From: Parcubacteria group bacterium
GTDB taxonomy: Bacteria > Patescibacteriota > Minisyncoccia > SW-4-49-11
Length of the DNA: 64,000 nucleotides
Assembly: GCA_943354045.1 (NCBI GenBank)
Contig: CALRBF010000002.1
Span: 60,726-124,725, forward strand
Direction of reading: 5' to 3'
Shown here: positions 1-64,000 of the stretch, piece by piece
Position numbering within the stretch: position 1 is the first letter of the stretch
Layout: each line of letters opens with the position of its first letter
Position numbers and translations under genes: made by a program
Notes under the pieces: model-generated
The model's input: only the letters and a program-made list of their open reading frames with translations
The model's database searches: none
What the model was told of the DNA's origin: nothing

Positions 1-520
1 TGAGTGTCTCTAAAGTTATTGTTTGAGCTTTTTCTCTAATTGGGGATAAGACCTCCTCACCATCTAAGCGAATATCATTGAGAGAAATCTGTGCTAAAGA
101 TAAGGGAAGCTGATGTCCCTGAGAAGAAATATAAGACTCCTTATCAAATTGAACATATATATCATCTATAGTATTAATCCATTCTTTTGATTTAATATGT
201 TTTTGTGGATTCTCACGACGTATCTCAACAGTACGGTTTTTAATTTCTACTAATGGTCCTGACACTCCCAAAACCATACCTATTTTCTCCTCATCAGTAT
301 TGGTTTTAGCTTCAAGGAGAGCATTTTCTATAGCTTGTATTAATGGTGTCTCTTGATCAATAGTATTGGTATTAATTACACCAAAGGGTAATTGAGTTTG
401 TCCAATACCTTGAATCAAGGTATTGCCAGTCTTAATATCAACAGTATAATCAACTACCGTAACTCTATTCTCAGAAATATCTATGATGAGAGGTTCGGAT
501 GATACTTTTTTACCAAACAT
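1..520 (-). CDS. Actin-fold FtsA/PilM-like protein, N-terminal ~173 codons (ATG at 520-518; 3' end beyond window start)
   Basis: Translation MFGKKVSSEPLIIDISENRVTVVDYTVDIKTGNTLIQGIGQTQLPFGVINTNTIDQETPLIQAIENALLEAK... follows the FtsA/PilM N-terminal pattern: a beta-hairpin, then IxGxG, then a G..D.E helix. The phosphate-1 motif is divergent (DISEN instead of DIGTS). No upstream in-frame stop within the window. Confidence 0.4.
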   Translation of the reverse strand, partial: MFGKKVSSEPLIIDISENRVTVVDYTVDIKTGNTLIQGIGQTQLPFGVINTNTIDQETPLIQAIENALLEAKTNTDEEKIGMVLGVSGPLVEIKNRTVEIRRENPQKHIKSKEWINTIDDIYVQFDKESYISSQGHQLPLSLAQISLNDIRLDGEEVLSPIREKAQTITLETL

Positions 521-534
521 AGTATTTATTTTAT

Positions 535-1143
535 TTATTTTGGATAATATTGTAATATAAACCAAATTATTTGTCCAATAAATCCCACTCCTAAGGGAAT
601 TGCCAAATTATCATCTAGTCTAGAAGCAAATGTCTCAATAATCACTCCACTTAACGCTAATATTAGTGGAATAATACTAAATCCCCATAGACTACCTGCT
701 ATTACAAAATTAGCAATTAAGGCTAATAATATACCCTCCCAAGTTGTTTTATTTTCTATATTTGGGAATACCTTCATTGTACCATAAATTCCTCCAATCG
801 TAGAAAATGTATCCCCAATAATTGCAATTAATATTGCTGTGATTGAAACTATTGGCTCAAAAAGGGCTGTAGCTACAATAGCTGCCAAAACTAAATTTAA
901 TCCATCAACATTAGTATATTGCTCTTTTGGCTTTACAAGACTCGCAAATGGCACCCAAATACGCGTATCAAGTCGTAAATATTCATATACCAGAAATCCT
1001 ACCACAAATACAGCTAAAAACCCTCTCGCGTATATCGCTGCATTGGTAAAAGTTTGGGCTGATATATACCAATATACAACAAAAGGAAGTATAAGCCCTA
1101 GATGGAGAGATTTACGAAGTAATATATCTCTTTTTGTTTTCAT
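535..1143 (-). CDS. Short CTP-dependent transferase of the CdsA/CarS (CTP_transf_1) family, integral membrane protein
   Basis: 202 aa, polytopic. C-terminal signature GDTFSTIGGIYGTMKVFPNIENKTTWEG matches the CdsA motif [29 protein letters not shown]. Confidence 0.55.
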   Translation of the reverse strand: MKTKRDILLRKSLHLGLILPFVVYWYISAQTFTNAAIYARGFLAVFVVGFLVYEYLRLDTRIWVPFASLVKPKEQYTNVDGLNLVLAAIVATALFEPIVSITAILIAIIGDTFSTIGGIYGTMKVFPNIENKTTWEGILLALIANFVIAGSLWGFSIIPLILALSGVIIETFASRLDDNLAIPLGVGFIGQIIWFILQYYPK

Positions 1144-1144
1144 A

Positions 1145-2875
1145 TTATTCTATTATACCACGAATACGACGCACTCCTCGAGCAACAGCCTCTTCTTTTT
1201 TAATTTTAAATTTACCTATTTCTCGAGTATTGTGAATATGAGGGCCCCCACATAATTCTTTCGAGATATCTCCAAAACTATATATATCTACTTGTTCTGG
1301 ATAATTACGATTGATTAAATATAAAGCTCCTGATTTTTTTGCTGCCTCTAATGACATTGGGGTAATACGAACATCTACCCCAGCTTGAATATATTCATTT
1401 ACTTTATTTTCCACTATTTGTATTTCCTCAGGAGTTAATTTTCTCTCAAAACTAAAATCAAATCGTGTACGCTCAGCAGTAATATCTGAACCTTTTTGTT
1501 CTACTCCCTCTCCTAATATATCTCTTAAAGCCTTATTCAAAAGATGTGTTGCACTATGTAATCGAGTCACAATAGCTAATTCCTCTTCATTGGCAGCTTT
1601 TAATTCTCCATTATCAAGAATTAATCCATGTCCACCAAATTTTTTGGCAGCTCCAGCTCGGGAAATACTCTGATGTTCCATCTTATAATTCTCAAATTCT
1701 TGTTCATCAAAAGATAATCCTTGTAATCGAAGTACTTCTGGAGATAAACCATAGGTTGAGGCTAATAAAAAAGCTTCTTCTCCTGACATATAGGGAATTC
1801 GCTTTTTCTTTAATATTTTACTCGCATATCTCATACCACGAGACACTGATTCACTAAACAATGCATATTCCTCCTCAACACTATGTTTAATACTATCTTT
1901 TGCATTTATCAACTCAGGATATCTATCTTGATATACTTCAATAATATTTTCAATAGTATTAAATACTAATTCTAAAGGCTTATCATAAGATGAGATAAGA
2001 CTTAATACTTTTCTTAATAATCTCCTTAATATATATCCTTGTTCTTTATTGGAAGGTACTACTCCCTCAGCTAAAAGAAAAGTACTCGCTCGAATATGAT
2101 CAAATAATATACGATATATATCTAGTGATTGATTAGGAAATTGATTCTGTATATTATCAATAATTGAAGTAAATATTTTAGTATCATATACCGACTTTAC
2201 TCCTTCTATTTGAGTTATAATACGCTCCAAACCACCACCAGTATCTACCCCTTGTTGTTCTAATTCTTTTAGACTTCCATCTATTCCAGAATAATATTGA
2301 TTAAATACAATATTCCATACCTCTACTCCATTTACAAAAATCTCCGTAGTAGGGCCACAAGGTCCTTCAGCTCCCGTAGGACCCCAAAAATTATCCTCTC
2401 TTCCAAGTAGTTTTATCTCAAACTCTACTCCCTTATCCTTTTTTAATTGCTCCCATATGGCAAGAGCCTCCGTATCTTTTGGGCTTTTCTCATCCCCTTC
2501 AAAAATAGTTACATAATCAATTAACATTCCGAGTTCCTCGGCAATAAATTCATATCCTAATTTGATAGCCTCTTGTTTAAAATAACTTCCTTCTCCACTA
2601 GGATAATGAAAGGAGAAATTCCCTAACATTTCAAAAAAAGTATTATGAGTATCATCTCCTACTTCATCAATATCATCTACTCTCAAGCATTTTTGTATAC
2701 TAATAACTCTATTTCCATAAGGAGATATTCTACCCAAATAATAAGGCTTAAATTGTTGCATACCAGCTGTAGTAAATAATACAGAATTATCCCCTTCTGG
2801 TAATAATGATGATGATTTTACTCTTGTATGTCCTTTGGCCTCAAAATATTCAAAAAACTGCTGAATAATTTTCAT
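1145..2875 (-). CDS. alaS: Alanine--tRNA ligase, short form lacking the C-Ala/DHHA1 domain
   Basis: N-terminus MKIIQQFFEYFEAKGHTRVKSSSLLPEGDNSVLFTTAGMQQFK matches the AlaRS class II core. Editing-domain motifs are present (HSATHLL, CGGPHIHNTREIG). The protein ends at 576 aa. Confidence 0.9.
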   Translation of the reverse strand: MKIIQQFFEYFEAKGHTRVKSSSLLPEGDNSVLFTTAGMQQFKPYYLGRISPYGNRVISIQKCLRVDDIDEVGDDTHNTFFEMLGNFSFHYPSGEGSYFKQEAIKLGYEFIAEELGMLIDYVTIFEGDEKSPKDTEALAIWEQLKKDKGVEFEIKLLGREDNFWGPTGAEGPCGPTTEIFVNGVEVWNIVFNQYYSGIDGSLKELEQQGVDTGGGLERIITQIEGVKSVYDTKIFTSIIDNIQNQFPNQSLDIYRILFDHIRASTFLLAEGVVPSNKEQGYILRRLLRKVLSLISSYDKPLELVFNTIENIIEVYQDRYPELINAKDSIKHSVEEEYALFSESVSRGMRYASKILKKKRIPYMSGEEAFLLASTYGLSPEVLRLQGLSFDEQEFENYKMEHQSISRAGAAKKFGGHGLILDNGELKAANEEELAIVTRLHSATHLLNKALRDILGEGVEQKGSDITAERTRFDFSFERKLTPEEIQIVENKVNEYIQAGVDVRITPMSLEAAKKSGALYLINRNYPEQVDIYSFGDISKELCGGPHIHNTREIGKFKIKKEEAVARGVRRIRGIIE

Positions 2876-2943
2876 AGTGAATACTATATTTAATCTTAGA
2901 ATTAGAATATCATATTATTCCTTATCAATCAATATACTGTATA

Positions 2944-4485
2944 TTAACGAATCCTTTTATATAATGAATAGCCATTATGATTATCTATATCTTTCGGGAC
3001 TAAGACCCTCACACTATTAGGGGGCATATGTATAGTTAAAAATCCCGCATATCCACTTAATGGTTCAAATTCATCCGTTATTGGTAATAAATCTCTTAAC
3101 ATAGAAACTTCTATAACAGATCCATGTCGCCATTGTATATGCTCTGTCACTGATTTATCACTTGGATTAACCACAACTAATACTGTCTCAGCTACATAAT
3201 CAGTATATCTCTCAAAGGCAAATAATTGATGAGCTGTAGCTATACGAAAATCTCCTATACGTAAAGCTCGGTATTGTTTACGTAAGGCAATAAGTTGTGT
3301 CATCCAATTTAAATCAATATTATTTTGATCAACAAGACTCCAATCCATAGGACCGCGATTGGCTGGATCCCAACTACCAGTCATACCTAACTCAGAACCA
3401 TAATAGATATTAGGAGAACCCGGCAGAGTGAATTGTAATACTTGGGCAATTTTACGCTTAGATATATCTGGAATTCTTGTTGCAAGACGTTCTAAGTCAT
3501 GATTATCTAATAATAACCAGCTTTTGAACAATGATTCAATTCCAATATCTGCAACCATATGAGCTAACATAGAGGCTGCAGTAGAAGATTGAAGAGATCC
3601 CTCCACCAATAATATTATTAGACTACGTAAATGGTAATTCACAACACCATCCATTGCGGGTATCCATCCTGCTGGATATGTGATAATTTCGCCCACTATG
3701 AGAGATTCTGGGTTTTCTTTATGCGCAGCCTCAGTAAGTTCAGCGAGGAAATCATGTCCCAAGTCATAAGCAGTATCAAGTCGCCATCCATCAACTCCAT
3801 CACGTAAATAACTTCTTACTATCGAACTTTCTGATCTCCATAAATAGTCTCTTACTAAAGAATTTTCTAAATTTAATTCTGGTAAATTAAATTGCCCTCT
3901 CCAAATACGAGCCCCTCCAGGAATTTGAGTATCAAAAATAAACCAATCTCGCCATATACTCTCAGCATTCTGCTCAGCTTCCTGAAATTTACTTGCATTA
4001 CGCCCCATATGATTAAATACTCCATCGAGCACCAATTTCATATTTCGATTATGGAGAGTATTTGCCAATTCTTTGACATCTTCACGACTTCCAAGTTCGG
4101 GAGATATAGCCTCAAAATCTAGAGAATCATATTTATGATTCGTAAAACCAAGATGAATTGGATTAAGATATAATACTTCTACACCTAAATTCTGTATATA
4201 ATCAAGATTACTAATTAAACTAGTAATATCTCCTCCCCAAAAATCTAATTCCTGACTCCAAACTTTACAATTATCTATAAAATTTCCAGGTTGAGGCAGC
4301 TCATTCCAGCCACGCAATTGACGGGGTGAAGCATATAGTGATTTTTTAGCGTCAATATTAGCTGAAGGAGCAAAGCGGTCTACCAATACCTGATATACAA
4401 TAGCTCCATTACGCCAATCTACCTCTCTCTTGGTATAAATATCTATAAATTCACTCGTATCAATCTCAGCTGTATTTTGTTCCAT
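2944..4485 (-). CDS. GH13 alpha-amylase family glycoside hydrolase (neopullulanase/cyclomaltodextrinase-like)
   Basis: Conserved GH13 regions YLNPIHLG, GWRLDTAYDLGHDF, VGEII and LPGSPNIYYGSELGM. Confidence 0.8.
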   Translation of the reverse strand: MEQNTAEIDTSEFIDIYTKREVDWRNGAIVYQVLVDRFAPSANIDAKKSLYASPRQLRGWNELPQPGNFIDNCKVWSQELDFWGGDITSLISNLDYIQNLGVEVLYLNPIHLGFTNHKYDSLDFEAISPELGSREDVKELANTLHNRNMKLVLDGVFNHMGRNASKFQEAEQNAESIWRDWFIFDTQIPGGARIWRGQFNLPELNLENSLVRDYLWRSESSIVRSYLRDGVDGWRLDTAYDLGHDFLAELTEAAHKENPESLIVGEIITYPAGWIPAMDGVVNYHLRSLIILLVEGSLQSSTAASMLAHMVADIGIESLFKSWLLLDNHDLERLATRIPDISKRKIAQVLQFTLPGSPNIYYGSELGMTGSWDPANRGPMDWSLVDQNNIDLNWMTQLIALRKQYRALRIGDFRIATAHQLFAFERYTDYVAETVLVVVNPSDKSVTEHIQWRHGSVIEVSMLRDLLPITDEFEPLSGYAGFLTIHMPPNSVRVLVPKDIDNHNGYSLYKRIR

Positions 4486-4565
4486 TGATGGAAATAAAAT
4501 AATATATTGTATTTATTATAGCATATGTTATGATTTAGCAAATTAATTATGCTATACTAGTATAT

Positions 4566-6044
4566 ATGAAAACATCTCTTATTGTATATTGGGCTCGGCG
4601 AGATTTAAGACTAACCGATAATCCTGCATTATATCACTCTATTAATACCGCAAAAGAACGTAATATATCTTTTGCTCCTATTTTTATATTAGAAAATTAT
4701 ATGCTTGAGGCTAAACCTCAAGCTCAATTTGGCTATGCCCAAAGACATATATTAAGCCAAGCTTTACCCGAGTTTATACAGCAATTTCCTCAATTTCATT
4801 TAATTAAAGGCAAGGGTGCTCAGTCAATTATTGACCTGAGTAAATCTTATGACATTGAACTCTATGTCAATCATGATATATATCCCGATTTCACTAAGCA
4901 ATTGCAAAAAATTAAAGAAGCTGGTATCAATATACATATTTATGCAGATAGATTAAGTGTTAATACAGAAACTCGCAGTCAAAATGGAAATTTGTATTCT
5001 GTATTTACCCCTTTCAAAAAATCTATTTGGCAAGAATTCTTAAATACCGAAACTTATCCCAAACCGGACCTAAATTCTATATCATATCAAGATATTATCT
5101 CAGATTGGAATTATATACAGGCTAATACTGACGACATACAACAAGAATTTTCCTCCAATAGAGATGTATTAATTGGTGACACTATATATGATTTGACTCA
5201 ATATATTCCTCTTCCTGATTTATCTCTATGGTATTATTCCGAAGCTGAGGCTTTAGCATTATTCCAATATTTTCTTGACTCTGGTTTTCTTGATAATTAT
5301 CATCTTAATCGGGATTCCCTGGAACTTGACACTATAGATAATGGTAAAACTTCAAAAATGAGTTTAGCTCTTGCTTGGGGATTTGTCTCAAGTAGAACTC
5401 TTAGGCAAATGATACAAAAACATAGTAATAATACTCTTGAATCAGCTTTGATAGATAATCAATATTCTGGAGCTACTATATATATATCCGAGCTTATTTG
5501 GAGAGAATTTTATGCCTATTTATTATATCATCGACCTGAATTACTCAATATCGAATTTCAATTACAATTCCAAAATACTATTGATTGGACTTCAGGAGAA
5601 AAAGCCCATACAAGATTCCTTTCTTGGATTAAAGGAGAAACCGGTTACTCCATTGTAGACGCTGCTATGAGACAATTATCTCAAACTGGATGGATGCATA
5701 ATAGATCTCGTATGATTGTGGCGAGTATATTAACCAAACATCTTGGAATTGATTGGCGATGGGGGCAAGAATATTTCCGAGCTACTCTTGTAGATTTAGA
5801 TGAGCCCTCTAATAATGGAGGTTGGCAATGGGGTGCTTCTGTAGGAGCTGACCCTAAACCAATTCGTATATTTAACCCTTATCTTCAGGCGCAGAATTAT
5901 GATACAAAAGGGATATATCAGTCAAAATGGCTTGGGGGAAATTATATTCCCCCACTTACACCAATTATTGAACATAGTAAGGCTAGACAACAGGCAATAT
6001 TACGCTATAAGCAAGCTAAATATTTATATTCTCAACAAAAATAA
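4566..6044 (+). CDS. phr: Deoxyribodipyrimidine photolyase / cryptochrome-family FAD protein
   Basis: N-terminal LIVYWARRDLRLTDNPAL. FAD-binding domain motifs WREFYAYL, MHNRSRMIVASIL, DLDEPSNNGGWQWGASVGAD and RIFNPYLQAQNYD. Confidence 0.9.
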   Translation: MKTSLIVYWARRDLRLTDNPALYHSINTAKERNISFAPIFILENYMLEAKPQAQFGYAQRHILSQALPEFIQQFPQFHLIKGKGAQSIIDLSKSYDIELYVNHDIYPDFTKQLQKIKEAGINIHIYADRLSVNTETRSQNGNLYSVFTPFKKSIWQEFLNTETYPKPDLNSISYQDIISDWNYIQANTDDIQQEFSSNRDVLIGDTIYDLTQYIPLPDLSLWYYSEAEALALFQYFLDSGFLDNYHLNRDSLELDTIDNGKTSKMSLALAWGFVSSRTLRQMIQKHSNNTLESALIDNQYSGATIYISELIWREFYAYLLYHRPELLNIEFQLQFQNTIDWTSGEKAHTRFLSWIKGETGYSIVDAAMRQLSQTGWMHNRSRMIVASILTKHLGIDWRWGQEYFRATLVDLDEPSNNGGWQWGASVGADPKPIRIFNPYLQAQNYDTKGIYQSKWLGGNYIPPLTPIIEHSKARQQAILRYKQAKYLYSQQK

Positions 6045-6119
6045 AGAGGCCTACTTGAAATTCAAGAGACCTCCAAATGATTGACTTGTTTGTGTATTCG
6101 ATGGCATTGAAGAGAGTCC

Positions 6120-6413
6120 TCAAATGGAATACCTACTCCTGAGACTAGCAGCCACAAGGTAGGGGCCTGCAAACTTGTATAGCAGCAGGTAGGTGAAATA
6201 GAATCCTCCCATCCACAGAAAGAGACGAGCATCTTTCCGAAGCAAGAGAATTAAATTACGTACAACCATAGCATAAGCCCCAAGAAGAGCAGCTATGATT
6301 TCGAGTGCTGTTTTTACGAAGTTCACAAAGGGAGCAAGCGGATTGCTCCGGGTAACGCCGTTACCCATTGAAGAAGTTATAACTACACCCGTTGCTGTCA
6401 CATGGCCCTCCAA
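6120..6413 (-). CDS. Hypothetical small two-TM membrane protein (locally higher GC)
   Basis: ORF of 97 aa with two clear hydrophobic helices. GC content exceeds the flanks. No family recognised. Confidence 0.35.
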   Translation of the reverse strand: MEGHVTATGVVITSSMGNGVTRSNPLAPFVNFVKTALEIIAALLGAYAMVVRNLILLLRKDARLFLWMGGFYFTYLLLYKFAGPYLVAASLRSRYSI

Positions 6414-6487
6414 GATAAAATGTACTTATATAGTATATCAAAGACTTATTATATATTCTATATATTATATCAATAATAGTTATCCAC

Positions 6488-6516
6488 AAAAAAAGAGGGG
6501 CTCTGGGGAGCTCCTC
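6488..6516 (-). terminator. Intrinsic terminator (GC hairpin gaggggctc...gagctcctc followed by U7 on the minus strand)
   Basis: Plus-strand A-run at 6488-6494 directly abuts the hairpin at 6495-6516. It closes the dut/micro-ORF unit. Confidence 0.5.
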
Positions 6517-6539
6517 AATATAGTGCTTGAATAAATATA

Positions 6540-6659
6540 TCACTAAATTCCTTTTTGCAATAGTCTAAGAAAGATCAATAGCGATAGTCCAAATAGTAGG
6601 CCGAGGAGAAACCAAGCTACTTGATAATCACTAGACTGAGTGTTCTTTGTTTTGTCCAT
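6540..6659 (-). CDS. Candidate 39-aa single-TM micro-protein (MDKTKNTQSSDYQVAWFLLGLLFGLSLLIFLRLLQKGI)
   Basis: Manual translation; it is below the ORF-track size cut-off. Co-directional with and just downstream of dut. An intrinsic terminator lies immediately after it on the minus strand (6488-6516). Confidence 0.3.
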
Positions 6660-6723
6660 ACAAATCTCCACAGAGATGTATATATTTAGTATATATCAAA
6701 TAATTTATATTTGTCAAATTATA

Positions 6724-7155
6724 TCAAAATTTACCCGTACTTCCAAAACCACCTTCTCCACGAGACGAATCAATTAATATATCGGTAAATTCAATATCAC
6801 AATATTCCACTCTTTGTACTAACAATTGAGCACATTTTGCTCCTTTTTCTATTATTTGTACTTCATGAGATAAATTAATGAGGGATATTTTTATTTCTCC
6901 TATATACCCAGCATCAAAAACTCCACCTAGACTTTTCAGCCCCTTATTAAAACCAATACTTCCTTTATCCCAAACCAAAGCAGCATATCCTACTGGTAAA
7001 TTCATGGCTAGTCCCGTAGGAATAACTTTTTGCTCCCCTGGTTGAAATACTATTTCTTCAAGAGTATACAAATCCATACCAGCATCTGTGGAGTGTCCAT
7101 AGCTTGGTAATTTTGCATTAGGATGAAGTTGTTTGAATTGTAATTTCATATACAC
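6724..7155 (-). CDS. dut: dUTP diphosphatase
   Basis: LPSYGHSTDAGMDLY, GLAMNLPVGYAALVWDKGSIG, SSRGEGGFGSTG (dUTPase motifs I-V). Confidence 0.9.
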   Translation of the reverse strand: MYMKLQFKQLHPNAKLPSYGHSTDAGMDLYTLEEIVFQPGEQKVIPTGLAMNLPVGYAALVWDKGSIGFNKGLKSLGGVFDAGYIGEIKISLINLSHEVQIIEKGAKCAQLLVQRVEYCDIEFTDILIDSSRGEGGFGSTGKF

Positions 7156-7200
7156 CAGTATAACATATTATGATATACTATACAAAATAGATTTCCTTTT

Positions 7201-7626
7201 ATGCCTCAAATATTCCTCGCCAAAACCGAACCCTCAACTTTTTCTATTGATGATTTTGAAAAAGAACATATTACTCTTTGGGATGGGGTACATAATTATC
7301 AGGCTATTAATGTGATTAAAACTTGGCAAGTCGGAGATTATGTCTTAATTTATCATTCAGTCAAAGAACGCCGTATTGTTGGGATTGCTAAAGTAATAGA
7401 AGAGCCCTATCTAAATCTAGCCGATAGTCGCTTTAGTTGGGCTGCAAAATTAGAGTTTGTAACCAGATTCACCTCTGAGGAACAAATTAGCCTCGATACT
7501 ATCAAACAATCCCATCTTTTTGATGATTTTCTTTTAGTAAAGCATAGTCGCCTCTCCGTGATGCCTTGTCCAGATGATTTTGTTATTTGGCTACAAGAGC
7601 AAATACCTCGCATTATCCTCAACTAA
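7201..7626 (+). CDS. EVE (PUA-like) domain protein
   Basis: KTEPSTFSIDDFEKEHITLWDGVHNYQAINVIKTWQVGDYVLIYHS matches the EVE/thymocyte-nuclear-protein-like fold signature. Confidence 0.75.
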   Translation: MPQIFLAKTEPSTFSIDDFEKEHITLWDGVHNYQAINVIKTWQVGDYVLIYHSVKERRIVGIAKVIEEPYLNLADSRFSWAAKLEFVTRFTSEEQISLDTIKQSHLFDDFLLVKHSRLSVMPCPDDFVIWLQEQIPRIILN

Positions 7627-7627
7627 T

Positions 7628-8353
7628 ATGGATAATTTAATTCATGAAATAGTTCTCAAAAGTCAAGATTTGGAGCCAAAATTACAGGCTCAATTACTGA
7701 GTTTAGAGGCCTCCACTATATCCCTACCGAATAAGTCAAAAGACATATCTATATTAGATATGATTAATCAAATTCAGTATATTAACCCCAAGCTCACCAT
7801 TATCCCCTATTATTCCCTCAAATTTCATCAAAAGAAAACTCTTGATGAGACAGCGCAAGAATTTTTATCCTTATTAAAGCAATTAATACCTCTGCATATA
7901 TCTGAAATATTACTTATTAGTGGGGTACCAAAATCAAAATATACCACTCTTGATGTATTGTCATCTATACAAACCCATTATCAGGATACATATTCTCGTA
8001 TTGCTATTGCCTATAATCCATTCCTCTTAGATGAAGAATTAGAGCAAGAAAACAATCTCCTTACAAATAAAATTAAAACTGGACTTATATCTAGCGTATA
8101 TTTACAAATCGGTATAGATATACCGACTATACAAAAGGCTGTCGCATTCATACAATCCTTACAAGCAGATATTACGATATATATTAGCCTTATGAATCCT
8201 ACTCCCCTTCGCTTAGCTCAATTCAAATATCGCCCTTGGAAAGGGGTTATGGTATCTCAAGAATATTTAGCCTCTTCTCAAAGAGCACAAGAAATAAATC
8301 AAAATTTATATCAGCTAGCTAAAGAACTCAATATTGGAATTGTTCAAGGCTAA
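7628..8353 (+). CDS. Hypothetical protein (possible TIM-barrel; weak MetF-like pattern only)
   Basis: ORF-track start at 7574 overlaps the EVE gene; the ATG at 7628 (MDNLIHEIV...) is more plausible. No confident family assignment. Confidence 0.35.
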   Translation: MDNLIHEIVLKSQDLEPKLQAQLLSLEASTISLPNKSKDISILDMINQIQYINPKLTIIPYYSLKFHQKKTLDETAQEFLSLLKQLIPLHISEILLISGVPKSKYTTLDVLSSIQTHYQDTYSRIAIAYNPFLLDEELEQENNLLTNKIKTGLISSVYLQIGIDIPTIQKAVAFIQSLQADITIYISLMNPTPLRLAQFKYRPWKGVMVSQEYLASSQRAQEINQNLYQLAKELNIGIVQG

Positions 8354-8357
8354 TACC

Positions 8358-8783
8358 TTATACTTGATCCAAATATTCTCCATATCCTTCACGCTCCATA
8401 TCTTCTTTTGGGATAAAGCGTAGAGATGCTGAGTTGAGACAATATCTCTTGCCTCCTTTATCTTTTGGACCATCATCGAATACATGCCCGAGATGAGAAT
8501 TAGCTCCTTTGGATCTTACCTCAATTCTTGTTTGGAATAATTTAGTATCTTTTTTAGTAATAATTACATCATCTTTAATTGGTTTCGTATAAGATGGCCA
8601 GCCAGTACCTGAATCATATTTATCCCGAGAAGAGAATAAAGGCTCTCCAGAGACAATATCTACATAAATACCATCTCTTTTATTATTATAATATTCATTC
8701 TCAAATGGAGCTTCCGTCCCATCCTCTTGCGTAACCGTATATTGTATAGGGGTTAATTTTGCTTTCAAATCATCTGATGACAT
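8358..8783 (-). CDS. msrB: Peptide-methionine (R)-S-oxide reductase MsrB
   Basis: SelR signature [38 protein letters not shown] with CxxC...CxxC zinc site. Confidence 0.9.
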
Positions 8784-8931
8784 ATATTTTATTTATCTTT
8801 ATATATAGTATATAGGAGTACCCCTTATCATACAAGTTATATATTCATTTATACTTATCCTCAATTTAATATTTGAAAAAATACATAAAATTATTTATAA
8901 TAGATAAGTCCACCCTATCCCCCTCCTTCCA

Positions 8932-9252
8932 ATGTGCCGCCCCACAAAGGCCGAAGTAAAGGAGTTTTATGGTAACCGTTGTCAACACTGTTTTCAACAG
9001 TTTCCCCAAAAAAAGCTTCAAATTCATCATATCAAGCCCAGAAGAGAGATTAGGGATGAAAGTTTTGAAAATCGCATACCATTATGTGGTGGAAGTAACA
9101 CAGACTGGTGTCATTCAAAAGTAGAACAAAAATTCATATATAGCAATACTGAGGGAAAAATCATTTATGATTGTGAAGAAACACGGCGACGTAATAATAT
9201 TAAAATACTCTACCCTCGACTCGAGGAAAGAGTCTCTACATTAGCGGCTTGA
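8932..9252 (+). CDS. Stand-alone HNH endonuclease
   Basis: CQHCF...LQIHHIKPRRE...N..PLC...WCH, i.e. HNH with zinc-binding cysteines. An intrinsic terminator at 9263-9289 follows directly. Confidence 0.7.
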   Translation: MCRPTKAEVKEFYGNRCQHCFQQFPQKKLQIHHIKPRREIRDESFENRIPLCGGSNTDWCHSKVEQKFIYSNTEGKIIYDCEETRRRNNIKILYPRLEERVSTLAA

Positions 9253-9262
9253 AGCCAAATCC

Positions 9263-9289
9263 AAGAGGAGCCCCGTTCCTCTTTTTTCC
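9263..9289 (+). terminator. Intrinsic terminator after HNH gene
   Basis: aagagga-gccccgt-tcctctt stem followed by a T-run. Confidence 0.6.
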
Positions 9290-9315
9290 CCAATATATAT
9301 TATATTTGTTACAAA

Positions 9316-9344
9316 TTGACAAATATAATATATCCATATATACT
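9316..9344 (+). promoter_or_regulatory. Near-consensus sigma70-type promoter (TTGACA-17-TATACT) with no ORF downstream
   Basis: TTGACA at 9316-9321, 17-nt spacer, TATACT at 9339-9344. The nearest strong downstream signal is the terminator at 9453-9488. Confidence 0.45.
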
Positions 9345-9350
9345 AGACTT

Positions 9351-9488
9351 GATGAGACTGGGTTCATCAATCCCCACACGGAGTTATTATTAACTTCGCT
9401 ACAGCCTGAGAAATCAGGCAAGTTGATAAAACTCCCATCCCCAGACTTATGCCCCACTGTGTGATAGCAGTGGGTGCTTTTCTTTTTT
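9351..9488 (+). ncRNA. Candidate small RNA (~135 nt) of unknown family, bracketed by promoter and terminator
   Basis: Contains the internal GNRA hairpin CCUGA-GAAA-UCAGG. It ends in the cccactg-N8-cagtggg stem plus a U-run (9453-9488). Only a 13-codon ORF lies inside. Confidence 0.35.
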
Positions 9489-10104
9489 AAGACAAGATTT
9501 TTATTTCTTTTAAAATAATATCTACTCCGTCTTCAACGGTAAGAGTATCGGTATCAATTTCAATCGCATCATCAGCTTTTTTGAGAGGAGAATGTTCTCT
9601 CTCAATATCTTGACGGTCACGCTCAGCAATTGAGTATTTAATATGCTCCAAATCTGCCTCTATGCCGGCTTTTTGTAATTGGCTATATCTTCGCTGAGCG
9701 CGTATATCGAGAGAGGCTGTAAAATAAAATTTATAGTCTGCTTCGGGGAATACCACTGTTCCAATATCTCGCCCCTCCACTACAATATCTTTTCCCTTTG
9801 CAAATTCACGCTGAATATTTAAAACCTTATCTCTAATTTCTGGTATCTTTGCAATTGTAGCTACATTATCTGAGACATCTTGATTTTTTAGCACACTATA
9901 ATCAATAGTATTATAATCTAAATCTTCAGCTAATGTTATCAAAACATCTGAGTCTCTAAGATTTAGATGTTGATTTAGAGCATTATACGTAATCCATCGA
10001 TACAAAGAGCCAGAATTGAGATGATAATATCCTAATCGTTTTGCCAGTGACTGAGCGGTACTGGTCTTTCCTGTTCCTCCTGTCCCGTCGATTGTGATAA
10101 TCAT
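9487..10104 (-). CDS. cmk: Cytidylate kinase
   Basis: MIITIDGTGGTGKTSTAQSLAKRLGYYHLNSGSLYR P-loop and CMP-binding pattern. Confidence 0.9.
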   Translation of the reverse strand: MIITIDGTGGTGKTSTAQSLAKRLGYYHLNSGSLYRWITYNALNQHLNLRDSDVLITLAEDLDYNTIDYSVLKNQDVSDNVATIAKIPEIRDKVLNIQREFAKGKDIVVEGRDIGTVVFPEADYKFYFTASLDIRAQRRYSQLQKAGIEADLEHIKYSIAERDRQDIEREHSPLKKADDAIEIDTDTLTVEDGVDIILKEIKILS

Positions 10105-10182
10105 ACTATCTTCATATTAATTTTTAGACATTTTATATAAGATATCATAATATAGATGAATTGTCTAAAGTTTATCCCTCGC

Positions 10183-10896
10183 CTATAATGGAACTTCTAT
10201 TAATATAAACTCAGCATTTTGAATTGCCTTAATATGAATTCCAGTATCAATATCCCATATACCAATTGCATCTCTTGTATGTAATTCTTGATTATTTACC
10301 TTAATTACACCCGATATCACAAAAATATATATTCCATTTCCTGATTTTTTGAGAGTATATTCTAATTGTTTATACTCCTCTACATAAGCACGTTGAAACC
10401 AAGCATCCTGATACACTCCAATACCTTCTTCTCCCCTATCTATTGGGGATATAATTTGATGAAAAGCATTGGGCTTATCATATATATCAAAATATCTCTG
10501 CTCATAACGTGGCACTATATTCATTTTATTTGGGAGAACCCAAATTTGGAGTAAAGTTACAGCCTCATCACTATGAGCATTGAATTCACTATGGAATACT
10601 CCACTACCCGCACTCATAACCTGTATATCTCCAGGCTTTGATACGGCAATATTACCCATATTATCTTTATGCTCTAATCCCCCTGACAAAGGTATCGTAA
10701 TAATCTCCATATTATTATGGGGATGAGCTCCAAATCCCTTCCCTCCTGCTATACTATCATCATTGAGCACGCGCAAAGCCCCAAAACCCATACGATTTTC
10801 GTCGTAATATTCTGCAAAGCTAAAACTATAATGAGTTTTGAGCCAATCATAATCAGCTTTTCCCCGGGAATCAGATGTATATACTAGTGATTTCAT
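10183..10896 (-). CDS. Pirin-family cupin protein
   Basis: GFGAHPHNNMEIITIPLSGGLEHKD...GSGVFHSEFN. The start is chosen at MKSLVYTSDSRGKADYDW (10896), matching the pirin N-terminus, rather than the ORF-track 10941. Confidence 0.8.
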   Translation of the reverse strand: MKSLVYTSDSRGKADYDWLKTHYSFSFAEYYDENRMGFGALRVLNDDSIAGGKGFGAHPHNNMEIITIPLSGGLEHKDNMGNIAVSKPGDIQVMSAGSGVFHSEFNAHSDEAVTLLQIWVLPNKMNIVPRYEQRYFDIYDKPNAFHQIISPIDRGEEGIGVYQDAWFQRAYVEEYKQLEYTLKKSGNGIYIFVISGVIKVNNQELHTRDAIGIWDIDTGIHIKAIQNAEFILIEVPL

Positions 10897-10952
10897 ATAT
10901 ACTAAGTATATCATAAAAGAAAAAAGAGATGCCGTTGACATCTCCCTGTTGT

Positions 10953-11237
10953 CTAATTTTGGTATCCTGCCGCTATAAATATAGCTGAGGTGGTTATCAT
11001 CTGATAGGCATCATTGAAAGAAAGACTTCCTGGAGTGATCGTGCAAAAATTATCCCACAGACGACGGAATAGGTCAAAGTGATCTTGAATTCCCCCCACC
11101 ACATAGCCATATCCTGAAAAACGAGCCATCAGCGCGACAAAGACTGTCTCTTGACCTGCATTCCAATCATCCTGGCTTTCGACAATGGCTCTTGCCGTAG
11201 GAACAACTTGAGCTTTGTTGGTGATTTCAATAATCAT
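10953..11237 (-). CDS. Hypothetical protein (94 aa), higher-GC islet
   Basis: ORF only. GC about 44% against about 33% background. Confidence 0.35.
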   Translation of the reverse strand: MIIEITNKAQVVPTARAIVESQDDWNAGQETVFVALMARFSGYGYVVGGIQDHFDLFRRLWDNFCTITPGSLSFNDAYQMITTSAIFIAAGYQN

Positions 11238-11316
11238 TGTTTTTACAAGAACACCCTATAAAAATACGCTATTGTGACTATTTTGTCAATATGCATCAGC
11301 AAAGAAAAAGAGAGAC

Positions 11317-11712
11317 CTAGTTAGCCTCTCTGTCGACACTTGTTTCACATGGAGAAATTCCTTGTCTTTGTTGTAGTATTAACTTAGCATCACTTATATC
11401 TTCAGAACAATCACCCTTGAATCTACATTGCTTATACACATCTGCATGCTCTCGAGTAATTGGACCGTAACAATCTGTTTTCAATAAAGTGACAGCTTCA
11501 TCAAAAGAAAGACATCCAGGCTGGGCAATAGCAAGAATCTTATTGATACCTACATAAGTGCGCATTGTATCAATGACTTTATATCGTCGTGTTGGTTTTT
11601 CAACTGCAAATACAACTAAGCTAGCAAATGCTTGATGATGTGCTTCTGGACTATCAGGATAATTGAATTTTCCCCAAGCCAAAGCTGTTTCATGGTTTCC
11701 TGTTTCAGTCAT
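11317..11712 (-). CDS. Hypothetical protein (131 aa), higher-GC islet
   Basis: ORF only; no family recognised. Confidence 0.35.
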   Translation of the reverse strand: MTETGNHETALAWGKFNYPDSPEAHHQAFASLVVFAVEKPTRRYKVIDTMRTYVGINKILAIAQPGCLSFDEAVTLLKTDCYGPITREHADVYKQCRFKGDCSEDISDAKLILQQRQGISPCETSVDREAN

Positions 11713-11824
11713 TGATTTGAATGCAACAACTTTTTAAGAATATCCTAATACCAAATTGATGTCAATTCTATATTGATCAATCGCTCAATATTCTATATAC
11801 TAATACTATATTTATATTTCATTT

Positions 11825-12112
11825 ATGAATGCAAAAACAATAGCCCCAGGAGTAGTACATGATATCCCTGATGATTTGAGAGAATTATTGTTGAGTAATG
11901 ATGCCTTGCTTGAGAAATGGAATAATCTTACCGATCTTGCTCGTAATGAATGGATTTGTTATGTTGCCATAGTCAAAAAGCCAGAAACTCGAGACAATCA
12001 TCTTACCCGTCTATCTGAAGAATTACTTATGGGAGAAAAACGACCTTGTTGCTGGCCAGGTTGCCCACATCGCAGAGAAAGTGCTAAAAAGTGGTTTAAG
12101 AATTTGAAATAA
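11825..12112 (+). CDS. YdeI/OmpD-associated (OmdA) family protein
   Basis: IPDDLRELLLSNDALLEKWNNLTDLARNEWICYVAIVKKPETRDNHLTRLSEELLMG matches the OmdA pattern (P.DL...L......F..L....R.EY..W...AK..ETR..R). Confidence 0.55.
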   Translation: MNAKTIAPGVVHDIPDDLRELLLSNDALLEKWNNLTDLARNEWICYVAIVKKPETRDNHLTRLSEELLMGEKRPCCWPGCPHRRESAKKWFKNLK

Positions 12113-12135
12113 CTCTATAAGAAATATTCTATACT

Positions 12136-12420
12136 TTAGACATGAATACGATTATCTTCTAATATGTCTGTATCAATATATTCCTCATCATTATGTAAAT
12201 GCTCTTCTATATGTAATAATGTATGCTCTACATCAGGAATTATATCCTGTTCGAATACATTCTCATCTCTCATATCTTCGAGATCTTTAATTACATCACT
12301 CATCGCTACCTTAGCAGATACTGAGCTATGATGTAATATTGAAACTAGTGCAATTGCTATTAATACCGGAACTCTCAGTTGAGGTATGTTATTATCTATC
12401 CATTTCATAATATCTTCCAT
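12136..12420 (-). CDS. Hypothetical acidic protein with N-terminal TM segment
   Basis: ORF only. Confidence 0.3.
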   Translation of the reverse strand: MEDIMKWIDNNIPQLRVPVLIAIALVSILHHSSVSAKVAMSDVIKDLEDMRDENVFEQDIIPDVEHTLLHIEEHLHNDEEYIDTDILEDNRIHV

Positions 12421-12623
12421 TATCCTGTATAGAATACCAGTATATAGGTATACATATGAATTAAATGTGAATTATCAATATCAAGATTAGTCTCAATCAA
12501 ATTAATACTATTGGGAATAGCAAAAACATCAGAGAAATAGCAGATTTTATTCCAAAACTAATTTAATATGAGAATATATGTATCCAGAAAAATATGCCAA
12601 ACTCTTTTTTCATAGTATTATAA

Positions 12624-13091
12624 TTATCTATTCAAATAGGTTATACTCACTTGTAATATAGTTGCAAAGGAAACCCAGAGTAAATAAGGAATACTAATAT
12701 AAGTCACCCATCTCAGATACGGCCAAATAGCAATCATAGCCCAAATAAGTGTAATCAATATCAATATTATATCGATAGAGGCTAATAGATTATTCCTTAG
12801 CCCAAATTGCAAAGGAGAGAAAGCTGCATTGAATACCAAATTCAATACAAAAGGTAAAGCTACCATCCAAGGAATTCTCCCTATAGCCACCTGATAGAAA
12901 ACCGTACCGAAACTCGCAAATATAATCAGATACAATATAGACCATACCGATCCGAATAAATAGGAAGGAGGAGCCCAGGACGGTTTGATGAGATTTTCGT
13001 ACCAATTATATGTACCCATAGTAGAATAGTTACCTATTGAGTTTATTATACCACAAACAGAGAAATTATATCTTCTGTAAGAATAATTCAA
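12624..13091 (-). CDS. tspO: TspO/MBR family tryptophan-rich sensory protein
   Basis: WYENLIKPSWAPPSYLFGSVWSILYLII...five TM helices. The alternative start at 13019 would avoid a 26-nt overlap with gpx. Confidence 0.7.
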   Translation of the reverse strand: MNYSYRRYNFSVCGIINSIGNYSTMGTYNWYENLIKPSWAPPSYLFGSVWSILYLIIFASFGTVFYQVAIGRIPWMVALPFVLNLVFNAAFSPLQFGLRNNLLASIDIILILITLIWAMIAIWPYLRWVTYISIPYLLWVSFATILQVSITYLNR

Positions 13092-13551
13092 TATCTTTCT
13101 TTATATCCATTGGATTTGTCGTAGGAGCATAACGATTAATAGTAAGTCCATCGGCAGAAACTAAAAATTTAGTAAAATTCCACTTTATGGCATCGCCCAA
13201 AATACCTGAATTAGCATGCTCTTTTAGAAATATAAATACTGGATGAGTATTTTTACCATTTACATCAATTTTTTCTGAAAGTAAAAAAGTAACTCCATAA
13301 TTGATCTGACATACATTTACTACCGTTTCATTACTCTCAGGTTCTTGACCCGCAAATTGATTACAGGGAAAGCCAATAACGGTTAAGCCCTTATCTTTAT
13401 ACTCTTGATGCAATTTCTCCAGATCCACAAATTGCGGAGCTAGACCACATTTGGTTGCCGTATTGACAAGTAAAAGAACTCGATTCTGAAATTGTTGCAT
13501 AGGAATTATATTCCCCGCAGTATCGTTAAAAGAAAGATCATAGAGTGACAT
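13066..13551 (-). CDS. gpx: Glutathione peroxidase
   Basis: LLVNTATKCGLAPQF (catalytic Cys), GFPCNQFAGQEP, WNFTKFLV. Confidence 0.9.
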   Translation of the reverse strand: MSLYDLSFNDTAGNIIPMQQFQNRVLLLVNTATKCGLAPQFVDLEKLHQEYKDKGLTVIGFPCNQFAGQEPESNETVVNVCQINYGVTFLLSEKIDVNGKNTHPVFIFLKEHANSGILGDAIKWNFTKFLVSADGLTINRYAPTTNPMDIKKDIELFLQKI

Positions 13552-13673
13552 AGTATTGAGTTTAGATATTATATATTTGTATTATATCATAAAAAGGAAA
13601 ATGGCGGGGATTTGCTCCTATCCACCCTCACCCTACGGGTACTTCCTCCAAAGGGAGACAAAAAACAATATAC

Positions 13674-13798
13674 CCTTCCCGAGTTCGAATCTGATAACTC
13701 CTTAAGGATTTCATACATTAATATAAATAAGAGTAAGAGATTCGGTCACAGATAATTTACCTGACGGTAAATTAGTAAGAGATTGCGAACTCGTCGTA
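13674..13798 (+). repeat. Degenerate copies of the tRNA-Ser 3' region: R1a cccttcccgagttcgaat (13674-13691) and two tRNA 3'-end fragments (13735-13750, 13779-13798)
   Basis: The 18-mer R1 recurs exactly at 14687-14704. agagtaagagattcg and gtaagagatt(g)cgaactcg match the tRNA-Ser 3' end at 14762-14785. Confidence 0.6.
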
Positions 13799-13812
13799 TT
13801 CAACTATATAAC

Positions 13813-14595
13813 CTATTTGCTAGAATCCACCCAACCAAGTAAGTATGCTTCTCCTCGAGACGTCCAATCAACACTAGCTGCTGTTGTTAATTGTATTTGT
13901 CTCTGAAAAACACCTTTAGTCAAATAGGGTTTGTTTCCTATGTTATTTGTGTTCTTTGCTTTTACAAAACCTGAATCTAGTCTAGCCTCATCTGGAGAAA
14001 TAAGAGAATTAGAAATATAGAGTTTTTGAGCTTCTTCTAAAGAAAGTTTTGTATTTATCTTAGTTTTAGAATCATATAGATAAATCTCTACGTCTGATTC
14101 TGAAGAGTCAGATGCTAATTGATTATTATTTATTGAATATTTTTCATAATTACACACTGCTTTTTTTGCCTGAAAAAGATAGTCACCCCTAGATTTAGGA
14201 CATGACATATATACAAAATTATATTCGGTATTCACAAAAAAAGATAGTATACCTTGTGGGTACCCCCCAAACATAAGAAATATTAACCAATATCCAAAAA
14301 AACCCACTGATACTATGGTGATAGCAATAGATTGAAAGAGAACAGAAAGAGAATAAAATTTCAATAATAAATAACTACATATAACAACTATTGAAATAAT
14401 ACCTACTATAGTAGTTGCATATACTATATATGATATAGCTGATGCAACTACTAATATATGTAAAAGTATTATTACTAATACAATATTAATAAGAAATACT
14501 GATAAAGAATAAGGTTTCTTCTTTGATTTTTCTAACTGAGGAGCATATTCCCCTCCAAAATTATTTGTTTGGGCTATCTTATCTTGTTCTACCAT
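13813..14595 (-). CDS. Hypothetical membrane protein (4 TM N-terminal, soluble C-terminal half) inside the repeat-bracketed islet
   Basis: ORF of 260 aa; no family recognised. Confidence 0.45.
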   Translation of the reverse strand: MVEQDKIAQTNNFGGEYAPQLEKSKKKPYSLSVFLINIVLVIILLHILVVASAISYIVYATTIVGIISIVVICSYLLLKFYSLSVLFQSIAITIVSVGFFGYWLIFLMFGGYPQGILSFFVNTEYNFVYMSCPKSRGDYLFQAKKAVCNYEKYSINNNQLASDSSESDVEIYLYDSKTKINTKLSLEEAQKLYISNSLISPDEARLDSGFVKAKNTNNIGNKPYLTKGVFQRQIQLTTAASVDWTSRGEAYLLGWVDSSK

Positions 14596-14729
14596 AATTT
14601 TTATATTATATATAATTAAATTATATCATGTTAGCTCATAATAAGTAAGATATTACAACCTCATCGCAAATAGGATTTTCTCCCCTTCCCGAGTTCGAAT
14701 TTCTCTTTACTAACTCACGGAAATTAAAA

Positions 14730-14761
14730 ATGGAGGCAAATGCCCCCATTTTTAATTTTAG
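14730..14761 (-). terminator. Intrinsic terminator downstream of tRNA-Ser
   Basis: Minus-strand GGGGGC-AUUU-GCCUCC hairpin followed by AUUUUUAAUUU. Confidence 0.55.
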
Positions 14762-14847
14762 CGGAGAGTAAGAGATTCGAACTCTTGATACCTTTCGGTA
14801 TACACGCTTTCCAAGCGTGCGCACTAGACCAACTATGCGAACTCTCC
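14762..14847 (-). tRNA. tRNA-Ser (anticodon GGA), class II with long variable arm; CCA not encoded
   Basis: Manual fold. Acceptor GGAGAGT/ACTCTCC 7 bp, D-stem GCA/TGC. Anticodon stem CACGC/GCGTG with loop TTGGAAA. Variable arm ATACC-GAAA-GGTAT. T-arm AAGAG-TTCGAAT-CTCTT, discriminator G. Confidence 0.85.
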
Positions 14848-14931
14848 ATTATCTTGATTATTTTATCAGATATTTACTTTATTGACTAGAGTTATATATC
14901 AGTTTAATATAGATTTATACTAAATTATTTT

Positions 14932-15189
14932 ATGAATACACAAGATATTGTTATTACTATTGCCAGTATTATTATTTCTATCTCCCTAATCCCCCAAGTG
15001 ATATTAGGGTTTCAGACTAAAACTGGACCAGTAAGTTATTGGACTTCTATTCCCTATGCTCTATCGCTAACTGCTGTTGGTTTGTCTTTTGCGTCTCTGC
15101 AATTATGGTTATCTACTATTGTTACGGCTATTACGGTTATCTTGTGGTTTATTCTTGCTATTCAAAAATTTATTTATACAAAAAAATAA
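14932..15189 (+). CDS. SemiSWEET / PQ-loop sugar transporter (3-TM)
   Basis: 85 aa, three TM helices, PQ motif in TM1 (SLIPQVILGFQTK). Confidence 0.55.
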   Translation: MNTQDIVITIASIIISISLIPQVILGFQTKTGPVSYWTSIPYALSLTAVGLSFASLQLWLSTIVTAITVILWFILAIQKFIYTKK

Positions 15190-15306
15190 TATAGTAAAAA
15201 AAATCTCCTCTTTTTATTTAGCAATCTATTATTCTGTTTGCTAGAAACCTATATCTCGTATATACTGAGTACAGTAACTCTATTTAGTAATCAATTATCT
15301 ATCGAT

Positions 15307-18021
15307 ATGGATACATCCAATAAACCAGATGCATTAACAAAAATTGCCTTATTCTTCCTGAATAAATGGCGAATTACTGTTCTTTTATTAGTAGGTATTC
15401 TTGCAATTGGAACTGCGGCTTATACTACATTCCTCAAGCGTGAGGGTTTTCCCACTATTGAGATACCTGTTGCTCTTATTCAAACCCCCTATTTTGTCAA
15501 TGACAAGGGGCTTGTAGAGAAGGATATTACTCAGCCAATTGAATCAGCTATTGGAAGCATACAAGAGGTTAAAACGGTAACTTCTACTACTGCTGATAAT
15601 TTTTCTAATATTACGGTTGAATTTAAAGAAGGTACAACTTCTAAGGCTGGGGCAAAATTATTAGAAGATGCGGTGAATGGAATTAATTTACCAAAGGATA
15701 CAAAATCTTCTTTTGTCACTATTAATGCGGCTTCTTTTGATGGAGAGAATGATTTGGTATTTAGCTTAATTGGAAATGGGAAATCTACTCAAGAATTGCA
15801 AGATAAAGCAACTTTTGTTGCAAAGGAGATAGATGCAGTTAATTCAGTTACTCGAACAAATGTAATTGATTTACAAGAAGTTCAAACTAATCCTATTACC
15901 GGTGAATCTAATTTAGAGCAAATTAAATTTGGACGCTCAGCTCATCGTGCTGATGATAAATTAGTATTCTCTGATGCTATTCTGATTGGAGCTGTACGAG
16001 ATACTTCTACCGGAACTATTGAATTCTCACAGGCTATTCAAGACAAAGTTCAAAAGCTCAAAGATGCTGGAGACTTAGATGGATATGATGTGATATTTGG
16101 TGGTGGAGATGCTTCTAATTCACTAAAGGCTCAATTAACTCTGCTTCAAGAAAGTGCTATATCTGGGCTTATTGCAGTGATGATTATTTTGCTTCTGGTG
16201 GTCAATTGGAGAGCTTCTATTGTTATTGCGGTATTTATCCCTGTCTCTATTGCACTTACATCTCTTGGTTTATATTTGATTGGATATTCTCTTAATACTC
16301 TTACTTTATTTGGTCTTATTCTGGTTATTGGATTAATCGCAGATGATGCGATTCTGGTGATTGATGCTATTGATAATGCCCGTAAAGCGGGACACCGAGG
16401 TAAAAAGGCGGTAATTCATGCAATTAATACTGTTGGGCTGGCAGATATATCTGGAACTGTTACTACCATTCTTGCCTTCATTCCTATTGCTCTTGTATCT
16501 GGTACTTTAGGAGAATTCATTAAGCTTATTCCTATTACGGTTATTTTAACCTTGGCTTTATCTCTGATTGTCAGTCTTACTCTCATTCCTTTCTTTGCAA
16601 ACTTGGTATTACCTCATTATGAGGCTGAGACAGGAGTAAAAGTAAAGCGCAAAGGTATTAGTAAAGCATTGTATAATGTTCTCTATTTTGTTCCTGGTAT
16701 TATTGATTGGATTAATACTAAGGTATATCAGTATACTAATTGGTATCTTAATAATATATGGCGTAGTACTATAATATTTGTATTAACAATTGCTCTTATT
16801 GGTGGAGGACTATTCACTGCTAGCAAGCTCAAATTTGCTATTTTTGCCCCAGCTAAAGACACTAATGAGATTACTGTTACCTCTATATTAAAGGATAATC
16901 GTGATCTTCAGAAATCTATTGATACCACTAAGGAAATTGAGAAAATCATAAAGGATACCAATGCTGATTATATTGATGATATTACCTACTTTAATGCAGA
17001 TGCATCTGGTGTATTGATGTATATTACTCTTACACCTCTTGGGGAGCGAGAAAAAACTTCAGCTACTATTGTATCCGAGATTAATGATAAGATTGCCGAT
17101 AATGTAAAGCTCAAAGATTTGAAAGTCAAAGCAGGTATAGCTGGAGCTGGGCCTCCAACCGATGATTATCAGATTACTTTCCAAGTATTCTCCGACAATC
17201 AAAAAAATCTTGAGAACTCAACCAAAGAAATTAGAGACTTTATCAAAGATATCAAATTAGATGGTGGTGAAATCAAAGATGTCATTATCAATAATATTGA
17301 TACTATTACTCAAAAAGATGGACGACGCTATGCATCGGTACAGGTTGCTGTGTCTGACCCAGAGAATACCAATCTTGTATTAGAAGCACAAACCGCTATC
17401 AAGGATAAATTTGATACTGATGAATTCCGTTCTAAGTATAATTTAGCTAAAGATGGTGTTGCATTTGATTTAGGACAACAAGGAGAAAATCTTGACTCCT
17501 TCCAATCAGCGATATTTGCTCTTATTGCGGCTATTATCATTATGTATGTGCTCTTGGTATTACAATTCAATTCCTTGAGTCAACCTTTCCTCATCCTGAT
17601 GGCAGTACCATTCTCATTCCCTGGATTATTCTTTGGACTTTATTTGACCAATAATCCTTTGAGCTTCTTTGCCTTAATTGGTATTACGGGGCTAGTCGGT
17701 ATTGTAGTTAATAATACTATCCTCTTACTTGATTACTCAAATGCCGTCTTAGCAGAAACGGGATCTGTTCGGGAATCAATTTCTGGAGCAATCAAATATC
17801 GTTTCCGAGCTTTGATTACTACTTCTCTCTCAACTATTGTAGGAATACTTCCTCTCGCCTTTGCAGACCCATTCTGGGAAGGACTTGCCTATGCATTGGT
17901 ATTCGGACTTGCATCTAGTACCCTATTGGTAATATTTGCCTATCCGGTATTCTATGTTGCCTTGGCTCATACTCGACGATTTGTCTGGAGAAAAATATTC
18001 CGTAAAAAAGACTTTAATTAA
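15307..18021 (+). CDS. RND-superfamily efflux/exporter permease (AcrB/MMPL-like, 12 TM with two large periplasmic loops)
   Basis: TM5-6 region IADDAILVIDAIDNARKAGH...ADISGTVTTILAFIPIA matches the RND consensus. The ORF track uses TTG at 15238; the ATG at 15307 (MDTSNKPD...) is preferred. Confidence 0.8.
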   Translation: MDTSNKPDALTKIALFFLNKWRITVLLLVGILAIGTAAYTTFLKREGFPTIEIPVALIQTPYFVNDKGLVEKDITQPIESAIGSIQEVKTVTSTTADNFSNITVEFKEGTTSKAGAKLLEDAVNGINLPKDTKSSFVTINAASFDGENDLVFSLIGNGKSTQELQDKATFVAKEIDAVNSVTRTNVIDLQEVQTNPITGESNLEQIKFGRSAHRADDKLVFSDAILIGAVRDTSTGTIEFSQAIQDKVQKLKDAGDLDGYDVIFGGGDASNSLKAQLTLLQESAISGLIAVMIILLLVVNWRASIVIAVFIPVSIALTSLGLYLIGYSLNTLTLFGLILVIGLIADDAILVIDAIDNARKAGHRGKKAVIHAINTVGLADISGTVTTILAFIPIALVSGTLGEFIKLIPITVILTLALSLIVSLTLIPFFANLVLPHYEAETGVKVKRKGISKALYNVLYFVPGIIDWINTKVYQYTNWYLNNIWRSTIIFVLTIALIGGGLFTASKLKFAIFAPAKDTNEITVTSILKDNRDLQKSIDTTKEIEKIIKDTNADYIDDITYFNADASGVLMYITLTPLGEREKTSATIVSEINDKIADNVKLKDLKVKAGIAGAGPPTDDYQITFQVFSDNQKNLENSTKEIRDFIKDIKLDGGEIKDVIINNIDTITQKDGRRYASVQVAVSDPENTNLVLEAQTAIKDKFDTDEFRSKYNLAKDGVAFDLGQQGENLDSFQSAIFALIAAIIIMYVLLVLQFNSLSQPFLILMAVPFSFPGLFFGLYLTNNPLSFFALIGITGLVGIVVNNTILLLDYSNAVLAETGSVRESISGAIKYRFRALITTSLSTIVGILPLAFADPFWEGLAYALVFGLASSTLLVIFAYPVFYVALAHTRRFVWRKIFRKKDFN

Positions 18022-18288
18022 ATTGTAGGGGCGAACTTATAGTCGCCTACGTCCCTCCTCGAGAGGGAAATTTTCAAGCAATGTAACTCTAACATAAATA
18101 TATATATATTGTCCCTGCCTACCGGCAGGCAGGCCCCTTTCTACCTACGGCAGATAAATAAAGAGGGATGAGATATAAACTTGAACTCTATCCACCTCCG
18201 GCACTCCGTGCCACCCCCTCCTAAATAAATATAGGAGGGACTTAAAGCTCCTCCAAAGGAGGACGATATACCCATATACCCTTGTACC
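18022..18288. repeat. Cluster of short GC-rich hairpin repeats in AT-rich intergenic DNA
   Basis: gtaggggcgaac..gtcgcctac, ccctcctcgagaggg, cctgcctaccggcaggcagg, cctcctaaataaatataggagggac (close match to 31378-31405), ctcctccaaaggaggac. Confidence 0.5.
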
Positions 18289-18320
18289 AAAAAACCTGAG
18301 TTTTTATTCTCAGGCTTTTT
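18289..18320. terminator. Bidirectional intrinsic terminator between RND gene and fusA
   Basis: aaaaaa-cctgag-tttttatt-ctcagg-cttttt. Confidence 0.65.
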
Positions 18321-18339
18321 GGTTTATAGATTTACATTA

Positions 18340-20460
18340 TTATCTCGCTGTTCTCTTTGCAATAATATCTTGTTGTACATTATTAGGTACCGGCTGATAA
18401 TCATTGAATTCCATAACTGCATTTCCTCGTCCTTGTGTCATAGAACGAAGTGTAGTTACATATCCAAACATTGAAGATAGAGGTACTTTTGCTGATACCA
18501 CCTTGAGTCCACCAGTTCTATCATTCATTTCTTCAATAAGACCTCGTCGTGAGTTCAAATCTCCTACTACATCTCCCATATATTGTTCTGGGATAGTTAC
18601 TTCCACTGCCATAATTGGCTCTAGAATAATAGGATTTGCTTTTTTTACAGCTGCTGAAAGAGCCATAGAACCTGCAATTTTGAAAGCTGATTCAGAAGAG
18701 TCAACATCATGATATGATCCATCATATACCGTTGCCTTGATATTAATCAATGGATATCCAGCTATAACACCTCGGTCAATAGATTCCTTAATACCCTTTT
18801 CAATAGCAGGTACATATTCTGACGGAATAGATCCTCCCTTTAATTCATTTCCAAAAATATAATGTTGTGGTTTCTTTGGATCAATTTCAACTGTTTCAGG
18901 ATCGAATGATTCAACACGAAGATATACATCTCCATATTGTCCTTTTCCTCCTGATTGTTTGATATATTTTCCTTGTGCTTCAGCAGAACTTTGAATAGTT
19001 TCTTTATAGGCTACTTGTGGCTGTCCTACATTTACTTCCACACCAAATTCTCGCTTCATACGATCTACAATAATATCCAAATGAAGCTCTCCCATTCCGG
19101 CAATAAGAGTATCTCCAGTAACTTCATCAGAGCTTACTTTAAGAGTTGGATCCTCATCAGATAATTTATGAAGAGCTAAACTCATTTTTTCTTGATCAAC
19201 TTTAGTCTTTGGCTCAAGTTTAATCTGAATAACGGGTTCTGGGATTACAATTTTCTCCAAGATAATAGGATTTTTCTCATCACAAAGAGTATCTCCAGTA
19301 GTGGTATTCTTGAGTCCTACAATAGCTCCAATTTCTCCTGCAGATAATTCATCTACTTCTGTTCGAGAATTAGCATGCATCAAAACAAGTCGAGAAATTC
19401 GCTCTTTCTCACCCTTAGTTGAGTTATATACATAACTTCCACTCTTTAGAGTTCCCGAATAGACTCGGAAGAATACTAATTGTCCAATATAAGGATCAGT
19501 TGCAATTTTGAAAGCAAGTCCTGCAAATGGTTCATTTTTATCTGCCTTTCGCTCTAATTCTTTTTCTTCATCATCTACATCAGTTCCTTTGGCTGCATCA
19601 ATATCCAGTGGAGATGGAAGATAATCAATAACAGCATCCAGAAGCTTTCGCACAATAGCAGTTCGAGAATCTCCTCCGAGTACTGGGAAAATCTTTGATT
19701 CAAGAGTTCCTCTTCGAATAGCATATTTCATCTCTTCGGTTGAGAGAACACCATCATTCAAGAATAATTCAATTAATCTATCATCTACTTCTGAGACTTT
19801 CTCCATCAATACTTGTCGATATTCTTCTACTTGCTCAAGCATATCTACGGGGATTTCAGCCTCAACAATTTCAGTCATACCAGCATCATCAGCATAGACA
19901 TAGGCTTTATTCTCAACCAAATCTACAAGACCTCGTATACCTTGCTCAAATCCAATAGGAAGCGCAATCACCACAGCATCTTTGGATAATCGCTCCTGAA
20001 TAGATGCAAATGATTTATAAAAATCTCCTCCAGTTTGATTGATTTTATTCACAAAACAAATTCGAGGCACATTATATCTATCAGCTTGTCGCCAAACTGT
20101 CTCAGATTGTGGCTCTACTCCAGATTTTCCATCAAATACCGTAACCGCACCATCGAGTACACGAAGAGATCGCTCCACTTCCATAGTAAAATCAACATGG
20201 CCAGGAGTATCAATAATATTAATTCTATGATCTTTCCAAAAACAAGTAGTAGCAGCTGAGGTAATAGTAATTCCTCGCTCTCGCTCTTGTGCCATCCAAT
20301 CCATTTCAGCCGCACCATCATGCACCTCACCAATTTTATGCTTTAATCCAGTGAAATACAAAATTCGCTCCGTAGTAGTAGTTTTACCTGCATCAATATG
20401 CGCAATAATTCCAATATTACGAACATCATCAAGAGGAATATCTTTGTGATCTTTGGCCAT
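18340..20460 (-). CDS. fusA: Elongation factor G
   Basis: G-domain [24 protein letters not shown]-equivalent, full five-domain length (706 aa). Confidence 0.95.
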
Positions 20461-20549
20461 GGTATTTGATTATTAATTACTAATTATAGTACTTACCACT
20501 CAAATCCTGAACATGATATTCATAGACAGGATTCTTAGCAGTATTTCAA

Positions 20550-21017
20550 TTATCTCAAATGAGCAAAAGCTCGGTTTGCTTCCGCCATTCTCTGAGTATC
20601 ATCTTTTTTCTTGATAACAGAACCAGTTTTATTGAAAGCATCCATTAACTCTTCAGCTAATTTTTTATCAGTTGACTTACCTTTTTTCTTGCGTACAGCA
20701 TCTAGAATCCATCGAAATGCAAGAGAAGTTTTTCTTTCTGGTCGAACTTCTACCGGCACCTGATAATTAGCACCCCCAACTCTTCGAGATTTTACCTCAA
20801 CTGCAGGAGATACATTTTTTACCGCAGTATTGAATACATTCAAAGGATCTTGTGAATGATCTTTTTCAATAATATCCATAGCCCCATAAAATACATTTCG
20901 AGCTACTGATTTTTTACCATCCAACATAATATAGTTGATAAATTGAGAAACCAAAAGATTCTTGTATCGTGGATCAAGTTCGATTTCTCTGGTATAATTG
21001 CGCTTTCTTCTAGCCAT
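20550..21017 (-). CDS. rpsG: 30S ribosomal protein S7
   Basis: MARRKRNYTREIELDPRY...; conserved S7 length and motifs. Confidence 0.95.
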   Translation of the reverse strand: MARRKRNYTREIELDPRYKNLLVSQFINYIMLDGKKSVARNVFYGAMDIIEKDHSQDPLNVFNTAVKNVSPAVEVKSRRVGGANYQVPVEVRPERKTSLAFRWILDAVRKKKGKSTDKKLAEELMDAFNKTGSVIKKKDDTQRMAEANRAFAHLR

Positions 21018-21041
21018 AATATTACAATATCTTAATTAACC

Positions 21042-21455
21042 TTATTTCTTAGGTCTTTTTACCCCATATTTACTTCGCTCTTGAGATCGTCCATCTACTC
21101 CAGCAGTATCCAATACTCCTCGAACAATATGATATCGTACTCCAGGCAAATCTTTTACTCGCCCTCCTCTTAGCATTACTACTGAATGCTCTTGGAGATT
21201 ATGCCCCATTCCTGGAATATACGCAGTAACTTCTTGTCCATTAGATAATCGAACTCTTGCAATTTTACGCAAAGCTGAGTTGGGTTTTTTAGGAGTGGTA
21301 GTTGTAACTTTCACACATACTCCTCTTTTGAAAGGGGAATTACTCTCCATAGGCTTGTTTTTGAGAACATTAAAAGTTCTAGCCAATGCTGGAGACTTGG
21401 TTTTCTTTACTCCGGTCTTGCGACCTTTTCGTACTAATTGTTGTATAGTAGGCAT
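21042..21455 (-). CDS. rpsL: 30S ribosomal protein S12, with a ~14-16 aa insertion near the N-terminus
   Basis: [11 protein letters not shown]...[18 protein letters not shown]...GHNLQEHS...[14 protein letters not shown]. The extra segment [16 protein letters not shown] lies between ALA and KRGVC relative to E. coli S12. Confidence 0.95.
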
Positions 21456-21589
21456 AAATAATAATTATAATTAGCAGGGTGAGCATTTCATACACCTATG
21501 AACGCTCAAAAGCACACCTCTTTTGGGAACTTGTTCTATTGTAGTATATATATTGTTATTTGTCAATATAAGATTGGATTTTCATAGCG

Positions 21590-21640
21590 GAGGCTTTATC
21601 CCCCATTTATTTTTGTCTCCCTTTGGAGGAGGAAATTAAA
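21590..21640 (+). repeat. GC-rich repeat modules in the str-operon leader (GGAGGCTTTATCCCCCATTTATTTTT + GTCTCCCTTTGGAGGAGG)
   Basis: The 20-mer cctccaaagggagacaaaaa is identical at 13648-13667 (opposite orientation). Module 1 resembles the hairpin at 14741-14768. Confidence 0.55.
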
Positions 21641-21919
21641 TCTGTCCCTCGCTGGCGAGGGGGTACCGCTTTAGTGGTAGGTGTGGATGTTTTTTGAATT
21701 ATCCTCCTCCGTCGCAAATAAAATTTGCTCCTGTGAAACCTCTCGGTTTCCCAACCTTCCTCCACAGGAAAACTCCCGTTTTCCTGACACCTTTCCCCAC
21801 CTCCCCCAAGGGAGGACAGTACAAGTACTCATTGACCTGCGTCGGAATAATTTAATGTATAGTCACCTGTTATTGTAAATTGACAATATATACATATTGT
21901 GTTATGAATAAGGAGCTCT

Positions 21920-23068
21920 ATGCACATTCACAAACTCATGGCCACTCAAAATGTTCTAACAAGACTGAAGTCCATCTCTGGGCTGTCACTCCGAAGCATC
22001 TTGATATTCTGTTTCTTTGGCTCCACCGTATTCATCACTATCTTAATGGTCTTCTTGATCAAAAGCGTAGGTGGTAATTTCCTTGAAGTACTAATAACTT
22101 TTCTGGTCACACCCATTGCATGGATAGCACTATTAGCACGTAGATTCATAGGGCTGGACCAGACCAATGGTTCACAAGGTGCTATTCTAGAATTTCTTGG
22201 GAAACAACCAGATCCCGCAAAATATGAGTTAAGACTAATACCCATACCCAGTGGTAAATTCAGAAGAGAACTCCCTCTGGATGGTTTTTGGGAAGGATTA
22301 TTAAGGCCGCGTGTCGTACAAGGATGGTATATATACATAAAAGGATTACATACAAGAGCCTGTTTAATTGATATTACTCAAAGGACAATAGAGTATACAA
22401 CCCCCAAAGATGGTTTGATTGATATACCAGAGGAAAGAGGTGGGGGATCTATTGCGATAAAGAAAGCTATAATACCATATTGGGTAACAAATCCGGTCAA
22501 GGCATTCTACAATGTTCTTGCATCAGAAAGTGATAAAGATCCCAATAAAGCTGGAGAACCTGTAAATGGGTATATATTTGAGTTAGAAAATTACATTAGG
22601 ATATCAATTGCGAAAGCAGTCTCGCTGAGTGACCTCGAATTAGATGAGTTATTAACGAGGGCTCATGCACTTGGTCCAGACATAACAAAAATATTAAGGG
22701 AAAAATTGGAAGAAAATGATATTGGAGTAGGTATTGGAACAGTAGACTCTCCTGATGCAACCCCCTCTGATAAATATCTTGATGATAGGGAACTAACTGC
22801 AAGTAGAAGAAAAGAGGAAGAAGCTAGACTAGTTGAATATGAGGCCCTACAAAAAAGGATATTCCTCTTGATGGGATTAGATGAACATGGTCAGAGAGAT
22901 CCAAATAGAGTCCCTGATAATGCAACGATGACTCTAGATCAAATTCTACAAGATAGATATGTGATGCAGATAGCAGAAAAAGCAGGTCCCATCTCAATTA
23001 ATTCCCTAGGAGGAAATTTTAATGACATTGTAAAAGGAATAATGACTAATATCCCGCCACAAACATAA
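21920..23068 (+). CDS. Hypothetical membrane-anchored protein (382 aa), higher-GC islet
   Basis: N-terminal TM helices then a soluble domain. GC about 42%. No family recognised. Confidence 0.45.
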   Translation: MHIHKLMATQNVLTRLKSISGLSLRSILIFCFFGSTVFITILMVFLIKSVGGNFLEVLITFLVTPIAWIALLARRFIGLDQTNGSQGAILEFLGKQPDPAKYELRLIPIPSGKFRRELPLDGFWEGLLRPRVVQGWYIYIKGLHTRACLIDITQRTIEYTTPKDGLIDIPEERGGGSIAIKKAIIPYWVTNPVKAFYNVLASESDKDPNKAGEPVNGYIFELENYIRISIAKAVSLSDLELDELLTRAHALGPDITKILREKLEENDIGVGIGTVDSPDATPSDKYLDDRELTASRRKEEEARLVEYEALQKRIFLLMGLDEHGQRDPNRVPDNATMTLDQILQDRYVMQIAEKAGPISINSLGGNFNDIVKGIMTNIPPQT

Positions 23069-23088
23069 TTACCTCAGGCCTAACAAAG

Positions 23089-23119
23089 GTCATTCTCAAC
23101 CAGCTCTCCCAAGAGCTGG
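23089..23119 (+). terminator. Intrinsic terminator
   Basis: accagctct-ccca-agagctggt followed by T8. Confidence 0.7.
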
Positions 23120-23159
23120 TCTTTTTTTTGTCTATATCTATTGACTTTTTAATCTAAAT

Positions 23160-23957
23160 ATGCTAATGTCTGAGAGACCCTCATTGGAGAAATCCATGTC
23201 TTTAGCAAGTGTTATCATTTCTGCTCTGATCATTTTCATCGTCCTCATGGCATTTTCTTTCTCAAAGAATCTACCAGCGAATATCAGAAATTCATCAGGT
23301 GGAGCTTCCACCCCTCCAAGCCCTTCTTCGGCACCATCCTCCTCCCCTGCTCCGGCAAGTGGTGGGAGTGGATGGCATATCCCAAGTTGGCTAGGACCTC
23401 TATTCTTGACCATAGCTGGACTATGGTTGATTCTAAAAGTCTTAGCCTTCAAGGGTGCTCCTGACAATTTGGAAGCGGTTCTTGCTGTTATCATAGCATT
23501 AGCTGGAGCAATTCTGCTCAAAGATGGGAAGAGATTTGCTGGATTCTTTCTTTCAGGCCTCATTATTGTACTGGTACTATTCCCAGGGATAATGACCTGG
23601 CTTCAAGGAGTTCGCCAATCTCAGATTAACCCCCCAGGGGAAATGGCTCCCATCGTTATCAATCGCGATGGTGAGTACGATCTCCCAGCACGCCCCCTCA
23701 AGGTATGCTTTACACGAACCGGAGATACAGCTAATCTCCTGGTGAATAAGGTTGATATCGCAGGAGTTATCTATGAGCAAAGTGAAGAAGGTTGTAAAGA
23801 TATTTCAGCAAAAGGGAAAGTATTTATATCCCTTTTATCAGGAAAACCCTACTCGGAACAAGTTAAGTCTCAGATTGGGATGACGGATGTGGATAATAAT
23901 TATGAGTATTACAAAAAAATAGGTTTTGGAGACTATCCCATAATAAAAGCTCGTTGA
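23160..23957 (+). CDS. Hypothetical membrane protein with Ser/Pro-rich linker (265 aa), highest-GC segment of window (~47%)
   Basis: TM-SGGASTPPSPSSAPSSSPAPASGG-TM-TM topology. The antisense ORF 23138-23563 was judged spurious. Confidence 0.45.
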   Translation: MLMSERPSLEKSMSLASVIISALIIFIVLMAFSFSKNLPANIRNSSGGASTPPSPSSAPSSSPAPASGGSGWHIPSWLGPLFLTIAGLWLILKVLAFKGAPDNLEAVLAVIIALAGAILLKDGKRFAGFFLSGLIIVLVLFPGIMTWLQGVRQSQINPPGEMAPIVINRDGEYDLPARPLKVCFTRTGDTANLLVNKVDIAGVIYEQSEEGCKDISAKGKVFISLLSGKPYSEQVKSQIGMTDVDNNYEYYKKIGFGDYPIIKAR

Positions 23958-23971
23958 GCTTTTACATACAG

Positions 23972-24008
23972 ACACCCTTTACGTGAGTATTGGGTGTTTT
24001 TCTTTATT
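23972..24008. terminator. Intrinsic terminator (acaccc-N14-gggtgt + T-run) between convergent genes
   Basis: Seen directly; a second small hairpin (agctc-gtt-gagct, tttt) overlaps the stop codon. Confidence 0.55.
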
Positions 24009-24017
24009 ATTAATATT

Positions 24018-24773
24018 TTATACTAAGGCTGAGATAATATATTGGGTTATTAGGAAAGCCCCCATAATTATCATAAGTCCCACAACTGCATTCCTAATTC
24101 CATCCAAGGCCTGACCTACTTCTCCTGGATTAGAACTTGTCATATATTTAAATCCTGACATAACTAGAATAGCCACAGTAATAGTTCCTAATATTCCTAA
24201 CAGAGCATTAATAATACCCGCTATAAGGTCTGGGATACTATTGAACTTAATAGGATTAGTGAATCCTACACTTTGTGGAGCTGATGCATCAGATGTGTTA
24301 CCCCCGGAACCATTTGGAACTGTAGCAGAACCATCAGGAGCTCCTCCTCCATTTGGAACTGTAGTAGATCCATCGGGTGCTGTAGCTACTCCAGGATTTC
24401 CTGGTGGTTTTTTACTAATGTCACATCTCATAGGGTTACCTGTACTACCCACACTACAAGTTCCTAATTGTCCTCCTGACTTACAGGCATCTCCTGATTT
24501 ATAACAATCCTCCCAACCATTTGCGGTAGTATTACAGTACAGGGTATCACCCCCTGTAGCTCCTCTTCTATCACAAAACCCATTTGCAGTAGATGTTTGT
24601 ACAGGCCCCCCTGGTGCTGTAGGGGTTTTTGACTGATAAGTACAGGTAGCTCCATTTGATTTACCAGAACAAGCCGTATTTTGTGCCGCTGTATTATCTA
24701 CGGTCTGAGCAAAGCTATTCTGAGGGATAATTATTCCTATACCTAATAAAAGTGAAAAGATAATATATTTCAT
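24018..24773 (-). CDS. Type IV secretion system pilin-like protein (VirB2/TrbC-like, PF18895 style) with Cys-rich N-terminal ectodomain
   Basis: Signal peptide. Eleven Cys in the mature N-terminal part, then a Gly/Pro-rich linker. C-terminal pilin module IPDLIAGIINALLGILGTITVAILVMSGFKYMTSSNPGEVGQ..AVVGLMIIMGAFLITQYI: hydrophobic helix, G.xYxTSxxNP, hydrophobic helix. Confidence 0.65.
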   Translation of the reverse strand: MKYIIFSLLLGIGIIIPQNSFAQTVDNTAAQNTACSGKSNGATCTYQSKTPTAPGGPVQTSTANGFCDRRGATGGDTLYCNTTANGWEDCYKSGDACKSGGQLGTCSVGSTGNPMRCDISKKPPGNPGVATAPDGSTTVPNGGGAPDGSATVPNGSGGNTSDASAPQSVGFTNPIKFNSIPDLIAGIINALLGILGTITVAILVMSGFKYMTSSNPGEVGQALDGIRNAVVGLMIIMGAFLITQYIISALV

Positions 24774-24774
24774 A

Positions 24775-25188
24775 CTAATTTACATTTAATGGGATATTAA
24801 TACTAGCGGTTTCATCTGGAGGGAATACAAATCCTAATACGGCATTGGATGCGACAAAGGCAAAGAATATAATAAGTAGACCTATGATTGCATTTACCAT
24901 TCTTTTTTGAGCTGATTCAGCCTGCTTCTCATCTCCTCCTGCGGTTGCATATTCAAATCCTGCATATAGGAATATAATAAATATCACAATTCCAATAAAT
25001 CCTAATATCCACCTGATAATAATCGATACTGTCTCTATGAGGCTTGGTCCCTCAGCTATTCCAGTATTAATTGGGATTGTCCCAGGATCAGGGAGAGTAG
25101 CATCAGGGGCTCTCTGAGCTAAGGAAATATTAGAGCCCAATAAAAATCCTCCCATTAATAAAGCTATTATAATCAATAAGACTCTCAT
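24775..25188 (-). CDS. T4SS pilin-like protein (short paralog)
   Basis: Signal peptide plus IIRWILGFIGIVIFIIFLYAGFEYATAGGDEKQAESAQKRMVNAIIGLLIIFFAFVASNAVLGFVF. Confidence 0.65.
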   Translation of the reverse strand: MRVLLIIIALLMGGFLLGSNISLAQRAPDATLPDPGTIPINTGIAEGPSLIETVSIIIRWILGFIGIVIFIIFLYAGFEYATAGGDEKQAESAQKRMVNAIIGLLIIFFAFVASNAVLGFVFPPDETASINIPLNVN

Positions 25189-25282
25189 ATCTATTTTACT
25201 ATTCTATATATTACAAGTATATCAAGTATTCTATTATCTGACAAGAATACTATATTATTTGAATATGTATTCTCTAAACAAT

Positions 25283-25305
25283 AAAAAGGGATATAATCCC
25301 TTTTT
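25283..25305. terminator. Perfect palindromic hairpin aaaaagggat-ata-atccctttttt inside the pilin gene array (bidirectional intrinsic terminator)
   Basis: 10-bp stem flanked by A5/T5+ runs. Sits in the 144-nt gap after the 25333-25716 pilin. Confidence 0.6.
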
Positions 25306-25332
25306 ATTGTTTCATAGTATCTATCAATTTGA

Positions 25333-25716
25333 TTAATTTCCTGGGAATACGAATGACAATATTGCATTTGAAGCTACAAAGGCAAAGAATATAATAATAA
25401 GTCCAATTACAGCGTTAATCATTCGAGACTGTGCAGTTTTTGCTTTTCCTTCATCTCCACCAGCTGTTGCATATTCAAATCCTGCAAATAAGAAAATAAT
25501 GAATATTACGATTCCGATAAATCCTAATGCCCATTGAATAACTACTTGTACTGTAGCCACAAGGTCAGTAGATTGATAAGTACCAGCTACTTGAGGTATT
25601 TCACCTATAACTCTAGTATCTTTTACGGGAGTTGCAGCTCCAGCTAAAGTAGGTGCTAATAATAATACTGGTAATAATACTCTTGTTACTATTGATTTTA
25701 TCTTGGAGGTATTCAT
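25333..25716 (-). CDS. T4SS pilin-like protein (short paralog; likely the major expressed copy given the downstream terminator)
   Basis: C-terminal module about 80% identical to 24775-25188; the N-terminal mature region is divergent. Start MNTSKIKSIVTRVLLPVLLLAPTLAGAA chosen at 25716 (ORF-track 25767 adds 17 implausible residues). Confidence 0.6.
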   Translation of the reverse strand: MNTSKIKSIVTRVLLPVLLLAPTLAGAATPVKDTRVIGEIPQVAGTYQSTDLVATVQVVIQWALGFIGIVIFIIFLFAGFEYATAGGDEGKAKTAQSRMINAVIGLIIIFFAFVASNAILSFVFPGN

Positions 25717-25815
25717 AAGAATATCTATAATTATTAAATAATATGTCCTATAAGTACATATTATCATATAATATATACTTATGCAAGTAATAGCATTGTG
25801 GATAAGTATATTATA

Positions 25816-26154
25816 TTATAAGCCAAAGACAAATCCCAAGACTGCATTAGATACCACAAAGGCCAATCCTACGATAAAAACCCCTATTACTGCTGCTGTA
25901 ATTCTACTTATAGCTTCTTCGGTTTTTTTAGGATCTCCTCCTGCTGTTGCATATTGAAATCCTGAAAAGAGTATGAGAATAAATAATATTACCCCTATTA
26001 ACCCTAGGCTCCATCTTACAATAGTAGATACAAAGGTAAATATATCCCCTTGTTCTGTCACCCCAGTACCAGTAGGAATACCTAAAACGGGTGGCACAGA
26101 TTCCTGAGCTTTTGCTGTTGCTATGATAAAATTAGCTATAAGTTTTTCTAACAT
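25816..26154 (-). CDS. T4SS pilin-like protein (short paralog)
   Basis: IVRWSLGLIGVILFILILFSGFQYATAGGDPKKTEEAISRITAAVIGVFIVGLAFVVSNAVLGFVF. Start at 26154 (MLEKLIANFIIATAKAQ) avoids a 77-nt overlap with the upstream gene. Confidence 0.6.
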   Translation of the reverse strand: MLEKLIANFIIATAKAQESVPPVLGIPTGTGVTEQGDIFTFVSTIVRWSLGLIGVILFILILFSGFQYATAGGDPKKTEEAISRITAAVIGVFIVGLAFVVSNAVLGFVFGL

Positions 26155-26164
26155 ATATACGATA

Positions 26165-26812
26165 TTAAGACCCTGCTGCGAGCAAACCACTTGTGACAAA
26201 ATTAGTGATAAGGAATGCGCCCATGATAATAAGTAATCCAATCACGGCATTGGTAATAGCTCCTGTAGCAGCGGCTGTTTGACTAGCATTTCCAGAGGAT
26301 ATCATATAGAGATACCCTTGTAAAACTATGATTATAAAAAATACTGTTCCTAAAATTCCTAGTATCCAGCGTATAATATTAGCCACATATCCAATAAGTG
26401 TTCCCCCCGTATTAAGTCCTGATCCAGCATTTTTGAATTGATTCAAACCCTGGGATAGTCCAGTTGATCCACCACTTGTAGATGTTTCAGTTGGAGAATT
26501 TGGTTTCGTTGGGGTTTGTTTAGTATCTGTTGCAGGCTGTAATGTATTGGCTTTAGGTGCACATACAATTTCTGTTGCTTGATTCTGAATACATGCTTGT
26601 CCAGAACCACACTTAATAGAAGCATCTCCTGTACAAATACCCTTACTATCTGCTTGATTTGTTAAACATTTTGTAGCACCATCTACTGTTACACATACTT
26701 TTCCCGAGGTACAATCTAGTCCAGATCCACAGGCTGCTAAAGCATTATAGGTATTCCCCATAAATCCTATTACAAACAGAATTACTAAACTTGTTGATAA
26801 AATACATTTCAT
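26165..26812 (-). CDS. T4SS pilin-like protein with Cys-rich N-terminal ectodomain
   Basis: Signal peptide. Fourteen Cys (CGSGLDCTSGKVCVTVDGATKC...). Thr/Pro linker. Pilin module IIRWILGILGTVFFIIIVLQGYLYMISSGNASQ...AVIGLLIIMGAFLITNFV. Confidence 0.65.
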   Translation of the reverse strand: MKCILSTSLVILFVIGFMGNTYNALAACGSGLDCTSGKVCVTVDGATKCLTNQADSKGICTGDASIKCGSGQACIQNQATEIVCAPKANTLQPATDTKQTPTKPNSPTETSTSGGSTGLSQGLNQFKNAGSGLNTGGTLIGYVANIIRWILGILGTVFFIIIVLQGYLYMISSGNASQTAAATGAITNAVIGLLIIMGAFLITNFVTSGLLAAGS

Positions 26813-26842
26813 AATATCTATATTTAATTATTTTTAATTATA

Positions 26843-27949
26843 TCATCTTTTTCTTAATTTCCAAATAAATAATCCTAGTCCCCCAGCAAGAAATAGTATT
26901 CCTCCTATCAAAATAGCTATATTTCCGAATGTTTTAGATTTTGCTGGCTGTGTAGTTGTATTCGTATCAGGGGTAGGAGTATTGGTGGAGAGTAACACTG
27001 TTCCCTGCTCTTTTTTTGATAAATTATAAGTGGAGATTTGATTATTTTGATTAATCAATAGTTCATTTCCAGATTGTCCAATCGAATATATATCAGTAAC
27101 TATTGGATTTAATGATATATTTGATTGCTCCTGCCCTTGCAAATTATATTGTATCAAATTACCATTTGTAGTTAATACAGCTATCGTATCATTATTCAGT
27201 AATACAGCTTTCCTGTTACTCATATTAATACTACTTCCTACTTGATTACTACTCCAATCGAAAACTTTTATCTGACTATTATTATATTCCAAAAAATAAT
27301 TTAATTTTGGACTGGTTGAAATTTGATAATTACTACTTTTTTGGTATACAAAGTTTTTCTTATTACCAACAAGATACCCATCAACTAATGGGATTATTTG
27401 ATGGTCTTCATTTGCTATAATTTGTTTATTAATATCCACATTAGATGGTATATTAGAGTATAGAATATTAAATTTAGACAGATCATTGGTGGGAGCAACT
27501 GTGATATCTTTATTATTAAATACATATATAATTTCATTATCAGAATACCAGCCAACTAAATTAGTTTTATCATTTAGTTGTATTTTATTTTTTGTATTAA
27601 AATCATATACCCACCATTGATTATCGGGAGATTTTCTTGAACTATCAAAAAATGGTGCTTGATATTTTGGAAATGATATATTGGGAGGATAAAGTAACAT
27701 TTTAGATTGTTCAGGAGAAATTGATACTAAGTTAGTAGCAGAAGGTATTAAATCAAATATCTCTGACTTATCACCAGTAATAACATTTTGTTTCACAATA
27801 GCCCCTGCATATTGATCAAAATATAAAATTTCATTATTTACAGCAAAACTTGGATATAGGAAACTTGAGTATATACTGGTATCCGCATATACTGGAGAAA
27901 TAGAATAGAAAGATGCTATTAGTAAAAATAGACTTAAGATTTTATTCAT
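26843..27949 (-). CDS. Secreted N/Q/S-rich beta-propeller-like surface protein with C-terminal Thr/Pro stalk, TM anchor and KLRKR tail
   Basis: Signal peptide MNKILSLFLLIASFYSISPVYA (start 27949 preferred over 28042). Repeated aromatic-rich beta-strand segments. C-terminus TPTPDTNTTTQPAKSKTFGNIAILIGGILFLAGGLGLFIWKLRKR resembles a tripartite sorting signal but lacks LPXTG. Confidence 0.5.
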   Translation of the reverse strand: MNKILSLFLLIASFYSISPVYADTSIYSSFLYPSFAVNNEILYFDQYAGAIVKQNVITGDKSEIFDLIPSATNLVSISPEQSKMLLYPPNISFPKYQAPFFDSSRKSPDNQWWVYDFNTKNKIQLNDKTNLVGWYSDNEIIYVFNNKDITVAPTNDLSKFNILYSNIPSNVDINKQIIANEDHQIIPLVDGYLVGNKKNFVYQKSSNYQISTSPKLNYFLEYNNSQIKVFDWSSNQVGSSINMSNRKAVLLNNDTIAVLTTNGNLIQYNLQGQEQSNISLNPIVTDIYSIGQSGNELLINQNNQISTYNLSKKEQGTVLLSTNTPTPDTNTTTQPAKSKTFGNIAILIGGILFLAGGLGLFIWKLRKR

Positions 27950-27953
27950 ATTG

Positions 27954-29357
27954 TTATTTACATGTTTTAAATTTTTGATAGTTACTCCACACTCCATCAC
28001 AATAATTTCCTCCACAAGCTGATGAACCTGAACATGCCCCACAATAATCTCCTGCTACACAATCAGAACAAGCTCTGGACGAAAAATCTGAATATCCATT
28101 ACATTGACTAGAACATTTATTATATCGTTTTAAATGTTTCCCCATACATACAAGGGCATCTCTTCGATTTGTTCTACTTCCACTACATCCCAGCTCATTC
28201 CAGCTCGTTTGTAAAAATTGACCTGCTCCAGCTGCTCCAGATCCATTTTCATTTGGACAAGCATTAGGATTATTAAATGCTGCAGGACATTCTCTTTGCA
28301 TAATTCCAGCTAATAGTTCAGAAGGAACACCAGTCTGTAAACTAGCATTATTTAGATCAGCCTTAACCGAATCATTTAAACTTGCACAACTTATAGTTGA
28401 GGAGTTACTCCCTCCATTACCGAGCACACCTGATCCACCTCCATTTCCCCCATTATCATTAAAAGTGCTTGCAGTGTCACATTTTACCTCGAATACTTTA
28501 CCGGGTTGAAAAGTAAGTACCGCTGAGAAATTTTGTTCTTGGAAGCCAAGTCCTACTAATAAGAAACTGAATAGGAGAAAACTTGCCATTACGAGCAATA
28601 ATCCAATCACTGCATTGGTAATAATGCCATACCCCGTACTCACTCCCCCGGGATTACCAGCTGAAGTAAGTATATATACTCCACCAATTACAATACTTAA
28701 TACTGCTAGTGAAGCTAGTAGGCCCAAAGCAAAATTAAAGATGTCTCGAATTAAGATAAATATATCACAAATAGTACAATCTCTACTGGTACCACATTTA
28801 ACAAGTCCTGTTTCTGAATTGGTTGAGCTTCCGTTAGTTGTTCCAGCACCAGCATCACCTTCTCCAGGAATATTAGAACCAGTTGCACCCCCAGAGGTCC
28901 CAGCTTGGCTGCCTCCACCAGCATTAGATCCAGATGGTGAATTAGTGGTACCACCAATAGTTGCATTTTCTTTTATACATTTAAAATCACTACATTTAAG
29001 ACCTGCTACACATTCATTTCCATTCCCAGAACAAGATTGCCCCTCTGTTTTATTGCCTCTTGGACTGGAACAAACCTGATTAATACAGGCTAATCCATTT
29101 TGACAAGTATCACCTGAGCAGGATGATCCTAAGCTAGTACGACAAGTTAATCCTAAACCTGGATTATTTTTATCTTTCACTTGGCATTTTCCATTTAAAC
29201 GAGAAATCCCATTTTGAAATGTACAATTTTGCTCTAATGCTGTTGCCCCAGCACTACAGGATCCATCAGCTGTCTGAGCATAAGTAGATTTAATACTAAA
29301 AAATGAAGCTATTAGGAAGATTATACTAAAGACTATACCAAACTTTATATATTTCAT
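27954..29357 (-). CDS. Composite protein: Cys-rich ectodomain + T4SS pilin module + lytic transglycosylase (SLT/VirB1-like) domain + Cys-rich tail
   Basis: Signal peptide. Cys-rich EGF-like N-terminal region. Pilin module ICDIFILIRDIFNFALGLLASLAVLSIVIGGVYILTSAGNPGG...AVIGLLLVMASFLLFSFLL. Then ELLAGIMQRECPAAF...GAAGAGQFLQTSW, which resembles SLT-family E..S / GLMQ / AxGxMQ motifs. The C-terminal 80 aa hold about 14 Cys. Confidence 0.55.
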   Translation of the reverse strand: MKYIKFGIVFSIIFLIASFFSIKSTYAQTADGSCSAGATALEQNCTFQNGISRLNGKCQVKDKNNPGLGLTCRTSLGSSCSGDTCQNGLACINQVCSSPRGNKTEGQSCSGNGNECVAGLKCSDFKCIKENATIGGTTNSPSGSNAGGGSQAGTSGGATGSNIPGEGDAGAGTTNGSSTNSETGLVKCGTSRDCTICDIFILIRDIFNFALGLLASLAVLSIVIGGVYILTSAGNPGGVSTGYGIITNAVIGLLLVMASFLLFSFLLVGLGFQEQNFSAVLTFQPGKVFEVKCDTASTFNDNGGNGGGSGVLGNGGSNSSTISCASLNDSVKADLNNASLQTGVPSELLAGIMQRECPAAFNNPNACPNENGSGAAGAGQFLQTSWNELGCSGSRTNRRDALVCMGKHLKRYNKCSSQCNGYSDFSSRACSDCVAGDYCGACSGSSACGGNYCDGVWSNYQKFKTCK

Positions 29358-30700
29358 TTTTTTACATTATCAGCTAATGTTTGTATTTCTGATTCAGCCT
29401 GAGTGATAGCCTTACTATAGTCCAGTAGTCCTGAATTAACTGCATTAATAGCCTCAATAAATATTTTATCTACTGAATTATTATCTGGTTGTCTCCAAGT
29501 TTTGGCTTGTAAAATTTGTTTTACAAATACGCCATAATCACTATCTTGAGATTGAGTTTCTACCAAATCTCTTCTAGCTGTTGGGCGCTTGGTTTTCAAG
29601 AAATACTCTTGAGCATTTTCTTTTTCAGTAGCTGATTTGAGGAATGCAAAAGATTCTTTAGGATATTTGGATTGACCGCTGACTCCATATCCCCAATAAT
29701 TTGCATAGTTAGCAAGTCCAGAATCTAGTGATACTTGAGGAAGAGGTGCTACCGCAAAATTAAGTCTTGGAGCTTTTGCTTTAATTGCTTCTATTTGATA
29801 AGAATATCCAAATATCATAGCTACTTCCCTCTCATAAAAAGCATCTATTGAATTATTGAGAGTTGAATTCCATGTATATACTGATTTTCGAGGATTAGCA
29901 AAATCAGTATAATAGGTTAAAGCTAATGTTCCTGGAGAGATATTTTGTCCATTGATATTTTTTCCTTGTGAGAATGTAATTCTACTAGAATCTTTTGGAT
30001 CAGTAAATTGAGCACCTGTTTGTAACATTAATGACATTAATATATCAGGGGAACGATTTATATTATCCCCAGTACCAAGTGCAACCCCTGCCTGTTTAAT
30101 ATTACCAAATTGATCAATTTTAGTTAATTCTGGGACAATTTTTTGTAATTCTTCCCAAGTTGCTGGTGGATTTGCAATTCCGGCATCATTAAATGCATCT
30201 TTATTATATAATAATGCTAAGGTATCGGTATATAGGGGAAATCCATATATTTTACCCCCGTCAATAAAGTCTTGATTGACCACATCTACAAAACGATCTT
30301 GATAATCTTTAAGCGTCATAATTTCTTCTGGCATTGAAGCTAATTTATTCTTATGCTTCCCGAGCCAAGTATGTTCTATTGCAAATATATCTGGTCCTCG
30401 TCCCTCAGCTAAAGCATTCACTAATTCTGTTTCATAATCTTGTGGCTTGAATTTACGATATTCTATACTTACATTAGGATATGTTTTACGAAAATCACTT
30501 CCTAATTTTGTCATTGTCTCACTTTCATCCCATACGCCCCATACTACCAGATTAGCTTTTTGTACTTGTTTTCTACCTCCAGCTTGGAACCCAAGAGCAT
30601 TCCCTAACATCAAAATAACAATGGCCAATATAGCCACTCCAGCAATAATAATTAATTTACGATTTTTGGTAAATGAATCAAGAGAATTATTCCCTGCCAT
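29354..30700 (-). CDS. ABC-type extracellular solute-binding protein (family 1, sugar-type), membrane-anchored, with no cognate permease/ATPase genes nearby
   Basis: N-terminal TM anchor then an SBP_bac_1-like fold (GPDIFAIEHTWLG, GFPLYTDTLALLYNKDAF, ATWEEL). The stop overlaps the start of the pilin-SLT gene by 4 nt. Confidence 0.7.
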   Translation of the reverse strand: MAGNNSLDSFTKNRKLIIIAGVAILAIVILMLGNALGFQAGGRKQVQKANLVVWGVWDESETMTKLGSDFRKTYPNVSIEYRKFKPQDYETELVNALAEGRGPDIFAIEHTWLGKHKNKLASMPEEIMTLKDYQDRFVDVVNQDFIDGGKIYGFPLYTDTLALLYNKDAFNDAGIANPPATWEELQKIVPELTKIDQFGNIKQAGVALGTGDNINRSPDILMSLMLQTGAQFTDPKDSSRITFSQGKNINGQNISPGTLALTYYTDFANPRKSVYTWNSTLNNSIDAFYEREVAMIFGYSYQIEAIKAKAPRLNFAVAPLPQVSLDSGLANYANYWGYGVSGQSKYPKESFAFLKSATEKENAQEYFLKTKRPTARRDLVETQSQDSDYGVFVKQILQAKTWRQPDNNSVDKIFIEAINAVNSGLLDYSKAITQAESEIQTLADNVKK

Positions 30701-30702
30701 AT

Positions 30703-31245
30703 TTATGATTTTTTAAATATATACCCATAATGATATTTACCTGCATCAATTTTATGATCAATTTCAAAACCATTATTTTGTATCAGAGAAACTAATTCTC
30801 TCTCTGGAATTCTTGATGATTTGAGAGGTCCTATTGGGCTTGCTATATCCCATTCTATTATGACCAATTTCCCTTTTTCTTTTAATATTTTATAAGCTTC
30901 TTTGAGCAAATGTTTTTTATCATTTACTTGAAAAAGGATATTATGTATCATAACTCTATCTACTGATTCTTTTGGTAAAGTAGAACCACTATCAGTCTCG
31001 AGATTAGTCAAAATCAATTCAATATTGGTAATACCTTGAATTTTGTATTTACTTCTGAGAGACTGATGTGCTGATTCCATTACATCAATTGCAAATACTT
31101 TCCCTGTTGGCTGAATATATTGAGCAATAGCAATAGAAAAGTCTCCAGCCCCCGATCCAAAATCAGCAATTTTCATTCCAATTTCTAAGTCAAATTGCTT
31201 TACTATTTCACGCGGTGATAGAAATCGAGTAGTGGTTTCTAACAT
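30703..31245 (-). CDS. Class I SAM-dependent methyltransferase
   Basis: Motif I IADFGSGAGDFSIAIAQ; acidic motif II FAIDVMES; motif III VDRVMIHNILFQV. First gene of the pilin operon. Confidence 0.8.
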   Translation of the reverse strand: MLETTTRFLSPREIVKQFDLEIGMKIADFGSGAGDFSIAIAQYIQPTGKVFAIDVMESAHQSLRSKYKIQGITNIELILTNLETDSGSTLPKESVDRVMIHNILFQVNDKKHLLKEAYKILKEKGKLVIIEWDIASPIGPLKSSRIPERELVSLIQNNGFEIDHKIDAGKYHYGYIFKKS

Positions 31246-31261
31246 AATGAGATTTTATTTT

Positions 31262-31302
31262 ATACCTATATCAAGTATATAGGTATTCCTTTAAATCGTC
31301 AA
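31262..31302 (-). promoter_or_regulatory. Minus-strand promoter (TTGACG-17-TATACT) overlapped by a perfect 10-bp inverted repeat ATACCTATAT-N5-ATATAGGTAT (candidate operator) upstream of the methyltransferase-pilin operon
   Basis: -35 = revcomp of 31297-31302; -10 = revcomp of 31274-31279; palindrome 31262-31286 spans the -10 and TSS; start codon at 31245. Confidence 0.45.
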
Positions 31303-31374
31303 CTATCTGTATGGGTTCAAGGATATTATCTCTCTTGGGGGGGATAGACTTCAAGTTCATATTTTATCCACCCC

Positions 31375-31430
31375 GTCTCCCGCCTAAACAAAGTATAGGA
31401 GGGAGACACCCCTCAAGAGGGGAATTTTTT
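31375..31430 (+). repeat. GC-rich double hairpin (GTCTCCC-N19-GGGAGAC, then CCCCT-caag-AGGGG + AATTTTTT) oriented as a plus-strand terminator in a minus-strand gene region
   Basis: The first hairpin loop ccgcctaaacaaagtataggaggga is nearly identical to 18198-18225. Member of the same repeat family. Confidence 0.5.
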
Positions 31431-31469
31431 GTACAGTACATTTTTATATATTCCCTTTCACTAATACTA

Positions 31470-33962
31470 TTATTCTATTCCTTCTTCTGGTTCATCTTCG
31501 GTAGTAACAGCGATTGAAGCAATAGTATCATCTTTATTAAGTCTCATAATTTTTACCCCTTGAGTATCCCGAGATAATGTCGGAATATCTTTTTGAATAT
31601 TAAGCTTAATAATATTCCCTCCAAGAGAAATAGCAATCAATTCTTTGCTATCTGGGGTAACTACTTGAGCCCCCATAACAAGACCAGTTTTAGTGGTGAT
31701 TTTAGAAACCTTTACTCCTCCCCCACCTCGTCGCTGTACTTTATAATGACTTAATTTACTTTTTTTACCATATCCTTGAGCGGTTGCAATCACAAGCCAT
31801 CCTTGCTCATCTCCAGAACGAATTGTTTGCATAGATAATACCGTATCATCAGGCTTTAAGGTGATTGCTTTTACTCCAGAAGCTGTTCTTCCCATTGGCC
31901 TTAATTCTTCTTGAGAGAATCGTATTGCTTTTCCTTGTGCGGTAAACAAAATTACATCATCATCGGTATGAGTAATAGTTGCTTGTATCAGAGTATCTTT
32001 ATCTTTGAGATTAATAGCAATAATTCCACCTTTTCGCACATTGGCATATACTGACATTGCACTCTTTTTGATAACACCCAATCTGGTGACAATAGAAACA
32101 AAACTATCTGATGCATCTTCAGTTGGTAGAATTGACTGGATTTGCTCATCTTTGGTAAGTTCCAAGAAATTAACTATAGATTGTCCTTTGGCAATACGAG
32201 ACCCTTGTGGGATTTCATAAGCCTTTAATTTCAATACTCTTCCATTATTAGTAAAGAATAATAATTTCGCATGAGTAATAGTATGAAGGAAAATTGATAC
32301 AGAGTCATCTTCCCGTGTCTTAACTCCAGAAATTCCCACTCCACCTCGTCTTTGAGAACGATATTCTTTAGGGTCTACTCGCTTAATATATCCATCTTTG
32401 GTCAAAATAATAATAGTATCTTCATTGGGAATAAAATCTGTCTCTCTAAAATCTCCCAATTCCTCTTGGAATACTCGAGTTTTTCGCTCATCGCCATATT
32501 GCTCGGATACTTGCTTCAAATCATCTTTGATAATCTGATAAATTCTCTCTTCTGATCCAAGAATTGACTCTAATTCTTTAATAAGAATTAATAATTCTGC
32601 TAATTCATCAAGAATTTTTTGTCGCTCTAATCCAGCAAGAGTTTGTAATCTCATATCGAGAATAGCCTGCACTTGTAAGGTGCTAAATTCAAAGCGCTTA
32701 ATCAAATTAACCTTGGCAAGTTCTTTACTCTCAGATCCTCGAATAATAGTAATAACTTCATCAATAAAGTCAAGAGCCTTTTTGAGTCCTTCCAAAATAT
32801 GTGCTCGGTCTTTAGCCTGTTGTAATTCGAATTCAGTTTTTCGGGTTACTACTTCTTTACGATGAATAATATAATATTGTAAAGCTTGTTTTAATGACAA
32901 AGTTTTTGGTTCAATACCATCACAAAGAGCCAACATATTCACATGATAGGTTTTTTGTAAATCTGTTAATTTATATAATTTATTGAGTACCTTTTGTGGA
33001 TAAGCATCAGATTTGAGTTCAATCACCACTCTTACTCCATCTCTATCAGATTCATCTCGAATATCTTTGATCCCATCAAGTTTTTTATCTCTGACCATAT
33101 TAGCCATTTTCTCAATCAAGGTAGATTTATTGGTCTGATATGTCATTTCAGATACAATAATATCAAAAGCATTTCCTTTTTTGGTTCTCTCTACAATTTC
33201 AGCTTTAGCTCGAGTTACCAGAGGCCCTCGCCCAGTAGCATATACTTGCCGAATATTTTCAATATTATATAATTCACCTCCAGTTGGGAAATCTGGTCCC
33301 TTGACAAAATGCAATAATTCTTCAATAGTAATTTCTGGATTTTCTATCAAAGCAATAGTTGCTCCTACAATTTCTTTCAAATTATGGGGAGGAATATTAG
33401 TTGCCATACCTACCGCAATTCCTGTTCCTCCATTAATAAGAAGATTAGGGACTCTAGCTGGTAATACGGTTGGTTCTTCTAAACTTCCATCATAATTAGG
33501 GATAAAATTAACGGTTTTTTTATCAATATCAACCAGCATTTCCCTCGCAATTTTATCCATTTTAGCCTCAGTATATCGCATAGCCGCAGCTGAGTCACCA
33601 TCCATAGATCCAAAGTTTCCCTGTCCTTTTACCAAGGTATATCTCAAAGAGAAATCTTGTGCCATACGCACCAAAGAGTCATACACAGCAGTATCTCCAT
33701 GGGGATGGTATTTTCCCAGCACTTCTCCAACTATGGTAGCAGATTTACGGAATTTTGCTTCTGGCCGTAGACCAAGTTCATGCATAGCATAGAGAATTCT
33801 TCTGTGAACGGGTTTTAATCCATCTCTTACATCAGGAAGAGCTCTATCTACAATGACACTCATTGAATAATCAATATAGGCCCGCTCCATCTCAGCTACA
33901 ATATCAGTCAGCTCAATATTTCCTATATTCTCAATTGTTGAAATTTTGGTATCGTCTGCCAT
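31470..33962 (-). CDS. gyrA: DNA gyrase subunit A
   Basis: [14 protein letters not shown], active-site region [10 protein letters not shown], GyrA-box QRRGGKG-like and C-terminal beta-pinwheel repeats. Confidence 0.95.
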
Positions 33963-33967
33963 AGTCT

Positions 33968-34558
33968 TTAAGATTTAATCTGCTGTATAAGGGGTTTGAT
34001 TTCGACAATATCGAATGGAAGCTCTGATTTTTTGATACTAAAATCATCTTGAGGCTCTTGTTTTATCCCATATTCACTCACTAATCCTTGTAATTGTGAA
34101 TCTTGAGTATATACCGGAATTACAATACGAGGCTCAATAGCATTAATAAGATGTAAAGATTTCTCAGACCCAAATGATTCGCTCAATGATAATACCAGAA
34201 TATCTGGACTTCCTATGAATTCCAAGTCTTCTGTAGTTAATTCTTTTGTGATACCAAATACTATTGCAACTAATATATTCTCTACCGAAAGAGAAATAAG
34301 ATTAATTTTATCTTCATCTTCAATTTGCCGAATTGCAGCAACCCGAACAGTAACTCCTTGATAAGAATATTCTCCTGCTCCATTAATATGAAATCCCTTT
34401 ATATCTGATATTTTGATAGGTTTAGTAGAAATAAGTAAATCATTTTCTTTTTGAGGAATAATGAATTTGGCTTCCTCAGCCTCAACAGGATTGATAATCA
34501 CGCGATAATCTTTTCCTTTGATTGTAATTGTCGTATTATTTTGCCATTGAATCTGCAT
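33968..34558 (-). CDS. Hypothetical protein (possibly a degenerate MBL-fold; His cluster absent)
   Basis: ORF only; weak pattern. Confidence 0.3.
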
Positions 34559-34564
34559 ATCTGA

Positions 34565-36052
34565 TTATTTATTCTGAGTAATAGTATCATGAAGAATTTG
34601 TTTTGCAATTTGTGGATTAGCGCTACCCTTAGAATACCGCATTACCTGCCCTATTAAGAATTGCAACACATTTTCATTCCCATTCTGATAGTCCAGCACT
34701 ACTTTAGGGTTTTCAGTAATGACTTGATCCACAATTCCTTGCAAAGCATTAGTATCACTTACCTGCTTTAATCCTTGTGATTCCACAATATCGCTAGGAT
34801 CTGATCCTGTCTCAATCATTTGCAATAATAAAGTCTGAGCTCCTGTAGATGATACTTCTCCACTAAATACAATTTTGATAAATTCAGCATAATTCTCGGG
34901 ACTAATGGGAGAATTATCAAAAGACAGTCCCTTTTCAGAATAATGCTTAATAAGCTCAGTAAGAATATAATTAGCGGACAATTTGATTAATTTGGTAGTC
35001 TCCTCAGGGGTAAATTCTTTATTATCAGCTTTTATCCAAGCTTTTAATTCGGATATTGTTTGTTCAAAATAATCTGCTAAAGCTTTATTTCGCACCAAAA
35101 TCTCAACCTGCTGTATAGCTAATTGATATTCATCAAGGAATCGCTTTCTCTTTGCAATAGGAAGCTCCGCCGTAATAGAGGCGGCATCAGTAATAATAGC
35201 AGATGTCTCAAAAGGGGGAATATCAGGTTCTACAAAGTAGCGATAATCATGAGCATTTTCTTTTTTACGCTGACTAAAAGTAATAGATTTAGAATCATCC
35301 CAACCTCTGGTTTCCTGTACTACCTCTCCCCCTTGTGATATAACTTCTGTTTGGCGAATAATTTCATATTCAATAGCCTGCTCTACTACACGAAATGAAT
35401 TCAAATTCTTAATTTCTACTTTAGTCCCAAAAGCTTCTGTACCCTTTTCTCGAAGAGAAATATTTACCTCACAGCGCATTTGTCCCTTATCCATATCTCC
35501 ATCGGATATATCAAGATAACGCAATATTAATTGTAATTCTTCACAAAATATTTTTGCTTCCTCGGCATTACGAATATCGGGCTCAGTCACAAGTTCCATC
35601 AAAGGAAGTCCTGCTCTATTATAATCTACAACGGTTTTACCATTAATATGAGATAATTTACCCGTATCCTCCTCCATATGAATTCGAGTAATACGAATAT
35701 ATTTTGGTCCCTTAGAAGTTAATATTTCAATATTTCCCTCATAACAAAGAGGTCTTTCATATTGAGTAATCTGATACCCTTTTGGCAAATCTGGGTAAAA
35801 ATAACTTTTACGTTCAAACCAAGTATAATCGGAAATTTGACAATTCAAAGCTTGTCCAAATCGAGTTATTTTGACTAAAGCCTCACGATTAGGTACTGGC
35901 AATGTCCCAGGATGCCCAGTACAAATAGGACAAATATTGATATTAGGCTGATCTTCGAGCCCCTTCCCATTTATACAGGAACAGAACATTTTAGAATTTG
36001 TTTTTGACTCGACATGCACTTCCATCCCGATCACTGCTTCGTATTCTTTCAT
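34565..36052 (-). CDS. gatB: Asp/Glu-tRNA amidotransferase subunit B
   Basis: MKEYEAVIGMEVHVE...FCSC..., GatB_N and GatB_Yqey domains. Confidence 0.95.
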   Translation of the reverse strand: MKEYEAVIGMEVHVESKTNSKMFCSCINGKGLEDQPNINICPICTGHPGTLPVPNREALVKITRFGQALNCQISDYTWFERKSYFYPDLPKGYQITQYERPLCYEGNIEILTSKGPKYIRITRIHMEEDTGKLSHINGKTVVDYNRAGLPLMELVTEPDIRNAEEAKIFCEELQLILRYLDISDGDMDKGQMRCEVNISLREKGTEAFGTKVEIKNLNSFRVVEQAIEYEIIRQTEVISQGGEVVQETRGWDDSKSITFSQRKKENAHDYRYFVEPDIPPFETSAIITDAASITAELPIAKRKRFLDEYQLAIQQVEILVRNKALADYFEQTISELKAWIKADNKEFTPEETTKLIKLSANYILTELIKHYSEKGLSFDNSPISPENYAEFIKIVFSGEVSSTGAQTLLLQMIETGSDPSDIVESQGLKQVSDTNALQGIVDQVITENPKVVLDYQNGNENVLQFLIGQVMRYSKGSANPQIAKQILHDTITQNK

Positions 36053-36118
36053 ATAAACACTGTATAGGTATTATTTTATACCTTATTATACCATATATTC
36101 TATAATTTTGCTAGAAGT

Positions 36119-37597
36119 CTATTTTTCTATGCGTGGGAATATGTGAATATTCTCTCCTGCAAGAAGTCTTTTCATCAAATTTGCGGTTGACGGCATTATT
36201 GGTTCAATTATCTCTGTAATTTGATGAAGAGACTCAAGCCAATTCTGCATAAGAGTATTCAATTCTTCAGTTTTCCCCTCTTTATACAATTCCCAGGGTT
36301 TATGAGACTCTATTTCTTGACCAATGATATTGATCTGCTCAAATATACTATGTATTGCACCATAAATATCATATTTTTGAAAAGCATTATGATAATCTTG
36401 AAAGACTGCACTTGATTCAGGCTGTACTTGCACGTCATATTTCTTCGCCATTCCAATTACACGACTAAAAGTATTACCAAATTTATTGACAAGTTCCGAT
36501 TCATAAATTCCAATAATCTTCTCTTTGGTAATATCTCCATCATTACCAATTCGCATTTCTCGGAGGATCACATAGCGGAGTATATCATTCCCAAGTCCAT
36601 CCGTTATCTCATCAAAATATGTAATAATATCTTGAGGAACTATTACATTTCCAATACTTTTACTCATTTTACGCCCATCAGAGAGGAAAAATCCTGTGAT
36701 GAGAATTGTCTTCGGTAAATTCTCTTCTGGTATTCCGAGGGCCAAAAGGAAGGCTGGCCAATATACTGCATGAAATTTGAGAATATCCTTACCCATTACT
36801 TGCAAATCTGGTGGCCAAATATCTCCAATTTTAGCTAAAATCTCTCCTATAGATAAATCCTTAATATCTATATTTTGACTCGCCAAAACACCCGACATAT
36901 AATTAAATAAAGCATCAATCCAAACATATAATGTTTGACTAGTATCAAATGGTACTGGAATACCCCAGCTTACTTTTTCTCGTGTTACTGAGAAATCTCC
37001 CACTTCTGGATTTTTCAAGAGCTCAATTGCCTCATTGCGTCGAGATTCTGGTATAATATTAATCTTACCATCCTCTATAAGCTGCAAAACTCTATCCTTA
37101 TACTTATTTAATCGAAAAAAATAATTCTTTTCTAATACAATTTGTGGCTTCTCATCATGATCAGGACATAATCCCCCCACTCTGAGTTCAGATTGAGTGA
37201 CAAAAGACTCCGCTCCCACACAATATAATGCCTCATATTCTTGCGGGTATATATCATTAGTTTCTAATAATTTTTGAATAACAACTTGGCATAAAACTTT
37301 ATGAGTCGGATTAGTAGTACGAATAAAATAATCATAACTAATATCCAAATCTTTCCAAACTCCCTCCCAAATAGCAGATAATTTATCGGTATATTCCTGA
37401 GGTGATAAATTGTCTTTTTTGGATGCATCAGCTACTTTTTGTCCATGCTCATCGGTTCCTGTCAAAAAGAAAGCTCCCGATCCAAATTTGCGATTATAGC
37501 GTGCTAATACATCAGCAATAGTGGTTGCATAATAATGCCCTAGATGAGGCTCCCCATTTAAATAATAAATAGGAGTTGTGACAAAGAATTTTTTCAT
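36119..37597 (-). CDS. metG: Methionine--tRNA ligase (short, no C-terminal tRNA-binding extension)
   Basis: TTPIYYLNGEPHLGHYY (HIGH) and KMSKSIGNV (KMSKS). Confidence 0.95.
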   Translation of the reverse strand: MKKFFVTTPIYYLNGEPHLGHYYATTIADVLARYNRKFGSGAFFLTGTDEHGQKVADASKKDNLSPQEYTDKLSAIWEGVWKDLDISYDYFIRTTNPTHKVLCQVVIQKLLETNDIYPQEYEALYCVGAESFVTQSELRVGGLCPDHDEKPQIVLEKNYFFRLNKYKDRVLQLIEDGKINIIPESRRNEAIELLKNPEVGDFSVTREKVSWGIPVPFDTSQTLYVWIDALFNYMSGVLASQNIDIKDLSIGEILAKIGDIWPPDLQVMGKDILKFHAVYWPAFLLALGIPEENLPKTILITGFFLSDGRKMSKSIGNVIVPQDIITYFDEITDGLGNDILRYVILREMRIGNDGDITKEKIIGIYESELVNKFGNTFSRVIGMAKKYDVQVQPESSAVFQDYHNAFQKYDIYGAIHSIFEQINIIGQEIESHKPWELYKEGKTEELNTLMQNWLESLHQITEIIEPIMPSTANLMKRLLAGENIHIFPRIEK

Positions 37598-37648
37598 ATA
37601 CTTATTTGCTATTAGATTGATATCATTTCTTCACCTAATATGTATACA

Positions 37649-38104
37649 TTACTTAATCTCCAAAATCACATATTTCTGAACACCAGATGGAGTCTCAACT
37701 TCAACTTGCTCTCCCACACTACGATGCATAAAAGCTTGTCCAAGAGGAGATTCATCTGAAATTTTTCTCTCAGCAGGATTAGCTTCAGTTGGACCTACAA
37801 TTAAAAATTCTCTTTCCCCAACACCATTAGCAACTTTAATTTGAGACCCCAAAGATACAAATTGAGAATTGGTAGGAGATTCGATTACTTCAGCATTACG
37901 AATCAAATCTTCTAATTCTAGAATTTTAGATTCATTAAAAGCCATATCATTTTTTGCCTCATGATATTCGGAGTTTTCTTTCAAATCTCCTTGCTCTTTA
38001 GCCAATTTAATTTTCTCAACAATATCCTTGCGTCGAATCAAAAGAGCCTCAAGTTCTACTTGCGCCTTTTCTAACCCTGACTTAGTCATATGATACTTCT
38101 TCAT
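37649..38104 (-). CDS. greA: Transcription elongation factor GreA
   Basis: N-terminal coiled-coil (LTKSGLEKAQVELE..) and C-terminal FKBP-like domain. Confidence 0.9.
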   Translation of the reverse strand: MKKYHMTKSGLEKAQVELEALLIRRKDIVEKIKLAKEQGDLKENSEYHEAKNDMAFNESKILELEDLIRNAEVIESPTNSQFVSLGSQIKVANGVGEREFLIVGPTEANPAERKISDESPLGQAFMHRSVGEQVEVETPSGVQKYVILEIK

Positions 38105-38218
38105 ATATTATGTAATTATATAGTGTTAACGAGTTAAAGGACGTATATATTTATATATATCTTTTATACATTCACTTTTTATTATAAATATCCTATTGTA
38201 TATTCACTTTTACTGTTA

Positions 38219-40174
38219 ATGGAGTATACTATATGTATGTATATTTTGCAAGTTGTCCCTCTCATCAAACTCCCTGGTCAAATAAGCCAAACTTTGACCT
38301 ATTATGCTTCCGAGAATATTCTCCCGGGAACTCTTATCTTAGTGGGAGTTCGTAATACAGATATTACCGCAATAGTTTATTTTTGTCAAGAGTTGACAAA
38401 TGCCAAACAAGATTTAAAGAAATTTGCAAACTTTAGCCCCAAACCGATTCATAAACGATTTTCTGAGAATAGCCTTTTGACAAGCCAACAATTAGAATTA
38501 GCCCAGTGGATGAGTAATTATTATGCCCATGCTCTTGGCAATATTATCAAATTATTTATACCCAAATTATCCAACAAAATTAAACGCTATCCCAATATAC
38601 TCAATGTAATATCTCCTCAAGTAGAATTAGGCCCTGATTATATACCAAAAGTATTCCTAGGAACTCTTACTAAACGTCTCAAACACTATCACACCATTCT
38701 CAAATCAAATATAGGTCAAATACTGATATTAGTACCCGATACTATTAGTCTTGAGAGTTTTGCTCTAGAATTTGCGGACTATAATCCCCTCCTTATAAGC
38801 TCACAACTGGGTATTACAGCCCAGAGAGCCGCTTGGTCTCAAGTCAAATCAGGTGAGGCTAAGATTATCATCGGCACAAGAGGTAATATATTCCTCCCCT
38901 TTCAGCATTTAACTCATATTATTATAGAAGATGAATCTTCTGAATCCTATTATTCTTTTGATACCAAACCTCATTATCATACGACCAGTATTGCAGTCGA
39001 GGTTGCTAAATTATATCAAGCCCATATCACTCTCGCCTCCACTATTCCGAGCATTAGCACTCTTGCTCTATTAGAATCGCATAATCTCAGTCTTCCATCA
39101 GAAGCATATCCTCATATGCCCAAATCCAAAATAAATTTGATTGAAATGCAGACAGAATTCTATAAGGGAAACCGAGATTTATTATCAATACCAGCCCAAA
39201 AAGCTATACAGAAGTCTCTACAAAACAATCAATCCGCCATTATATATGTCAATCGCCGAGGAGAATCGCTATATGTATCTTGCCGCGATTGTGGATATCA
39301 CTTGAGAGACCCCAAAACAGGAACTTTACTCACGGTACATCGTGTAGACACTTTACCAAAAGCTATACCTAATTATACCGAGAATCAAGTACTATTATCC
39401 CATAGCTCACATAAATGGTTTAAGATGATACATATTTGCCCCCAATGCAAATCCCTCAATTTACATCAAGGAGGAATTGGAATTGAGAAAATTGAAGATT
39501 TTAGTAAATCCTTATTCCCCAATACCCCCCATTTTGTACTTTCTAGTGACACCGCCAGCAACTTGGAATATCAACAAAGTATCGTAGATAATTTTAATCA
39601 GACTAAACCCGCAATTCTCCTCACTACGCGTATGATACACAAATTCCTGGATACTATTCCGAAAACTCTCACCATAATCCCCTCCGCTGAATCCCTGGTC
39701 AATTTCCCCGATTATACTATTCGAGAAAAGTCAATACAGGTTTTATCCGAGCTCATAATGCATAGTGATAAAACTCTAATACAGACATTTACCGCTTGGA
39801 ATCGTGATGAGGAAAGCCCCTCACATATTCATACTATTTTGAATCAGCCTATTGCTGAGTTATGGGAACAAGAATATGAGAATCGCAATCTCTATCATTA
39901 TCCCCCGCAATATGAGATTATCGCCATACATTCACAACATCATATCAGATCCAAATCCCTCGCCCAGGCTCTCCGCATCAAAGAGGCTTTATCCAGCATA
40001 CATATACGAGCTCTTGGACCTTTGGAAAAATATCTCGCCCGTGGTAAAGGTCTCTATCGCTTTACCCTCACCATACAAACCACTCCCAAACAAGCCACCT
40101 CTATCAAACGCAAATTAGTCCCCATATTAGAATATGGCCAAGAAATCGAAATCAATCCCCCTAATTTGGTGTAA
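38219..40174 (+). CDS. priA: Primosomal protein N' (PriA) homologue with degenerate helicase Walker A/B motifs
   Basis: N-terminal 3'BD-like domain. Cys4 zinc finger CRDCGY..C..C. At the motif I position the sequence is GTLTKRLKH rather than GxxGSGKT, and motif II is EDES rather than DEEH. The overall alignment with E. coli PriA core regions is otherwise good. Confidence 0.7.
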   Translation: MEYTICMYILQVVPLIKLPGQISQTLTYYASENILPGTLILVGVRNTDITAIVYFCQELTNAKQDLKKFANFSPKPIHKRFSENSLLTSQQLELAQWMSNYYAHALGNIIKLFIPKLSNKIKRYPNILNVISPQVELGPDYIPKVFLGTLTKRLKHYHTILKSNIGQILILVPDTISLESFALEFADYNPLLISSQLGITAQRAAWSQVKSGEAKIIIGTRGNIFLPFQHLTHIIIEDESSESYYSFDTKPHYHTTSIAVEVAKLYQAHITLASTIPSISTLALLESHNLSLPSEAYPHMPKSKINLIEMQTEFYKGNRDLLSIPAQKAIQKSLQNNQSAIIYVNRRGESLYVSCRDCGYHLRDPKTGTLLTVHRVDTLPKAIPNYTENQVLLSHSSHKWFKMIHICPQCKSLNLHQGGIGIEKIEDFSKSLFPNTPHFVLSSDTASNLEYQQSIVDNFNQTKPAILLTTRMIHKFLDTIPKTLTIIPSAESLVNFPDYTIREKSIQVLSELIMHSDKTLIQTFTAWNRDEESPSHIHTILNQPIAELWEQEYENRNLYHYPPQYEIIAIHSQHHIRSKSLAQALRIKEALSSIHIRALGPLEKYLARGKGLYRFTLTIQTTPKQATSIKRKLVPILEYGQEIEINPPNLV

Positions 40175-40233
40175 TACCTTGCTTTTTTGCCTCATTTATG
40201 CTATAATATAGTAACAAATTGTTATACTATTAT

Positions 40234-40752
40234 ATGATTCTTGATATTGAAACAGGGCTTAAAAATCCTATTCTCCGTACCAAATCTGAACCTATTGATT
40301 CTATTACTCGAGATATTCATAAATTAGCTCGAGATATGAAATCTAGTATTAGACCTCATCATGGGATGGGGCTTGCTGCTCCACAAGTCGGACATAATGT
40401 GCGATTGATTTTGATTAATGTCCCAGGAGAGCATTTTGAAGAGTCAGGATTTGAGGCTTGTGCTTTGGATCAACATTATGTAATTATTAATCCTGAATTA
40501 ACCGCTTTGAGTAAGGATACCGCTACTATGGAAGAGGGGTGTTTGTCTTTACCTGAATATTTTGCTGATGTGATTCGCCCTACCAGTATTGAATTTACGG
40601 GGCTTAATCTAAAAGGTGAGAAAATTGGTGGTAAGGCTTTTGGAATTTTTGCTCGAATTCTGCAACATGAAATTGATCATCTTGATGGCGTATTATTCGC
40701 GGATAAGGCTCTTCCTGTAAAGCTAAAACAAAGTGGGAAAGTGTATGTCTAA
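40234..40752 (+). CDS. def: Peptide deformylase
   Basis: GLAAPQVG, EGCLSLPEY, HEIDHLDGVLF. Confidence 0.9.
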   Translation: MILDIETGLKNPILRTKSEPIDSITRDIHKLARDMKSSIRPHHGMGLAAPQVGHNVRLILINVPGEHFEESGFEACALDQHYVIINPELTALSKDTATMEEGCLSLPEYFADVIRPTSIEFTGLNLKGEKIGGKAFGIFARILQHEIDHLDGVLFADKALPVKLKQSGKVYV

Positions 40753-41698
40753 ACCCCGTATTGTAGTTTGGGGTACTCCACAGCTTACGGTTGCTATTGC
40801 TGAGTCCCTACTCGATTGGGCCGATATTGTGGCCATTATTACTACTCCTGATACTCCGCAGGGGCGTAAAAGAATTTTAACTCCTAGTCCTCTCAAAGTA
40901 TTTGGGGAAAGTAATTCTATTGCCGTGTATAGCCCTCATTCTCTCAAAAATCCTGAGACTAGTGAATTATTGCGTACATTATCTGCTGATATTTGGCTAA
41001 TTATTGCCTATGGTAAAATTATTCCGCAGGCTATATTAGATATTATGCCTCATCGAGTGCTGAATATTCATCCTTCAAGACTACCTCAATATCGTGGACC
41101 ATCTCCTATACAGGCGAGTTTACGCAATGGGGATACTAGTACTGCTGTTAGCTTGATGGAGCTAGATCATCTTATGGATCATGGACCTATTATTGCTCAA
41201 GAGGAAATGAGTATATCCCCTACTGATACCTATATTGAACTTGAGGCAAAAGTTATCACTGTTGCGGCTGATATACTGAGACAAAATCTCATTCCTTTTA
41301 TGAATGGAGAAATCACCCCCTGGGTTCAAGATGATACTCAAGCTAGTATTGTGAAAATGGTACAGAAAATTGATGGGCTTATTGATTGGGAGAGTCAATC
41401 AGCCGAGTATATTATGAATGCCTATAGAGCTTATACTATTTGGCCTCAAGTATATACCTATCTCAATACGGACAAAAAGATTGTATTTGATAGATTAGAT
41501 CTTGAGCATATATCTGATATTAAGCTGAAGCCAGGATATTGGCAATTGGATTCTAGTAATCATACTCTGATTATTGGGACAAAAATAGGTAATATTGCGG
41601 TCAAAGAATTAACTGTAGAGGGGAAAAATACTATTACTGCTGATAGCTTTGCCAATGGATATGCTGGGGTATATTTTGTGAATAAAAAACAAGACTAA
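40745..41698 (+). CDS. fmt: Methionyl-tRNA formyltransferase
   Basis: NIHPSRLPQYRGPSPIQASL formyl-transferase core. Start MSKPRIVVWGTP overlaps the def stop by 8 nt. Confidence 0.9.
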   Translation: MSKPRIVVWGTPQLTVAIAESLLDWADIVAIITTPDTPQGRKRILTPSPLKVFGESNSIAVYSPHSLKNPETSELLRTLSADIWLIIAYGKIIPQAILDIMPHRVLNIHPSRLPQYRGPSPIQASLRNGDTSTAVSLMELDHLMDHGPIIAQEEMSISPTDTYIELEAKVITVAADILRQNLIPFMNGEITPWVQDDTQASIVKMVQKIDGLIDWESQSAEYIMNAYRAYTIWPQVYTYLNTDKKIVFDRLDLEHISDIKLKPGYWQLDSSNHTLIIGTKIGNIAVKELTVEGKNTITADSFANGYAGVYFVNKKQD

Positions 41699-41700
41699 CA

Positions 41701-41729
41701 TTGACAAAATTGCTATTTTATGCTATAGT
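41701..41729 (+). promoter_or_regulatory. Consensus sigma70 promoter TTGACA-17-TATAGT for the glycosyltransferase gene
   Basis: TTGACA 41701-41706, TATAGT 41724-41729. ATG at 41756. Confidence 0.5.
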
Positions 41730-41755
41730 TTTTGTCTGTAGAACTAATATCCCAT

Positions 41756-42862
41756 ATGGTCATAGCATTTGTTGGTACCAGAGGAATTCCCTATCAAAAT
41801 ACTCGAGATAGAAATGAGTATAACTGTGAAATTGTAGCGACTCAATTGGCAAGACGAGGGCATTCTGTATATGTACTCTCAGACCCTAATTACACACAAT
41901 TAACGGAATATAAGAATATTCTTATTATTCCCAGTCAACCTAAAGTCAAGTCCATTATTCGTGAGCTCCGGAAAATAGAAAATCTTGATATTGTACATAT
42001 TAGATCGCTAGAATATGCTTGGGTGGCTTTTTGGGTATCATTACAAATGCCTCAAGTAAGAGTTATTTTTGATTATCATCAATATACTTTTGTCAATAGC
42101 AAAAAGAATAGACGACGCTATATGCTACTCTCTTATATATCTGCTCAGTTTTCTGATTCTTTGATTATAGATAATCCAGAATTACAAACTCTATTTAACT
42201 CTTCTTTTAAATCAAAAGTATATAGTATACCAACAGGAATTGATACTGCTTCTATTGTAAATTCTCAAAATAATTTCAAAGATTTATACCCTCAAGAATA
42301 TATTCTGGTTCATAATGGGCAATATAGAGATTCTGAGAGTTTAGAATTATGGTTAAAGGCATATCGCAAACATAATCTGAATCTTCCTGTTATTGTACTG
42401 GGTAAAGTAAAGCCATCTATACGTGAGTCTTATCAAAGTGATATTATTCTTTTTGTGGGAGAATTAAGCGGGAATACCGAACAAGCTCTGATTCAAAATG
42501 CTCATATATTTGTAGAGATTTCTCCTAATAATGAAGATAAATATCCTCTATCCCTAGCTCTGATTGCTGGAATTCCCGTTCTTGCTTCAAAAGGAGAATA
42601 TAATCAAGAATTAATAAAAGCAAATGGAATATTCTTTACTCCTTATAATTATAGCTCTATTGTAACTGGTCTCAATATTATTGAGGATATGTATCCTATT
42701 CTCAAGCGCATAGCCTCAGAATATATGCCAATAATTCAAGATATATTATCTATTGAGGGTCAAGTACACAAATATCTGTATGCTTATCTCAATACATTTG
42801 AAGCAAAAAAAGCTCGTAAATATCTTGAAAAACCTCGCTTCTCTATACCCGTAATTGGTTAA
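41756..42862 (+). CDS. GT4-family (GT-B) glycosyltransferase
   Basis: MVIAFVGTRGIPYQNTRDRNEYNCEIVATQLARRGHSVYVL N-terminal domain pattern. C-terminal domain with E..G.PV.AS motif region. The ORF-track TTG start at 41732 lies inside the promoter. Confidence 0.65.
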   Translation: MVIAFVGTRGIPYQNTRDRNEYNCEIVATQLARRGHSVYVLSDPNYTQLTEYKNILIIPSQPKVKSIIRELRKIENLDIVHIRSLEYAWVAFWVSLQMPQVRVIFDYHQYTFVNSKKNRRRYMLLSYISAQFSDSLIIDNPELQTLFNSSFKSKVYSIPTGIDTASIVNSQNNFKDLYPQEYILVHNGQYRDSESLELWLKAYRKHNLNLPVIVLGKVKPSIRESYQSDIILFVGELSGNTEQALIQNAHIFVEISPNNEDKYPLSLALIAGIPVLASKGEYNQELIKANGIFFTPYNYSSIVTGLNIIEDMYPILKRIASEYMPIIQDILSIEGQVHKYLYAYLNTFEAKKARKYLEKPRFSIPVIG

Positions 42863-43270
42863 TTATTCTGTGGGATTTTCTTCTGCTGTTTCTACGTGAA
42901 TATGTTCTTCTCCATGATCATGGTTATGTCCATCATGATTATGCTCAAGTTCTAATTCTTGGGTCAAATTCTTGGTGATTTCCTCTTTATGCTGCACTAA
43001 TTCCGCTTTTAATACTTCTATTTGATTTGCAAATATATCGCTAAGAGTCGGAACATTTTCTTGAATATAGGTAGTGACGAGCTCCGGATCATTATCATTG
43101 AGTAAAGTGTCTAAATGCTGAGCTTGCTCTTCACTAAGGGTATCATAAGCCGCACTGAGTACACGAACTTCGAGAATTTGAGTTAATTCATCTACCAATT
43201 GAGCTCTATTCTCAAGAGGTAAATCTTCTAGCCCTAATAATGTGATGATATTGTCTTGTGCATTGTCCAT
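42863..43270 (-). CDS. Small acidic protein with His-rich C-terminal tail (HNHDGHNHDHGEEHIH), immediately downstream of the giant ORF
   Basis: ORF of 135 aa; a 14-nt gap separates it from the 1450-aa gene. Confidence 0.45.
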   Translation of the reverse strand: MDNAQDNIITLLGLEDLPLENRAQLVDELTQILEVRVLSAAYDTLSEEQAQHLDTLLNDNDPELVTTYIQENVPTLSDIFANQIEVLKAELVQHKEEITKNLTQELELEHNHDGHNHDHGEEHIHVETAEENPTE

Positions 43271-43284
43271 ATTATTGTAATTAA

Positions 43285-46200
43285 TTATTTGTTAAGTACT
43301 TGTCGCACAGCTTCTTTAATTCCTATCATTTTACTTGGCTGTAAGAATGTAGAAAGTGGCTGTAATCTAGTTCCACCATTTGGCAGTCTAATTTGATTCC
43401 AGAATCCAGATGTTGGAATATTCCTATTACCACTAAATTCCGCCCAGTTAAACTTTGATACAAATTCTTCTGGAGATTTGATATCCTTAAATCTTAGATA
43501 TTCTTTGAATAATTGAATATTCTGATTATTAATATCTGGATTATTTACAATTGCATCATAAAGCCACTGTTTACCTGCATCAGTTTGTACATAAGTATCT
43601 AATACCTGCTTACCTAAATTAGAGTCATAAGGCAAGTTCCCTAATTCATTAGCGATATATCTCTGTACTACACCTAAAGAGTTTGTTCCTTTAGTTAATT
43701 CCACCATATCTGGAGCATCTTCAAATCTAGCTAAAATAGTCTGATTCAAAACTTTTCTTAACTCATCAGAGTTTATGTTATTAACTACTTCAGACATTTG
43801 CTCTGGACTTAAGTTTGCAAATCCATTAGATAAAAATGTAGATCCTTCACCTGTATTGATTATAGAGTTATAGATTACTTCTCTTCCATAATCATCTGTA
43901 AAATATGATTGTATAATTTCTTTAGCTTGTAAATCTGTAAGATTTTGCTTACCTAATATTTCAGATAAATCTCTAGTAAATTCACTAGTTGCAACTGGTG
44001 GAACTTCTGGAGATGGAGTTGCTACTGGAGCTTCGGCTGCTGGTGGAACTATAGGCTCTGATCCTAAAGATTCAGTGCCTACTGGTGATGATGCTGGTGT
44101 TTCGGAATATACTGGATCAATAGTAGGAGCTTCTGCTGGAGATGGAGCAACATATTCTGCTGGTTGAAATGCCTCAAGATGATCTATGTTAAAATGACTA
44201 ATTCCCTCTAATTGACCTGGACCTAGATATCTTGAAACTTCATATAATTGCCCTTTTGAAAGGCTGGCCATTTCATTAGCATTATCTATTCCCCATTGAG
44301 CTAATAATCCTCTTCCCCCTTCGGTACCTTGCGCTAATTGAAACATCGTATTCTGACCTACTCCCGACTGCACATAATTTTCTAAGGCATGCTGTATTTG
44401 GTCTGGACTAGCATTTGGCCCTAATTGTTTAGCTATTTCTCCCCATAAAGTCTCACCTTTACTTAATTGAGATATATCTTGTAATTGTTCTGGGGATAGA
44501 TTTTGAGTAGCTGCTTTGGTAGCTTCAGTTGCAGCACCCGTACCTTCTGGAGTTGGAGAAATTGGTTCCACTTCAGGTTTTGAGGTAGCAGCAACTTGCT
44601 CTGGATTAAATACTCCTCCTGGTCGCATCATATCAACTGCTAATGAGGTCATAAGGCCTCCACCCACTGCTGTTCCTACTACATTGGCAATAGTTCTATT
44701 TCTTTGTTGCTTTTGTAATTCTGTAATACGTTTTTCTGATAAAGTAGTTAATAGTCTACTTGTATATTGTTGATTTTGTTCTGGAGAAGAGAATACAAAT
44801 TTCTCAGAAGCTCCTTGTATGGCGACTTCATTAGTAATATCTTCTGAGCTTATAATCTCATCTTTAGCTTTCAGGGTATTAGTTGAACTTGATTCTTGTT
44901 TTACTTGTTTTGCAATACTTTCACGCTGTACTCTACTACCCAACTCAGTTAATATAGCCTCATAAGCTGTTTGCTGTGATTCATTAGTAAATTTACCACC
45001 ATTAAGGCGATAATAGGCCTCAAGTGTACTAAGCTTTGTACTTAAATCAGCATCATTTGCATTATTAATATAATCATCTTTCAATGAATCTTCTACTAAT
45101 TTTGGTATAACTGCTTTAAATTTAATACCAAATCTGTTTATCTCTCCATCCTCCATCAGACCTACTAAAGTATTCCTTGAGCTAACTCCTGACATAACAC
45201 TTCCCAGAGATCTTCTTGTCATTTCTAAAGCTCCTGATACTGGTATCCCTGCTCCAGTCGAAGATAATAAAGCACCTGCAGCAAAAAGACCTATATTAGC
45301 TAACATCCATCGAGTTTTATTTTTAGTTGCCCAACCTAAGAACTTTTCTTTGGCACCATTAAACCTCTTCTCCCATTTACCTTGTAGCTCTTGGGACTGA
45401 TCTATCCTACTATCTCTCAAATTCTTAACCTCTTGTGTAAAGACTCTATGTATTTCTGACTCTAAACCTTGAGCTGCCATAATACCAATAACTTCCTCAA
45501 CTGTTTGATTATATTCTCCTCTTAGTCTTTCTAATTCTAATTTTGCACTCTCATCATTACGATTTCTATTATAAAATTCTTCAGCTCGGGCATAAGCTGT
45601 TCTCAAATCTGTGATATTAATTTTATATGATGAGTCTACATTTTTTTCAAAATCAGGTATTGATTTATATCCCACCGCCTCACTACCTGACAATGTAGAT
45701 AATGGGATGTTGGTATCATCTACAATAACTCCCTTTATAAATTCATTTTTACTAAGTGTACTGACAATAAAATCTGGAGTTTGTGGATTAAGTCCTGGCA
45801 ATACATAGCCTGTATAATGTAAGTCAGAATCTACTGCATCTAAATTAATATCTGTAAGTATATGAGCTGGTCGAGCTTTACCTATCAAATTTGCGACACT
45901 ATAAGTTCGATTTAATTCTATATTTTTACTATGATGTTTAATGGTAATAATATTTCCATTTTCATCAAATCCATATCCTTGTGCTTCTAGATAATCTTTT
46001 GTATTTTTTGCTTCTGGATGTGATAAATCTATATCTCTTTGTTGCGGAAGAGCAAAGATTTCTCCTCCCTTAATATGCGCAAGTTTATTCTGAGCTTCCC
46101 AAGCAGCTTGCTCAAATGCACGATATCTCTCATTTGTTGCCAGATCTCGAGTATGGAAAGGATGCTCTTGTGCAAATTGTTGATATGTAGCAATAGCTTG

Positions 46201-47637
46201 AAGAGATTCTTGTTTTAATTGTTCAATTTCTGCACTCTTATCAAGGGTTTCTAATTCTCCTTCACCGGGAGATATTTCACCCTCTATTCTAGCTAATGCA
46301 CCTCCCGTTTCTCGTTCAGCAATACTATTAGTTAAATCACCTAATTCTTGCGCTAATTCTTCTGCTCCAGGCAATCCATCAAGTAGTGTTTCTGTCTCTG
46401 GATCTAATCCGGAAGGATTTGTTTCAGTTGTTGACACGCTTTCATCTTGCCTAAGATCCTGTTCAGGTGGGACTTCAAGAGTTTTTCCTTCACCCCGAAT
46501 ATCAAACCCATCATCTGATCCCTGCTCATTCAATATTTCAGTAGAGACAGAATGTTCCTCCACAACTACTCCAGGGGTCAATTCTCCACTAGTACCACCA
46601 TATGCTGATAATCCATAGAGTGCTCTTGTTGCATTAATAAATTCTAAATATTCTCCAGATATATCTGCATTTTTTTGCTGTGCTTTTATTAATTCATAAT
46701 TAGGTAAATCTGTAAGCTTTGGCATTATACCAGTAGCTTGTATACCCCTTACCAAATTATCTCTTTCTAAATCATCAGCTATTAATAACCAGTCTGATAA
46801 ATAATTCCTAGCCCTTGTATAATCATCTGTAGTTGCTAATTTAGTGTGCTCTAGATATGGATAAGCTTGTATTCTAGCTTGTATTTCAGTGTCTATTACT
46901 TCTGTCTGTTCAGTTTGTTCTGCGCTTAGAGTTTCAAGACCAATTTGTTCTCTCCAAACAGCTCTATTCTCTGGAGTTAATTCACCCCACTGTAATTCCT
47001 CTGGGATATTTTTATCATTTGCTTCAATTGCTAATCTTAATTTATATTCTAACGCACCTTTATCATCCCCCTCAGGAATACCAAGTAGTCTACCAAAAGT
47101 TGGGATAATATATGTAGAAGGATCTCTACTACTTTCCTTATCTCCCTTTCCTAGAGTAAGTTCATTCTTAAATTCATTATTTGTTAATCTAATATGACCA
47201 GGTTTTTGTTTGGGATCAGACTCCCCACCATTTTCATTACGAGGTTTTTGCCATGTTATTTCATGGGGTGCAGATTCTCCTAACTCATTACCTTCTTCTG
47301 GGTCAGGAGATTCTACAGGAGGAACATATTCTGATAGTCCATACCATGTTCTTGCCTCACCTATATCATATGTAGCATCTCCCTCAAGGGCTTTAGGTAC
47401 TACACCCAATTGAAGAATTTGATCTTTTAGTGTCCCATATTCTGGATCACCTGATGTAATCTGAAGTTGCTTGGCTAGTGTTTTTAAAGCGGTTTTACGC
47501 TCTCTAATATCTAGTATAACTTGATACTCAAATGGAGGAACATTTCCTTGTAAATCAACATAATCTTTTGAAGTTGATATATCGCTCTCACTTCCTTCAT
47601 AAGGTTGTTCGAGATTAGATCCATACGACTTTCCCAT
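43285..47637 (-). CDS. Giant hypothetical protein (1450 aa) with two central TM segments and a Pro/Ala-rich low-complexity block
   Basis: Uninterrupted ORF. TM candidates WMLANIGLFAAGALLSSTGAGIPVSGAL and IANVVGTAVGGGLMTSLAVDMM. PAAEAPVATPSPEVPPVATS linker. No N-terminal signal peptide and no recognised catalytic motif. Confidence 0.55.
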   Translation of the reverse strand: MGKSYGSNLEQPYEGSESDISTSKDYVDLQGNVPPFEYQVILDIRERKTALKTLAKQLQITSGDPEYGTLKDQILQLGVVPKALEGDATYDIGEARTWYGLSEYVPPVESPDPEEGNELGESAPHEITWQKPRNENGGESDPKQKPGHIRLTNNEFKNELTLGKGDKESSRDPSTYIIPTFGRLLGIPEGDDKGALEYKLRLAIEANDKNIPEELQWGELTPENRAVWREQIGLETLSAEQTEQTEVIDTEIQARIQAYPYLEHTKLATTDDYTRARNYLSDWLLIADDLERDNLVRGIQATGIMPKLTDLPNYELIKAQQKNADISGEYLEFINATRALYGLSAYGGTSGELTPGVVVEEHSVSTEILNEQGSDDGFDIRGEGKTLEVPPEQDLRQDESVSTTETNPSGLDPETETLLDGLPGAEELAQELGDLTNSIAERETGGALARIEGEISPGEGELETLDKSAEIEQLKQESLQAIATYQQFAQEHPFHTRDLATNERYRAFEQAAWEAQNKLAHIKGGEIFALPQQRDIDLSHPEAKNTKDYLEAQGYGFDENGNIITIKHHSKNIELNRTYSVANLIGKARPAHILTDINLDAVDSDLHYTGYVLPGLNPQTPDFIVSTLSKNEFIKGVIVDDTNIPLSTLSGSEAVGYKSIPDFEKNVDSSYKINITDLRTAYARAEEFYNRNRNDESAKLELERLRGEYNQTVEEVIGIMAAQGLESEIHRVFTQEVKNLRDSRIDQSQELQGKWEKRFNGAKEKFLGWATKNKTRWMLANIGLFAAGALLSSTGAGIPVSGALEMTRRSLGSVMSGVSSRNTLVGLMEDGEINRFGIKFKAVIPKLVEDSLKDDYINNANDADLSTKLSTLEAYYRLNGGKFTNESQQTAYEAILTELGSRVQRESIAKQVKQESSSTNTLKAKDEIISSEDITNEVAIQGASEKFVFSSPEQNQQYTSRLLTTLSEKRITELQKQQRNRTIANVVGTAVGGGLMTSLAVDMMRPGGVFNPEQVAATSKPEVEPISPTPEGTGAATEATKAATQNLSPEQLQDISQLSKGETLWGEIAKQLGPNASPDQIQHALENYVQSGVGQNTMFQLAQGTEGGRGLLAQWGIDNANEMASLSKGQLYEVSRYLGPGQLEGISHFNIDHLEAFQPAEYVAPSPAEAPTIDPVYSETPASSPVGTESLGSEPIVPPAAEAPVATPSPEVPPVATSEFTRDLSEILGKQNLTDLQAKEIIQSYFTDDYGREVIYNSIINTGEGSTFLSNGFANLSPEQMSEVVNNINSDELRKVLNQTILARFEDAPDMVELTKGTNSLGVVQRYIANELGNLPYDSNLGKQVLDTYVQTDAGKQWLYDAIVNNPDINNQNIQLFKEYLRFKDIKSPEEFVSKFNWAEFSGNRNIPTSGFWNQIRLPNGGTRLQPLSTFLQPSKMIGIKEAVRQVLNK

Positions 47638-47700
47638 AATATTTATTTATTTTACATTATTTTTTAGTATATCATATTGATACACAATTTCCAAATTTTT

Positions 47701-49116
47701 TTAATCAGCTTTACGGGGAGCTATGATTGCCCATGGAGTTTTGAGTAATATGATAATATCTAACCATATGCTCCAATTCTCTATATAAAAGGTATCATAT
47801 AACACTTCTTCTTCAAAACTCAAGTCTGAGCGGCCATTAACTTGGGCCATACCAGTTATTCCCGGTTTGATTGTGAGTACTTTTTTATGATGCTGTTTAT
47901 ATTTTTCCACTTCTCGGGGTTGATGAGGTCGAGGACCTACAAGACTCATACTTCCTGCGAGCACATTAAAGAATTGGGGTAATTCGTCTATGCTGGTTTT
48001 GCGGATAAATTTACCTAATTTGGTAACACGAGGATCATCTTTAATCTTATTCACAGGACCTGCTTTTATACCTTTTTCGGCTAATAATTTTTGTTCTAAA
48101 GCAATAGATGCGGCATTATCTTCATCGGTACATAATTCTTCATACATACTACGGAATTTGTATACATCAAATGGTTTTTTGGCAACTCCTACTCTACGAC
48201 TTTTATATAAAATGGGTCCTGGTGAGTCGATTTTGATTGCAATTATAGTAATAATATATATTGGTAAAAGGATAATAATTGCTATGCTTGCAACAATAAT
48301 ATCGAATAATCTTTTCCAAATACTTCCCCATCCTTCTAGGGTTGTACGCTTTACGCGGAACAATAATACTCCCGAGAGATTTTTTACTTCTACTTGGGTA
48401 TACATATCGAATATATTAGGAATATATTGAAAATCAATTTTATATTCCTCACATAAATAATTAACTTTTATTAATTGGTCTTGTGGTAATTTAGTATCTG
48501 CTAATATGACTTCATCTATCTGTTTAGTAACTGCTAAATGTCTTAAATCTTTTAGATTTAATCCCTGTTGTACTTCTACTATATGATACCCTATACCTGC
48601 TTTGGTATTAAGCGCATCTAATACTAATTTACCTGCTATGTCCCCACCTGTAATAATAAGAACTCTATGTATTCCCCATTTATAATGTCTTATAATAGCA
48701 TCTTGTATGGTATGTATTAATAATCTTCCAATAAGTAAAAAGATAATAGCTAAAGCCCATAAGGAAATAATCAAAAATCTTGAGGAGAATAAGTCTCGAG
48801 AATAAAAGAAATAGTATAAAATAATAATTAAGATTGTAGTAGATACGGAGCTCAAAATACGATAAAATTCGCTCACAATTCCGCGAGTTTTGCGGGTATT
48901 ATACATTCCAGAAAATGCCAAAACAATTATGGTTACTATTGCAAATATAATAACAAAACTATTATACCAATCACTACTAAAATCATAGGGTATGGGACGA
49001 TATTCAATTGCAATGCTTGAAATACGTAATTGATAAGACAATATTCCTGCTAAAATAATGACCAAAAAGTCTATAGGTACTCGTATAGCACTAAATAATA
49101 ACTCAAATCTATTCAT
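47701..49116 (-). CDS. Polyprenyl-phosphate sugar phosphotransferase (WbaP/Bac_transf family)
   Basis: C-terminal catalytic domain LVGPRPHQPREVEKY...KPGITGMAQVNGRSDLSFEE. N-terminal TM region and central Rossmann-like domain. Confidence 0.85.
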   Translation of the reverse strand: MNRFELLFSAIRVPIDFLVIILAGILSYQLRISSIAIEYRPIPYDFSSDWYNSFVIIFAIVTIIVLAFSGMYNTRKTRGIVSEFYRILSSVSTTILIIILYYFFYSRDLFSSRFLIISLWALAIIFLLIGRLLIHTIQDAIIRHYKWGIHRVLIITGGDIAGKLVLDALNTKAGIGYHIVEVQQGLNLKDLRHLAVTKQIDEVILADTKLPQDQLIKVNYLCEEYKIDFQYIPNIFDMYTQVEVKNLSGVLLFRVKRTTLEGWGSIWKRLFDIIVASIAIIILLPIYIITIIAIKIDSPGPILYKSRRVGVAKKPFDVYKFRSMYEELCTDEDNAASIALEQKLLAEKGIKAGPVNKIKDDPRVTKLGKFIRKTSIDELPQFFNVLAGSMSLVGPRPHQPREVEKYKQHHKKVLTIKPGITGMAQVNGRSDLSFEEEVLYDTFYIENWSIWLDIIILLKTPWAIIAPRKAD

Positions 49117-49136
49117 ATATAGTAATTGTTTATAGA

Positions 49137-49468
49137 ATTATCCAAGAAGAATATAAGCTGGATTCTGTTAACTATAATTGCAAGCAAATATAGTTAGGCA
49201 ATCATTTATCTTGATATACTGTTACCAGTATATTCTTGGCGGCACTCTTTTCAATACAGAAAAGCACGGCCTTGCACCTGATAGGGTTTATCTCTTTTCA
49301 CCTTAGATGAGATATACTCAAATGTCTTGTTTCTGCGATACTATCCCGATTGAGCAAGCTCAATGATGGGTGTTACCCATTATCATTTATTACAAAGTAA
49401 TAGGTGTCCAGACTTTCCTCACTCACCATATTATGGATATGCGCGATTACCATTCTCCTTGGATACTC
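49137..49468 (-). ncRNA. rnpB: RNase P RNA (bacterial, reduced-size), ~330 nt
   Basis: Minus-strand sequence contains the P4 5' strand GUGAGGAAAGUCUGGAC (consensus GAGGAAAGUCCGGGCUC) and the P4 3' strand AACAGAAUCCAGCUUAU (consensus ACAGAAnCCGGCUUA). It also contains GGUGAAA and GGUGCAAGGCCGUGC elements. P1/P2 closes with 5' UAUCCAAGGAGAAU pairing 3' AUUCUUCUUGGAUA. Confidence 0.75.
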
Positions 49469-49507
49469 TTTATTATAAGGTTTTTTGACAAAAGAGCAAC
49501 TCTATTC

Positions 49508-51337
49508 TTACTTACTAGAAGCAATATCAATAATATGAAGTTGTAATTCTCGATTACCACCCCATTCATTGATTTCTAGACGGAATACAAGATCAATAAT
49601 ATCATTGCGATGTAATTGATCCAGAACATAAGCAAAATTAAATCCAATAGCAGAAATAGTTAGTGGTCTCCCTGACTGAGCCTCTGATATTAATTGTAAT
49701 TTGATATGATTTTGTTCTTTTCCAAGTGGTTTAATATCAGTAATTCTTAATTGGCGTGCCAAAAATATAGGATTTGGATTTTGCATTCCAAATGGAGCTA
49801 ATTTATAAAAAGTATCATACAAATCCCAATCTATAGCTTCAGCAGATAATTCTATATCTATTTTTTTATAAGGAGATAAGGTATTAACATCAACTTGTGC
49901 ACGAATTTGACTTCTTAATGAGTCTTTTACCGCATCAGTTTGATGTGTATCAAAGGATAATCCTGCTGCCTGGCTATGTCCTCCTCCTGAAATAATAATA
50001 TCTTGCATATTTTGTATCGCCTCTGCAATATTGAATTCCGGAATACTCCTGACTGAAGCCACATTATGATGAGATTGTTCTTGATACAAAATTACTGGCC
50101 TATAATATTTTTCCACTAATCTTGAAGCGACTATACCTAATACTCCAATTGACCAATTTTTATCTCCTTCAAAAATAACTGATAATTGTGAAATATCCTC
50201 ATATTGAGCTAATTTTGCTTCTACTTCTTTTAATACCGTATCAGTCAGGCTTTTTCTATGATCATTGAGCTTTTGTAATTCTTGAGCTAATTGTTCTGCC
50301 TCATCTTTGTCTTGAGTAGTAAAAAGTTTAAAGGCTTGATTGGCATGAGCAATTCTTCCAGCTGCATTAATACGAGGAGCTATTTGGAATCCTACAGAAT
50401 AAACACTAATATTCGCTGACTCCACTCCATCAATTTCATCAACTTCCGCAATAATACCAGTTTCTTCAATCAAGGCCTGTAGACCTATATTTCGGGTCTT
50501 AGCGAGCACATATAAACCATATCTTGCCAAAATTCTATTCTCTCCCACAAGTGGCACCATATCTGCAATAGTTCCAATAGCAGCTAAATCTAATAGCCAT
50601 TTTTCATACCCTATGGGAATACCATCATACCCTATTTTAGTTCTAGCTTCACTCAAAAGTGCAGTAATAACCTTAAAGGCTAGTCCTGCTCCACATAAAT
50701 CTTTAAAGGGATAAGGGTCTCCTTTTCGCTTTGGAACAATAATTCCAAATGCTGGGGGCATTTCTTCTGGTACGGAGTGATGGTCTATGACGATAACATC
50801 AATTCCTGATTCTTGTATGATTTCAATTTCTTTAGCGCTTCTCACTCCACAATCAACAGTGATTACTATATTAGGTTTTTGAGACAAAATATAAGCAACT
50901 CCTTCATCTTTTAGTCCATATCCTTCTTTATGCCTATCCGGAATATACACTTGAACATAGGTATCAAATTCTGTAGTATCTGTATCTCCTAATTGAAATT
51001 TACTTTTTTGATTCAAAGCAAAGTATACAGTCTTAAGTCCCTGATATAGAATAGTACTCCCTGTCACTCCATCGGCATCATAATCTCCAAAAATAATAAT
51101 TTTTTCTTTTTTTTGTAAAGCCTCAATAATTTTATTTATGCTTTTTTGCATATCTAATATTAAAAATGGGTTCAATAAATCTTGATAATCAGCATTGATA
51201 AAATTATCAATATCCTTAGTATCCTGAATATCTCTATTCCATAATAATTGTAAAATAATAGGATTTAATTCGGGATAACTATTAATAATATCCTTTGTAA
51301 TAGCTGGCTGTATATGCCATTGATATTTTGATTTCAT
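49508..51337 (-). CDS. recJ: Single-stranded-DNA-specific exonuclease RecJ
   Basis: DHH motifs (IIFGDYDADGVTGSTIL, DHH at VIDHHS) and DHHA1 with GGGHSQAAG. Confidence 0.9.
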   Translation of the reverse strand: MKSKYQWHIQPAITKDIINSYPELNPIILQLLWNRDIQDTKDIDNFINADYQDLLNPFLILDMQKSINKIIEALQKKEKIIIFGDYDADGVTGSTILYQGLKTVYFALNQKSKFQLGDTDTTEFDTYVQVYIPDRHKEGYGLKDEGVAYILSQKPNIVITVDCGVRSAKEIEIIQESGIDVIVIDHHSVPEEMPPAFGIIVPKRKGDPYPFKDLCGAGLAFKVITALLSEARTKIGYDGIPIGYEKWLLDLAAIGTIADMVPLVGENRILARYGLYVLAKTRNIGLQALIEETGIIAEVDEIDGVESANISVYSVGFQIAPRINAAGRIAHANQAFKLFTTQDKDEAEQLAQELQKLNDHRKSLTDTVLKEVEAKLAQYEDISQLSVIFEGDKNWSIGVLGIVASRLVEKYYRPVILYQEQSHHNVASVRSIPEFNIAEAIQNMQDIIISGGGHSQAAGLSFDTHQTDAVKDSLRSQIRAQVDVNTLSPYKKIDIELSAEAIDWDLYDTFYKLAPFGMQNPNPIFLARQLRITDIKPLGKEQNHIKLQLISEAQSGRPLTISAIGFNFAYVLDQLHRNDIIDLVFRLEINEWGGNRELQLHIIDIASSK

Positions 51338-51344
51338 ATAATAA

Positions 51345-52319
51345 CTATAATTCTGGATGTTTACAATTCAATTCGATACTGAATGTATATGGTTTTGATG
51401 TTTGTTGCAAGGTAATGGTAATGGCAGTTGTATCTATATCCTGACATTCTACACAGTCTGCCCCAAAAAATGATTCGATAAACTCTGTATAATCGGGAGA
51501 ATTTTTACTAATAATTAGATTATAACTTTTATCCTTTACCTCTAAAATATCTTGAATTTGACTTACAATATCATTAGGCGTAGTTTGCCCGCTTATAATA
51601 AAATGTTTAACCCCAAGATTTGCAGCATTTTTAATATCCTCTGACCGCCCTAAATGGCTGAATAATACTAGTGGTATACGCTTATATTTTTCCTCTTGCT
51701 GTAAAGATTGGAATAACTCAAACCCAGTCATATTTGGCATTTGAATTCCTGAGAATATCAAATCATATACATTTTGTTTGATTTTAGTTAATGCATCAGC
51801 TCCATCCACTGCAGAGTCCACAATAAAATTGGATTCCACCTGAAAGCGGTCAACATATGTTGCACGTATAATTGGATCATCTTCTACAACTAGTATATGT
51901 GCTCTTGTGATATGACTTATTTTTGACTCTTTACTTTCTATTAAAATATCTCGGATTTTTTGTGTTATATCATTGGGAGTAGAGTGTGATCTCATAATAA
52001 AATATTGTATACCTAAATTATGAGCTGTTTCAATATCTTCTTGCCTTCCCAAATGACTAAATATCACAAATGGTATTGTTATCCATTCTGCATTATTTTG
52101 TAATTTTTGGAATAACTCAAACCCAGTCATATTTGGCATTTGAATTCCCGAAAAGATTAAATCATACTTATTAGTTTTTATTTTATTCAATCCATCAGCT
52201 CCATCTACCGCAGTATCAACAGAAAAATTAGATTCTTGAGATAATCTATCCGAATAAATACTTCGGATTAATTTATCATCTTCAATAATGAGAATTTTAT
52301 ATATATTCTTTTCTATCAT
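51345..52319 (-). CDS. Tandem receiver (REC) domain protein without output domain; both phospho-acceptor Asp positions substituted (pseudo-receiver)
   Basis: Two CheY-like domains: KILIIEDD.../HILVVEDD... Each has YDLIFSGIQMPNMTGFELF where the canonical DLILLD(I/L)xMP acceptor Asp is Gly. The conserved Lys position reads R (FIMRS) in domain 1. Confidence 0.7.
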   Translation of the reverse strand: MIEKNIYKILIIEDDKLIRSIYSDRLSQESNFSVDTAVDGADGLNKIKTNKYDLIFSGIQMPNMTGFELFQKLQNNAEWITIPFVIFSHLGRQEDIETAHNLGIQYFIMRSHSTPNDITQKIRDILIESKESKISHITRAHILVVEDDPIIRATYVDRFQVESNFIVDSAVDGADALTKIKQNVYDLIFSGIQMPNMTGFELFQSLQQEEKYKRIPLVLFSHLGRSEDIKNAANLGVKHFIISGQTTPNDIVSQIQDILEVKDKSYNLIISKNSPDYTEFIESFFGADCVECQDIDTTAITITLQQTSKPYTFSIELNCKHPEL

Positions 52320-52330
52320 AATAATATGAA

Positions 52331-53572
52331 TTAATAGGATATCTCTAATAGTCGATTATATTTACTTACTCGCTCAGCTCTAGCTGGAGCTCCAGACTTC
52401 ATATATGCTGAGCGGCTCGCTACAGCTAAATCCGAGATAAAGGTATCGATGGTTTCACCACTACGATGTGATATCATGGTAGTAAATTGATTTTGATGGG
52501 CTAATTGAATAGCATCAATTACTTCAGTTAAAGTTCCAATTTGATTAGGCTTAATCAAAACAGAATTACATAACTGTTTATCAATGGCTTCTTGAATACG
52601 TCGTGTATTAGTAACTAACAAATCATCACCTACTAATCGAATTCCTGGAGTAATAGTTTGCTGGAATACTTGCCAAGCGGTATAATCATCTTCTGCAAAA
52701 GGATCCTCCAGGGAAATAATCGGATATTGTTGTATCCAATTCTGATAAATACCTGAGAGCTCTGAAGCAGTATACTGTTGTTTATCAAGAGTATAGAGAT
52801 TGGTTTCAACCGAGAAAAGCTCAGTAGCAGCAGCATCAAGAGCAATACTACAATCTTCTCCTGGAATATATCCAGCTTCTGTAATAGCTTGCACCAATAA
52901 TTTCAAGCCCTCTTCATTATTTTGTAAATGAGGAGCAAATCCTCCCTCATCACCAACAGCCGTCACTTGTCCTTGTTTTGCTAAAATCTTTTTTAGAGTA
53001 TGATAAATTTCAGAAGCAAGACGAATATTCTCGGCTATGGAATCTTTTTGAGGCATTATCATATATTCTTGTATATCTAGACCAGAATCTGCATGCTTAC
53101 CCCCATTTAATACATTAAATCCAATTTGAGGAAATACCTTATCTATACCCGTGTCATTACCGTATAATTCTCGAATATATTGATATAATTGTTTTTTTTG
53201 TGAAATAGCAGTAGCACGAGCAAGAGCTAAAGACACTGCCAATATAGCATTTGCTCCAAGTCTTGCTTTATTTGGAGTTCCATCTAATGCTATTAAGATA
53301 TTATCTAATTCTCTTTGTTTCGCACTATCTTTACCGATGAGAGCAGCTGCAATTTCTGTATTAATATTATGTACTGCTTGTAATACTCCCTGACCATGAT
53401 AACGCTTTTCATCTTTATCTCTCAGTTCAACAGCTTCATGAGCTCCAGTAGAAGCTCCCGAGGGAACATAGGCTCTTGCTTGTGTTCCATCCTCTAATTC
53501 TACCAAACTAGCAGTAGTAGGATTTCCTCTCGAATCTAATATTTCATAGCCAAAAACATTCTTGATTATCAT
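52331..53572 (-). CDS. eno: Enolase
   Basis: SGASTGAHEAVELRD, metal-binding region ALDAAATEL, catalytic SHRSGETID. Confidence 0.95.
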   Translation of the reverse strand: MIIKNVFGYEILDSRGNPTTASLVELEDGTQARAYVPSGASTGAHEAVELRDKDEKRYHGQGVLQAVHNINTEIAAALIGKDSAKQRELDNILIALDGTPNKARLGANAILAVSLALARATAISQKKQLYQYIRELYGNDTGIDKVFPQIGFNVLNGGKHADSGLDIQEYMIMPQKDSIAENIRLASEIYHTLKKILAKQGQVTAVGDEGGFAPHLQNNEEGLKLLVQAITEAGYIPGEDCSIALDAAATELFSVETNLYTLDKQQYTASELSGIYQNWIQQYPIISLEDPFAEDDYTAWQVFQQTITPGIRLVGDDLLVTNTRRIQEAIDKQLCNSVLIKPNQIGTLTEVIDAIQLAHQNQFTTMISHRSGETIDTFISDLAVASRSAYMKSGAPARAERVSKYNRLLEISY

Positions 53573-53577
53573 AGTAT

Positions 53578-54207
53578 TTATTGTTTATACACAATTTTTT
53601 GTGTTATTTTTAGTGGTTTATTATCTTTTGAAACTTGTAATTCTAATCGATTCTCTCCATCTCTTAGAGATAAGACTATTTCAAACTTTCCATCTTCTTT
53701 GAGTATAACCTTTTGTCCATTCAAAGTCAATTGTCCTGCTCTTGATATATTTCCTGTCAAAGTATATTGGCTAGTTTGATTAATTTCATAAGTATCTTTA
53801 TTATTGAGTGTTAATACAGGTGTATACCCTAATTGATATACTTGTACACCTAGATATATTGTAATAATCAATCCTATAGTAATACCTATGGACATTCGCA
53901 TCATAGTATGACTAATAATGAGTTTAGGCTTTGTTTTTTGTTGATCTAATTGATGTATATAACTGTCATATTCTTGATGATATAATTCAATCAGAATATT
54001 ATATTTCAGTCCAAATACATAGCTAAGTCTTTTTATAATAGGAAAAGGTTGATTTAATGAAGTAAATTCATAATAATCCCCCTTTTCAAGAGCAATGAGG
54101 TATTTTTCTTCAACAGATAATTTATCCGCTAATTGTTCTGTGGTCAAATTAGACTTTAGCCTATATTTTGTCAATACATATCCTAATGTAATTTTCTCTT
54201 TACTCAT
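53578..54207 (-). CDS. HTH (XRE-type) membrane protein, RodZ-like
   Basis: N-terminal HTH (LTTEQLADKLSVEEKYLIALEKGDY), single TM, C-terminal beta-rich domain. Start at 54207 (MSKEK) gives an 8-nt overlap with ftsK instead of 68. Confidence 0.55.
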   Translation of the reverse strand: MSKEKITLGYVLTKYRLKSNLTTEQLADKLSVEEKYLIALEKGDYYEFTSLNQPFPIIKRLSYVFGLKYNILIELYHQEYDSYIHQLDQQKTKPKLIISHTMMRMSIGITIGLIITIYLGVQVYQLGYTPVLTLNNKDTYEINQTSQYTLTGNISRAGQLTLNGQKVILKEDGKFEIVLSLRDGENRLELQVSKDNKPLKITQKIVYKQ

Positions 54208-56353
54208 TTTCTTCAATATATCCATCTGTAAATACCTCTCTTGGTTTTGAACCTTCAGCAGGACCAACTATTCCTGCCTCTTCTAATTCATCCAATAGTC
54301 TAGCTGCCCTGGCATATCCAACTTTTAATCTTCTTTGCAATAATGATGCTGAGCCCTTACCTGTCTGTAATACTAAATCTTTTGCTTGCTCAAATAATGC
54401 ATCTGTTCCCTCTCCATAATCCACTCCCCCATCATGATATATTTGCTTTGGAGTATCAGCTTCTGTAATAGCAAGATTATATTCATTTTCCCCCTGACTT
54501 TTGAGCCATTCTACAACTGCTTTCACTTCATGTTCGGGTACAAATGCTCCTTGTATACGCTGTGGTTTCCCAAGATCACCTCCAAGGAATAACATATCCC
54601 CCATTCCTAATAATTTTTCGGCTCCCATCATATCCAAAACTGTTCTTGAATCTATTTGAGAAGCTACTTGAAAACTTACACGAGATGGTAAATTAGCTTT
54701 AATAAGACCCGTGATAACATCCGTAGAAGGTCTTTGTGTAGCAAGAATAAGATGTATTCCTACTGCTCTTGCCATTTGTGCAATACGTACAATAGAACCC
54801 TCAACTTCTTTTTTATGACTACTCATCAAATCAGCAAGCTCATCAATTACCACTACAATAAATGGCATTATTTCATATTCCGGCTCATTTTCATCAATTT
54901 TGAGAGAACCAGAGGCAACTTTTTCATTATAGGTAAAAATATTACGAGAACCAAGACGAGCTAATACTTCATAACGTCTTTCCATTTCTGTTACACACCA
55001 ATTAAGAGCATTCATTGCCTTATCAGGGCTTACAATAGCTGGAGTTAAAAGATGAGGAATACCATTATAAGTGGACAATTCTACTCGTTTTGGATCAATA
55101 AAGATGAATTTGAGTTTAGATGGAGGGTTTTTGTATAACATACTCAATATCATAGCATTCAATCCCATAGATTTACCGGCTCCAGTTGCTCCTGCAATTA
55201 ATAAATGAGGCATTTTTTCTAGCGGAAATACAATAACTTTATTCATCACATCAAGTCCAAGTGCAAGTGGTAAATGGAAATCATTCTCATTAAATTCTTT
55301 TGATTCAAAAATATTTCGAATTCTCACGGTAGCTCTTTTGGCATTTGGAGTCTCTACCCCCACATATGACATCCCTGGAATAGGTGCCTCTATACGAATA
55401 GCCTGAGCTGCCATTGCAAGAGCCAAATCACTTTGTAATGATGTAATACGAGATAATTTAATACCATTAGAAGGTCTCAACATAAATCGAGTCACTGATG
55501 GGCCAACATCTATTTTTCCCATTTCTACCTCAATACCAAATGTGGATAAAGTACTTTTAATAATGTCTGAACTTTTTTTGGTATCTCCACTTTGGGCGAC
55601 ATCATCTGATTTACCTTTTTCTAGTAAATCCACTGTGGGAAGATTGAATTGGCTTTCGGTCATCCATTCTGGAGTTTTAGGAATTACAGCACTTTTATCA
55701 GTAACTTTTTTGGGACTTAATTCATCTTCATCCTCTGAATCTTGATTAAATATTCGAGTGTTTTCTGGCTTTACCTCTGTGGTATCATTAGGATTAATTG
55801 CAATTGTGTTTTCAGTAGTATCAGGAGCAAATATTTCTTTTATCCAATCAAGAATACCATCAAGATGAATAGCTTGATTCATAACAATAATACCCGCCGT
55901 AATAAACCCTGTTATTAAGGCAATAAGACCTCCCCAATAGCCAAATATATATTGTACTCCTATACTTACATAATACCCTATATATCCACCCCCGATACTT
56001 TTTTTTGCCGCGCTTAATGATTCTTTTACATCCTGAAATTGTATTAATTGTATGAGTCCCAATAATAATAATAGACCAATAATTAATACAAATAGTTTAA
56101 AATAATATAATCCCCTATCCTTTGGGCGAGCTAATAATGTAAGACCTATATAAAGTAAGGCAAATGGTAATATAAATTTACCTATACCAAAAAGAAATCC
56201 AATACCCCCATTGAGCCCCCTTCCAAAAATACCAGCCGATGAAAAAAATGATAAGAAACTTAATAAAGCAAATGCAATTAATATAACGCCAACTATAGAT
56301 CTTTTAGCTTCTGATTTGATTTTGGGTTTTGTGGCTGTTTGCTTTTTTGGCAT
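54200..56353 (-). CDS. ftsK: DNA translocase FtsK/SpoIIIE
   Basis: N-terminal TM domain. Walker A IAGATGAGKS, Walker B VVVIDELADL. C-terminal gamma winged-helix (SASLLQRRLKVGYARAARLLDELEE). Confidence 0.9.
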   Translation of the reverse strand: MPKKQTATKPKIKSEAKRSIVGVILIAFALLSFLSFFSSAGIFGRGLNGGIGFLFGIGKFILPFALLYIGLTLLARPKDRGLYYFKLFVLIIGLLLLLGLIQLIQFQDVKESLSAAKKSIGGGYIGYYVSIGVQYIFGYWGGLIALITGFITAGIIVMNQAIHLDGILDWIKEIFAPDTTENTIAINPNDTTEVKPENTRIFNQDSEDEDELSPKKVTDKSAVIPKTPEWMTESQFNLPTVDLLEKGKSDDVAQSGDTKKSSDIIKSTLSTFGIEVEMGKIDVGPSVTRFMLRPSNGIKLSRITSLQSDLALAMAAQAIRIEAPIPGMSYVGVETPNAKRATVRIRNIFESKEFNENDFHLPLALGLDVMNKVIVFPLEKMPHLLIAGATGAGKSMGLNAMILSMLYKNPPSKLKFIFIDPKRVELSTYNGIPHLLTPAIVSPDKAMNALNWCVTEMERRYEVLARLGSRNIFTYNEKVASGSLKIDENEPEYEIMPFIVVVIDELADLMSSHKKEVEGSIVRIAQMARAVGIHLILATQRPSTDVITGLIKANLPSRVSFQVASQIDSRTVLDMMGAEKLLGMGDMLFLGGDLGKPQRIQGAFVPEHEVKAVVEWLKSQGENEYNLAITEADTPKQIYHDGGVDYGEGTDALFEQAKDLVLQTGKGSASLLQRRLKVGYARAARLLDELEEAGIVGPAEGSKPREVFTDGYIEENE

Positions 56354-56354
56354 A

Positions 56355-56732
56355 TTATTGTTTAAATTCTTGTTGTAATTGCTGTATATCTGTTTCCTTG
56401 ATTTGAGATGAAGCCTCTAAATCTCCAGCCTGATTAATAGGGATGAGATGAATATGCACATGACTTACTTCTAATCCTTCTACTTTAATTCCTATTTTTT
56501 TGGCTCCTGTAATCTTTTGTAATCGAGTCGCTATCTTTTTTACATAATCCCATAATTCATGGTAAACTTCACTATCTAAATCAAAAATATAATCTATTTC
56601 TTGATAAGGAATAACCAGTAAATGTCCTAATTGAGCAGGATTATTGCTATGTATTACAAAAAACTTACCATTATCATCAAATATAATTCCTGGAATTTCT
56701 TTATTTCTTATTTTCGTAAATACACTTACCAT
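56355..56732 (-). CDS. HIT-family nucleotide hydrolase
   Basis: Histidine triad HVHIHLIP. PAQLGHLLVIP nucleotide-binding segment. Confidence 0.85.
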   Translation of the reverse strand: MVSVFTKIRNKEIPGIIFDDNGKFFVIHSNNPAQLGHLLVIPYQEIDYIFDLDSEVYHELWDYVKKIATRLQKITGAKKIGIKVEGLEVSHVHIHLIPINQAGDLEASSQIKETDIQQLQQEFKQ

Positions 56733-56782
56733 ATAGCATCTATTGAATAGATATAGTATATCATATTATTTATTACTTACAA

Positions 56783-57880
56783 TTATTTTATATTCATAAT
56801 CAAAGTATATTCACCTTGTTCTCCCTGACGAATAATACCTGATAATTCCATAATGGATAATATTGCCATCAAATCCATAATTTCTTGTGAGGTTTTCTCG
56901 GCTAATACTTCTATCACCATTGGCTCTTGTATCAAATACTGTATTATTACTTGTTGTTCTGGGCTAAATTCAGATAATGCAAAACTCGCTATAATTGCCT
57001 CAATATTAAATATATTCAAAATATCCTGAGTTTCAGTTACCAAATAAGCTCCCTGCTTAATAAGGGCATTTGTTCCTTCACTATTTTTCACATCAATATT
57101 ACCTGGTATAGCAAAAACATCTCTATTTTGCTCAAGAGCATATTGCACCGTTGTCATAGTACCACTTTTAATCGGAGCTTCTATTACTAATATTCCACGA
57201 GCGAGTCCACTCACAATACGATTGCGTAATATAAAATTCTCACGCCTTGGTTTACTCAAAGGAGGAAATTCACTAATCAAAGCACCTCCCCCAGCAATAA
57301 TAGCTTGAGCAAGTCTCTGATTTGATTGTGGATAAAGAGCCCTAGCGGATATACCTCCTCCCAATACCGCTATTGTTTTACTTTTACCATCAAGGCAGCC
57401 CCTATGAGCAATACTATCAATACCAAGGGCAAGTCCACTAATAATTGGGAGCCCCAGCTCCGACAATTCTTTACTCATTTTCTCTGCGATATGAGCTCCA
57501 TAATTGGTATATTTGCGAGTACCCACAATAGCAAGAGCATTATCTATACCTGTAATATCTCCCTTTATATATAATACTATTGGGGGTACAGCAATTTGAG
57601 ATAATCTCTCAGGGTAATCAGCATCTCCAAAAGCAATTACATGTATTCCTTCTGATTGTAAATATTTCTCTTCTTGTATAAGAAAATTATCTTTATCTAA
57701 TGATTCAAACTCAGTATACCAATCAAATTTTGTTCTTGGGGAAAAAATTTTCTTAAAATCTTCTAAGACACCTTCCCTCCATAATTTTTCTGCCCCTATC
57801 TTCTGAATAGCAGATAAAGCCTTTGGACCAATTTGAGGAAATGTATTAAAACAATGTAAACTCAAGGCTTTAATATTCAT
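56783..57880 (-). CDS. dprA: DNA processing protein DprA (Smf)
   Basis: Rossmann-fold DprA core (IVGTRKYTNYG, GLALGIDSIAHRG, GTMTTVQYALEQNRDVFAIPG). Confidence 0.85.
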   Translation of the reverse strand: MNIKALSLHCFNTFPQIGPKALSAIQKIGAEKLWREGVLEDFKKIFSPRTKFDWYTEFESLDKDNFLIQEEKYLQSEGIHVIAFGDADYPERLSQIAVPPIVLYIKGDITGIDNALAIVGTRKYTNYGAHIAEKMSKELSELGLPIISGLALGIDSIAHRGCLDGKSKTIAVLGGGISARALYPQSNQRLAQAIIAGGGALISEFPPLSKPRRENFILRNRIVSGLARGILVIEAPIKSGTMTTVQYALEQNRDVFAIPGNIDVKNSEGTNALIKQGAYLVTETQDILNIFNIEAIIASFALSEFSPEQQVIIQYLIQEPMVIEVLAEKTSQEIMDLMAILSIMELSGIIRQGEQGEYTLIMNIK

Positions 57881-57946
57881 ATTTTATTTTAGAATTGATA
57901 TTGATTATAATATATTGTATACTATTGCAACATATTATATCTCTAT

Positions 57947-58927
57947 ATGAATCATATCCTAAAGTCACAAGTACGGCAAGCGGTATCCATTATTAAAAAC
58001 GGGGGTATTATAGCTTTTCCTACTGAAACTGTATATGGACTTGGTGCTAATGTATTTGATAAAAAAGCAATACAAAAAATATTTGATGCTAAGAATCGTC
58101 CAGCAGATAATCCTCTCATTGTACATATTAGTTCACTTGAAATGCTCAATCAACTTGTTACGTATATTTCTCCAAAGAATAAAAAACTCATTGATGCTTT
58201 TTGGCCTGGGCCTTTGGGGATTGTATTTCCTAAATCTGAATTTGTACCTGATATTGTAACGGCTGGACTAGATACTGTTGTGATACGATTTCCCGATCAT
58301 CCCATTGCTCAATATTTTATATCTGAATGCAATATTCCTATTGCTGCCCCATCAGTCAATCCTTCAGGAAAACCAAGCTCAACTCATCACAATCATATTA
58401 TTGATTATTTTGGTAAAAATGTATTTGTCATTGAAGGAGATTTTAGTACTATTGGATTAGAATCTAGCGTTATTACTACTATTAATAAACCAACTATATT
58501 AAGGCAAGGTACCATATCTCAAGCTGATATACAAAATATATTAAAAGTACCGATATATATTGCTGAAAAAAACACATCTACCGTACAATCTCCTGGGATG
58601 AAATATAAACATTATGCCCCTAATGCTCCTATAAAACTAATCCCCCTTGAAGAAAATATTATATCTATAATTCAGGATTATATCAAAGACGAATATCGTA
58701 TTGGGGCACTTGTATCTTCTGAAAATTATACACAGCTTCCCCCTAATAGTATTGGATTTAATCTTGGTAGCCAAAATGATTATGCGGAGATATCTGCTCA
58801 TTTGTATGATGGATTGCATTTCTTTGATTCTCAAAATATCGATATTATTATTGCTGAGAGTTTTCAACCAATTGGAATAGGTGTTGCTATTATGGATAGG
58901 CTTTCAAGAGCCGCCTCCACTCATTAA
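57947..58927 (+). CDS. tsaC: L-threonylcarbamoyladenylate synthase, Sua5-type (YrdC domain + Sua5 C-terminal domain)
   Basis: IIAFPTETVYGLGAN, KNRPADNPLIVHI, SVNPSGKPS. About 120-aa Sua5 C-terminal extension. Confidence 0.9.
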   Translation: MNHILKSQVRQAVSIIKNGGIIAFPTETVYGLGANVFDKKAIQKIFDAKNRPADNPLIVHISSLEMLNQLVTYISPKNKKLIDAFWPGPLGIVFPKSEFVPDIVTAGLDTVVIRFPDHPIAQYFISECNIPIAAPSVNPSGKPSSTHHNHIIDYFGKNVFVIEGDFSTIGLESSVITTINKPTILRQGTISQADIQNILKVPIYIAEKNTSTVQSPGMKYKHYAPNAPIKLIPLEENIISIIQDYIKDEYRIGALVSSENYTQLPPNSIGFNLGSQNDYAEISAHLYDGLHFFDSQNIDIIIAESFQPIGIGVAIMDRLSRAASTH

Positions 58928-58972
58928 TAACAATATGATATAATAGTTTTATACTAAGATTAAATATATAAT

Positions 58973-59752
58973 ATGCTTCAAAAAATACCATTACCGCGAA
59001 GATGGAGTTTATTATTAAAAACATTACCCTTTATCTTTATCATTATTATCCTTAAGTATATTATTAATATATTAGGATATGAGTTTTTACAATTTAGTCC
59101 CTTTTTTACCGCTATTATATCAGCTAATATTTTTTTGATTAGTTTTTTAATTTCTGGAGTATTAGCAGATTATAAAGAAAGTGAAAAAATTCCTGCTGAT
59201 ATAGCTTCCTCCATAATTTCATTGGCTGATGAAGGAATGATTCTATTAAAAGGAGAGTATGCCGAGCAAGGAAAGGATTATATCAAGCATATACAAAAAT
59301 TAAATAAAACTTATATTGATTGGTTTCATCAGAAAACTACTACATTATATGTCATTTCTCAATTAAAAGATCTCAATATTTATTTTGAATTATTTCAATC
59401 TCATATACCCGCCCCCTTTTTGTCTCGATTAAAACAAGAGCAAAACATATTGCGTAAATATATCAATCGTGTCGATACAATTAGAGAAACATCTTTTTTA
59501 GGGACAGGATATGCTATCGTAGAAACAATTAGCTTTATACTTATTATTACTATGCTATTTATTCGTTTTGATATCATTTATGAAGGTGTTTTCTTTAATG
59601 CATTTGTAAGTTTAATATTGATTTATATGATATTTTTTATTAAAGATTTAGACAATCCTTTCGGATATGCTCAAGATGATATATTAACTGAAGAAGTATC
59701 TTTAAAACCTCTATTAGAAAATAATACTATATTAAAAACATATATATCCTAA
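58973..59752 (+). CDS. Bestrophin/UPF0187-like (or DUF4239-like) membrane protein
   Basis: Four TM helices and C-terminal IKDLDNPFGYAQDDILTEEVSLKPL, which resembles the bestrophin-family (I/L)ENPFG motif. Confidence 0.4.
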   Translation: MLQKIPLPRRWSLLLKTLPFIFIIIILKYIINILGYEFLQFSPFFTAIISANIFLISFLISGVLADYKESEKIPADIASSIISLADEGMILLKGEYAEQGKDYIKHIQKLNKTYIDWFHQKTTTLYVISQLKDLNIYFELFQSHIPAPFLSRLKQEQNILRKYINRVDTIRETSFLGTGYAIVETISFILIITMLFIRFDIIYEGVFFNAFVSLILIYMIFFIKDLDNPFGYAQDDILTEEVSLKPLLENNTILKTYIS

Positions 59753-59760
59753 TATATATG

Positions 59761-60408
59761 TTAGATTATAGATTTACAGAAACTTACTCGATGTATATCG
59801 GATAATGTATAATCTTTAATTGCCTGAATATGATGGACTGTACCATACCCTTTATGCTGATCAAAGCCATATTGGGGATATTGATTATGATATTCTTGCA
59901 TAATATTATCCCGAGTAACTTTTGCATAAATAGAAGCAAGGGCAATGCTGAGATGCTTATTATCTCCTTTGATAATAGGCATATGTGGGTATTCTATTCC
60001 TACTGGTGCAATATTACCATCAATCAAAATACCGATATGAGCATCTAGTGGTAATTGCAATAGACATTCGTCAAGAGCCTGTAGCCAAGCTAATTTGGTG
60101 GCTTCTAATATATTAATTTTATCAATAATTTGTGCAGATATAATACCAGTACCAATATGATACTTTCCCTGTATGGTATCATATATTGCCTGTCTCCTTT
60201 TGGCTGTTACTTTTTTTGAATCTTGAATATATTGTAAAGGGTCTTGATACCAAATGTCTTGGGATAATAGGTCAGGTGTTAAAGCAATAGCAGAGGCAAC
60301 AACTGGCCCCGCTAATGGCCCCCTTCCTGCCTCATCAATACCAATAATATAATTAATCCCCCATTTATCAATATATGTTGTATCTCCTTTTTGCAGGATA
60401 GATATCAT
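59761..60408 (-). CDS. rnhB: Ribonuclease HII
   Basis: GIDEAGRGPLAGPVVASA, DSKK. Confidence 0.9.
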   Translation of the reverse strand: MISILQKGDTTYIDKWGINYIIGIDEAGRGPLAGPVVASAIALTPDLLSQDIWYQDPLQYIQDSKKVTAKRRQAIYDTIQGKYHIGTGIISAQIIDKINILEATKLAWLQALDECLLQLPLDAHIGILIDGNIAPVGIEYPHMPIIKGDNKHLSIALASIYAKVTRDNIMQEYHNQYPQYGFDQHKGYGTVHHIQAIKDYTLSDIHRVSFCKSII

Positions 60409-60409
60409 A

Positions 60410-60910
60410 TTAGAGAACCTTTAATTCATTAAAAGCCTGTTTATAAATATCAATAGCTTGTTTTGTCTTGGTTTCAGTTAAAACAAATTCGGTAGTATGT
60501 ACAAGGTGATTGCGAAGTCTATGAGCTTGCCACACATTATCAATACTTGGTAATTGTGATACTGGTATTGCTTTTAATCGTTCTCCCATTGTTGCCCCCG
60601 GAATAGTTAATTTTTTAAGCACAGTATCAAGTAATTTATCTGCCTCTATTACCGCTAATTTATAATTTGCTTCATCTTTGGTCGCGAGTCTCTTGATGAT
60701 AGATTCCCACTCTTTATTCACAGTAAAGCTTTGACTTATATCACCAGCGGCTGGTAATTTTCTATACCCAATAAATATATTATAAATTTTCTTTTGCCAA
60801 AATTCAGTTTTGACTGCAAAATAAATAATAAATACAAACATTATCCAAGAAGCAACTCCTGCTATAAGTTTAATTACTAATAATAGAATATTAATTATTG
60901 TTTCTAGCAT
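60410..60910 (-). CDS. Hypothetical membrane-anchored protein (166 aa)
   Basis: ORF with N-terminal TM helix; no family recognised. 20-nt overlap with gatA. Confidence 0.4.
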   Translation of the reverse strand: MLETIINILLLVIKLIAGVASWIMFVFIIYFAVKTEFWQKKIYNIFIGYRKLPAAGDISQSFTVNKEWESIIKRLATKDEANYKLAVIEADKLLDTVLKKLTIPGATMGERLKAIPVSQLPSIDNVWQAHRLRNHLVHTTEFVLTETKTKQAIDIYKQAFNELKVL

Positions 60911-62342
60911 ATCTTATATTATCTATAGCATTCGCTAAGGTTAATAATGTTTGTTCCTGAAAATGATTTGTCATTAACTGAAACCCTATTGGTAATCCTG
61001 CATTCGATAAAGTTGGTACTGATATTCCTGGTATTCCTGCCAAATTGGTCGCAACAGTAAATATATCCTCCAAATACATTGATACTGGATTATTTACTTT
61101 TTCTCCAATTGCAAAAGCAGTATGGGGAGAAGTCGGGGTAATAATAGCATCAACTTGCTTGAATACATTAGTGAAATCTTGTCTTATCATAGCTTGCACT
61201 TGTTTTGCCTTTCCATAATATGATTCATAATATCCACTTGATAATACATAAGTTCCAAGCATAATACGCCGTAATGGTTCATTACCAAACCCTTTAGCTC
61301 GGCTAGCCTTATATACCTCTTGTAAATCTTGAGATTGTTCTAATTCAGATAATCCATAGCGTATCCCATCAAAACGAGCAAGATTAGTACTTACTTCAGC
61401 AGGCATAATAATATAATATGTTGGAACTGCATATTGAGTGTGTGGCAAATTCACTTCTACAAATTCAACTCCTAATTTTTTATATTCCTCAATTATCTCA
61501 TCAATTGCTGACTTTACTTCCGTATCTATTCCATCAATAAAGTATTCTTTTGGGATACCGACTTTCAATCCTTTTACATCTGCTTTTCTGATAGATTCAA
61601 TATCCAATAGTTGATTGGCAGCTAATTCTGCTGAAGTAGCATCCATACTATCTTTACCCTCAATAATATTTAATATATGAGCGGTATCCATAACATTATG
61701 AGCAAATGGCCCAATTTGATCTAGTGAAGACGCCATTGCAATTAGTCCAAATCTTGATACCCGTCCATATGTTGGTTTTAAGCCGACAGTTCCTGTAAGT
61801 GATGCTGGTTGCCTGATAGACCCACCTGTATCAGAACCGATTGAAATCATAGCCATATTAGCAGCTACACTCGCAGCAGAACCTCCAGAGGACCCTCCAG
61901 GAACTCTATTCGTATCAGTAGGATTACGGGTAGGACCAAAAGCTGAATTTTCAGTAGAGGCACCCATGGCAAATTCATCTAAATTTGTTTTTCCCATAAA
62001 AATAACTCCTTCCTTTTTAAGCTTTTGAATTACTGTAGCATCATAAGTAGCGGTATAATCTTCTAATATGCGAGAAGAGGCCGTAGCTTTATGTCCTTCA
62101 ATCAAAATCGCATCTTTAACCGAAATAGGTATTCCTTCTAATAATCCAATTGACTCTCCCTTAGCTAATTTAGCATCAAGCAATTCAGCTTGTTTTAAAG
62201 CCTCATCAGTAAATACTTCTGTATAGGCATTAATAGTCTTATCCTCTGCATCAATGGTTGCTATAATCTCTTTTACAGTCTCAGTCGCTGTAGTTTTAGA
62301 GTCTTTATATGATTTATGTAATTCTTCTATTGATATTGCCAT
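60891..62342 (-). CDS. gatA: Glutamyl-tRNA(Gln) amidotransferase subunit A
   Basis: Amidase signature GGSSGGSAASVAA with catalytic Ser. K...S-cis-S triad context. Confidence 0.95.
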   Translation of the reverse strand: MAISIEELHKSYKDSKTTATETVKEIIATIDAEDKTINAYTEVFTDEALKQAELLDAKLAKGESIGLLEGIPISVKDAILIEGHKATASSRILEDYTATYDATVIQKLKKEGVIFMGKTNLDEFAMGASTENSAFGPTRNPTDTNRVPGGSSGGSAASVAANMAMISIGSDTGGSIRQPASLTGTVGLKPTYGRVSRFGLIAMASSLDQIGPFAHNVMDTAHILNIIEGKDSMDATSAELAANQLLDIESIRKADVKGLKVGIPKEYFIDGIDTEVKSAIDEIIEEYKKLGVEFVEVNLPHTQYAVPTYYIIMPAEVSTNLARFDGIRYGLSELEQSQDLQEVYKASRAKGFGNEPLRRIMLGTYVLSSGYYESYYGKAKQVQAMIRQDFTNVFKQVDAIITPTSPHTAFAIGEKVNNPVSMYLEDIFTVATNLAGIPGISVPTLSNAGLPIGFQLMTNHFQEQTLLTLANAIDNIRYARNNN

Positions 62343-62343
62343 A

Positions 62344-62634
62344 TTATTTCTTCAATACTGATTTGACTACTAAATATCCTCCTTCTGTAAGTGGCATTTC
62401 TGCAATAATATTTTGCTTTACATTATCACTAAATCGAGGATTATCAGTAAAACCGATATCTTGTCTCAACGTTTGAGTATGATACTCCGGAATTGTCTCA
62501 GATTCAAGATTCAAATCAGATAAGGTATTCACATATTCTAGAATATTTCCAAAATCTTGTTGTAACATAGCATCTCTTTCATCTGAAAGATTAATATGAG
62601 CAAGATTTGCAATTGTTTTCACATTATAATCCAT
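62344..62634 (-). CDS. gatC: Glutamyl-tRNA(Gln) amidotransferase subunit C
   Basis: 96 aa; IANLAHINLSDE..., position immediately upstream of gatA. Confidence 0.85.
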   Translation of the reverse strand: MDYNVKTIANLAHINLSDERDAMLQQDFGNILEYVNTLSDLNLESETIPEYHTQTLRQDIGFTDNPRFSDNVKQNIIAEMPLTEGGYLVVKSVLKK

Positions 62635-62635
62635 A

Positions 62636-63652
62636 TTACTGTATTAATATTTTAAACTCTTCTACCATATCAACTGGAGTAGGATCAATACCATAAGCCA
62701 ATGCTAAATAATATGCCGTCCAATCTCCAATCAATGTCATAGCAACTAAATTAGCAAGGTGATTCCCAAAGTCAGGTACCATAATATCTTGTATAGCAAG
62801 GCCTCTGGATTCGAATAATTGTTGTAATTTTTGAAATCTCAAAATATTGCGAGACTTTTCAACTTCATTATGAATAAATACAAATTGAAAATTTGCCTGC
62901 GGATTCGTAAACCCTACCATTTCATTATGATTAAGTTCTGGTATATAATTCCAAAAAGCAGGAGTTTTTGCATTCTCATTAATTTTAATTTTCCAAAGAT
63001 GTGCTACTAATTTATATTCTTGAGTAGCATAAATAACTGGGGTTTTTCCTTTTATTGTGTCAGCCAAAGCTTTTCCCTGTTCCTCAAATACCTGAGGGTT
63101 AATAGCCTGTACATATTCAATACATTTTTGCCTTATATCAGCTGTTGTAATACCATATTGAATAAGTACTTCAATAATTGCTTTCAAAAGATAAAGCGTA
63201 GCATATCTTGGTTGAAACTGGGGGTCAGGATTTGGAATAATAATATAAGGTTTGTCGAGTTCCTGAGCTCGAGATATAAGAGCTCCTCCCGCTGCCAAAG
63301 CAATCACCGTATATCCCTTTTCTATTGCGGCATTATAGGCTGACAATGTCTCCTCGGTATTTCCTGAATAACTAATAGCTAATATAAGAGATGTCTCTTT
63401 GATATGACGAGATAATCCATAACCTCTATGTATAAAAATAGGATATTGAGTCTCATCTTCTACAAATTGAAATAGTGTCTCTGATAATAATTCAGCAGGT
63501 AAGGCAGATCCTCCCATCCCATTGATAACAATATTATCAAATTTTTTTGTAATATTTTCTGAATTAGCAATAGTATAACTATAATTCACCTGATTAATAG
63601 AGTCAAGAATTACCTGTCTTAAATTTGATATATCGAGATTAATGTTGCTCAT
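62636..63652 (-). CDS. SIS-domain bifunctional phosphoglucose/phosphomannose isomerase (archaeal-type PGI/PMI)
   Basis: IVINGMGGSALPAELL and ISYSGNTEETL SIS motifs. About 330 aa with a C-terminal PGI/PMI domain. Confidence 0.7.
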   Translation of the reverse strand: MSNINLDISNLRQVILDSINQVNYSYTIANSENITKKFDNIVINGMGGSALPAELLSETLFQFVEDETQYPIFIHRGYGLSRHIKETSLILAISYSGNTEETLSAYNAAIEKGYTVIALAAGGALISRAQELDKPYIIIPNPDPQFQPRYATLYLLKAIIEVLIQYGITTADIRQKCIEYVQAINPQVFEEQGKALADTIKGKTPVIYATQEYKLVAHLWKIKINENAKTPAFWNYIPELNHNEMVGFTNPQANFQFVFIHNEVEKSRNILRFQKLQQLFESRGLAIQDIMVPDFGNHLANLVAMTLIGDWTAYYLALAYGIDPTPVDMVEEFKILIQ

Positions 63653-63702
63653 AGTCTATTTCTATTTCTTATCTTATTATTCTTAGTATATCATTAAGAT
63701 TA

Positions 63703-64000
63703 TCAAAATACTACCTTGAATACATCTTCAAATCCTTCTACCAATACGAATTCTATTTCATCTCTTACACTTTGTGGAATTTCTTCTACATCAGCTTTAT
63801 TAGATTTTGGAATAATAATAGTCTTAATACCAGCTCTATGTGCTTCAAGTACTTTATTCTTAAGTCCACCGATTTTCAAAGCTTTTCCTCGTATATTAAT
63901 CTCCCCTGTCATAGCAACTATACGCTTGACTTTTTTCTTGGTCAATGCTGAGAGAATTGAAGTTGCAATAGCAAGTCCTGCAGAAGGACCATCTTTTTGT
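63703..64000 (-). CDS. lon: Lon protease, C-terminal proteolytic domain fragment (gene continues beyond window end)
   Basis: KDGPSAGLAIATSILSALTKKKV...AMTGEINIRGKALKIGGLKNKVLEAHRAGIKTIIIPKSN matches the Lon S16 catalytic Ser/Lys region. Confidence 0.85.
   Translation of the reverse strand, partial: QKDGPSAGLAIATSILSALTKKKVKRIVAMTGEINIRGKALKIGGLKNKVLEAHRAGIKTIIIPKSNKADVEEIPQSVRDEIEFVLVEGFEDVFKVVF

Follow-up and report, generated by a model that had tools for sequence, protein, structure and literature searches.

The DNA next to the tRNA-Ser(GGA) gene in this tiny genome of a groundwater bacterium of the Paceibacteria (CPR) is a genuine flexible gene slot, without an integrase and of a broadly known kind. 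What is new is the lineage and the scale, for which such a slot has no prior description. No recombinase is linked to it. In the stretch analysed here, a 64-kb window with a G+C content of 34.6%, ARAGORN identifies this gene as the only tRNA, and beside it lies a 1-kb insert bracketed by two nested pairs of direct repeats: an exact 18-mer and a 15-nt stretch that repeats the tRNA sequence from T-loop to acceptor. The insert contains two further partial copies of the tRNA tail and, between them (P2 and P3 in Table 1), a single gene for a membrane protein, ORF260. Tentatively, and with somewhat less than even confidence, the locus can be read as a tRNA-seeded micro-island that was built by recombination in the T-loop and 3' end of the tRNA gene, was later shuffled between repeats and is now non-autonomous.

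The tRNA gene would be the seed of the variable region. It is found in the same place at all related loci, and its sequence is 98.9-100% identical across all relatives. Downstream on the same strand are ORF260, gpx (glutathione peroxidase) and TspO, and on the opposite side are ORF85 and a gene for an AcrB-like transporter. An FtsK gene is also present. The hairpin past the tRNA 3' end has a G+C stem with A/U flanks, resembling a bidirectional terminator, and its fold on the minus strand has an energy of -22.5 kcal/mol (z -6.5).

Table 1. Features of the tRNA-Ser(GGA) locus and of the second module copy, in positions of the window
Feature	Position	Strand	Description
gpx	13066-13551	minus	glutathione peroxidase
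S1	13607-13672	plus	module stub GGGATTTGCTCC fused to right arm of PE-1 (dispersed palindromic element)
R18-A	13673-13690	plus	18-mer CCCTTCCCGAGTTCGAAT, copy A; left-hand direct repeat of islet
S2	13691-13718	plus	between 18-mer and tRNA itself in L045/L046
Islet by 18-mer repeats	13691-14700		1010 bp counting one repeat
P1	13730-13744	minus	tRNA-tail copy AGAGTAAGAGATTCG; 15/15 match to 14765-14779
Islet by P1/tRNA repeat	13745-14764		alternative definition
S3	13745-13773		8-bp hairpin segment; part of G2 unit in L020, L019, L027, L018
P2	13774-13796	minus	tRNA-tail-like module end AGTAAGAGATTGCGAACTCGTCG; one extra base in T-loop
ORF260	13813-14595	minus	cargo gene; orphan
Module remnant (repeat)	13815-13832		entered by last codons of ORF260
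Promoter-like site of ORF260	14605-14634	minus	CTAACA-18-TATAAT, 10/12; consensus match only
Decayed module copy	14632-14724		covariance model R1, 55 bits; 51 interior model positions missing
P3	14643-14666	minus	degenerate tRNA-tail-like module end, 19/24 (79%); abuts ORF260 promoter
M'	14667-14682	minus	module-interior stub CAAATAGGATTTTCTC, 16 nt; R1 alignment
R18-B	14683-14700	plus	18-mer, copy B; right-hand direct repeat; conserved end of decayed module
T1 hairpin	14721-14758		part of segment T1; terminator-like inverted repeat directly past tRNA 3' end
tRNA-Ser(GGA)	14761-14847	minus	ARAGORN; Rfam tRNA model 55.3 bits; CCA not encoded
ORF85	14932-15189		small membrane ORF
Second core copy of module	21711-21796		R1; nested in palindromic element upstream of rpsL

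The repeats exceed chance by a wide margin. A preliminary description of this DNA had reported the 18-mer twice, and it does occur exactly twice in the 64 kb, at positions that differ by 1 and 4 nt from those first given. None of 100 shuffles reached two matches, even at three mismatches, and the longest exact direct repeat in the shuffled 1.6-kb region was at most 14 nt, compared with the 18 observed. The two copies are identical, but their flanks are unrelated. The same description likened the 18-mer to an inverted T-arm, which agrees with a 12-nt perfect inverted match to the tRNA (GAGTTCGAATCT / AGATTCGAACTC), and placed copies of the tRNA 3' end between 13735 and 13798, where P1 and P2 are now delimited. 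P1 covers the 3' strand of the acceptor, the T-stem and half of the T-loop, and its match stops inside the T-loop. P2 contains the second copy, AGTAAGAGATTGCGAACTCG at 13774-13793, with one base inserted in the T-loop. The third copy, P3, is absent from the preliminary description and was read from the sequence together with a repeat search and the R1 covariance alignment. A global alignment of the two flanks (13552-13812 against 14596-14860) gives a z of about 5 over shuffles. At 13594-13620, where a degenerate terminator copy had been proposed, the GGGATTTGCTCC stretch corresponds to the M' stub and not to the T1 hairpin, and the proposed duplicate is not supported.

The tail copies are not confined to this genome. 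In many species the P sites reach the exact end of the tRNA gene together with 2-7 nt of trailer (TTGCGGAGAG...), and in many species identity is lost, or an extra base is present, in the T-loop. Since they span the exact gene end and trailer bases, the copies derive from genomic DNA and not from mature tRNA. The idea of a primer-binding site, which would be the complement of a mature tRNA tail, was rejected because the copies hold genomic trailer bases and no CCA. In the window, P1 is followed by S2, the 18-mer, S1 and gpx, the same order that L045 has in its native trailer. S2 is an alternative native tRNA trailer, because it lies between the 18-mer and the tRNA in L045/L046, and the order P1-S2 is expected of a displaced original tRNA tail.

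The 18-mer is flanked on the left by S1 or M and on the right by S2 or T1, and the switch takes place exactly at the 18-mer. All four combinations of flanks are found (S1/T1, M/S2, S1/S2 and M/T1), and this set can be seen as the pattern of attB, attP, attL and attR sites. P2 is a recombination junction common to three strain arrangements, with different neighbours in the window, L019 and L027.

Comparisons with relatives were based on a query with the AcrB-like protein, which gave five sister species labelled as Paceibacteria, Parcubacteria or Saccharibacteria, and on some 20 further loci obtained through exact-protein look-ups and homologues of ORF85, making about 25 related loci overall. 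The intergenic DNA was split into named segments and each segment was mapped across all loci. On these maps the interval from gpx to tRNA-Ser appears as a flexible slot. An empty site, which the preliminary description had left to comparison with related genomes, exists in two species other than that of the window, so the outcome that was to speak against an insertion, one arrangement everywhere with no empty variant, does not apply: L005 has the order gpx-S1-18mer-T1-tRNA, and L045/L046 represent a second empty type with gpx-shortS1-18mer-S2-tRNA. When 13691-14700 is removed, the window is colinear with L005, with 202 of 234 positions identical (86%). S1 is kept beside gpx in the empty site L005, and by itself it does not fold significantly (z -0.24). 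L020, from the same species as the window, is a gene-less variant whose colinearity with the window was taken from the segment map.

Other relatives carry different cargo in the slot, and in other species the genes are unrelated: ORF153 in L004, ORF227 in L006, ORF223 in L027, ORF376 in L031, operons for restriction-modification and an ABC transporter in L018, and, in L082 and L084, genes for restriction-modification, a zeta toxin and a NUDIX protein. The turnover takes place between strains. L019-L028 are 99.0-99.9% identical to the window over the AcrB DNA, yet they have at least five arrangements, and 7 of these 10 contigs end at the hotspot. The junctions on the gpx side are found at differing positions (L004, L006 and L031), which looks like microhomology rather than a fixed crossover, and inserts in a second slot across tRNA-Ser are bracketed by an unrelated 26-29-bp direct repeat. 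The repeats, the empty sites and the turnover between strains together demonstrate that recombination has taken place here.

Tyrosine integrases specific for tRNA genes classically target the T-loop and 3' end. For the Ms6 integrase, attB sites in the T-loop are well established (PMC1762012), and the breaks in the tail copies lie at the point where integrases of this type cross over. According to the micro-island reading, DNA segments would have been joined into the tRNA gene via recombination that breaks in the T-loop or 3' end, and each joining event would have pushed the old tRNA tail and trailer farther from the gene by accretion. The T-arm-like repeats, with tail copies in one orientation and 18-mers in the other, may then have provided the places at which segments were deleted, duplicated or swapped by crossing over. 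The recombinase would act in trans or transiently, or would no longer act, and since it is not linked, the islet would be a non-autonomous passenger or scar and not an active element.

The non-random repeats, the empty sites, the varied cargo, the strain turnover and the four flank combinations at the 18-mer speak for a micro-island of this kind, as do the tail copies that begin at the tRNA end and break in the T-loop, the order P1-S2 and the precedent of tRNA-seeded islands in another streamlined genome, that of Prochlorococcus. Against it are the missing integrase in the window and related loci, the missing donor or attP, the insert ends, which resemble another allele of the locus and not foreign DNA, and the variable gpx-side junctions together with the unrelated repeat at the second slot. 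The T-18mer-M block beside the tRNA is also conserved and the variable genes begin beyond the tail copy, which is the opposite of the simple expectation that the newest insert is next to the tRNA. The preliminary description saw here the footprint of repeated site-specific integration or excision at a tRNA gene, or of an old segmental duplication. Insertion or excision fits, because there are empty sites, repeats above chance and one gene without an integrase, but the breakpoints on the gpx side are not one site and no donor element was found.

The earlier statement that no integrase remains holds over a wider range. Integrase, recombinase or transposase domains were absent from 50 ORFs of the window, and the gene tables for some 25 related loci listed no such genes either. 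Scans of viral contigs with the module described below, with S2 and with the 3' half of the tRNA found nothing, including no phage attP. The 18-mer gave five chance matches in viral contigs, all of high GC and without tRNA context, and the 19-mer tRNA tail matched 34 contigs, always within intact phage tRNA-Ser genes. A phage or plasmid origin was rejected, as the viral-contig scans gave no relevant match. A metagenome scan for the P pattern found one locus only, L018, and no related autonomous element on the same att site was found in the viral contigs, that one metagenome scan or the related loci. Of the usual signs of a genomic island, the locus has the position at the tRNA 3' side, the 15/15 direct repeat of the 3' part of the tRNA and the empty site in relatives, but not a resident or adjacent integrase. 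No integrase or donor was found, so site-specific recombination, like the order of events, is inferred rather than shown.

The main rival, less likely but serious, is a replacement island maintained by RecA, without any site-specific recombinase. DNA from related strains would have been taken up and recombined at conserved flanks, with one homology arm formed by the invariant tRNA, the conserved module and ORF85/AcrB and the other by gpx/TspO, and unequal or homology-facilitated illegitimate events would have stacked two tRNA-trailer alleles and thereby produced the repeats of the 18-mer and the tail. Two such alleles can be pointed to, since 18mer-S2-P1 and 18mer-T1-tRNA tail are alternative native trailers, each single in L045 and L005, respectively. 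Conservation of the arms stops abruptly where the module ends, DprA and RecJ are encoded in the window, and the shifting gpx-side breakpoints, the different repeat across the tRNA and the lack of an integrase also agree with RecA. However, RecA would have had only short blocks of identity (15-18 nt) to work with, and the precise joining of all four flank combinations at the 18-mer is against it. Several independent tail copies start at the exact end of the tRNA and break in the 7-nt T-loop, which would be rare for random illegitimate joints. RecA replacement and stacking explains the gpx junctions, the conserved block and the second-slot repeat but not the T-loop breaks.

The conserved block has a structure of its own. 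In most relatives the tRNA is followed by the hairpin spacer and then by a unit that extends from the 18-mer to the P site. On the plus strand this unit is P-M-R18, about 105 nt long and rich in hairpins, and the 18-mer and the tRNA-tail copies are its two ends. Identity between clades is 98.9% for the tRNA and 92% for the module, whereas the spacer between module and tRNA, with the T1 hairpin, is weakly conserved (56%) and the DNA immediately beyond P reaches 49%. For comparison, the AcrB genes are about 70% identical in nucleotides and 42-47% at fourfold-degenerate sites, which are saturated. The clade-specific substitutions in the module, judged from the alignment and not from a tree, point to a constrained sequence that was inherited vertically and has not spread recently. 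The 18-mer is therefore one conserved end of a constrained module and not merely a scar or crossover core.

The consensus fold of the module is a four-way junction with three hairpins, and the changes in it are few and mostly pass through G-U pairs on the minus (tRNA) strand. Covariation support for a long P:R18 closing stem is mixed: there are G-U pairs on the minus strand in L008, L082, L084 and L086 beside uncompensated changes in L035 and L018. The covariance model R1, built from nine sequences, finds the decayed copy in the window, where M' is what remains after deletion of about 65 nt with two hairpins present in relatives. R1 also finds the second core copy near rpsL, with ends that differ from those of the tRNA-locus module; this paralogue keeps hairpin A via a compensatory change and one added pair. 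Besides the tRNA, Rfam 15 yielded matches at chance level only, both at gathering thresholds over the window and six loci and in permissive scans restricted to the module regions, and the tRNA model has no match in the module regions. When compared with MITEs, the P and R18 ends are inverted repeats found only at the tRNA locus, the core is also present at the second copy, and no short target-site duplication was seen.

These properties allow the proposal, itself rather unlikely, that P-M-R18 is an undescribed and strongly constrained structured element of the Paceibacteria, acting as a small RNA or as a folded-DNA site, whose T-arm-mimicking ends make it a landing pad beside tRNA-Ser(GGA) for the exchange of promoter-plus-gene cassettes without a linked integrase. 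As an explanation of the islet itself, the unit would function either as a structured RNA in the orientation of the tRNA or, as folded DNA, as a recombination site with a T-arm-mimicking stem, and would receive such cassettes with a logic like that of integron attC sites or Xer-dependent dif modules; this is improbable. The contrast in identity between the module and its surroundings, the fold and the paralogue speak for it, and the cargo always begins just past P with the promoter adjoining. On the other hand, double changes affect only 3 of 37 pairs, the closing stem is broken in L035 and L018, the single-sequence fold has a z of only about -2, and there is neither an Rfam match nor a conserved promoter. 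In most lineages a terminator-like hairpin stands between module and tRNA, a linked recombinase was not found, the cargo has its own promoters with one module only per array, and the module is largely deleted in the window.

An old tandem or segmental duplication of the tRNA-Ser 3' end and trailer, or of a whole tRNA-Ser that has decayed, with ORF260 between the copies, is very unlikely. It would account for the shared order of 18-mer, hairpin-bearing spacer and tRNA tail at spacings of 1010-1039 bp and for the z of the global alignment, and tandem tRNA-Ser genes are common elsewhere. However, strains with 99-99.9% identity differ in presence and absence, the tail copy has sharp edges and a length of just 15 nt, the identical 18-mers have unrelated flanks, and allelic counterparts exist in L005 and L045. 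No pseudo-tRNA was found by the covariance model at E up to 10 in comparable regions of relatives (L007, L006 and L020 were searched at E up to 5-10), and a tRNA pseudogene or tandem tRNA-Ser was rejected because that model recognises only the true tRNA. Chance similarity or an assembly chimera across the repeats is barely conceivable, since, although the source is a metagenome-assembled genome and assemblies often break here, four assemblies made independently (L001/L026, L002, L003 and the window) agree on the arrangement, and the repeats pass the shuffle tests.

Several known systems resemble the locus in part. Streamlined Prochlorococcus has tRNA-seeded islands with scattered partial tRNAs, mostly without a resident element (bioRxiv 10.1101/2020.12.28.424599). 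The similarities to these tycheposon-driven islands include the streamlined genome, the position abutting a tRNA, the internal partial copies of the tRNA 3' end, the strain heterogeneity, the usual lack of a resident element, and accessory and defence-type cargo. Unlike in Prochlorococcus, no variant here has an integrase-bearing element, the size is about 0.2-8 kb and not tens of kb, the DNA nearest to the tRNA is a conserved module and not the most variable part, and an inverted T-arm-like 18-mer is also repeated. CIMEs are integrated elements that keep attL and attR but have lost their integration and transfer genes (ICEberg 2.0, PMC6323972). The locus shares with them att-like direct-repeat flanks, here putative att sites, the absence of recombination and transfer genes, and tandem accretion at one site. 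In contrast to CIMEs, no cognate autonomous element is known here, the repeats are partly degenerate and mobilisation is only hypothetical.

Integration of phages and ICEs into the tRNA T-loop is described by Williams 2002, as cited in PMC1762012. As for Ms6 in tRNA-Ala (PMC1762012), the identity block starts in the T-loop, takes in the tRNA 3' end and stops shortly past it, and homology breaks within the T-loop, but no phage or attP was found here and the units inserted measure 0.17-1 kb. Flexible genomic islands of the replacement type, kept up by homologous recombination, are attributed to Lopez-Perez et al. 2014 by a paper that cites them. Both have gene content that varies between conserved flanks in close relatives and lack mobile-element genes; the direct repeats of tRNA tail and 18-mer that bracket the insert here would be unexpected for simple double-crossover replacement.

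Integron attC cassettes and Xer-dependent dif modules also have one or a few genes per unit, sites in both orientations, and imperfect inverted-repeat, hairpin-rich sites at the unit boundaries. Here, however, there is no linked IntI or Xer and no GTTRRRY- or dif-type consensus, and the cargo has its own promoter with one conserved module per locus. An integron cassette array was rejected on these grounds, with no IntI in the window or related loci and no GTTRRRY in the module ends AGAGATTnCGAACTCG and CGAGTTCGAAT. A dif/Xer site was likewise rejected, as there is no resemblance to the dif consensus and no Xer gene in the window.

The cargo gene ORF260 is probably a real but rare gene. Its N-terminal hydrophobic block (amino acids 26-112) suggests three to four membrane helices, and the C-terminal domain beyond it is soluble. 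The gene has a G+C content of 29.6% compared with 34.6% for the window, and 17% compared with about 24% at third codon positions. A search of 5.8 billion proteins recovered only ORF260 itself, and a full HMMER scan of 1.8 billion representative proteins gave eight remote relatives (E 2e-9 to 1e-3). The nearest of these (P0023) is found only on short contigs, where the context has no module or tRNA signal. The idea that ORF260 and the other single cargo genes form a defence island was dropped, as they have no PADLOC or Pfam match.

The genomes of CPR/Patescibacteria are tiny and have few recognised mobile elements, and the gain and loss of accessory genes in them is poorly understood. Here, cargo that includes orphan genes and genes for restriction-modification, toxins and transporters turns over at strain level beside a tRNA gene, with no resident recombinase. 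The locus further brings to light a non-coding module of unusual conservation and a hairpin-rich repeat family, both without prior annotation, and the boundary module is the part most deserving of follow-up. As a concrete and alignable site, the locus offers a means of separating site-specific from homologous gene exchange in population data.

The hairpin-rich module beside tRNA-Ser(GGA), which runs from an end resembling the tRNA tail through an interior to an 18-mer end (P-M-R18), is 92% identical between clades; the fourfold sites of the AcrB gene are saturated in the same clades (42-47%), and cross-clade identity directly outside the module falls to 56% and 49%. A covariance model built from nine module sequences (R1) places a second copy of the core elsewhere in the window, embedded in the right arm of a G+C-rich palindromic element in the rpsL/ORF382 interval. 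The core is likewise nested in a palindromic element at two related loci, L083 (11350-11600) and L007 (8940-9110).

The dispersed palindromic element PE-1 (GTCCTCCTTTGGAGGAGGTGG ... CCTCCAAAGGGAGAC) has as its right arm the S1 segment of the window (13607-13672). Mini-elements of about 90 nt, rich in G+C and with terminal inverted repeats CAATACCCCTA ... TAGGGGTATTG, lie in both orientations and at varied insertion points inside or close to the module in related loci, and are absent from the window. A second unit shares the layout of the module and comprises, in order, a copy of the tRNA tail, hairpins, a T-arm-like core and one more hairpin. On the strand of the tRNA this unit folds well (-60.5 kcal/mol, z -4.7), and compensatory changes distinguish the hairpins of its two copies.

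Features of the window and of related loci (L numbers)
Feature	Coordinates	Strand	Model support
P-M-R18 module copies	L006 6802-6906; L043 7658-7763; L082 7502-7607; others		
Module core, second copy	window 21711-21796, within about 21612-21821	-	R1, 62 bits, E about 1e-15
PE-1	L035 8300-8460 and 12431-12469; L043 7400-7545; L019 5745-5930; window 13620-13665		
G+C-rich mini-element	L007 425-515; L019 5230-5320; L018 3700-3800; L004 9376-9470 (inverted); L045 7740-7830		
Second unit with tRNA-tail copy	L020 168-334; L018 6925-7080		
Second variable slot, tRNA-Ser/ORF85	window 14863-14891; L019 5715-5960; L031 7715-7960; L006 7070-9602; L033 5424-7959		
Third variable slot, TspO-gpx	L019 3192-4461; L006 3577-5312; L031 2754-5475; window about 13020-13066		
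Pilin-domain ORFs; DprA; RecJ; FtsK; RNase P RNA	window 24018-29357; 56783-57880; 49508-51337; 54200-56353; 49138-49462		

There are a second and a third variable slot. A 26-29-bp direct repeat (TTATCAGATATTTACTTTATTGACTAGAG), of which the window has a single copy, flanks the inserts between tRNA-Ser and ORF85; these are of two kinds, one a palindromic element of 221 bp and the other a 2.5-kb cluster that includes two methyltransferases. The TspO-gpx slot holds a glyoxalase gene and unknown genes in relatives, and in L019 also a tail-like remnant, AGAGAATGAACTCGTCGCAAATAGGAG (4431-4460). Of ten same-species contigs bearing ORF85, seven (L020-L025, L028) stop no more than about 550 nt away from it. 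Evidently this locus is where assemblers break, an independent sign of a heterogeneous population.

The final codons and stop of ORF260, the cargo gene between gpx and the tRNA, are encoded by a module/PE-1 remnant (ATTTGCTAGAATCCACCC, window 13813-13832, compared with 13610-13627), so the 3' end of this gene was moulded by the rearrangement.

Several ORFs in the window carry type IV secretion pilin domains, and genes for DprA, RecJ and FtsK (gamma domain included) and the RNase P RNA are also present. This set is relevant to the capacity for DNA uptake and recombination.

Follow-up and report, generated by a model that had tools for sequence, protein, structure and literature searches.

A conserved methyltransferase, solute-binding protein and pilin-array module in Parcubacteria, a candidate surface sub-locus of a type IV secretion system

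Introduction

Among the Patescibacteria (CPR), 383 assemblies are known to contain arrays of VirB2-like pilin genes, 441 in total with 2-11 genes each, and these are most abundant in Microgenomatia and Saccharimonadia (Quinonero-Coronel et al. 2025, PMC12102498). Only 1135 of 1948 assemblies have VirB2-like pilin genes close to virB4, virB4 of Paceibacteria is found near dnaA, and type IV secretion system (T4SS) genes are commonly scattered across several loci (PMC12102498). Southlakia epibionticum ML1, a monoderm CPR bacterium of the Saccharimonadia, carries an essential array in its T4SS cluster (SEML1_0006-0019), made up of six VirB2-like pilins that are alike in structure but divergent in sequence; the cluster also encodes VirB4, VirB6 and VirB3, and a lysozyme and a peptidase are associated with it (Wang et al. 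2023, PMC10633639; reviewed in PMC12857230).

More distant systems share single features with these arrays. Pilins of the VirB2/TrbC/TraA family (PF04956) start with a signal peptide, have two hydrophobic helices with a short basic loop between them, and are predicted to have both termini outside. Tandem divergent VirB2 paralogs of Bartonella and Anaplasma, which are diderm animal pathogens, are thought to vary the exposed surface. VirB1, PrgK of pCF10 and TraG of pIP501 are membrane-attached, outside-exposed proteins of the family-1 lytic-transglycosylase/lysozyme fold encoded with genes for T4SS pili or channels, and the Mbov_0395 family (NF045849, ‘pilin-like conjugal transfer protein’) is encoded by a single gene on mobile elements (ICEs) of Mycoplasma. 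Here we analyze a pilin array from a Parcubacteria group bacterium, contained in a 64-kb stretch of DNA (the window).

Results and Discussion

Gene content and layout

All nine minus-strand ORFs that the original prediction, made from the sequence, placed at 24018-31302 are present there (Table 1). They encode a methyltransferase (MT), a solute-binding protein (SBP), six pilins (pilA to pilF) and a surface protein, X, whose start is set at M32 of the longest ORF. From MT through pilF the intergenic gaps are 2, -4, 4, 30, 10, 99, 144 and 1 nt; overlaps or gaps of 1-30 nt, as predicted, hold for most junctions, and two (99 and 144 nt) exceed that range. The SBP stop and pilA start overlap (ATGA), as they do at 10 of 13 related genome loci; at other loci this junction is usually <100 nt, extending to 1.8 kb at a few. 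The G+C content of the locus is like that of its flanks. Two convergent genes, for an SPFH/Band_7-like protein and a four-TM protein, face the array; this pair also faces the array at the distant loci L025, L028 and L032 and is absent from that position at L026 and L029. It is often kept with the array, and its membership in the module is uncertain.

Table 1. Coordinates of genes, protein segments and DNA elements at the locus (positions in the window).
Feature	Position	Strand	Description
MITE-like repeat	31303-31460	-	158-nt insertion with G+C-rich hairpins, between gyrA stop and promoter
Promoter of MT-SBP-pilA-X-pilB-pilC-pilD	31274-31302	-	-35 TTGACG (31302-31297), 17-nt spacer, -10 TATACT (31279-31274)
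Imperfect inverted repeat	31251-31297	.	21-nt arms, 76% complementary, 5 nt apart
MT	30703-31245	-	180 aa class I SAM-dependent methyltransferase
SBP	29354-30700	-	448 aa carbohydrate-type (MalE-like) solute-binding protein
pilA	27954-29357	-	467 aa decorated pilin
pilA signal peptide	29277-29357	-	
pilA N-ectodomain	28809-29276	-	12 Cys
pilA PF18895 two-helix module	28533-28808	-	
pilA post-TM2 segment	28410-28532	-	Conserved segment plus Gly-rich linker
pilA C-domain	27957-28409	-	14-Cys lytic-transglycosylase-fold domain; putative catalytic E356 in MQREC, then GAAGAGQF
X	26843-27949	-	368 aa surface protein
pilB	26165-26812	-	215 aa pilin, 8-Cys N-ectodomain, Thr/Pro-rich linker; PF18895 31.4 bits
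pilC	25816-26154	-	112 aa short pilin; PF18895 44.1 bits
TTATCCACA (DnaA-box consensus)	25797-25805	-	pilC-pilD spacer; then promoter-like TTGCAT-17-TAATAT
pilD	25333-25716	-	127 aa short pilin; PF18895 35.3 bits
Intrinsic-terminator-like hairpin after pilD	25276-25312	-	17-bp stem, flanking A- and U-tracts
Internal promoter for pilE-pilF	25216-25244	-	TTGTCA-17-(TG)-TATACT
pilE	24775-25188	-	137 aa short pilin; PF18895 33.6 bits
pilF	24018-24773	-	251 aa pilin, 8-Cys N-ectodomain, Gly/Pro/Asn-rich linker; PF18895 38.2 bits
Convergent neighbour	23160-23957	+	265 aa four-TM protein
Convergent neighbour	21920-23068	+	382 aa SPFH/Band_7-like membrane protein (weak Band_7 match, E=0.0014; TM segments)

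Transcription signals

A promoter ahead of the array, as originally proposed, scores 10/12 in a consensus scan; in 11 relatives the gyrA-MT spacer retains the pattern TTGAC[GT]-17-TATA[CA]T although the surrounding bases vary. The inverted repeat that overlaps its -10 hexamer has the perfect core ACCTATAT/ATATAGGT and is a putative operator; the perfect 8+8 palindrome occurs in the window only, and the dyads that relatives have at the corresponding position are looser or differ from it. The adjoining 158-nt insertion is missing from the gyrA-MT site of the 11 relatives, and a 96-nt copy (90% identical) lies inside the pilD-pilE spacer of L010.

Further signals lie within the array. TTATCCACA is kept in the pilC-pilD spacer of 7/7 relatives examined and occurs 6 times in the window (0.87 expected). 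The hairpin after pilD (dG -20.1 kcal/mol, z -5.4) has counterparts in relatives, where T-tract hairpins with other stem sequences stand at the same place, and the promoter that follows it is conserved as TTGT[CT]A/TTGATA-17-TGnTA[TC]A[AC]T. Because a conserved terminator hairpin and promoter in the 144-nt gap set off pilE-pilF, the locus is not the single operon that was first suggested.

Conserved linkage and ectodomain swapping

Gene linkage was counted at testable loci within a sample of 80 metagenomic loci; the organism itself is placed with Paceibacteria/Parcubacteria MAGs. Pilin genes follow the SBP gene at 61/61 loci, the MT gene lies directly upstream of SBP at 66/68, and the module usually sits just behind gyrA (GyrA present in 51/58). 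This order is shared by 13 species-level genomes and by distant loci with different flanks. The MT-SBP-pilin order is thus a conserved module, and the comparison with relatives fits the proposal that these genes form a unit.

It is improbable, in our estimation, that this order is an accident of synteny, with MT and SBP being housekeeping genes of the gyrA neighbourhood that have no functional relation to the pilins. MT is a generic class I enzyme, and in close relatives gyrA, an MBL-fold gene and GatB are likewise syntenic. However, the linkage persists where both outer flanks change (L026 and L029), MT stays with SBP more consistently than GyrA stays with the module, the ATGA overlap of SBP and pilA recurs among related genomes, and a conserved promoter stands upstream of MT, after gyrA.

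The position of the locus between gyrA and rpsL is fixed across species and each paralog has a 1:1 positional ortholog, with ortholog lengths of 142-279 aa for pilB and 146-321 aa for pilF. GyrA is 89-100% identical among relatives, yet the pilA C-domain and the ectodomains of X, pilB and pilF have been exchanged for others. Between near-identical genomes the membrane parts are kept and the ectodomains (muramidase type, propeller, Cys-rich domains) are exchanged; at least four unrelated-looking muramidase types occupy the pilA enzyme position among close relatives.

The pilin family

Membership of the T4SS-pilin family, as predicted, is supported by PF18895 (T4SS_pilin; gathering cut-off 26.6 bits), which pilB to pilF exceed with 31.4-44.1 bits; pilA is marginal at 26.0 bits, 0.6 short of the cut-off, and its homologues match in 21/21 cases at E<0.01 (best 9e-13). 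Within the window, an HMM made from the six modules retrieves just the same six ORFs (next match, E=0.012). Hydropathy scans and inspection give every pilin the expected layout, a hydrophobic, signal-like stretch at the N-terminus and a pair of hydrophobic helices at the C-terminus, and the module alignment shows a loop of G-x-x-Y-x-T/S-x-G-N/D between the helices. Pairwise identities of the modules are 23-68%, the highest being between pilD and pilE; the published arrays average 25% and reach 54% at most (PMC12102498).

The TrbC/VirB2 and SLT profiles, which had been named alongside PF18895 as checks, find no match above cut-off in the window’s own pilins and pilA C-domain, respectively. Against PF04956 (cut-off 27.9 bits) the window pilins score 10.3-13.6 bits (E=0.08-0.85, pilC having E=0.08), although some pilins of related arrays match significantly (best 5.6e-9; several others weak). 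The window pilins share the general architecture of VirB2/TrbC/TraA given above, with the same predicted topology; they differ in that three carry large ectodomains, that TraF and TraX (cyclisation, acetylation) are not seen and that the host has no outer membrane. pilC (6.6e-9) and pilE (2.7e-9) match NF045849 with 35-36 bits, under the family cut-off of 40; the Mbov_0395 family matches the two-helix module (E ~1e-9), which here is found in a chromosomal array. The match fits the reported MPF-FATA ancestry of CPR T4SSs. A profile search of the pilins by sequence matched no solved structure.

The pilins fall into two groups, the short ‘core’ pilC, pilD and pilE and the ‘decorated’ pilA, pilB and pilF with disulfide-rich ectodomains at their termini. 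The 11-14 Cys originally assigned to the N-ectodomains must be corrected to 12, 8 and 8 for pilA, pilB and pilF, respectively; the count of 14 belongs to the pilA C-domain. Long pilins of related arrays bear He_PIG Ig, fn3 or SLT domains, and in ‘polypilins’ a single chain contains as many as 7 hairpins.

A predicted muramidase domain on pilA

The lytic-transglycosylase-like domain predicted on one pilin is supported through its fold: structure prediction gives a lysozyme-like alpha-helical C-domain in pilA. Sequence searches with this domain gave no Pfam match (PF01464 and PF18896 included), E=0.59 in profile comparison with SLT_3-type relatives, nothing relevant in the PDB and a weak match to a PHROG ‘transglycosylase’ (E=0.003). 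At the same position relatives have Pfam SLT/SLT_3 or lambda-lysozyme-like domains, and some homologues are annotated by JGI as ‘muramidase (phage lysozyme)’. The family-1 pattern is a catalytic Glu within E-S and, after it, G-x-x-G-x-x-Q. The motifs ‘IMQREC’ (containing E356) and ‘GAAGAGQF’ are invariant in a 5-sequence alignment; we take them to resemble ‘ARQES...GASGLMQI’ of Slt70. In being outside-exposed, membrane-attached and of the predicted family-1 fold, the domain is like VirB1, PrgK and TraG, but it follows a pilin hairpin instead of a plain TM anchor, is Cys-rich and is exchanged among relatives. Most VirB2-bearing genomes were reported to be without VirB1 (PMC12102498), whereas here a VirB1-like activity, judged by predicted fold, is fused to a pilin.

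Methyltransferase, solute-binding protein and propeller protein

Pfam matches agree with the original assignments of MT (Methyltransf_31, 4.4e-15; Ubie_methyltran, 9e-14) and SBP (SBP_bac_1, 2.1e-31; SBP_bac_8, 4.7e-28). The nearest PDB entry to MT is 3dh0, a ‘SAM dependent methyltransferase’; MT has no TM segment or signal and is cytoplasmic. SBP has weak MalE/GanS/NgcE matches and MalE-type PDB matches, an N-terminal TM anchor (residues 16-34) and zero Cys. No ABC permease or ATPase partner for it is encoded among the Pfam-scanned ORFs of the window, and at relatives’ loci pilin genes occupy the place of its cognate permease/ATPase genes. X begins with a signal peptide, followed by its ectodomain and a Thr/Pro stalk, and its C-terminal TM anchor has KLRKR at the end; the ectodomain is predicted by structure modelling to be a beta-propeller, in keeping with the surface propeller protein first proposed.

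Search for T4SS and mobile-element genes

Pfam scans covered 50 window ORFs of ≥120 aa, including every long ORF. Among them neither VirB6 nor an ATPase of a T4SS or T4P was found, and no T4SS core gene appeared in the 10 kb past the window’s right end, as expected from the claim that secretion ATPases are not encoded nearby. FtsK has alpha, motor and gamma domains, consistent with its designation as a chromosome translocase. At related loci with Pfam gene tables (10 distinct gene contexts: L001-L009, L025-L029 and L032) no T4SS gene occurs within 7-10 kb; the remaining related loci were screened for the window’s own proteins. VirB4, VirB6 and VirB3 were thus not found encoded with the pilins in the window, the next 10 kb or the 10 contexts. 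Since no T4SS core gene was seen nearby, the link between locus and T4SS is drawn from the family name and the literature.

Small two-TM proteins beside a muramidase domain also recall a prophage lysis cassette (holin-like proteins plus endolysin) or a decayed ICE, as do the JGI name of some homologues, the weak PHROG transglycosylase match and the similarity to the Mycoplasma ICE protein. This origin is disfavoured and seems very unlikely: none of the six pilins matches any PHROG family, Pfam scans of the window detect no integrase, relaxase, terminase or capsid, the chromosomal position from gyrA to rpsL is fixed across species, the G+C content is like that of the flanks, and the paralogs have predicted cleavable signal peptides and 1:1 positional orthology.

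Comparison with described arrays

The array resembles those of PMC12102498 in its PF18895 match, its tandem divergent paralogs, the non-pilin gene that sometimes interrupts and its location, often away from virB4. The novelty that the original prediction implied for a pilin-paralog array without ATPases is not supported, since arrays of such pilins are already published (PMC12102498, PMC10633639, PMC12857230). The window array, however, is of Paceibacteria type, and PMC12102498 reports no fixed MT-SBP-array order after gyrA, no pilin-muramidase fusion and no ectodomain swapping; the words ‘solute’, ‘SBP’ and ‘gyrase’ do not occur in its text. The S. epibionticum array, from another class, lies inside a T4SS cluster, whereas the window array has no T4SS core gene for at least 24 kb in one direction and 43 kb in the other; SBP and MT partners were not reported for the S. 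epibionticum array. Fused enzymes and SBP/MT partners are not known from Bartonella and Anaplasma, and no characterized VirB2 pilus is known to have large domains on both termini or the strict SBP and MT pairing found here. The fixed pairing of the array with SBP and MT appears to be undescribed in the literature searched, in line with the proposal that the combination is new as a unit; the conserved MT-SBP-pilin module, the ectodomain swapping and the internal terminator/promoter go beyond that literature.

A possible, though doubtful, explanation is that the module is a self-contained envelope apparatus with no T4SS motor, in which PF18895 hairpins would be anchors or oligomeric scaffolds displaying adhesins and a muramidase, and SBP would capture glycans freed from the host’s wall. 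The near-invariant SBP-pilin and MT-SBP linkage, the 10 contexts without T4SS genes, the SBP without a permease partner in the window, the bulky domains at both pilA termini and the polypilins, which fit poorly into a VirB2-type filament, all point this way. On the other hand, the homologous array of S. epibionticum is essential together with the T4SS cluster in which it sits (PMC10633639), T4SS genes are commonly split among loci (PMC12102498) and the module encodes no energy source or channel.

On balance we think it likely, with considerable room for doubt, that the locus is the pilin and surface/adhesion sub-locus of a patescibacterial T4SS whose motor is encoded elsewhere. Family membership, the predicted lytic-transglycosylase and propeller folds, gene linkage, transcription signals and ectodomain swapping are what the analysis shows; that the pilins assemble into a filament, that they depend on a T4SS at a distance, and what SBP and MT do, we infer. 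Of the original interpretation, the pilin family, the transglycosylase-like fusion, the propeller and the lack of nearby ATPases stand, whereas the novelty of the array, the single operon and the weakly conserved operator are not supported; the reading as a surface filament or adhesion module with its machinery elsewhere agrees with published work on Patescibacteria (PMC12102498).

The exposed set would comprise the six pilins, the membrane-anchored propeller X and the membrane-anchored MalE-type SBP, with a cytoplasmic MT co-encoded. Sec would insert the pilins and the signal peptide would be cleaved, which would leave helical hairpins whose termini both face outward and whose short basic loop faces inward. 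A T4SS powered by VirB4 and encoded at another place (for Paceibacteria, the literature points to the vicinity of oriC) could then extract and polymerize them into a pilus or an envelope-spanning conduit. The short pilins would form the shaft, and the decorated pilins would be minor subunits that bind a host cell and cut peptidoglycan locally, while the ligand of SBP is most likely a released glycan or one on the host surface. The fast exchange of ectodomains may reflect adaptation to hosts.

Gene content of the pilin locus

Nine minus-strand genes form a real, well-delimited locus spanning 24018-31245, transcribed in the order MT (SAM-methyltransferase), SBP (solute-binding protein), pilA, X (beta-propeller surface protein), pilB, pilC, pilD, pilE and pilF. 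All six pil genes match the Pfam family PF18895 ('T4SS_pilin'), five of them with 31.4-44.1 bits and pilA with 26.0 bits, just below the cut-off of 26.6 bits. Each pilin has a signal-like N-terminal segment and a hairpin module of two hydrophobic C-terminal helices with a short polar loop between them; the modules share 23-68% pairwise identity and fall into two groups, the short pilins (C/D/E) and the decorated pilins (A/B/F). There is also a sub-threshold NCBIfam match (~1e-9) to a Mycoplasma ICE 'pilin-like conjugal transfer protein'. That these proteins belong to PF18895, and that the locus is a CPR pilin array, is well supported and very probably correct. A search of the window with an HMM of all six modules found no seventh copy, and the module profile had zero matches among PDB sequences. 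Pfam matches of the pilins to TctB, DctQ, AgrB and Chromate_transp, all far under their cut-offs, were rejected as hydrophobic noise.

Features of the window, with positions on the forward strand
Feature	Position	Strand	Description
MT	30703-31245	-	180 aa; class I SAM-methyltransferase; Methyltransf_31, 4e-15
SBP	29354-30700	-	448 aa; SBP_bac_1, 2e-31; TM anchor at N terminus; zero Cys
pilA	27954-29357	-	467 aa
pilA core	28458-28808	-	residues 184-300
pilA C-domain	27957-28409	-	residues 317-467; LT fold, putative catalytic E356
X	26843-27949	-	368 aa
pilB		-	215 aa
pilC		-	112 aa
pilD		-	127 aa
pilE		-	137 aa
pilF		-	251 aa
MT promoter	31302-31274		TTGACG-17-TATACT
Insertion	31303-31460		158 nt, with G+C-rich hairpins
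TTATCCACA	6480, 23888, 25797, 32995, 55541, 57327	5/6 on -	DnaA-box consensus
Membrane protein pair	21920-23957	+	SPFH/Band_7-like protein and four-TM protein
Transporter	15238-18021	+	927 aa; AcrB/RND-type, 9e-92
Acidic ORF	43285-47637	-	1450 aa
RNase P RNA class A	49138-49462	-	Rfam, 142 bits
tRNA	14762-14847	-	Rfam

The lytic-transglycosylase-like (LT) domain and the surface propeller that were originally predicted, here the C-terminal domain of pilA and the ectodomain of X, are both supported by fold. The LT assignment of this pilA domain was obtained by fold search only: sequence routes (Pfam, and phmmer or profile searches of PDB sequences) gave nothing relevant, and hhalign against SLT_3-type relatives gave E=0.59. 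A weak PHROG 'transglycosylase' match and the motifs IMQREC and GAAGAGQF, invariant in the LT-domain alignment, point in the same direction as the fold. The best PDB-sequence match, alkaline phosphatase, was dismissed as noise.

The core of pilA is conserved far more than in the five other pilins. It contains invariant C188, C194 and C197 before TM1 and C293 after TM2, on the outer side of the hairpin, and the sequence suggests that these cysteines may form disulfides stapling both extracellular stubs. Across the locus, several gene junctions overlap or have 1-4-nt gaps, and the 30 nt 5' of each of the nine genes are A+T-rich leaders with no visible Shine-Dalgarno-like GGAGG or purine run; this combination suggests translational coupling or SD-independent initiation.

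Transcription signals and repeats

The nine genes had been predicted to form a single operon, which is not borne out. A terminator-like 17-bp hairpin between A- and U-tracts (dG -20.1, z -5.4) follows pilD, and beyond it pilE-pilF have a promoter of their own, conserved and of the extended -10 type; relatives carry hairpins of differing sequence at the place after pilD. The two transcription units are predicted to start near 31267 and 25209, the first of them ending near 25276. The MT promoter is kept in 11 relatives, where it likewise lies between gyrA and MT. The palindrome predicted there as an operator exists as a dyad with 21-nt arms and a perfect 8+8 core, but relatives mirror it only loosely. 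A hairpin in the pilF/TM265 spacer was not significant (z -1.7) and was discarded.

The pilC-pilD spacer holds a promoter-like site and a conserved copy of TTATCCACA, the latter kept in all relatives examined. This DnaA-box consensus occurs 6 times in the window against 0.87 expected (6 copies were reached in 0 of 100 shuffles), and its copies there form no oriC-like cluster.

A 158-nt insertion separates the MT promoter from the gyrA stop; 11 relatives lack it at this site. The pilD-pilE spacer of the related locus L010 (13928-14022) carries a 96-nt copy with 90% identity, and the 22-nt hairpin core is found again in L010, L014 and L018. Because a related genome has so similar a copy in a different spacer, we suggest that the insertion is a small mobile, MITE-like repeat. 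The pilD-pilE spacer itself has grown to 400-520 nt through G+C-rich structured inserts in L015 (13686-14207) and L010 (13732-14137), with the terminator and the pilE promoter retained at its two ends.

Genomic surroundings

Housekeeping genes flank the locus on both sides, with GyrA, GatB, MetRS, GreA, PriA, Def, Fmt, RecJ, enolase, FtsK (alpha, motor and gamma domains) and DprA on one and S12, S7, EF-G and the RND-type transporter on the other; Lon, S2, EF-Ts, FtsW, MurD and MraY lie in the 10 kb past the window's right end. Of the 59 window ORFs with 120 aa or more, 50 were scanned with Pfam, and none of these 50 matched VirB4, VirD4, VirB6, VirB11, PilB/T or an ABC permease. Since G+C is uniform and GC skew monotonic across the window, there is no sign of a genomic island. 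This uniformity speaks against derivation of the array from a prophage or ICE; a prophage/holin origin is further disfavoured by the pilins matching zero PHROG families.

The SPFH/Band_7-like and four-TM genes, convergent to the array, possibly form an SPFH-NfeD-type pair. Their sequences diverge quickly (24-44% identity at GyrA identities of ~90% or more), and the pair recurs beside the array in distant lineages (L025, L028, L032). The RND-type transporter has no obvious partner genes nearby, in a host thought to be monoderm. Neither Pfam nor NCBIfam matches the 1450-aa ORF, which is flanked by a DUF5663 gene and a sugar transferase and lacks a signal peptide and any strong TM segment. The RNase P RNA and the tRNA are the sole Rfam matches in the window.

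Conservation of the methyltransferase-SBP-pilin module

The genomes nearest to this one are MAGs of Candidatus Paceibacteria/Parcubacteria, many of them of lake origin. Thirteen species-level genomes retain the order GyrA-MT-SBP-pilA-X-pilB-...-pilF, each pilin with a one-to-one positional ortholog. Where SBP orthologs share only 45-56% identity and outer flanks differ (one such locus comes from a Portnoybacteria MAG), MT still lies 5' and 2-6 PF18895 genes 3', and an independently chosen pilin from a HMMER representative search led to the same gene arrangement.

Among 80 metagenomic loci collected via SBP (39-70% identity), those with enough sequence all (61/61) have a same-strand pilin-module ORF downstream of SBP, in most cases directly adjacent. 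MT is directly upstream of SBP in 66/68 and GyrA is present in 51/58; arrays hold 2-6 pilins (median 3). These linkage counts disfavour an accidental synteny of MT and SBP with the pilins. They also show that SBP belongs with the array as its dedicated partner and is no orphan component of a transporter, and that MT is tied to SBP more tightly than to gyrA.

Some chains are 'polypilins' of 480-930 aa in which as many as 7 PF18895 hairpins follow one another in tandem; one such protein (P0205, L032 8001-9821) lies within an eight-gene array behind an MT-SBP pair. The analysis also covered two distant pilA-like loci, L023 and L024; L024 neighbours a type IV pilus cluster (PilB/PilC/PilM), and its PF18895 match (E=6e-4 only) was judged too weak to use.

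Conserved cores and exchanged surfaces

Across relatives, identity to the window's proteins is 78-100% for GyrA (88-100% in all except the most distant locus, L019), 62-95% for SBP, 66-98% for MT and 47-96% for the short pilins, while pilA, pilB, pilF and X align in part only. Homologues of pilA share a near-invariant core (GLVKCGxSRDCTxCD, then the hairpin, then LGFQ...VKCD) and carry at least four types of C-terminal muramidase: the Cys-rich LT domain of the window, a lambda-lysozyme-like domain, Pfam SLT_3+SLT, and two 'IDEGEGC/IDTENADG' forms. As ectodomain of X, four lineages have a propeller and the others a small domain that contains Cys. In L010, GyrA is 100% identical to the window's, yet the pilA C-domain and X both differ. 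Conserved cores with swapped surfaces are the pattern expected of host-contact proteins.

Long pilins of distant arrays bear SLT, He_PIG Ig-like or fn3 domains. HMMs of five muramidase types detected a fusion in just 1 of the 80 distant loci, and of 29 long pilins, 4 had an SLT domain and 6 had Ig-like domains by Pfam, so the fusion partner varies and is not universal.

Possible modes of action

A distant VirB4 machine may assemble the pilins into a pilus, in which the short pilins would form the shaft and the decorated ones adhesive or lytic minor subunits; we give this an even chance. Hydropathy and the established VirB2/TraA topology predict that both pilin termini lie outside and the basic loop inside, which fits VirB2 and would place the Cys-rich domains and LT outside. 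The leading alternative, less probable but plausible given that zero T4SS genes were seen in the annotated gene contexts, is an apparatus for display and capture that centres on SBP and works without a T4SS. It is conceivable, though in our estimate unlikely, that the module is an apparatus in its own right, widely conserved in Paceibacteria, in which PF18895 hairpin proteins with swappable adhesin/muramidase cassettes breach the host wall and the dedicated, permease-less SBP captures released glycan, either independently of VirB4 or as the business end of the CPR T4SS. If true, this would give a concrete, testable model of epibionts feeding on hosts.

Relation to published arrays and significance

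The array by itself will not surprise a CPR or T4SS specialist. VirB2-like pilin arrays of Patescibacteria number 441 (2-11 genes, 383 assemblies), pilins adjoin virB4 in only 1135/1948 assemblies, and virB4 of Paceibacteria is usually near dnaA (PMC12102498); an array lacking nearby ATPases, whose novelty was originally implied, is thus a known situation. VirB2 biogenesis in these bacteria seems independent of VirB1 (PMC12102498), a statement indicating that pilin-muramidase fusions were not registered there. In the present locus a predicted VirB1-like activity is fused to a pilin. Since that array analysis mentions neither solute-binding proteins nor gyrase, and no other paper in the literature searched cites PF18895/T4SS_pilin in this context, the MT-SBP-array module, the fusion and the cassette exchange appear undescribed.

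The six-pilin array within the T4SS cluster of S. epibionticum is essential (PMC10633639, PMC12857230); T4SS and pilin arrays are thus essential in the one species of Patescibacteria tested, and their function has been called completely unknown (PMC11665869). Should the module always co-occur with a canonical VirB4 locus, it would simply be another split T4SS, of modest interest. The partner proteins encoded here are conserved and testable as a set, since their ligands and activities are measurable in vitro without cultivation. With ~100 related loci, it gives three concrete handles on the system: a carbohydrate-type SBP and a methyltransferase that accompany the pilins, predicted cell-wall-cutting enzyme or Ig-like adhesin domains borne by the pilins, and exposed parts exchanged cassette-like between genomes with 98-100% identical GyrA. 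Jointly, the three point towards attack on the host wall and adaptation of host range.

Follow-up and report, generated by a model that had tools for sequence, protein, structure and literature searches.

The window analyzed here, a stretch of 64,000 nucleotides from a freshwater member of the Paceibacteria (Patescibacteria/CPR, ultrasmall bacteria), carries on its minus strand, at 24018–29357, six genes that encode the two-helix hairpin of the T4SS_pilin family (PF18895), here named A to F, with a non-pilin gene, X, between A and B. Three tandem pilin open reading frames had been described in the initial annotation; these are present on the minus strand and correspond to C, D and E, the short members of the array, but the count was too low, as six genes share the module. 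The genes and associated elements are listed below in the direction of transcription.

27954–29357, minus strand: gene A, 467 aa, in which a signal peptide and a Cys-rich extracellular domain precede the PF18895 hairpin (aa 202–266), with a putative lysozyme/SLT-like domain at the C-terminus.
26843–27949, minus strand: gene X, ~368 aa when counted from ATG 27949, a non-pilin protein whose ectodomain varies, whereas its C-terminal transmembrane anchor is conserved; a signal peptide is present.
26165–26812, minus strand: gene B, 215 aa, its signal peptide and Cys-rich extracellular domain followed by the PF18895 hairpin (E = 2e-7, 31.4 bits).
25816–26154, minus strand: gene C, 112 aa (PF18895, E = 2.3e-11, 44.1 bits), starting 10 nt past the end of B.
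25797–25805, minus strand: DnaA-box 9-mer TTATCCACA, a perfect 9/9 match, situated 10 nt ahead of the −35 element of the D promoter.
25758–25786, minus strand: putative D promoter, TTGCAT, 17 nt, TG-n-TAATAT, followed by a conserved 5′ UTR of ~35 nt.
25333–25716, minus strand: gene D, 127 aa (PF18895, E = 1.2e-8, 35.3 bits), predicted to be the array’s one monocistronic gene.
25276–25312, no strand assigned: hairpin T1, a perfect stem of 17 bp capped by a 3-nt loop; its 5′ side carries an A-tract and its 3′ side a T-tract.
25216–25244, minus strand: putative E–F promoter, TTGTCA, 17 nt, TG-n-TATACT, 10/12 with the TG in a consensus scan.
24775–25188, minus strand: gene E, 137 aa (PF18895, E = 4.2e-8, 33.6 bits), with a variable C-terminal tail predicted to be extracellular.
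24018–24773, minus strand: gene F, 251 aa, its signal peptide and Cys-rich extracellular domain followed by the PF18895 hairpin (E = 1.6e-9, 38.2 bits), starting 1 nt past the E stop codon.
23944–23964, no strand assigned: hairpin T2, terminator-like, TAAAAGCTCGTTGAGCTTTTA, a perfect 9-bp stem between the convergent genes F and 23160–23957 (plus strand).

The array lies in a chromosomal setting with housekeeping genes on its flanks. Its spacers measure 4 nt (A–X), 30 nt (X–B), 10 nt (B–C) and 1 nt (E–F), and the ATG starts at 25716 (D) and 26154 (C) are backed by ortholog alignments. Synteny of the array extends to at least nine related freshwater Paceibacteria genomes, the nearest loci being those of Paceibacteria/Parcubacteria MAGs at 95–96% identity. 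All six pilin-type genes occur in identical order in 7/7 full-length related loci, and four further loci, truncated by contig ends, hold a partial array with the order unchanged.

Five of the six genes (B–F) exceed the PF18895 gathering threshold of 26.6 bits, and A lies marginally under it (E = 9.9e-6, 26.0 bits). B–F are also matched by NCBIfam NF045849 (E 1e-5 to 3e-9), the Mbov_0395 family of the mycoplasma ICE ‘pilin-like conjugal transfer protein’, whose 80-residue two-helix module they cover nearly whole-length, with scores of 25–37 bits that stay under the model’s 40-bit cut-off; the mycoplasma gene, a component of monoderm conjugation machinery, is single-copy on a mobile element, whereas the present genes form a chromosomal array. 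The AF2 model of D (pLDDT 74.7) comprises a signal helix (residues 3–24), a lower-confidence coil (25–51) and two helices (52–84 and 89–123). This prediction and the hydropathy of A–F agree on a leader, presumably cleaved, followed by a two-helix hairpin with a short polar loop, although the hydropathy profile of C contains no strongly hydrophobic N-terminal segment. These sequence matches support placing A–F in the VirB2-like T4SS_pilin family PF18895 as pilin-like paralogs; the initial annotation had already called the short genes pilins.

In canonical conjugative pilins (VirB2 of Agrobacterium, TrbC of RP4 and TraA of F), a leader peptide precedes a pair of hydrophobic helices that a short basic loop connects, and both termini lie outside the cell. 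The proteins of the array share this overall plan, but no sequence similarity to solved pilins was detected, fold searches were not informative, and the host here is monoderm. None of the six genes reaches the 27.9-bit threshold of PF04956 (TrbC/VirB2), which matches only C (13.6 bits, E = 0.08), and a D-ortholog profile searched against the PDB retrieved no solved VirB2, TraA or TrbC pilin at E values up to 10. Two other pilin classes were ruled out: type IV pilins, given that the prepilin-peptidase motif is absent from A–F and that the conserved hydrophobic helices are C-terminal, and sortase pilins, given that no LPXTG occurs in A–F or X.

C, D and E belong to a kind of array that is already in the literature, to which the locus adds a few new details. 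Quinonero-Coronel et al. 2025 (PMC12102498) report 441 arrays of 2–11 VirB2-like genes in Patescibacteria, with pilin genes near virB4 in 1135/1948 assemblies, and propose that the Patescibacteria T4SS descends from monoderm conjugation machinery. Under the definition of a Patescibacteria VirB2 array (at least two PF18895/PF04956 genes, in tandem or one non-pilin gene apart), the present locus is an array of six genes with one interloper. The published arrays are likewise defined by PF18895, tandem, chromosomal, interspersed with a non-pilin gene and found in CPR hosts, and the full-length identity of 19–54% among the members here compares with published values that average 25% and reach at most 54% (PMC12102498). 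The copy number of six is also that of Southlakia epibionticum ML1, whose array is described in a review as six structurally conserved, sequence-divergent pilins (PMC12857230) and is essential within its T4SS cluster (Wang et al. 2023, PMC10633639). In Saccharibacteria, a T4SS of this kind is essential to epibiotic growth. Unlike the S. epibionticum array, the present locus lies at least 25–35 kb from any virB4: among the ~50 ORFs scanned in the 64-kb window, we found no VirB4, VirD4, VirB3, VirB6, VirB8 or other T4SS machinery, and the link to type IV secretion therefore rests on family naming and the literature. For T4SS-associated pilin arrays of Patescibacteria, essential in the one species tested according to the cited work, the locus adds evolutionary constraint.

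Two further comparisons place the locus among known systems. Three of its six members carry Cys-rich domains, one of them also a putative lysozyme-like extracellular domain, which sets it apart from the published arrays; ortholog-level conservation, a terminator/promoter layout and a DnaA box are not described for Patescibacteria arrays in the cited sections. Divergent pilin copies side by side are also known from the tandem VirB2 paralogs in the T4SSs of intracellular Alphaproteobacteria such as Anaplasma, Bartonella and Rickettsia (cited as precedent in PMC12102498; see also PMC2653234 and PMC3556328). These alphaproteobacterial copies are canonical TrbC/VirB2 (PF04956) proteins of diderm hosts with a complete VirB system, and the role proposed for them is surface variation or host range, whereas here PF04956 does not recognize the proteins above threshold and C, D and E give no evidence of diversification.

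It is very unlikely, to a degree that makes the idea close to negligible, that the genes encode small membrane toxins, holins or bacteriocin-type peptides, or are spurious ORFs, unrelated to secretion. The products are indeed small and very hydrophobic with two transmembrane segments, and the window holds no machinery genes, but such a reading has to be set against significant Pfam and NCBIfam matches to conjugation-type pilin-like families, a family of 31,167 cluster representatives, strong purifying selection with conserved synteny, and the essential role of the equivalent S. epibionticum array (PMC10633639).

The short paralogs share an ungapped module of 76 aa, with amino-acid identities of 74% (E–D), 54% (E–C) and 51% (D–C); the C-terminal similarity pointed out earlier is real, but its range is 51–74% and not 60–80%. 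At the nucleotide level, the modules are 58–71% identical and appear as a direct-repeat family of 212 nt at 24821/25343/25823 (identities 73% and 67%). The common string previously placed at 24945 and 25470 exists within an exact 21-mer (24944–24964 and 25466–25486, encoding AGFEYA), and starts at 24947 and 25469. The ~20–25 residues after the signal peptide had been called unrelated. Between paralogs they are unalignable beyond shuffled sequence (p = 0.63, 0.046 and 0.40), but an I/V-P-x3-G motif is retained in the N-terminal regions of all three proteins.

Synonymous sites are saturated between the paralogs (pS 0.60–0.71), module dN/dS is 0.08–0.29, and the nearest neighbors of every copy are its own orthologs. 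Saturation and grouping by ortholog indicate that C, D and E are ancient and held under purifying selection, and gene conversion among them has left no sign. The identity between D and E is also about the same within a genome (0.718) as between genomes (0.697), which, together with the ortholog neighborhoods, argues against concerted evolution or cassette exchange; no homogenization within genomes is seen, and one possible hybrid is discussed below. A pilE/pilS-type antigenic-variation system was rejected on similar grounds, all copies being complete ORFs with modules 58–71% identical in nucleotides, pS of 0.60–0.71 and within-genome identity that is not raised.

Conservation within the ortholog groups differs by region. 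The C linker, AQESxPPVLGxPTGTGVTEQG, is 79% identical among orthologs against 71% for the C module, with dN/dS ≤0.10, and C orthologs from 10 genomes are 111–112 aa long from a homologous ATG. The D module is the most conserved (81% among orthologs), and of 134 D homologs found, more than 100 are full-length at 51–100% identity. Linker identity among orthologs is 51% for D and 56% for E (dN/dS 0–0.77), and in E the module is 74% and the C-terminal tail 23% identical. None of the regional dN/dS estimates, for linkers, modules or the C-terminal tail, exceeds 1.

These data bear on the view, taken in the initial annotation, that the proteins are antigenically variable or diversifying pilins, with N-termini under positive selection and perhaps exchanged, with strong expression of the upstream copies, and with downstream copies expressed only by read-through of the hairpin. 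Several observations fit it: the paralog linkers are unalignable; the D and E linkers and the E tail evolve faster than the modules (51%, 56% and 23% vs 74–81%), with dN/dS up to 0.69–0.94 over very few sites; between strains, the array has diverged beyond its flanks (83–89% vs 92–96% nucleotide identity) and its alleles are mosaic; the metagenomic protein P0026 is a hybrid of the N-terminal half of D and the C-terminal half of E; and PMC12102498 speculates that arrays aid adaptation to host strains. We nevertheless consider it quite improbable. The C linker is conserved above its own module, dN/dS nowhere exceeds 1, the copies always cluster by ortholog at saturated synonymous distances, and each is a complete gene with its own export signal and no silent cassette. 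P0026, moreover, comes from a single 731-bp contig with its junction exactly at the shared 21-mer, and may therefore be an assembly chimera. On the sequence comparisons, C, D and E are old, separately conserved paralogs without sign of rapid antigenic variation. The word ‘tips’ in the initial annotation also fits poorly with VirB2/TraA-type pili, which carry the termini of their subunits on the side of the pilus, not at the tip.

The hairpin between D and E, first described as a 10-bp palindrome at 25283–25305 following the middle copy, is real and, read along the transcript, begins 20 nt past the D stop codon, but is larger, with 17 bp at 25276–25312. This element, T1, is the longest perfect hairpin of the window. 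Its core, GGGAU-UAU-AUCCC, is followed by UUUUUAUUGUUU, and the stem reaches 17 bp once the A-tract is counted; the predicted RNA folds with a ΔG of −20.5 kcal/mol (z = −4.9), and 0/200 shuffles fold equally well. A hairpin with an A-tract, stem and T-tract follows the D stop codon in 9/9 related loci, 14–27 nt away in the seven loci resolved by the perfect-stem finder, and its stems differ (GGGAT/ATCCC vs GAGAG/CTCTC). For this comparison, each locus was folded separately and pairs were counted outward from the loop; MAFFT with RNAalifold predicted 4 pairs, as loop indels misaligned the arms.

T1 has the features of an intrinsic terminator, namely a stable stem-loop, a U-tract directly after it and a position downstream of a stop codon. 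Since its position is kept while the stems change, it is very probably an intrinsic (rho-independent) terminator, in agreement with the function first assigned to it, and with an A-tract on one side and a T-tract on the other it could act bidirectionally. A simple consensus scan missed T1, because the U-tract forms part of the stem. T2, with its perfect 9-bp stem, is one of only nine such hairpins in the window. An Rfam scan of the window and of loci L006 and L010 gave no match in the array or in GC-rich insertions.

Upstream of D, the pattern TTGCAw/TTGACT-17-TAtAAT is conserved in 10/10 genomes. The consensus scan did not list this site, because its −35 element in the window matches 3/6 consensus positions, and its assignment as a putative promoter rests on conservation. 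An extended −10 element of the TGATAyAAT type precedes the E start codon by ~35 nt and is also conserved in 10/10 genomes; in L010, it is kept despite a GC-rich, highly structured insertion that brings the D–E gap to 404 nt vs 144 nt. Across the window, the consensus scan found 32 sites vs 29.8 expected from shuffles, which is no enrichment. The earlier suggestion that downstream copies depend on read-through does not hold well against this layout: the conserved TTGTCA-17-TATACT promoter (25244–25216) lies between the terminator and E, so that E–F would be transcribed independently of read-through, a further point against the variable-pilin view.

The array would accordingly be read as three transcription units. 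In the first, genes for a methyltransferase and a solute-binding protein are tightly packed with A, X, B and C; the second would consist of D alone, served by a conserved promoter of its own and closed by a strong intrinsic terminator that is likewise conserved; in the third, transcription would restart at the conserved E–F promoter and end at T2. A monocistronic D with its own promoter and a strong terminator would fit a ‘major’ subunit needed in excess. Codon usage does not discriminate here: no other pilin gene reaches the CAI of D (0.66), yet this value is close to the housekeeping average and gives D no clear expression advantage.

The real hypervariability of the array is found in A, B and F, the long paralogs, and there in the fused extracellular domains. 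Orthologs of B range from 142 to 279 aa, with the Cys-rich module present, expanded or absent, and those of F from 146 to ~300 aa, with the N-terminal domain gained, lost or re-tiled. Gene A encodes 30 Cys, and the sequence compared with the catalytic Glu motif of SLT/GH23 domains reads ...MQRE-C...FNNPNA...GAAGAGQFLQ. Searched alone, its C-terminal domain matches SLT_2 at E = 0.063, under threshold; the positional ortholog in L008 matches SLT_3 (PF18896) at E = 3e-18. A homolog search with the A domain gave a single match, belonging to the other domain type, and the AF2 model was therefore built on a two-sequence alignment and is of low confidence (pLDDT 55). Its best Foldseek matches are nearly all GH23 chitinase, Slt, MltF/MltE and g-type lysozyme (E 0.025–2, probability up to 1.0).

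Gene X has hydrophobic segments at aa 4–22 and 340–365, and its sole Pfam match is weak (PQQ_2, E = 0.008). The anchor GNIAILIGGI.FLAGGLGLFIWKLRKR is conserved across loci, and the ectodomain takes two forms, a long one in the window, L003 and L004 and a short one in L002 and L006–L011. A toxin–immunity relationship between the A C-terminus and X was considered and rejected: the long X ectodomain occurs with A type 1 in 3/3 cases, but the short X occurs with three A types, and since the A C-terminus and the X ectodomain are adjacent, their co-replacement is expected anyway.

In the predicted topology, an export signal at the N-terminus of each protein is followed by a linker or domain outside the cell and then by a transmembrane two-helix hairpin, whose short loop bears the motif GGD-x-K..A..R and would face the cytoplasm. 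The six paralogs may co-assemble into one pilus-like or envelope structure tied to a type IV secretion system. Ancient copies conserved one-to-one and apparently transcribed differently argue for a heteromer with one over-produced subunit, against interchangeable antigenic variants. We judge it probable, though well short of certain, that C, D and E act within a conserved cluster of six PF18895 proteins, as ancient, non-interchangeable paralogs of a co-assembling T4SS-associated structure that is expressed from three transcription units.

A structure without a filament is a credible but less probable alternative, in which the hairpins would be subunits or anchors of a membrane hetero-oligomer (a ring, channel or platform) that displays extracellular domains, with C, D and E as filler or core. 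The hairpin is fused N-terminally to extracellular domains in A, B and F, and in A also C-terminally. The family further holds many single polypeptides with 2–11 tandem hairpin modules behind one signal peptide (e.g., P0122, P0124 and P0139), which a fixed lateral assembly would accommodate more readily, although such fusions are topologically compatible with a pilus lattice too, because both termini face outward. Weak Foldseek matches include the hairpins of ATP-synthase c-rings, but these are not significant (E 5.7–8.2). The window contains no T4SS genes, and the cited portions of the literature on these arrays contain no pilus observations in Patescibacteria; on the other side, the family-level and structure-based annotation of the S. 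epibionticum proteins is that of VirB2-like pilins within a T4SS cluster (PMC10633639, PMC12857230).

The DnaA-box 9-mer upstream of D is the longest invariant block of the intergenic alignment. The match is exact both here and across L001–L011, being inverted at the same place in L008, and in the window TTATCCACA occurs in 6 exact copies vs 0.82 expected, a 7-fold over-representation. Pilin arrays of other CPR classes (L014 and L018–L028) show no enrichment of DnaA boxes, and the association with the array is limited to this Paceibacteria clade and L012. Together, the promoter, DnaA box and terminator around D provide a testable regulatory handle.

A more speculative model, which we regard as unlikely, treats the array as a regulated modular surface apparatus instead of a collection of redundant pilins, in which DnaA would switch D through TTATCCACA, the hairpin of the long paralogs would carry exchangeable modules, and assembly would proceed side by side in a fixed order. 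If so, the switch would couple the output of the pilus or envelope structure to the replication or cell-cycle state, for example in attached dividing vs free cells of an ultrasmall epibiont. The hairpin would then display Cys-rich, adhesin-like modules and alternative lysozyme-like hydrolases, cassette-swapped between nearly identical strains, and the hydrolase, borne on a pilin, could act as a functional analogue of VirB1 or serve to breach the host cell wall. The many natural poly-hairpin fusions suggest such a side-by-side assembly of the paralogs in fixed order.

The minus strand carries every gene of the flagged interval: seven in transcription order, from A to F with the non-pilin surface-protein gene X between A and B, separated by 4 nt (A–X), 30 nt (X–B), 10 nt (B–C), 99 nt (C–D), 144 nt (D–E) and 1 nt (E–F). 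A–F all matched the Pfam family T4SS_pilin (PF18895), five above the gathering cut-off and A at 26.0 bits versus 26.6. The array therefore has six members rather than the three tandem paralogs of the initial annotation, although those three (C, D and E) are real. B–F also matched NF045849 of NCBIfam (Mbov_0395 family pilin-like conjugal transfer protein, from mycoplasma ICEs), with E-values from 1e-5 to 3e-9 and scores below the model cut-off. The features of the array are as follows.

29357–27954, minus: gene A, 467 aa
about 27949–26843, minus: gene X, non-pilin
26812–26165, minus: gene B, 215 aa
26154–25816, minus: gene C, 112 aa, one of the three copies first noticed
25797–25805, minus: canonical DnaA-box 9-mer TTATCCACA, 10 nt 5′ of the −35 element of D
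25716–25333, minus: gene D, 127 aa, one of the three copies first noticed
25276–25312: hairpin, putative intrinsic terminator 3′ of D
25244–25216, minus: putative E–F promoter, TTGTCA-17-TATACT with TG
25188–24775, minus: gene E, 137 aa, one of the three copies first noticed
24773–24018, minus: gene F, 251 aa
23944–23964: second hairpin, after F, putative end of the E–F unit

Pilin arrays as such are already published. PMC12102498 describes 441 arrays of 2–11 VirB2-like genes (PF18895/PF04956) in 383 Patescibacteria assemblies, with a mean within-array identity of 25% and a maximum of 54%; with six copies, 19–54% identity and one intervening gene, the present array belongs to the kind described there. 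For S. epibionticum, the predicted pilin subunits of the T4SS cluster are reported as essential by Tn-seq in PMC10633639, and PMC12857230 sums up its array as six VirB2-like pilins that diverge in sequence but keep their structure, with a pilus-like conduit offered as speculation. The searches did not place the array proteins in the canonical TrbC/VirB2 family: PF04956 was hit in Pfam by C only (E = 0.08), sequence searches gave no match to solved pilins, and fold searches were non-specific. The array proteins lack a type IV prepilin motif and an LPXTG signal, and among about 50 ORFs scanned in the 64-kb window there is no homolog of VirB4, VirD4 or VirB6. Housekeeping genes (rpsL, rpsG, fusA) flank the array on one side, and genes for a solute-binding protein and a methyltransferase, with gyrA, gatB, metG, greA and priA, on the other.

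Searching the protein collection with D recovered 134 homologs, many aligned over the full length at 51–100% identity; the few with a source name were labelled Parcubacteria. Scanning GTDB species genomes yielded 27 loci, the closest in Paceibacteria MAGs with 95–96% protein identity, several from Lake Mendota. When a module HMM was run on all ORFs of these loci, the order A-(X)-B-C-D-E-F was common to L002–L011, and more distant CPR lineages also carried PF18895 arrays (3–7 copies in Saccharibacteria loci, 10 in a Magasanikbacteria locus). At E ≤ 1e-3, 31,167 of 1.84 billion cluster representatives matched the family profile. Many are poly-pilins, in which one signal peptide precedes 2–11 tandem units of linker plus two-helix hairpin, as in P0122 (552 aa), P0124 (386 aa), P0139 (820 aa) and P0229 (1382 aa); this suggests that modules lie next to one another in the assembled structure.

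A repeat search of the window recovered a 212-nt family in three copies (73% and 67% identity), and C, D and E share an ungapped 76-aa C-terminal module, a two-helix hairpin, with pairwise identities of 74%, 54% and 51% in amino acids and 71%, 63% and 58% in nucleotides. The shared C-terminus had thus been correctly recognized, but at 51–74% its amino acid identity is somewhat lower than the 60–80% estimated; the nucleotide string quoted as similar falls within an exact 21-mer found at 24944 and 25466. The linkers that join the predicted signal peptide to the module, described as unrelated, do align between paralogs only at the level of shuffled sequence (p = 0.63, 0.046 and 0.40), but all three keep an I/V-P-x3-G motif.

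Among the paralogs of the window, synonymous sites of the module are saturated (pS 0.60–0.71), with dN/dS of 0.08–0.29. Across ten genomes, the nearest neighbours of every C, D and E sequence were its own orthologs, and D–E identity was essentially equal within (0.718) and between genomes (0.697 ± 0.034); the duplications are therefore older than the divergence of these genomes, and C, D and E show no concerted evolution. Linker and module identity among orthologs were 79% and 71% for C (linker dN/dS at or below 0.10), 51% and 81% for D (0.34–0.69), and 56% and 74% for E (0–0.77), whose short C-terminal tail is 23% identical (dN/dS 0.24–0.94). No regional dN/dS exceeded 1 except in one signal-peptide comparison (1.10), few sites lying behind these numbers. 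The linkers are paralog-specific signatures, under relaxed constraint in D and E, and not hypervariable tips.

The array nevertheless evolves faster than its flanks, with nucleotide identity to L002, L003 and L010 of 83–89% versus 92–96%. Alleles are reassorted between strains, window C and E being closest to L010 and window D to L002 and L003; these mosaics reflect homologous exchange between strains, not between paralogs. One 731-bp contig (ENA sample ERZ21986211) encodes P0026, a hybrid that follows a D ortholog over its N-terminal half and an E ortholog over its C-terminal half and tail. The switch falls exactly at AGFEYATAGGD, where D and E have 21 identical nucleotides in a row; P0026 is either a real D–E deletion-fusion or an assembly chimera.

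Variability of the array sits in A, B, F and X rather than in C, D and E. Orthologs of A all retain the hairpin and the linker NFSAV..FEVKCD..FNDxG, and most a Cys-rich domain, but for the C-terminal domain (27954–28520 in the window) at least four alternatives exist among genomes with 92–96% identity in the flanks (L002–L011). These versions matched SLT_3 (PF18896, E = 3e-18) in L008, SLT (E = 0.025) in the L002 type and SLT_2 (E = 0.063) in the window type; for the last, nearly all top Foldseek matches of a low-confidence model (pLDDT 55) were lysozyme-type (GH23 chitinase, Slt, MltF, MltE, MltC and g-type lysozymes; E 0.025–2). The X ectodomain is long or short among L002–L011 on a conserved stalk and transmembrane anchor, and both regions look like products of cassette exchange with breakpoints inside the two genes. 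Cys-rich modules, without a Pfam match, are gained, lost, duplicated or re-tiled among close relatives in B (142 to 279 aa; window N-terminus 26430–26750) and F (146 to about 300 aa; 24290–24700), and in some relatives are replaced by low-complexity Gly/Ser/Thr/Pro linkers.

The palindrome after D, first described as 10 bp at 25283–25305, is perfect as stated but larger, a 17-bp inverted repeat (ΔG −20.5 kcal/mol, z −4.9; none of 200 shuffles as stable) and the longest of nine perfect hairpins with stems of at least 9 bp in the window. All related loci have an A-tract/stem/T-tract hairpin after the D stop codon, beginning 14–27 nt past it in the seven resolved by the perfect-stem finder. Since stems differ among loci (GGGAT/ATCCC versus GAGAG(N)/CTCTC), pairing has been kept through changes on both sides, and this covariation at a conserved position argues for the proposed terminator. 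The loop (25293–25295) reads TAT on the coding strand in the window and L003 versus ATA in L002, on identical stems, which looks like a flip of the palindrome centre.

In all ten genomes the C–D spacer contains TTGCAw-17-TAtAAT, a putative D promoter, followed by a conserved 5′ UTR. Past the hairpin, every genome has an extended −10 element of the type TGATAyAAT some 35 nt ahead of the E start codon. E–F thus appears independent of the read-through on which downstream copies had been supposed to depend. D is apparently the only monocistronic gene, and its own putative promoter and strong terminator form a layout that would suit a subunit required in stoichiometric excess; its CAI (0.66) exceeds those of the other five but is unremarkable. 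The initial annotation had observed largely correctly and called the terminator well, but its evolutionary and regulatory interpretation was mostly wrong: antigenic variation of N-termini with recombining copies and read-through expression is very improbable given the conserved orthologs, saturated dS between paralogs, absence of conversion between copies and conserved internal promoter. In L006 (10390–10911) and L010 (10387–10792), GC-rich, extremely structured insertions occupy the AT-rich spacer between D terminator and E promoter, giving D–E gaps of 520 and 404 nt versus 144 nt; folded over their whole length, these two gaps reach about −161 and −168 kcal/mol. The insertions had no Rfam match and may represent a mobile element or an undescribed RNA.

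The array probably encodes a T4SS-related pilus-like or envelope structure in which A–F co-assemble, with D as the major subunit, C and E as specialised short subunits, and A, B and F as carriers that hold extracellular modules on a hairpin anchor. The main rival, in which the proteins form a membrane hetero-oligomer or display platform without a filament, seems rather unlikely to us; it would accommodate the fusion of hairpins to extracellular domains and the natural single chains of 2–11 tandem hairpins (P0122, P0124, P0139). The N-termini of C and its orthologs (MLEKLIANFIIATAKAQ) are short and weakly hydrophobic; by a simple hydropathy test they do not qualify as signal peptides, unlike those of A, B, D, E and F. 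Insertion of C into the membrane may thus not involve leader cleavage.

The DnaA box TTATCCACA, a candidate regulatory motif, is exact at the same intergenic position in the window and L001–L011 (inverted in L008), and every other invariant block in the C–D spacer alignment is shorter; the window holds six exact copies versus 0.82 expected. The more distant L012 has two (10477–10485 and 10496–10504) between two of its pilin genes, and the pilin arrays examined from other CPR classes have none. T4SS clusters of Paceibacteria often adjoin dnaA and oriC, according to PMC12102498.

The start of A and the end of the solute-binding protein gene (29354–30700, minus; SBP_bac_1, E = 2e-31) share 4 nt, and 2 nt separate that gene from the methyltransferase gene (30703–31245, minus) upstream of it. 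In the distant locus L012, too, an SBP-like gene (7317–8648) lies ahead of the array. Neither an ABC permease gene nor an ATPase gene turned up in the window, and the solute-binding protein may be an orphan co-transcribed with the array. Of the two plus-strand genes (21920–23957) between the array and rpsL, one weakly matches SPFH/Band 7 and the other encodes a membrane protein of 265 aa. Their composition is atypical (GC3 0.30–0.37 versus about 0.18–0.25; CAI 0.45–0.47) and neither gave a blastn alignment to L002 or L010, while L003 aligns at their outer ends only and both flanks align; they form a second variable segment adjoining the array, possibly an acquired one. Rfam identified a bacterial RNase P class A RNA (49138–49462, minus, 142.5 bits), one tRNA (14762–14847, minus) and no other known RNA family in the window. 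A 1450-aa ORF (43285–47637, minus) without a Pfam match at E ≤ 0.01 adjoins glycosyltransferase and sugar-transferase genes and may encode a large surface protein.

Follow-up and report, generated by a model that had tools for sequence, protein, structure and literature searches.

The closest described counterparts of the locus analysed here are the VirB2-like pilin arrays of Patescibacteria, which come from the same phylum and carry the same Pfam family, PF18895 (e.g. SEML1_0014-0019 of Southlakia epibionticum; PMC10633639, PMC12102498). Along with the T4SS, VirB2-like pilin arrays are essential in the sole genetically tractable species of Patescibacteria (Wang et al. 2023, PMC10633639). Most patescibacterial genomes that carry VirB2, which occurs there in arrays, lack VirB1 (Quinonero-Coronel et al. 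2025, PMC12102498). The array of S. epibionticum is a tandem of divergent pilin paralogues broken by a non-pilin gene, and patescibacterial arrays may lie away from virB4; the present locus is alike in both respects. However, the described patescibacterial pilins are short and the lysozyme-like SEML1_0006 of S. epibionticum is a separate gene, whereas here a covalent fusion places a predicted enzyme at the C-terminal end of a pilin module. No mention of pilin-enzyme fusions of this kind was found in the literature searched.

The fusion gene lies in a window of 64 kb, the whole stretch of DNA that was analysed, from a freshwater Paceibacteria (CPR/Patescibacteria) genome. Its ORF starts with ATG and encodes a single polypeptide that combines a Cys-rich ectodomain, a T4SS-pilin module and a lysozyme-like domain; this architecture, proposed in the original prediction, holds by ORF call, Pfam, AlphaFold2 and Foldseek (Table 1). 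The identical protein (P0001) is encoded on contigs of four different samples, so the gene is no assembly chimera, and conservation of both the protein and its gene order in 13 loci of other Paceibacteria/Parcubacteria genomes shows that the ORF did not arise by chance. Thirty Cys residues sit on both sides of the pilin hairpin, 12 of them within residues 34-127 and 14 within 324-466, and the Cys-dense ends anticipated earlier are indeed there, with CTIC, CSDC and CGAC motifs. The N-terminal ectodomain contains two C..G..C..GL.C....C units, is found in some homologues only and had no family match in a Pfam profile search. In the full-length AlphaFold2 model the linkers are disordered. A promoter scan yielded 46 sites against 39 expected, a number within chance, and positions 23000-32000 gave no Rfam match. 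Taken as a whole, the protein is probably a surface-exposed, membrane-tethered peptidoglycan glycosidase that heads a VirB2-like array and whose head is exchanged, together with a partner, as a cassette.

Table 1. Features of the fusion gene and its neighbours, in window coordinates.
Feature	Position	Strand	Content or evidence
Whole CDS, 467 aa + stop	27954..29357	-	Signal peptide, Cys-rich domain, linker, pilin hairpin, stalk, linker, lysozyme-like head
Signal peptide, residues 1-27, predicted cleavage between MKYIKFGIVFSIIFLIASFFSIKSTYA and Q	29277..29357	-	Hydropathy peak 1-27; modelled helix 6-25
Cys-rich N-terminal ectodomain, residues 28-128, 12 Cys	28974..29276	-	Beta-hairpins, pLDDT 77-92 for 90-130
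G/S/T/N-rich low-complexity linker, residues 129-183	28809..28973	-	pLDDT <50 for 133-194; length variable in alignment
VirB2-like T4SS_pilin module, residues 184-270	28548..28808	-	PF18895 match; two helices; conservation
Conserved juxtamembrane stalk, residues 271-300, GFQEQNFSAVLTFQPGKVFEVKCDTASTFN, incl. Cys293	28458..28547	-	Nearly invariant alignment columns
Gly/Asn/Ser-rich hinge, residues 301-322	28392..28457	-	Holds 5' recombination breakpoint of head cassette, ~nt 28435
Type-A head, residues 323-467, GH23-type lysozyme-like/SLT-like, 14 Cys	27957..28391	-	Fold model and alignment
E356 codon, predicted catalytic glutamate	28290..28292	-	C-terminal end of helix 346-356; coordinates checked
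Upstream solute-binding protein (SBP) gene, SBP_bac_1	29354..30700	-	Synteny in all 13 loci
Partner gene, 368 aa: signal peptide, beta-propeller-like ectodomain, T/P-rich stalk, C-terminal TM anchor	26843..27949	-	Accompanies type-A heads
Five further T4SS_pilin genes: 26165-26812, 25816-26154, 25333-25767, 24775-25188, 24018-24773	24018..26812	-	PF18895, gene calls
Replaceable cassette: head + ~320 codons of downstream gene	26990..28434	-	No nucleotide homology to near-identical L005, L008 (blastn)

The pilin module comprises a GLVKCGxSRDCTICD motif and two hydrophobic helices. A two-helix pilin module had been expected at residues ~200-265, and PF18895 matches residues 202-266 (E 9.9e-6, profile positions 8-71 of 71). 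The score of this match, 26.0 bits, falls slightly under the gathering score of 26.6, and the hit is weak in the precomputed annotation too; two relatives exceed the threshold, P0058 with 28.4 bits and P0060 with 30.5 bits. AlphaFold2 models the module as a helical hairpin (helices 194-231 and 236-269, pLDDT ~80-86), and the hydropathy of the protein peaks at ~195-235 and 238-274. The hairpin follows the signal peptide at a distance of ~155 residues. In an alignment of 32 homologues the stem is nearly invariant. The protein carries ~170 extra residues N-terminal and ~200 C-terminal to the pilin, and polymerisation may be prevented.

The C-terminal domain was modelled with a pLDDT of 86, and its top Foldseek matches were all of the GH23 type. 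The model predicts a lysozyme-like alpha-helical fold with a substrate groove, as the original prediction supposed, and a candidate catalytic Glu can be aligned. In a profile search E356 aligned to the catalytic Glu of goose-type lysozyme, located in its SRES motif, and it stands at the C-terminal end of a modelled helix, residues 346-356 (fragment residues 33-43). E356, Q380, F381, D400 and Y438 are invariant in an alignment of 13 diverse relatives; position 383 is Q in the target and D in many relatives. The two SLT-like motifs first pointed out, in ELLAGIMQRECPAAF (beginning at residue 347) and GAAGAGQFLQTSW (at 374), are present, but their register has to be corrected. The predicted catalytic Glu (the 'E-S' position) closes the GIMQRE helix, and the equivalent of GLMQ is GAGQF (377-381), for which relatives read G[AP]MQF. 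YCGAC (438-442) occupies the position of AYNAG.

The label 'VirB1-like' fits by fold and, in one relative, by genomic context, but the head falls below every Pfam SLT threshold. It had no match at threshold to PF01464, PF13406 or PF18896 (SLT_2 reached 13.8 bits against a cut-off of 24.3), and no Pfam or NCBIfam model recognises this head, here called type A; sub-threshold SLT matches occur in 5 of the 13 relatives. An hhalign comparison of type-A with SLT_3-type heads returned no relationship (probability 0.1). For this reason the head types are not claimed as close homologues, and each is considered lysozyme-like on separate evidence. The type-A family is rare, with 10 representative clusters among 1.84 billion. 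Homologue searches with the C-terminal fragment alone (no matches) and with the stem alone (two fragments) were uninformative, probably owing to the word index. By sequence and model, type-A heads form a GH23-like family, rich in disulfides and strongly divergent, that escapes the current profile libraries.

The 4-nt overlap (ATGA) is real: the stop codon of the SBP gene runs into the start codon of the fusion gene. Because both are encoded on the minus strand, the SBP gene lies upstream of the fusion gene in transcription, not downstream as first described. The five further PF18895 genes score 31-43 bits and share the strand of the fusion gene, which heads a six-gene pilin array. No VirB4, VirB6 or other T4SS gene was found within the 64-kb window. 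In the relative P0059, a weak sub-threshold pilin match is combined with a head 47% identical to the target's; the gene has a VirB4-type ATPase (P-loop_TraG, 101 bits) three genes upstream and two pilins after it. A prophage or plasmid origin of the locus was rejected, since the flanks are the housekeeping genes gyrA, gatB, rpsL, rpsG and fusA with conserved synteny. Candidate domains in related proteins were likewise set aside: an M15/LAS peptidase motif (H..G.A.D ... H.H) in a 364-aa pilin fusion of locus L022 and in the tail of P0063 had no Pfam or PDB match, and a GDSL/SGNH domain at the N-terminus of P0060 is a hint only (19 bits against a cut-off of 32.9).

On one conserved stem, different heads are exchanged. 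The 56 stem homologues carry five lysozyme-like heads: type B in 33, types A and D in seven each, type E in five and type C in four. Types C and D pass the Pfam thresholds for SLT or SLT_3, and type B matches the PDB only in 3d3d and 1am7, both of them entries for lambda lysozyme. Between strains whose GyrA identity is 98-99.8%, one cassette has been replaced. For example, L005, whose GyrA is 99.8% identical to the window's, has a type-B head, and L008 (98.3%) has a type-E head; L006 has type A. The breakpoints, at 28435/28430 and 26989/27005 by blastn, are common to L005 and L008, and the cassette between them holds the lysozyme head plus the greater part of the ectodomain encoded next. A conserved N-terminal part is therefore joined to variable C-terminal domains that are exchanged between close strains together with the ectodomain of the downstream gene, as one cassette.

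These observations can also be read in terms of housekeeping. The head would then be a substitute for VirB1 that opens the cell's own wall locally for assembly of the pilin array or T4SS, with the hairpin targeting the site, and head replacement would be neutral hitch-hiking in a recombination hot spot. This account is possible, if on balance improbable. It draws on the whole array being hypervariable (against L005, neighbouring pilins are 59-95% identical and flanking housekeeping genes 98-100%), on the P0059 gene lying inside a VirB4 cluster, on the absence of VirB1 from most VirB2-carrying Patescibacteria (PMC12102498) and on the lysozyme-like nature of all five heads, which argues that function is conserved. 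However, it is not obvious why an enzyme directed at its own cell would need five non-orthologous heads among strains so close in GyrA, or a partner protein that changes with the head.

Such a partner is encoded directly downstream. The partner gene gave weak matches only, of PQQ_2/PD40 type. Type-A heads are followed by this family of 361-393 aa in the window and in L006, L007, L009, L018, L019/L020 and L025, and all eight non-A loci with a callable downstream gene encode a protein of ~228 aa instead. The co-variation of head and partner may reflect physical linkage alone. The 382-aa protein at L022 was considered as a partner homologue and rejected, its similarity being marginal (15.8 bits in a tiny database).

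A second account takes head and partner as a polymorphic effector-immunity cassette, in which the pilin stem is a delivery scaffold, the head an antibacterial muramidase directed against host or competitor, and the co-swapped membrane protein the cognate inhibitor that protects the cell's own wall. The cassette extends over precisely the head and the partner ectodomain, with common breakpoints. Partners cluster by head type rather than genome relatedness, and type A remains paired with the 368-aa family in distant lineages, where neighbouring genes and pilin subfamilies differ. Against this stand the very similar partners of types B and C (63-70% identity), which argue against strict head-partner specificity. 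No orphan head or partner cassettes, as in CDI/Rhs systems, were found elsewhere in the window. At L022 two pilins come after the head gene, and the protein beyond them is marginally similar at best to the partner family. No lysozyme inhibitor is known to be a beta-propeller, as the partner ectodomain appears to be. We regard this account as rather unlikely.

It is unlikely that the hairpin is a generic two-helix membrane anchor and the protein an ordinary membrane-bound autolysin with no relation to a pilus or T4SS. The sub-gathering score of the target, the lack of VirB4 within 64 kb and the large domains at both ends, which argue against polymerisation, would all suit such an anchor. However, five clear PF18895 genes stand in tandem with this one, two relatives (P0058 and P0060) score above the PF18895 threshold, P0059 belongs to a VirB4 cluster, and the near invariance of the stem over 32 homologues goes beyond the needs of a simple anchor. 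Least probable of all is a catalytically dead head that binds peptidoglycan or glycan as part of an adhesin on a pilin scaffold: Q383 in place of the D of many relatives, the great divergence from SLT models and a Cys-rich N-domain that could be a binding module too would accord with it, but the Glu is invariant and correctly placed at a helix end, and lytic transglycosylases need only that single Glu.

We therefore return to the reading of the protein as a surface-exposed, membrane-tethered glycosidase. The Paceibacteria cell has a single membrane. A Sec signal peptide would export the N-terminus of the fusion protein, and the VirB2-like hairpin would insert in the membrane with both of its ends outside; consequently the C-terminal head, like the Cys-rich N-domain, would fold outside the cell, with disulfides. 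Long flexible linkers would give the head reach, and the head, with its GH23 (SLT/goose-lysozyme) fold and E356 as acid catalyst, is predicted to cut the MurNAc-GlcNAc backbone. As the first member of a VirB2-like pilin array, the protein may supply the VirB1-like wall-cutting activity that such systems otherwise seem to lack, placed at the membrane assembly site or, if the module enters a pilus, on the filament itself. This arrangement could couple wall lysis to pilin insertion, as first proposed. Since the cassette is exchanged between close strains, the wall of a host or partner cell is a more likely substrate than the cell's own, and the downstream protein may be considered a functional partner of the head.

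A bolder form of this reading can be offered only tentatively: epibiotic CPR bacteria might present wall-cutting 'warheads' that vary between strains and are mounted on a scaffold of VirB2-type pilin, with the pilus or its membrane base carrying the enzyme to the host wall and recombination exchanging the head along with its cognate partner or immunity protein, itself anchored in the membrane. If true, a T4SS pilin would here be the basis of a polymorphic effector system whose evolution is an arms race with the wall chemistry of the host or with its lysozyme inhibitors. In any event, a pilin paralogue with its own lysozyme-like head is a candidate explanation for the missing VirB1 of VirB2-carrying Patescibacteria. 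The fusion suggests a role of the array in wall breaching, and the exchange of head and partner between near-identical strains suggests host-range or arms-race dynamics. New here are the five heads on one stem, the cassette swap and the pairing of type-A head and partner in distant genomes.

Elements of this arrangement have precedents. In Pfam, the same stem with a lysozyme-like head is labelled automatically as T4SS_pilin + SLT_3 (PF18895 + PF18896/PF01464) for type-C homologues such as P0050, and JGI annotation calls several type-B homologues 'muramidase (phage lysozyme)'; in contrast, the window's type-A head escapes all Pfam and NCBIfam models. No mention of PF18896 (SLT_3) was found in the literature searched. 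The GH23 family-1 lytic transglycosylases (MltF, Slt70, MltC, MltE) and goose-type lysozymes have a catalytic Glu at a helix end and a G-x-M-Q-like second motif, as does the head, but identity is only 11-18%, the head has 14 Cys, and YCGxC replaces AYNAG. PrgK of pCF10 and TraG of pIP501 are membrane-tethered, like the fusion protein, and combine a simple N-terminal TM segment with CHAP or LytM domains. In these VirB1-type hydrolases of monoderms, a lysozyme-like/SLT domain is also associated with a T4SS (PMC12102498, PMC11323569); unlike them, the fusion protein is anchored by a VirB2-like hairpin in mid-protein and has a head that lies below the SLT Pfam threshold and is exchangeable between strains. 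Finally, contact-dependent antibacterial effector/immunity pairs, such as the X-T4SS effectors of Xanthomonas (PMC6536674) and Tse3-Tsi3 of the T6SS (PMC3792639), likewise unite a secretion-linked muramidase with an adjacent gene that varies with it. Those muramidases are soluble translocated effectors, whereas the head described here is covalently carried on a pilin-type membrane hairpin, beside a partner with a putative immunity function.

The fusion gene probably encodes a Sec-exported, membrane-tethered, extracellular enzyme, a predicted GH23-type peptidoglycan glycosidase that uses a VirB2-like pilin module as its anchor. An identical protein in the public collection (P0001) comes from contigs of four independent samples with constant neighbours, which rules out an assembly artefact as the source of the fusion. 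The strings quoted in the original prediction lie at residues 347 (ELLAGIMQRECPAAF) and 374 (GAAGAGQFLQTSW), and both ends are as Cys-dense as it described: 12 of the 30 cysteines fall in residues 34-127 and 14 in 324-466, with CTIC, CSDC and CGAC motifs present. The proposed two-helix pilin module at ~200-265 coincides with a PF18895 T4SS_pilin match (E 9.9e-6; 26.0 bits, just below the 26.6 gathering score) and with an AlphaFold2 helical hairpin. Since a signal peptide is followed by two membrane helices, we infer that both ends lie outside the membrane; the high Cys density on either side of the hairpin is compatible with this. The Cys-rich module is modelled as beta-hairpins (pLDDT 77-92 for residues 90-130).

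Coordinates of features in the window and, where named, in other loci (residues refer to the fusion protein)
Feature	Position	Remark
1450-aa ORF	43285-47637 (-)	no Pfam match at E <= 1e-5
96-nt intergenic element	31360-31455	terminator-like hairpins 31397-31422
SBP (solute-binding protein) gene	29354-30700 (-)	SBP_bac_1 110 bits
Fusion gene	27954-29357 (-)	467 residues
Signal peptide	residues 1-27	
Cys-rich module	residues 28-128	two C..G..C..GL.C....C units
Disordered linker	residues 129-183	G/S/T/N-rich
Pilin module	residues 184-270	PF18895 202-266; helices 194-231, 236-269
Conserved stalk	residues 271-300	includes Cys293
Gly-rich hinge	residues 301-322	
C-terminal domain	residues 323-467	type-A head
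Exchanged unit	26990-28434	
Partner gene	26843-27949 (-)	368 aa
Pilin array	24018-26812	hypervariable
Extended pilins	26165-26812; 24018-24773	215 aa; 251 aa
Two opposite-strand ORFs	21920-23957	
Second copy of 96-nt element	L005 13928-14022	90% identical
Second pilin fusion	L022 7538-8632	364 aa; GCA_030837625.1, JAUPKF010000002.1
P0060	L019 3553-4932	type-A fusion

The C-terminal domain is recognised by no model in Pfam or NCBIfam, and the profile search proposed earlier gave sub-threshold SLT matches in 5 of 13 diverse aligned members. It is rare: ten proteins contained it when 1.84 billion cluster representatives were searched exhaustively with HMMER. Five of these also match PF18895 (P0015, P0058-P0060 and P0062; three reach or exceed threshold), four have the domain but lack such a match (P0063-P0066), and P0061 is an apparent fragment. 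E356, Q380, F381, D400, Y438, G440, C442, Y452 and C453 are invariant across the 13 members. The best solved relative of their profile is goose-type lysozyme 3gxk (E 0.003), followed more weakly by phiKZ gp144 and Slt35/MltB. In the profile alignment MQRE falls on the goose-type SRES motif, whose Glu we take to be catalytic, and GAMQF falls on GLMQV. Fold comparison of the predicted structure scored highest with MltF (14.6; 131/154 residues, 2.5 A), then Slt (12.7), g-type lysozyme (12.5), MltC (12.4), MltE (12.0) and Slt70 (11.7). Thus the predicted lysozyme-like fold and the alignable Glu on which the original prediction hinged were both found. Its motif register needs correction. GIMQRE, likened there to GLMQ, is the predicted catalytic helix terminating in E356; GAGQF is the putative counterpart of GLMQ, and YCGAC takes the position of AYNAG.

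The head is exchangeable. Among 56 homologues sharing a nearly invariant stem of pilin module and stalk (GLVKCGxSRDCTICD ... GFQxxNFSA ... KCDxxSTFN), five types of C-terminal domain occur. Type A, the window's own (n=7; MQRE ... GAGQF), is lysozyme-like by fold and profile. Type B (n=33; YEG ... AYGRYQ) carries the JGI label 'muramidase (phage lysozyme)', and its sole PDB matches are two phage lambda lysozyme entries. Types C (n=4; AMAESGGN ... YGLWQIN; SLT_3 67 bits, SLT 33 bits), D (n=7; IDTENADG ... CGILQLN; SLT 22-25 bits, at threshold) and E (n=5; IDEGEGCNP; SLT 15 bits, weak) match SLT profiles. Genome relatedness does not predict head type. The homologous locus L005 has a type-B head despite 99.8% GyrA and 100% S12/S7 identity to the window; at 98.3% GyrA identity, L006 has a type-A head and L008 a type-E head. 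Nucleotide homology with L005 (93-96% identity) ends at 28435, in the hinge (~codon 308), and restarts at 26989, ~codon 320 of the downstream gene. Because of these breakpoints, which L008 shares, the exchanged unit is the head plus most of the next gene's ectodomain. The N-terminal ectodomain is also modular, since in two type-B fusions (P0017 and P0018, 569-572 aa) a ~280-residue non-Cys-rich extension replaces the Cys-rich module.

The downstream partner has a signal peptide, an ectodomain that is beta-propeller-like by weak PQQ_2/PD40-type matches, a stalk rich in T and P, and a membrane anchor at the C-terminus whose last residues are WKLRKR. Its family is present at the type-A loci (the window, L006, L007 and L009). 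It also recurs at distant loci differing in neighbouring genes and pilin subfamilies, behind fusions P0058 (L018), P0060 (L019/L020) and P0015 (L025), whose downstream proteins match the 368-aa partner with BLASTP E-values of 2e-15, 2e-22 and 3e-15, respectively. Non-A loci with a callable downstream gene encode a ~228-aa protein instead (8/8), which has only the stalk and anchor in common with the 368-aa family. These proteins group by head type (B/C jointly 63-80% identity, D 56-87%, E separate), not by genome: the L005 protein shares 66% identity with its L010 counterpart (GyrA 89%) and 47% with its L008 counterpart (GyrA 98%). Physical linkage alone could account for part of this pattern. 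The fact that the type-A head and the 368-aa partner family stay together in distant lineages speaks for a functional pair.

P0060 has an extra N-terminal region with a sub-threshold GDSL/SGNH esterase match (19 bits vs 32.9); if true, pairing an O-acetyl-peptidoglycan esterase with a transglycosylase would be functionally sensible. The second fusion at L022, in a VirB4 cluster, ends in a Cys-rich domain with an H..G.A.D ... H.H pattern, LAS/M15 peptidase-like, and P0063 bears a similar tail behind its type-A head; Pfam and PDB sequence searches did not support that identity for either tail.

The source organism belongs to the Paceibacteria/Parcubacteria (CPR), and its nearest genomes are freshwater MAGs. 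The gene order, kept in 13 loci from gatB to fusA, is gatB, an MBL-fold gene, gyrA, a methyltransferase, SBP, the fusion gene, the 368-aa gene, five PF18895 pilin genes, two opposite-strand ORFs, rpsL, rpsG and fusA. The SBP gene, described earlier as downstream, lies upstream in the direction of transcription; the reported 4-nt overlap stands, its stop codon overlapping the fusion start (ATGA), so that the two genes are translationally coupled. The SBP gene is syntenic in 13/13 loci, and its product carries a hydrophobic segment, putatively TM, at the N-terminus. No neighbouring ABC permease or ATPase gene was noticed, and a role in uptake of wall-derived sugars is pure speculation. The 96-nt element lies in the gyrA-methyltransferase spacer and has no Rfam match. 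The L005 spacer lacks it; the L005 copy sits in opposite orientation between two pilin genes. It could be a short mobile element or a repeat. Relative to L005, L006 and L008, the entire pilin array forms a hypervariable island: window and L005 pilin paralogues are 59-95% identical, flanking GyrA, S12, S7 and EF-G 98.7-100%, and the opposite-strand ORFs hardly align. Two array pilins carry N-terminal extensions; the Cys-rich module of the 215-aa one (C.SG..C..G..C) resembles that of the fusion and gives only weak DX/Dickkopf_N-type matches.

The fusion protein would be a component of this array, providing wall-cutting for the Patescibacterial T4SS/pilus apparatus. No VirB4 or VirB6 gene lies within the 64-kb window. 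Elsewhere, a VirB4-type ATPase (P-loop_TraG 101 bits, AAA_10, TraC_F_IV) is encoded three genes upstream of P0059, whose head is 47% identical to the window's and whose pilin match is weak and sub-threshold; two further pilin genes follow downstream. We consider a host-facing role likelier than pure housekeeping, given that one lysozyme-like head has repeatedly been swapped for another, which changes the domain but keeps its presumed function, and that the partner varies along with it.

Full-text literature searches turned up no account of fusions between pilin and lysozyme, of the family of type-A heads or of head/partner cassette exchange; automatic database labels on some homologues read PF18895+PF18896 or 'muramidase'. 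Patescibacteria VirB2-like pilin arrays, T4SS-associated wall hydrolases and GH23 enzymes are already known. The window's array agrees with the 'VirB2 arrays' of Patescibacteria, which hold 2-11 pilin genes, at times with an intervening non-pilin gene (Quinonero-Coronel et al. 2025, PMC12102498). In Southlakia epibionticum, pilins and a lysozyme-like protein are encoded by separate genes, whereas here they are fused.
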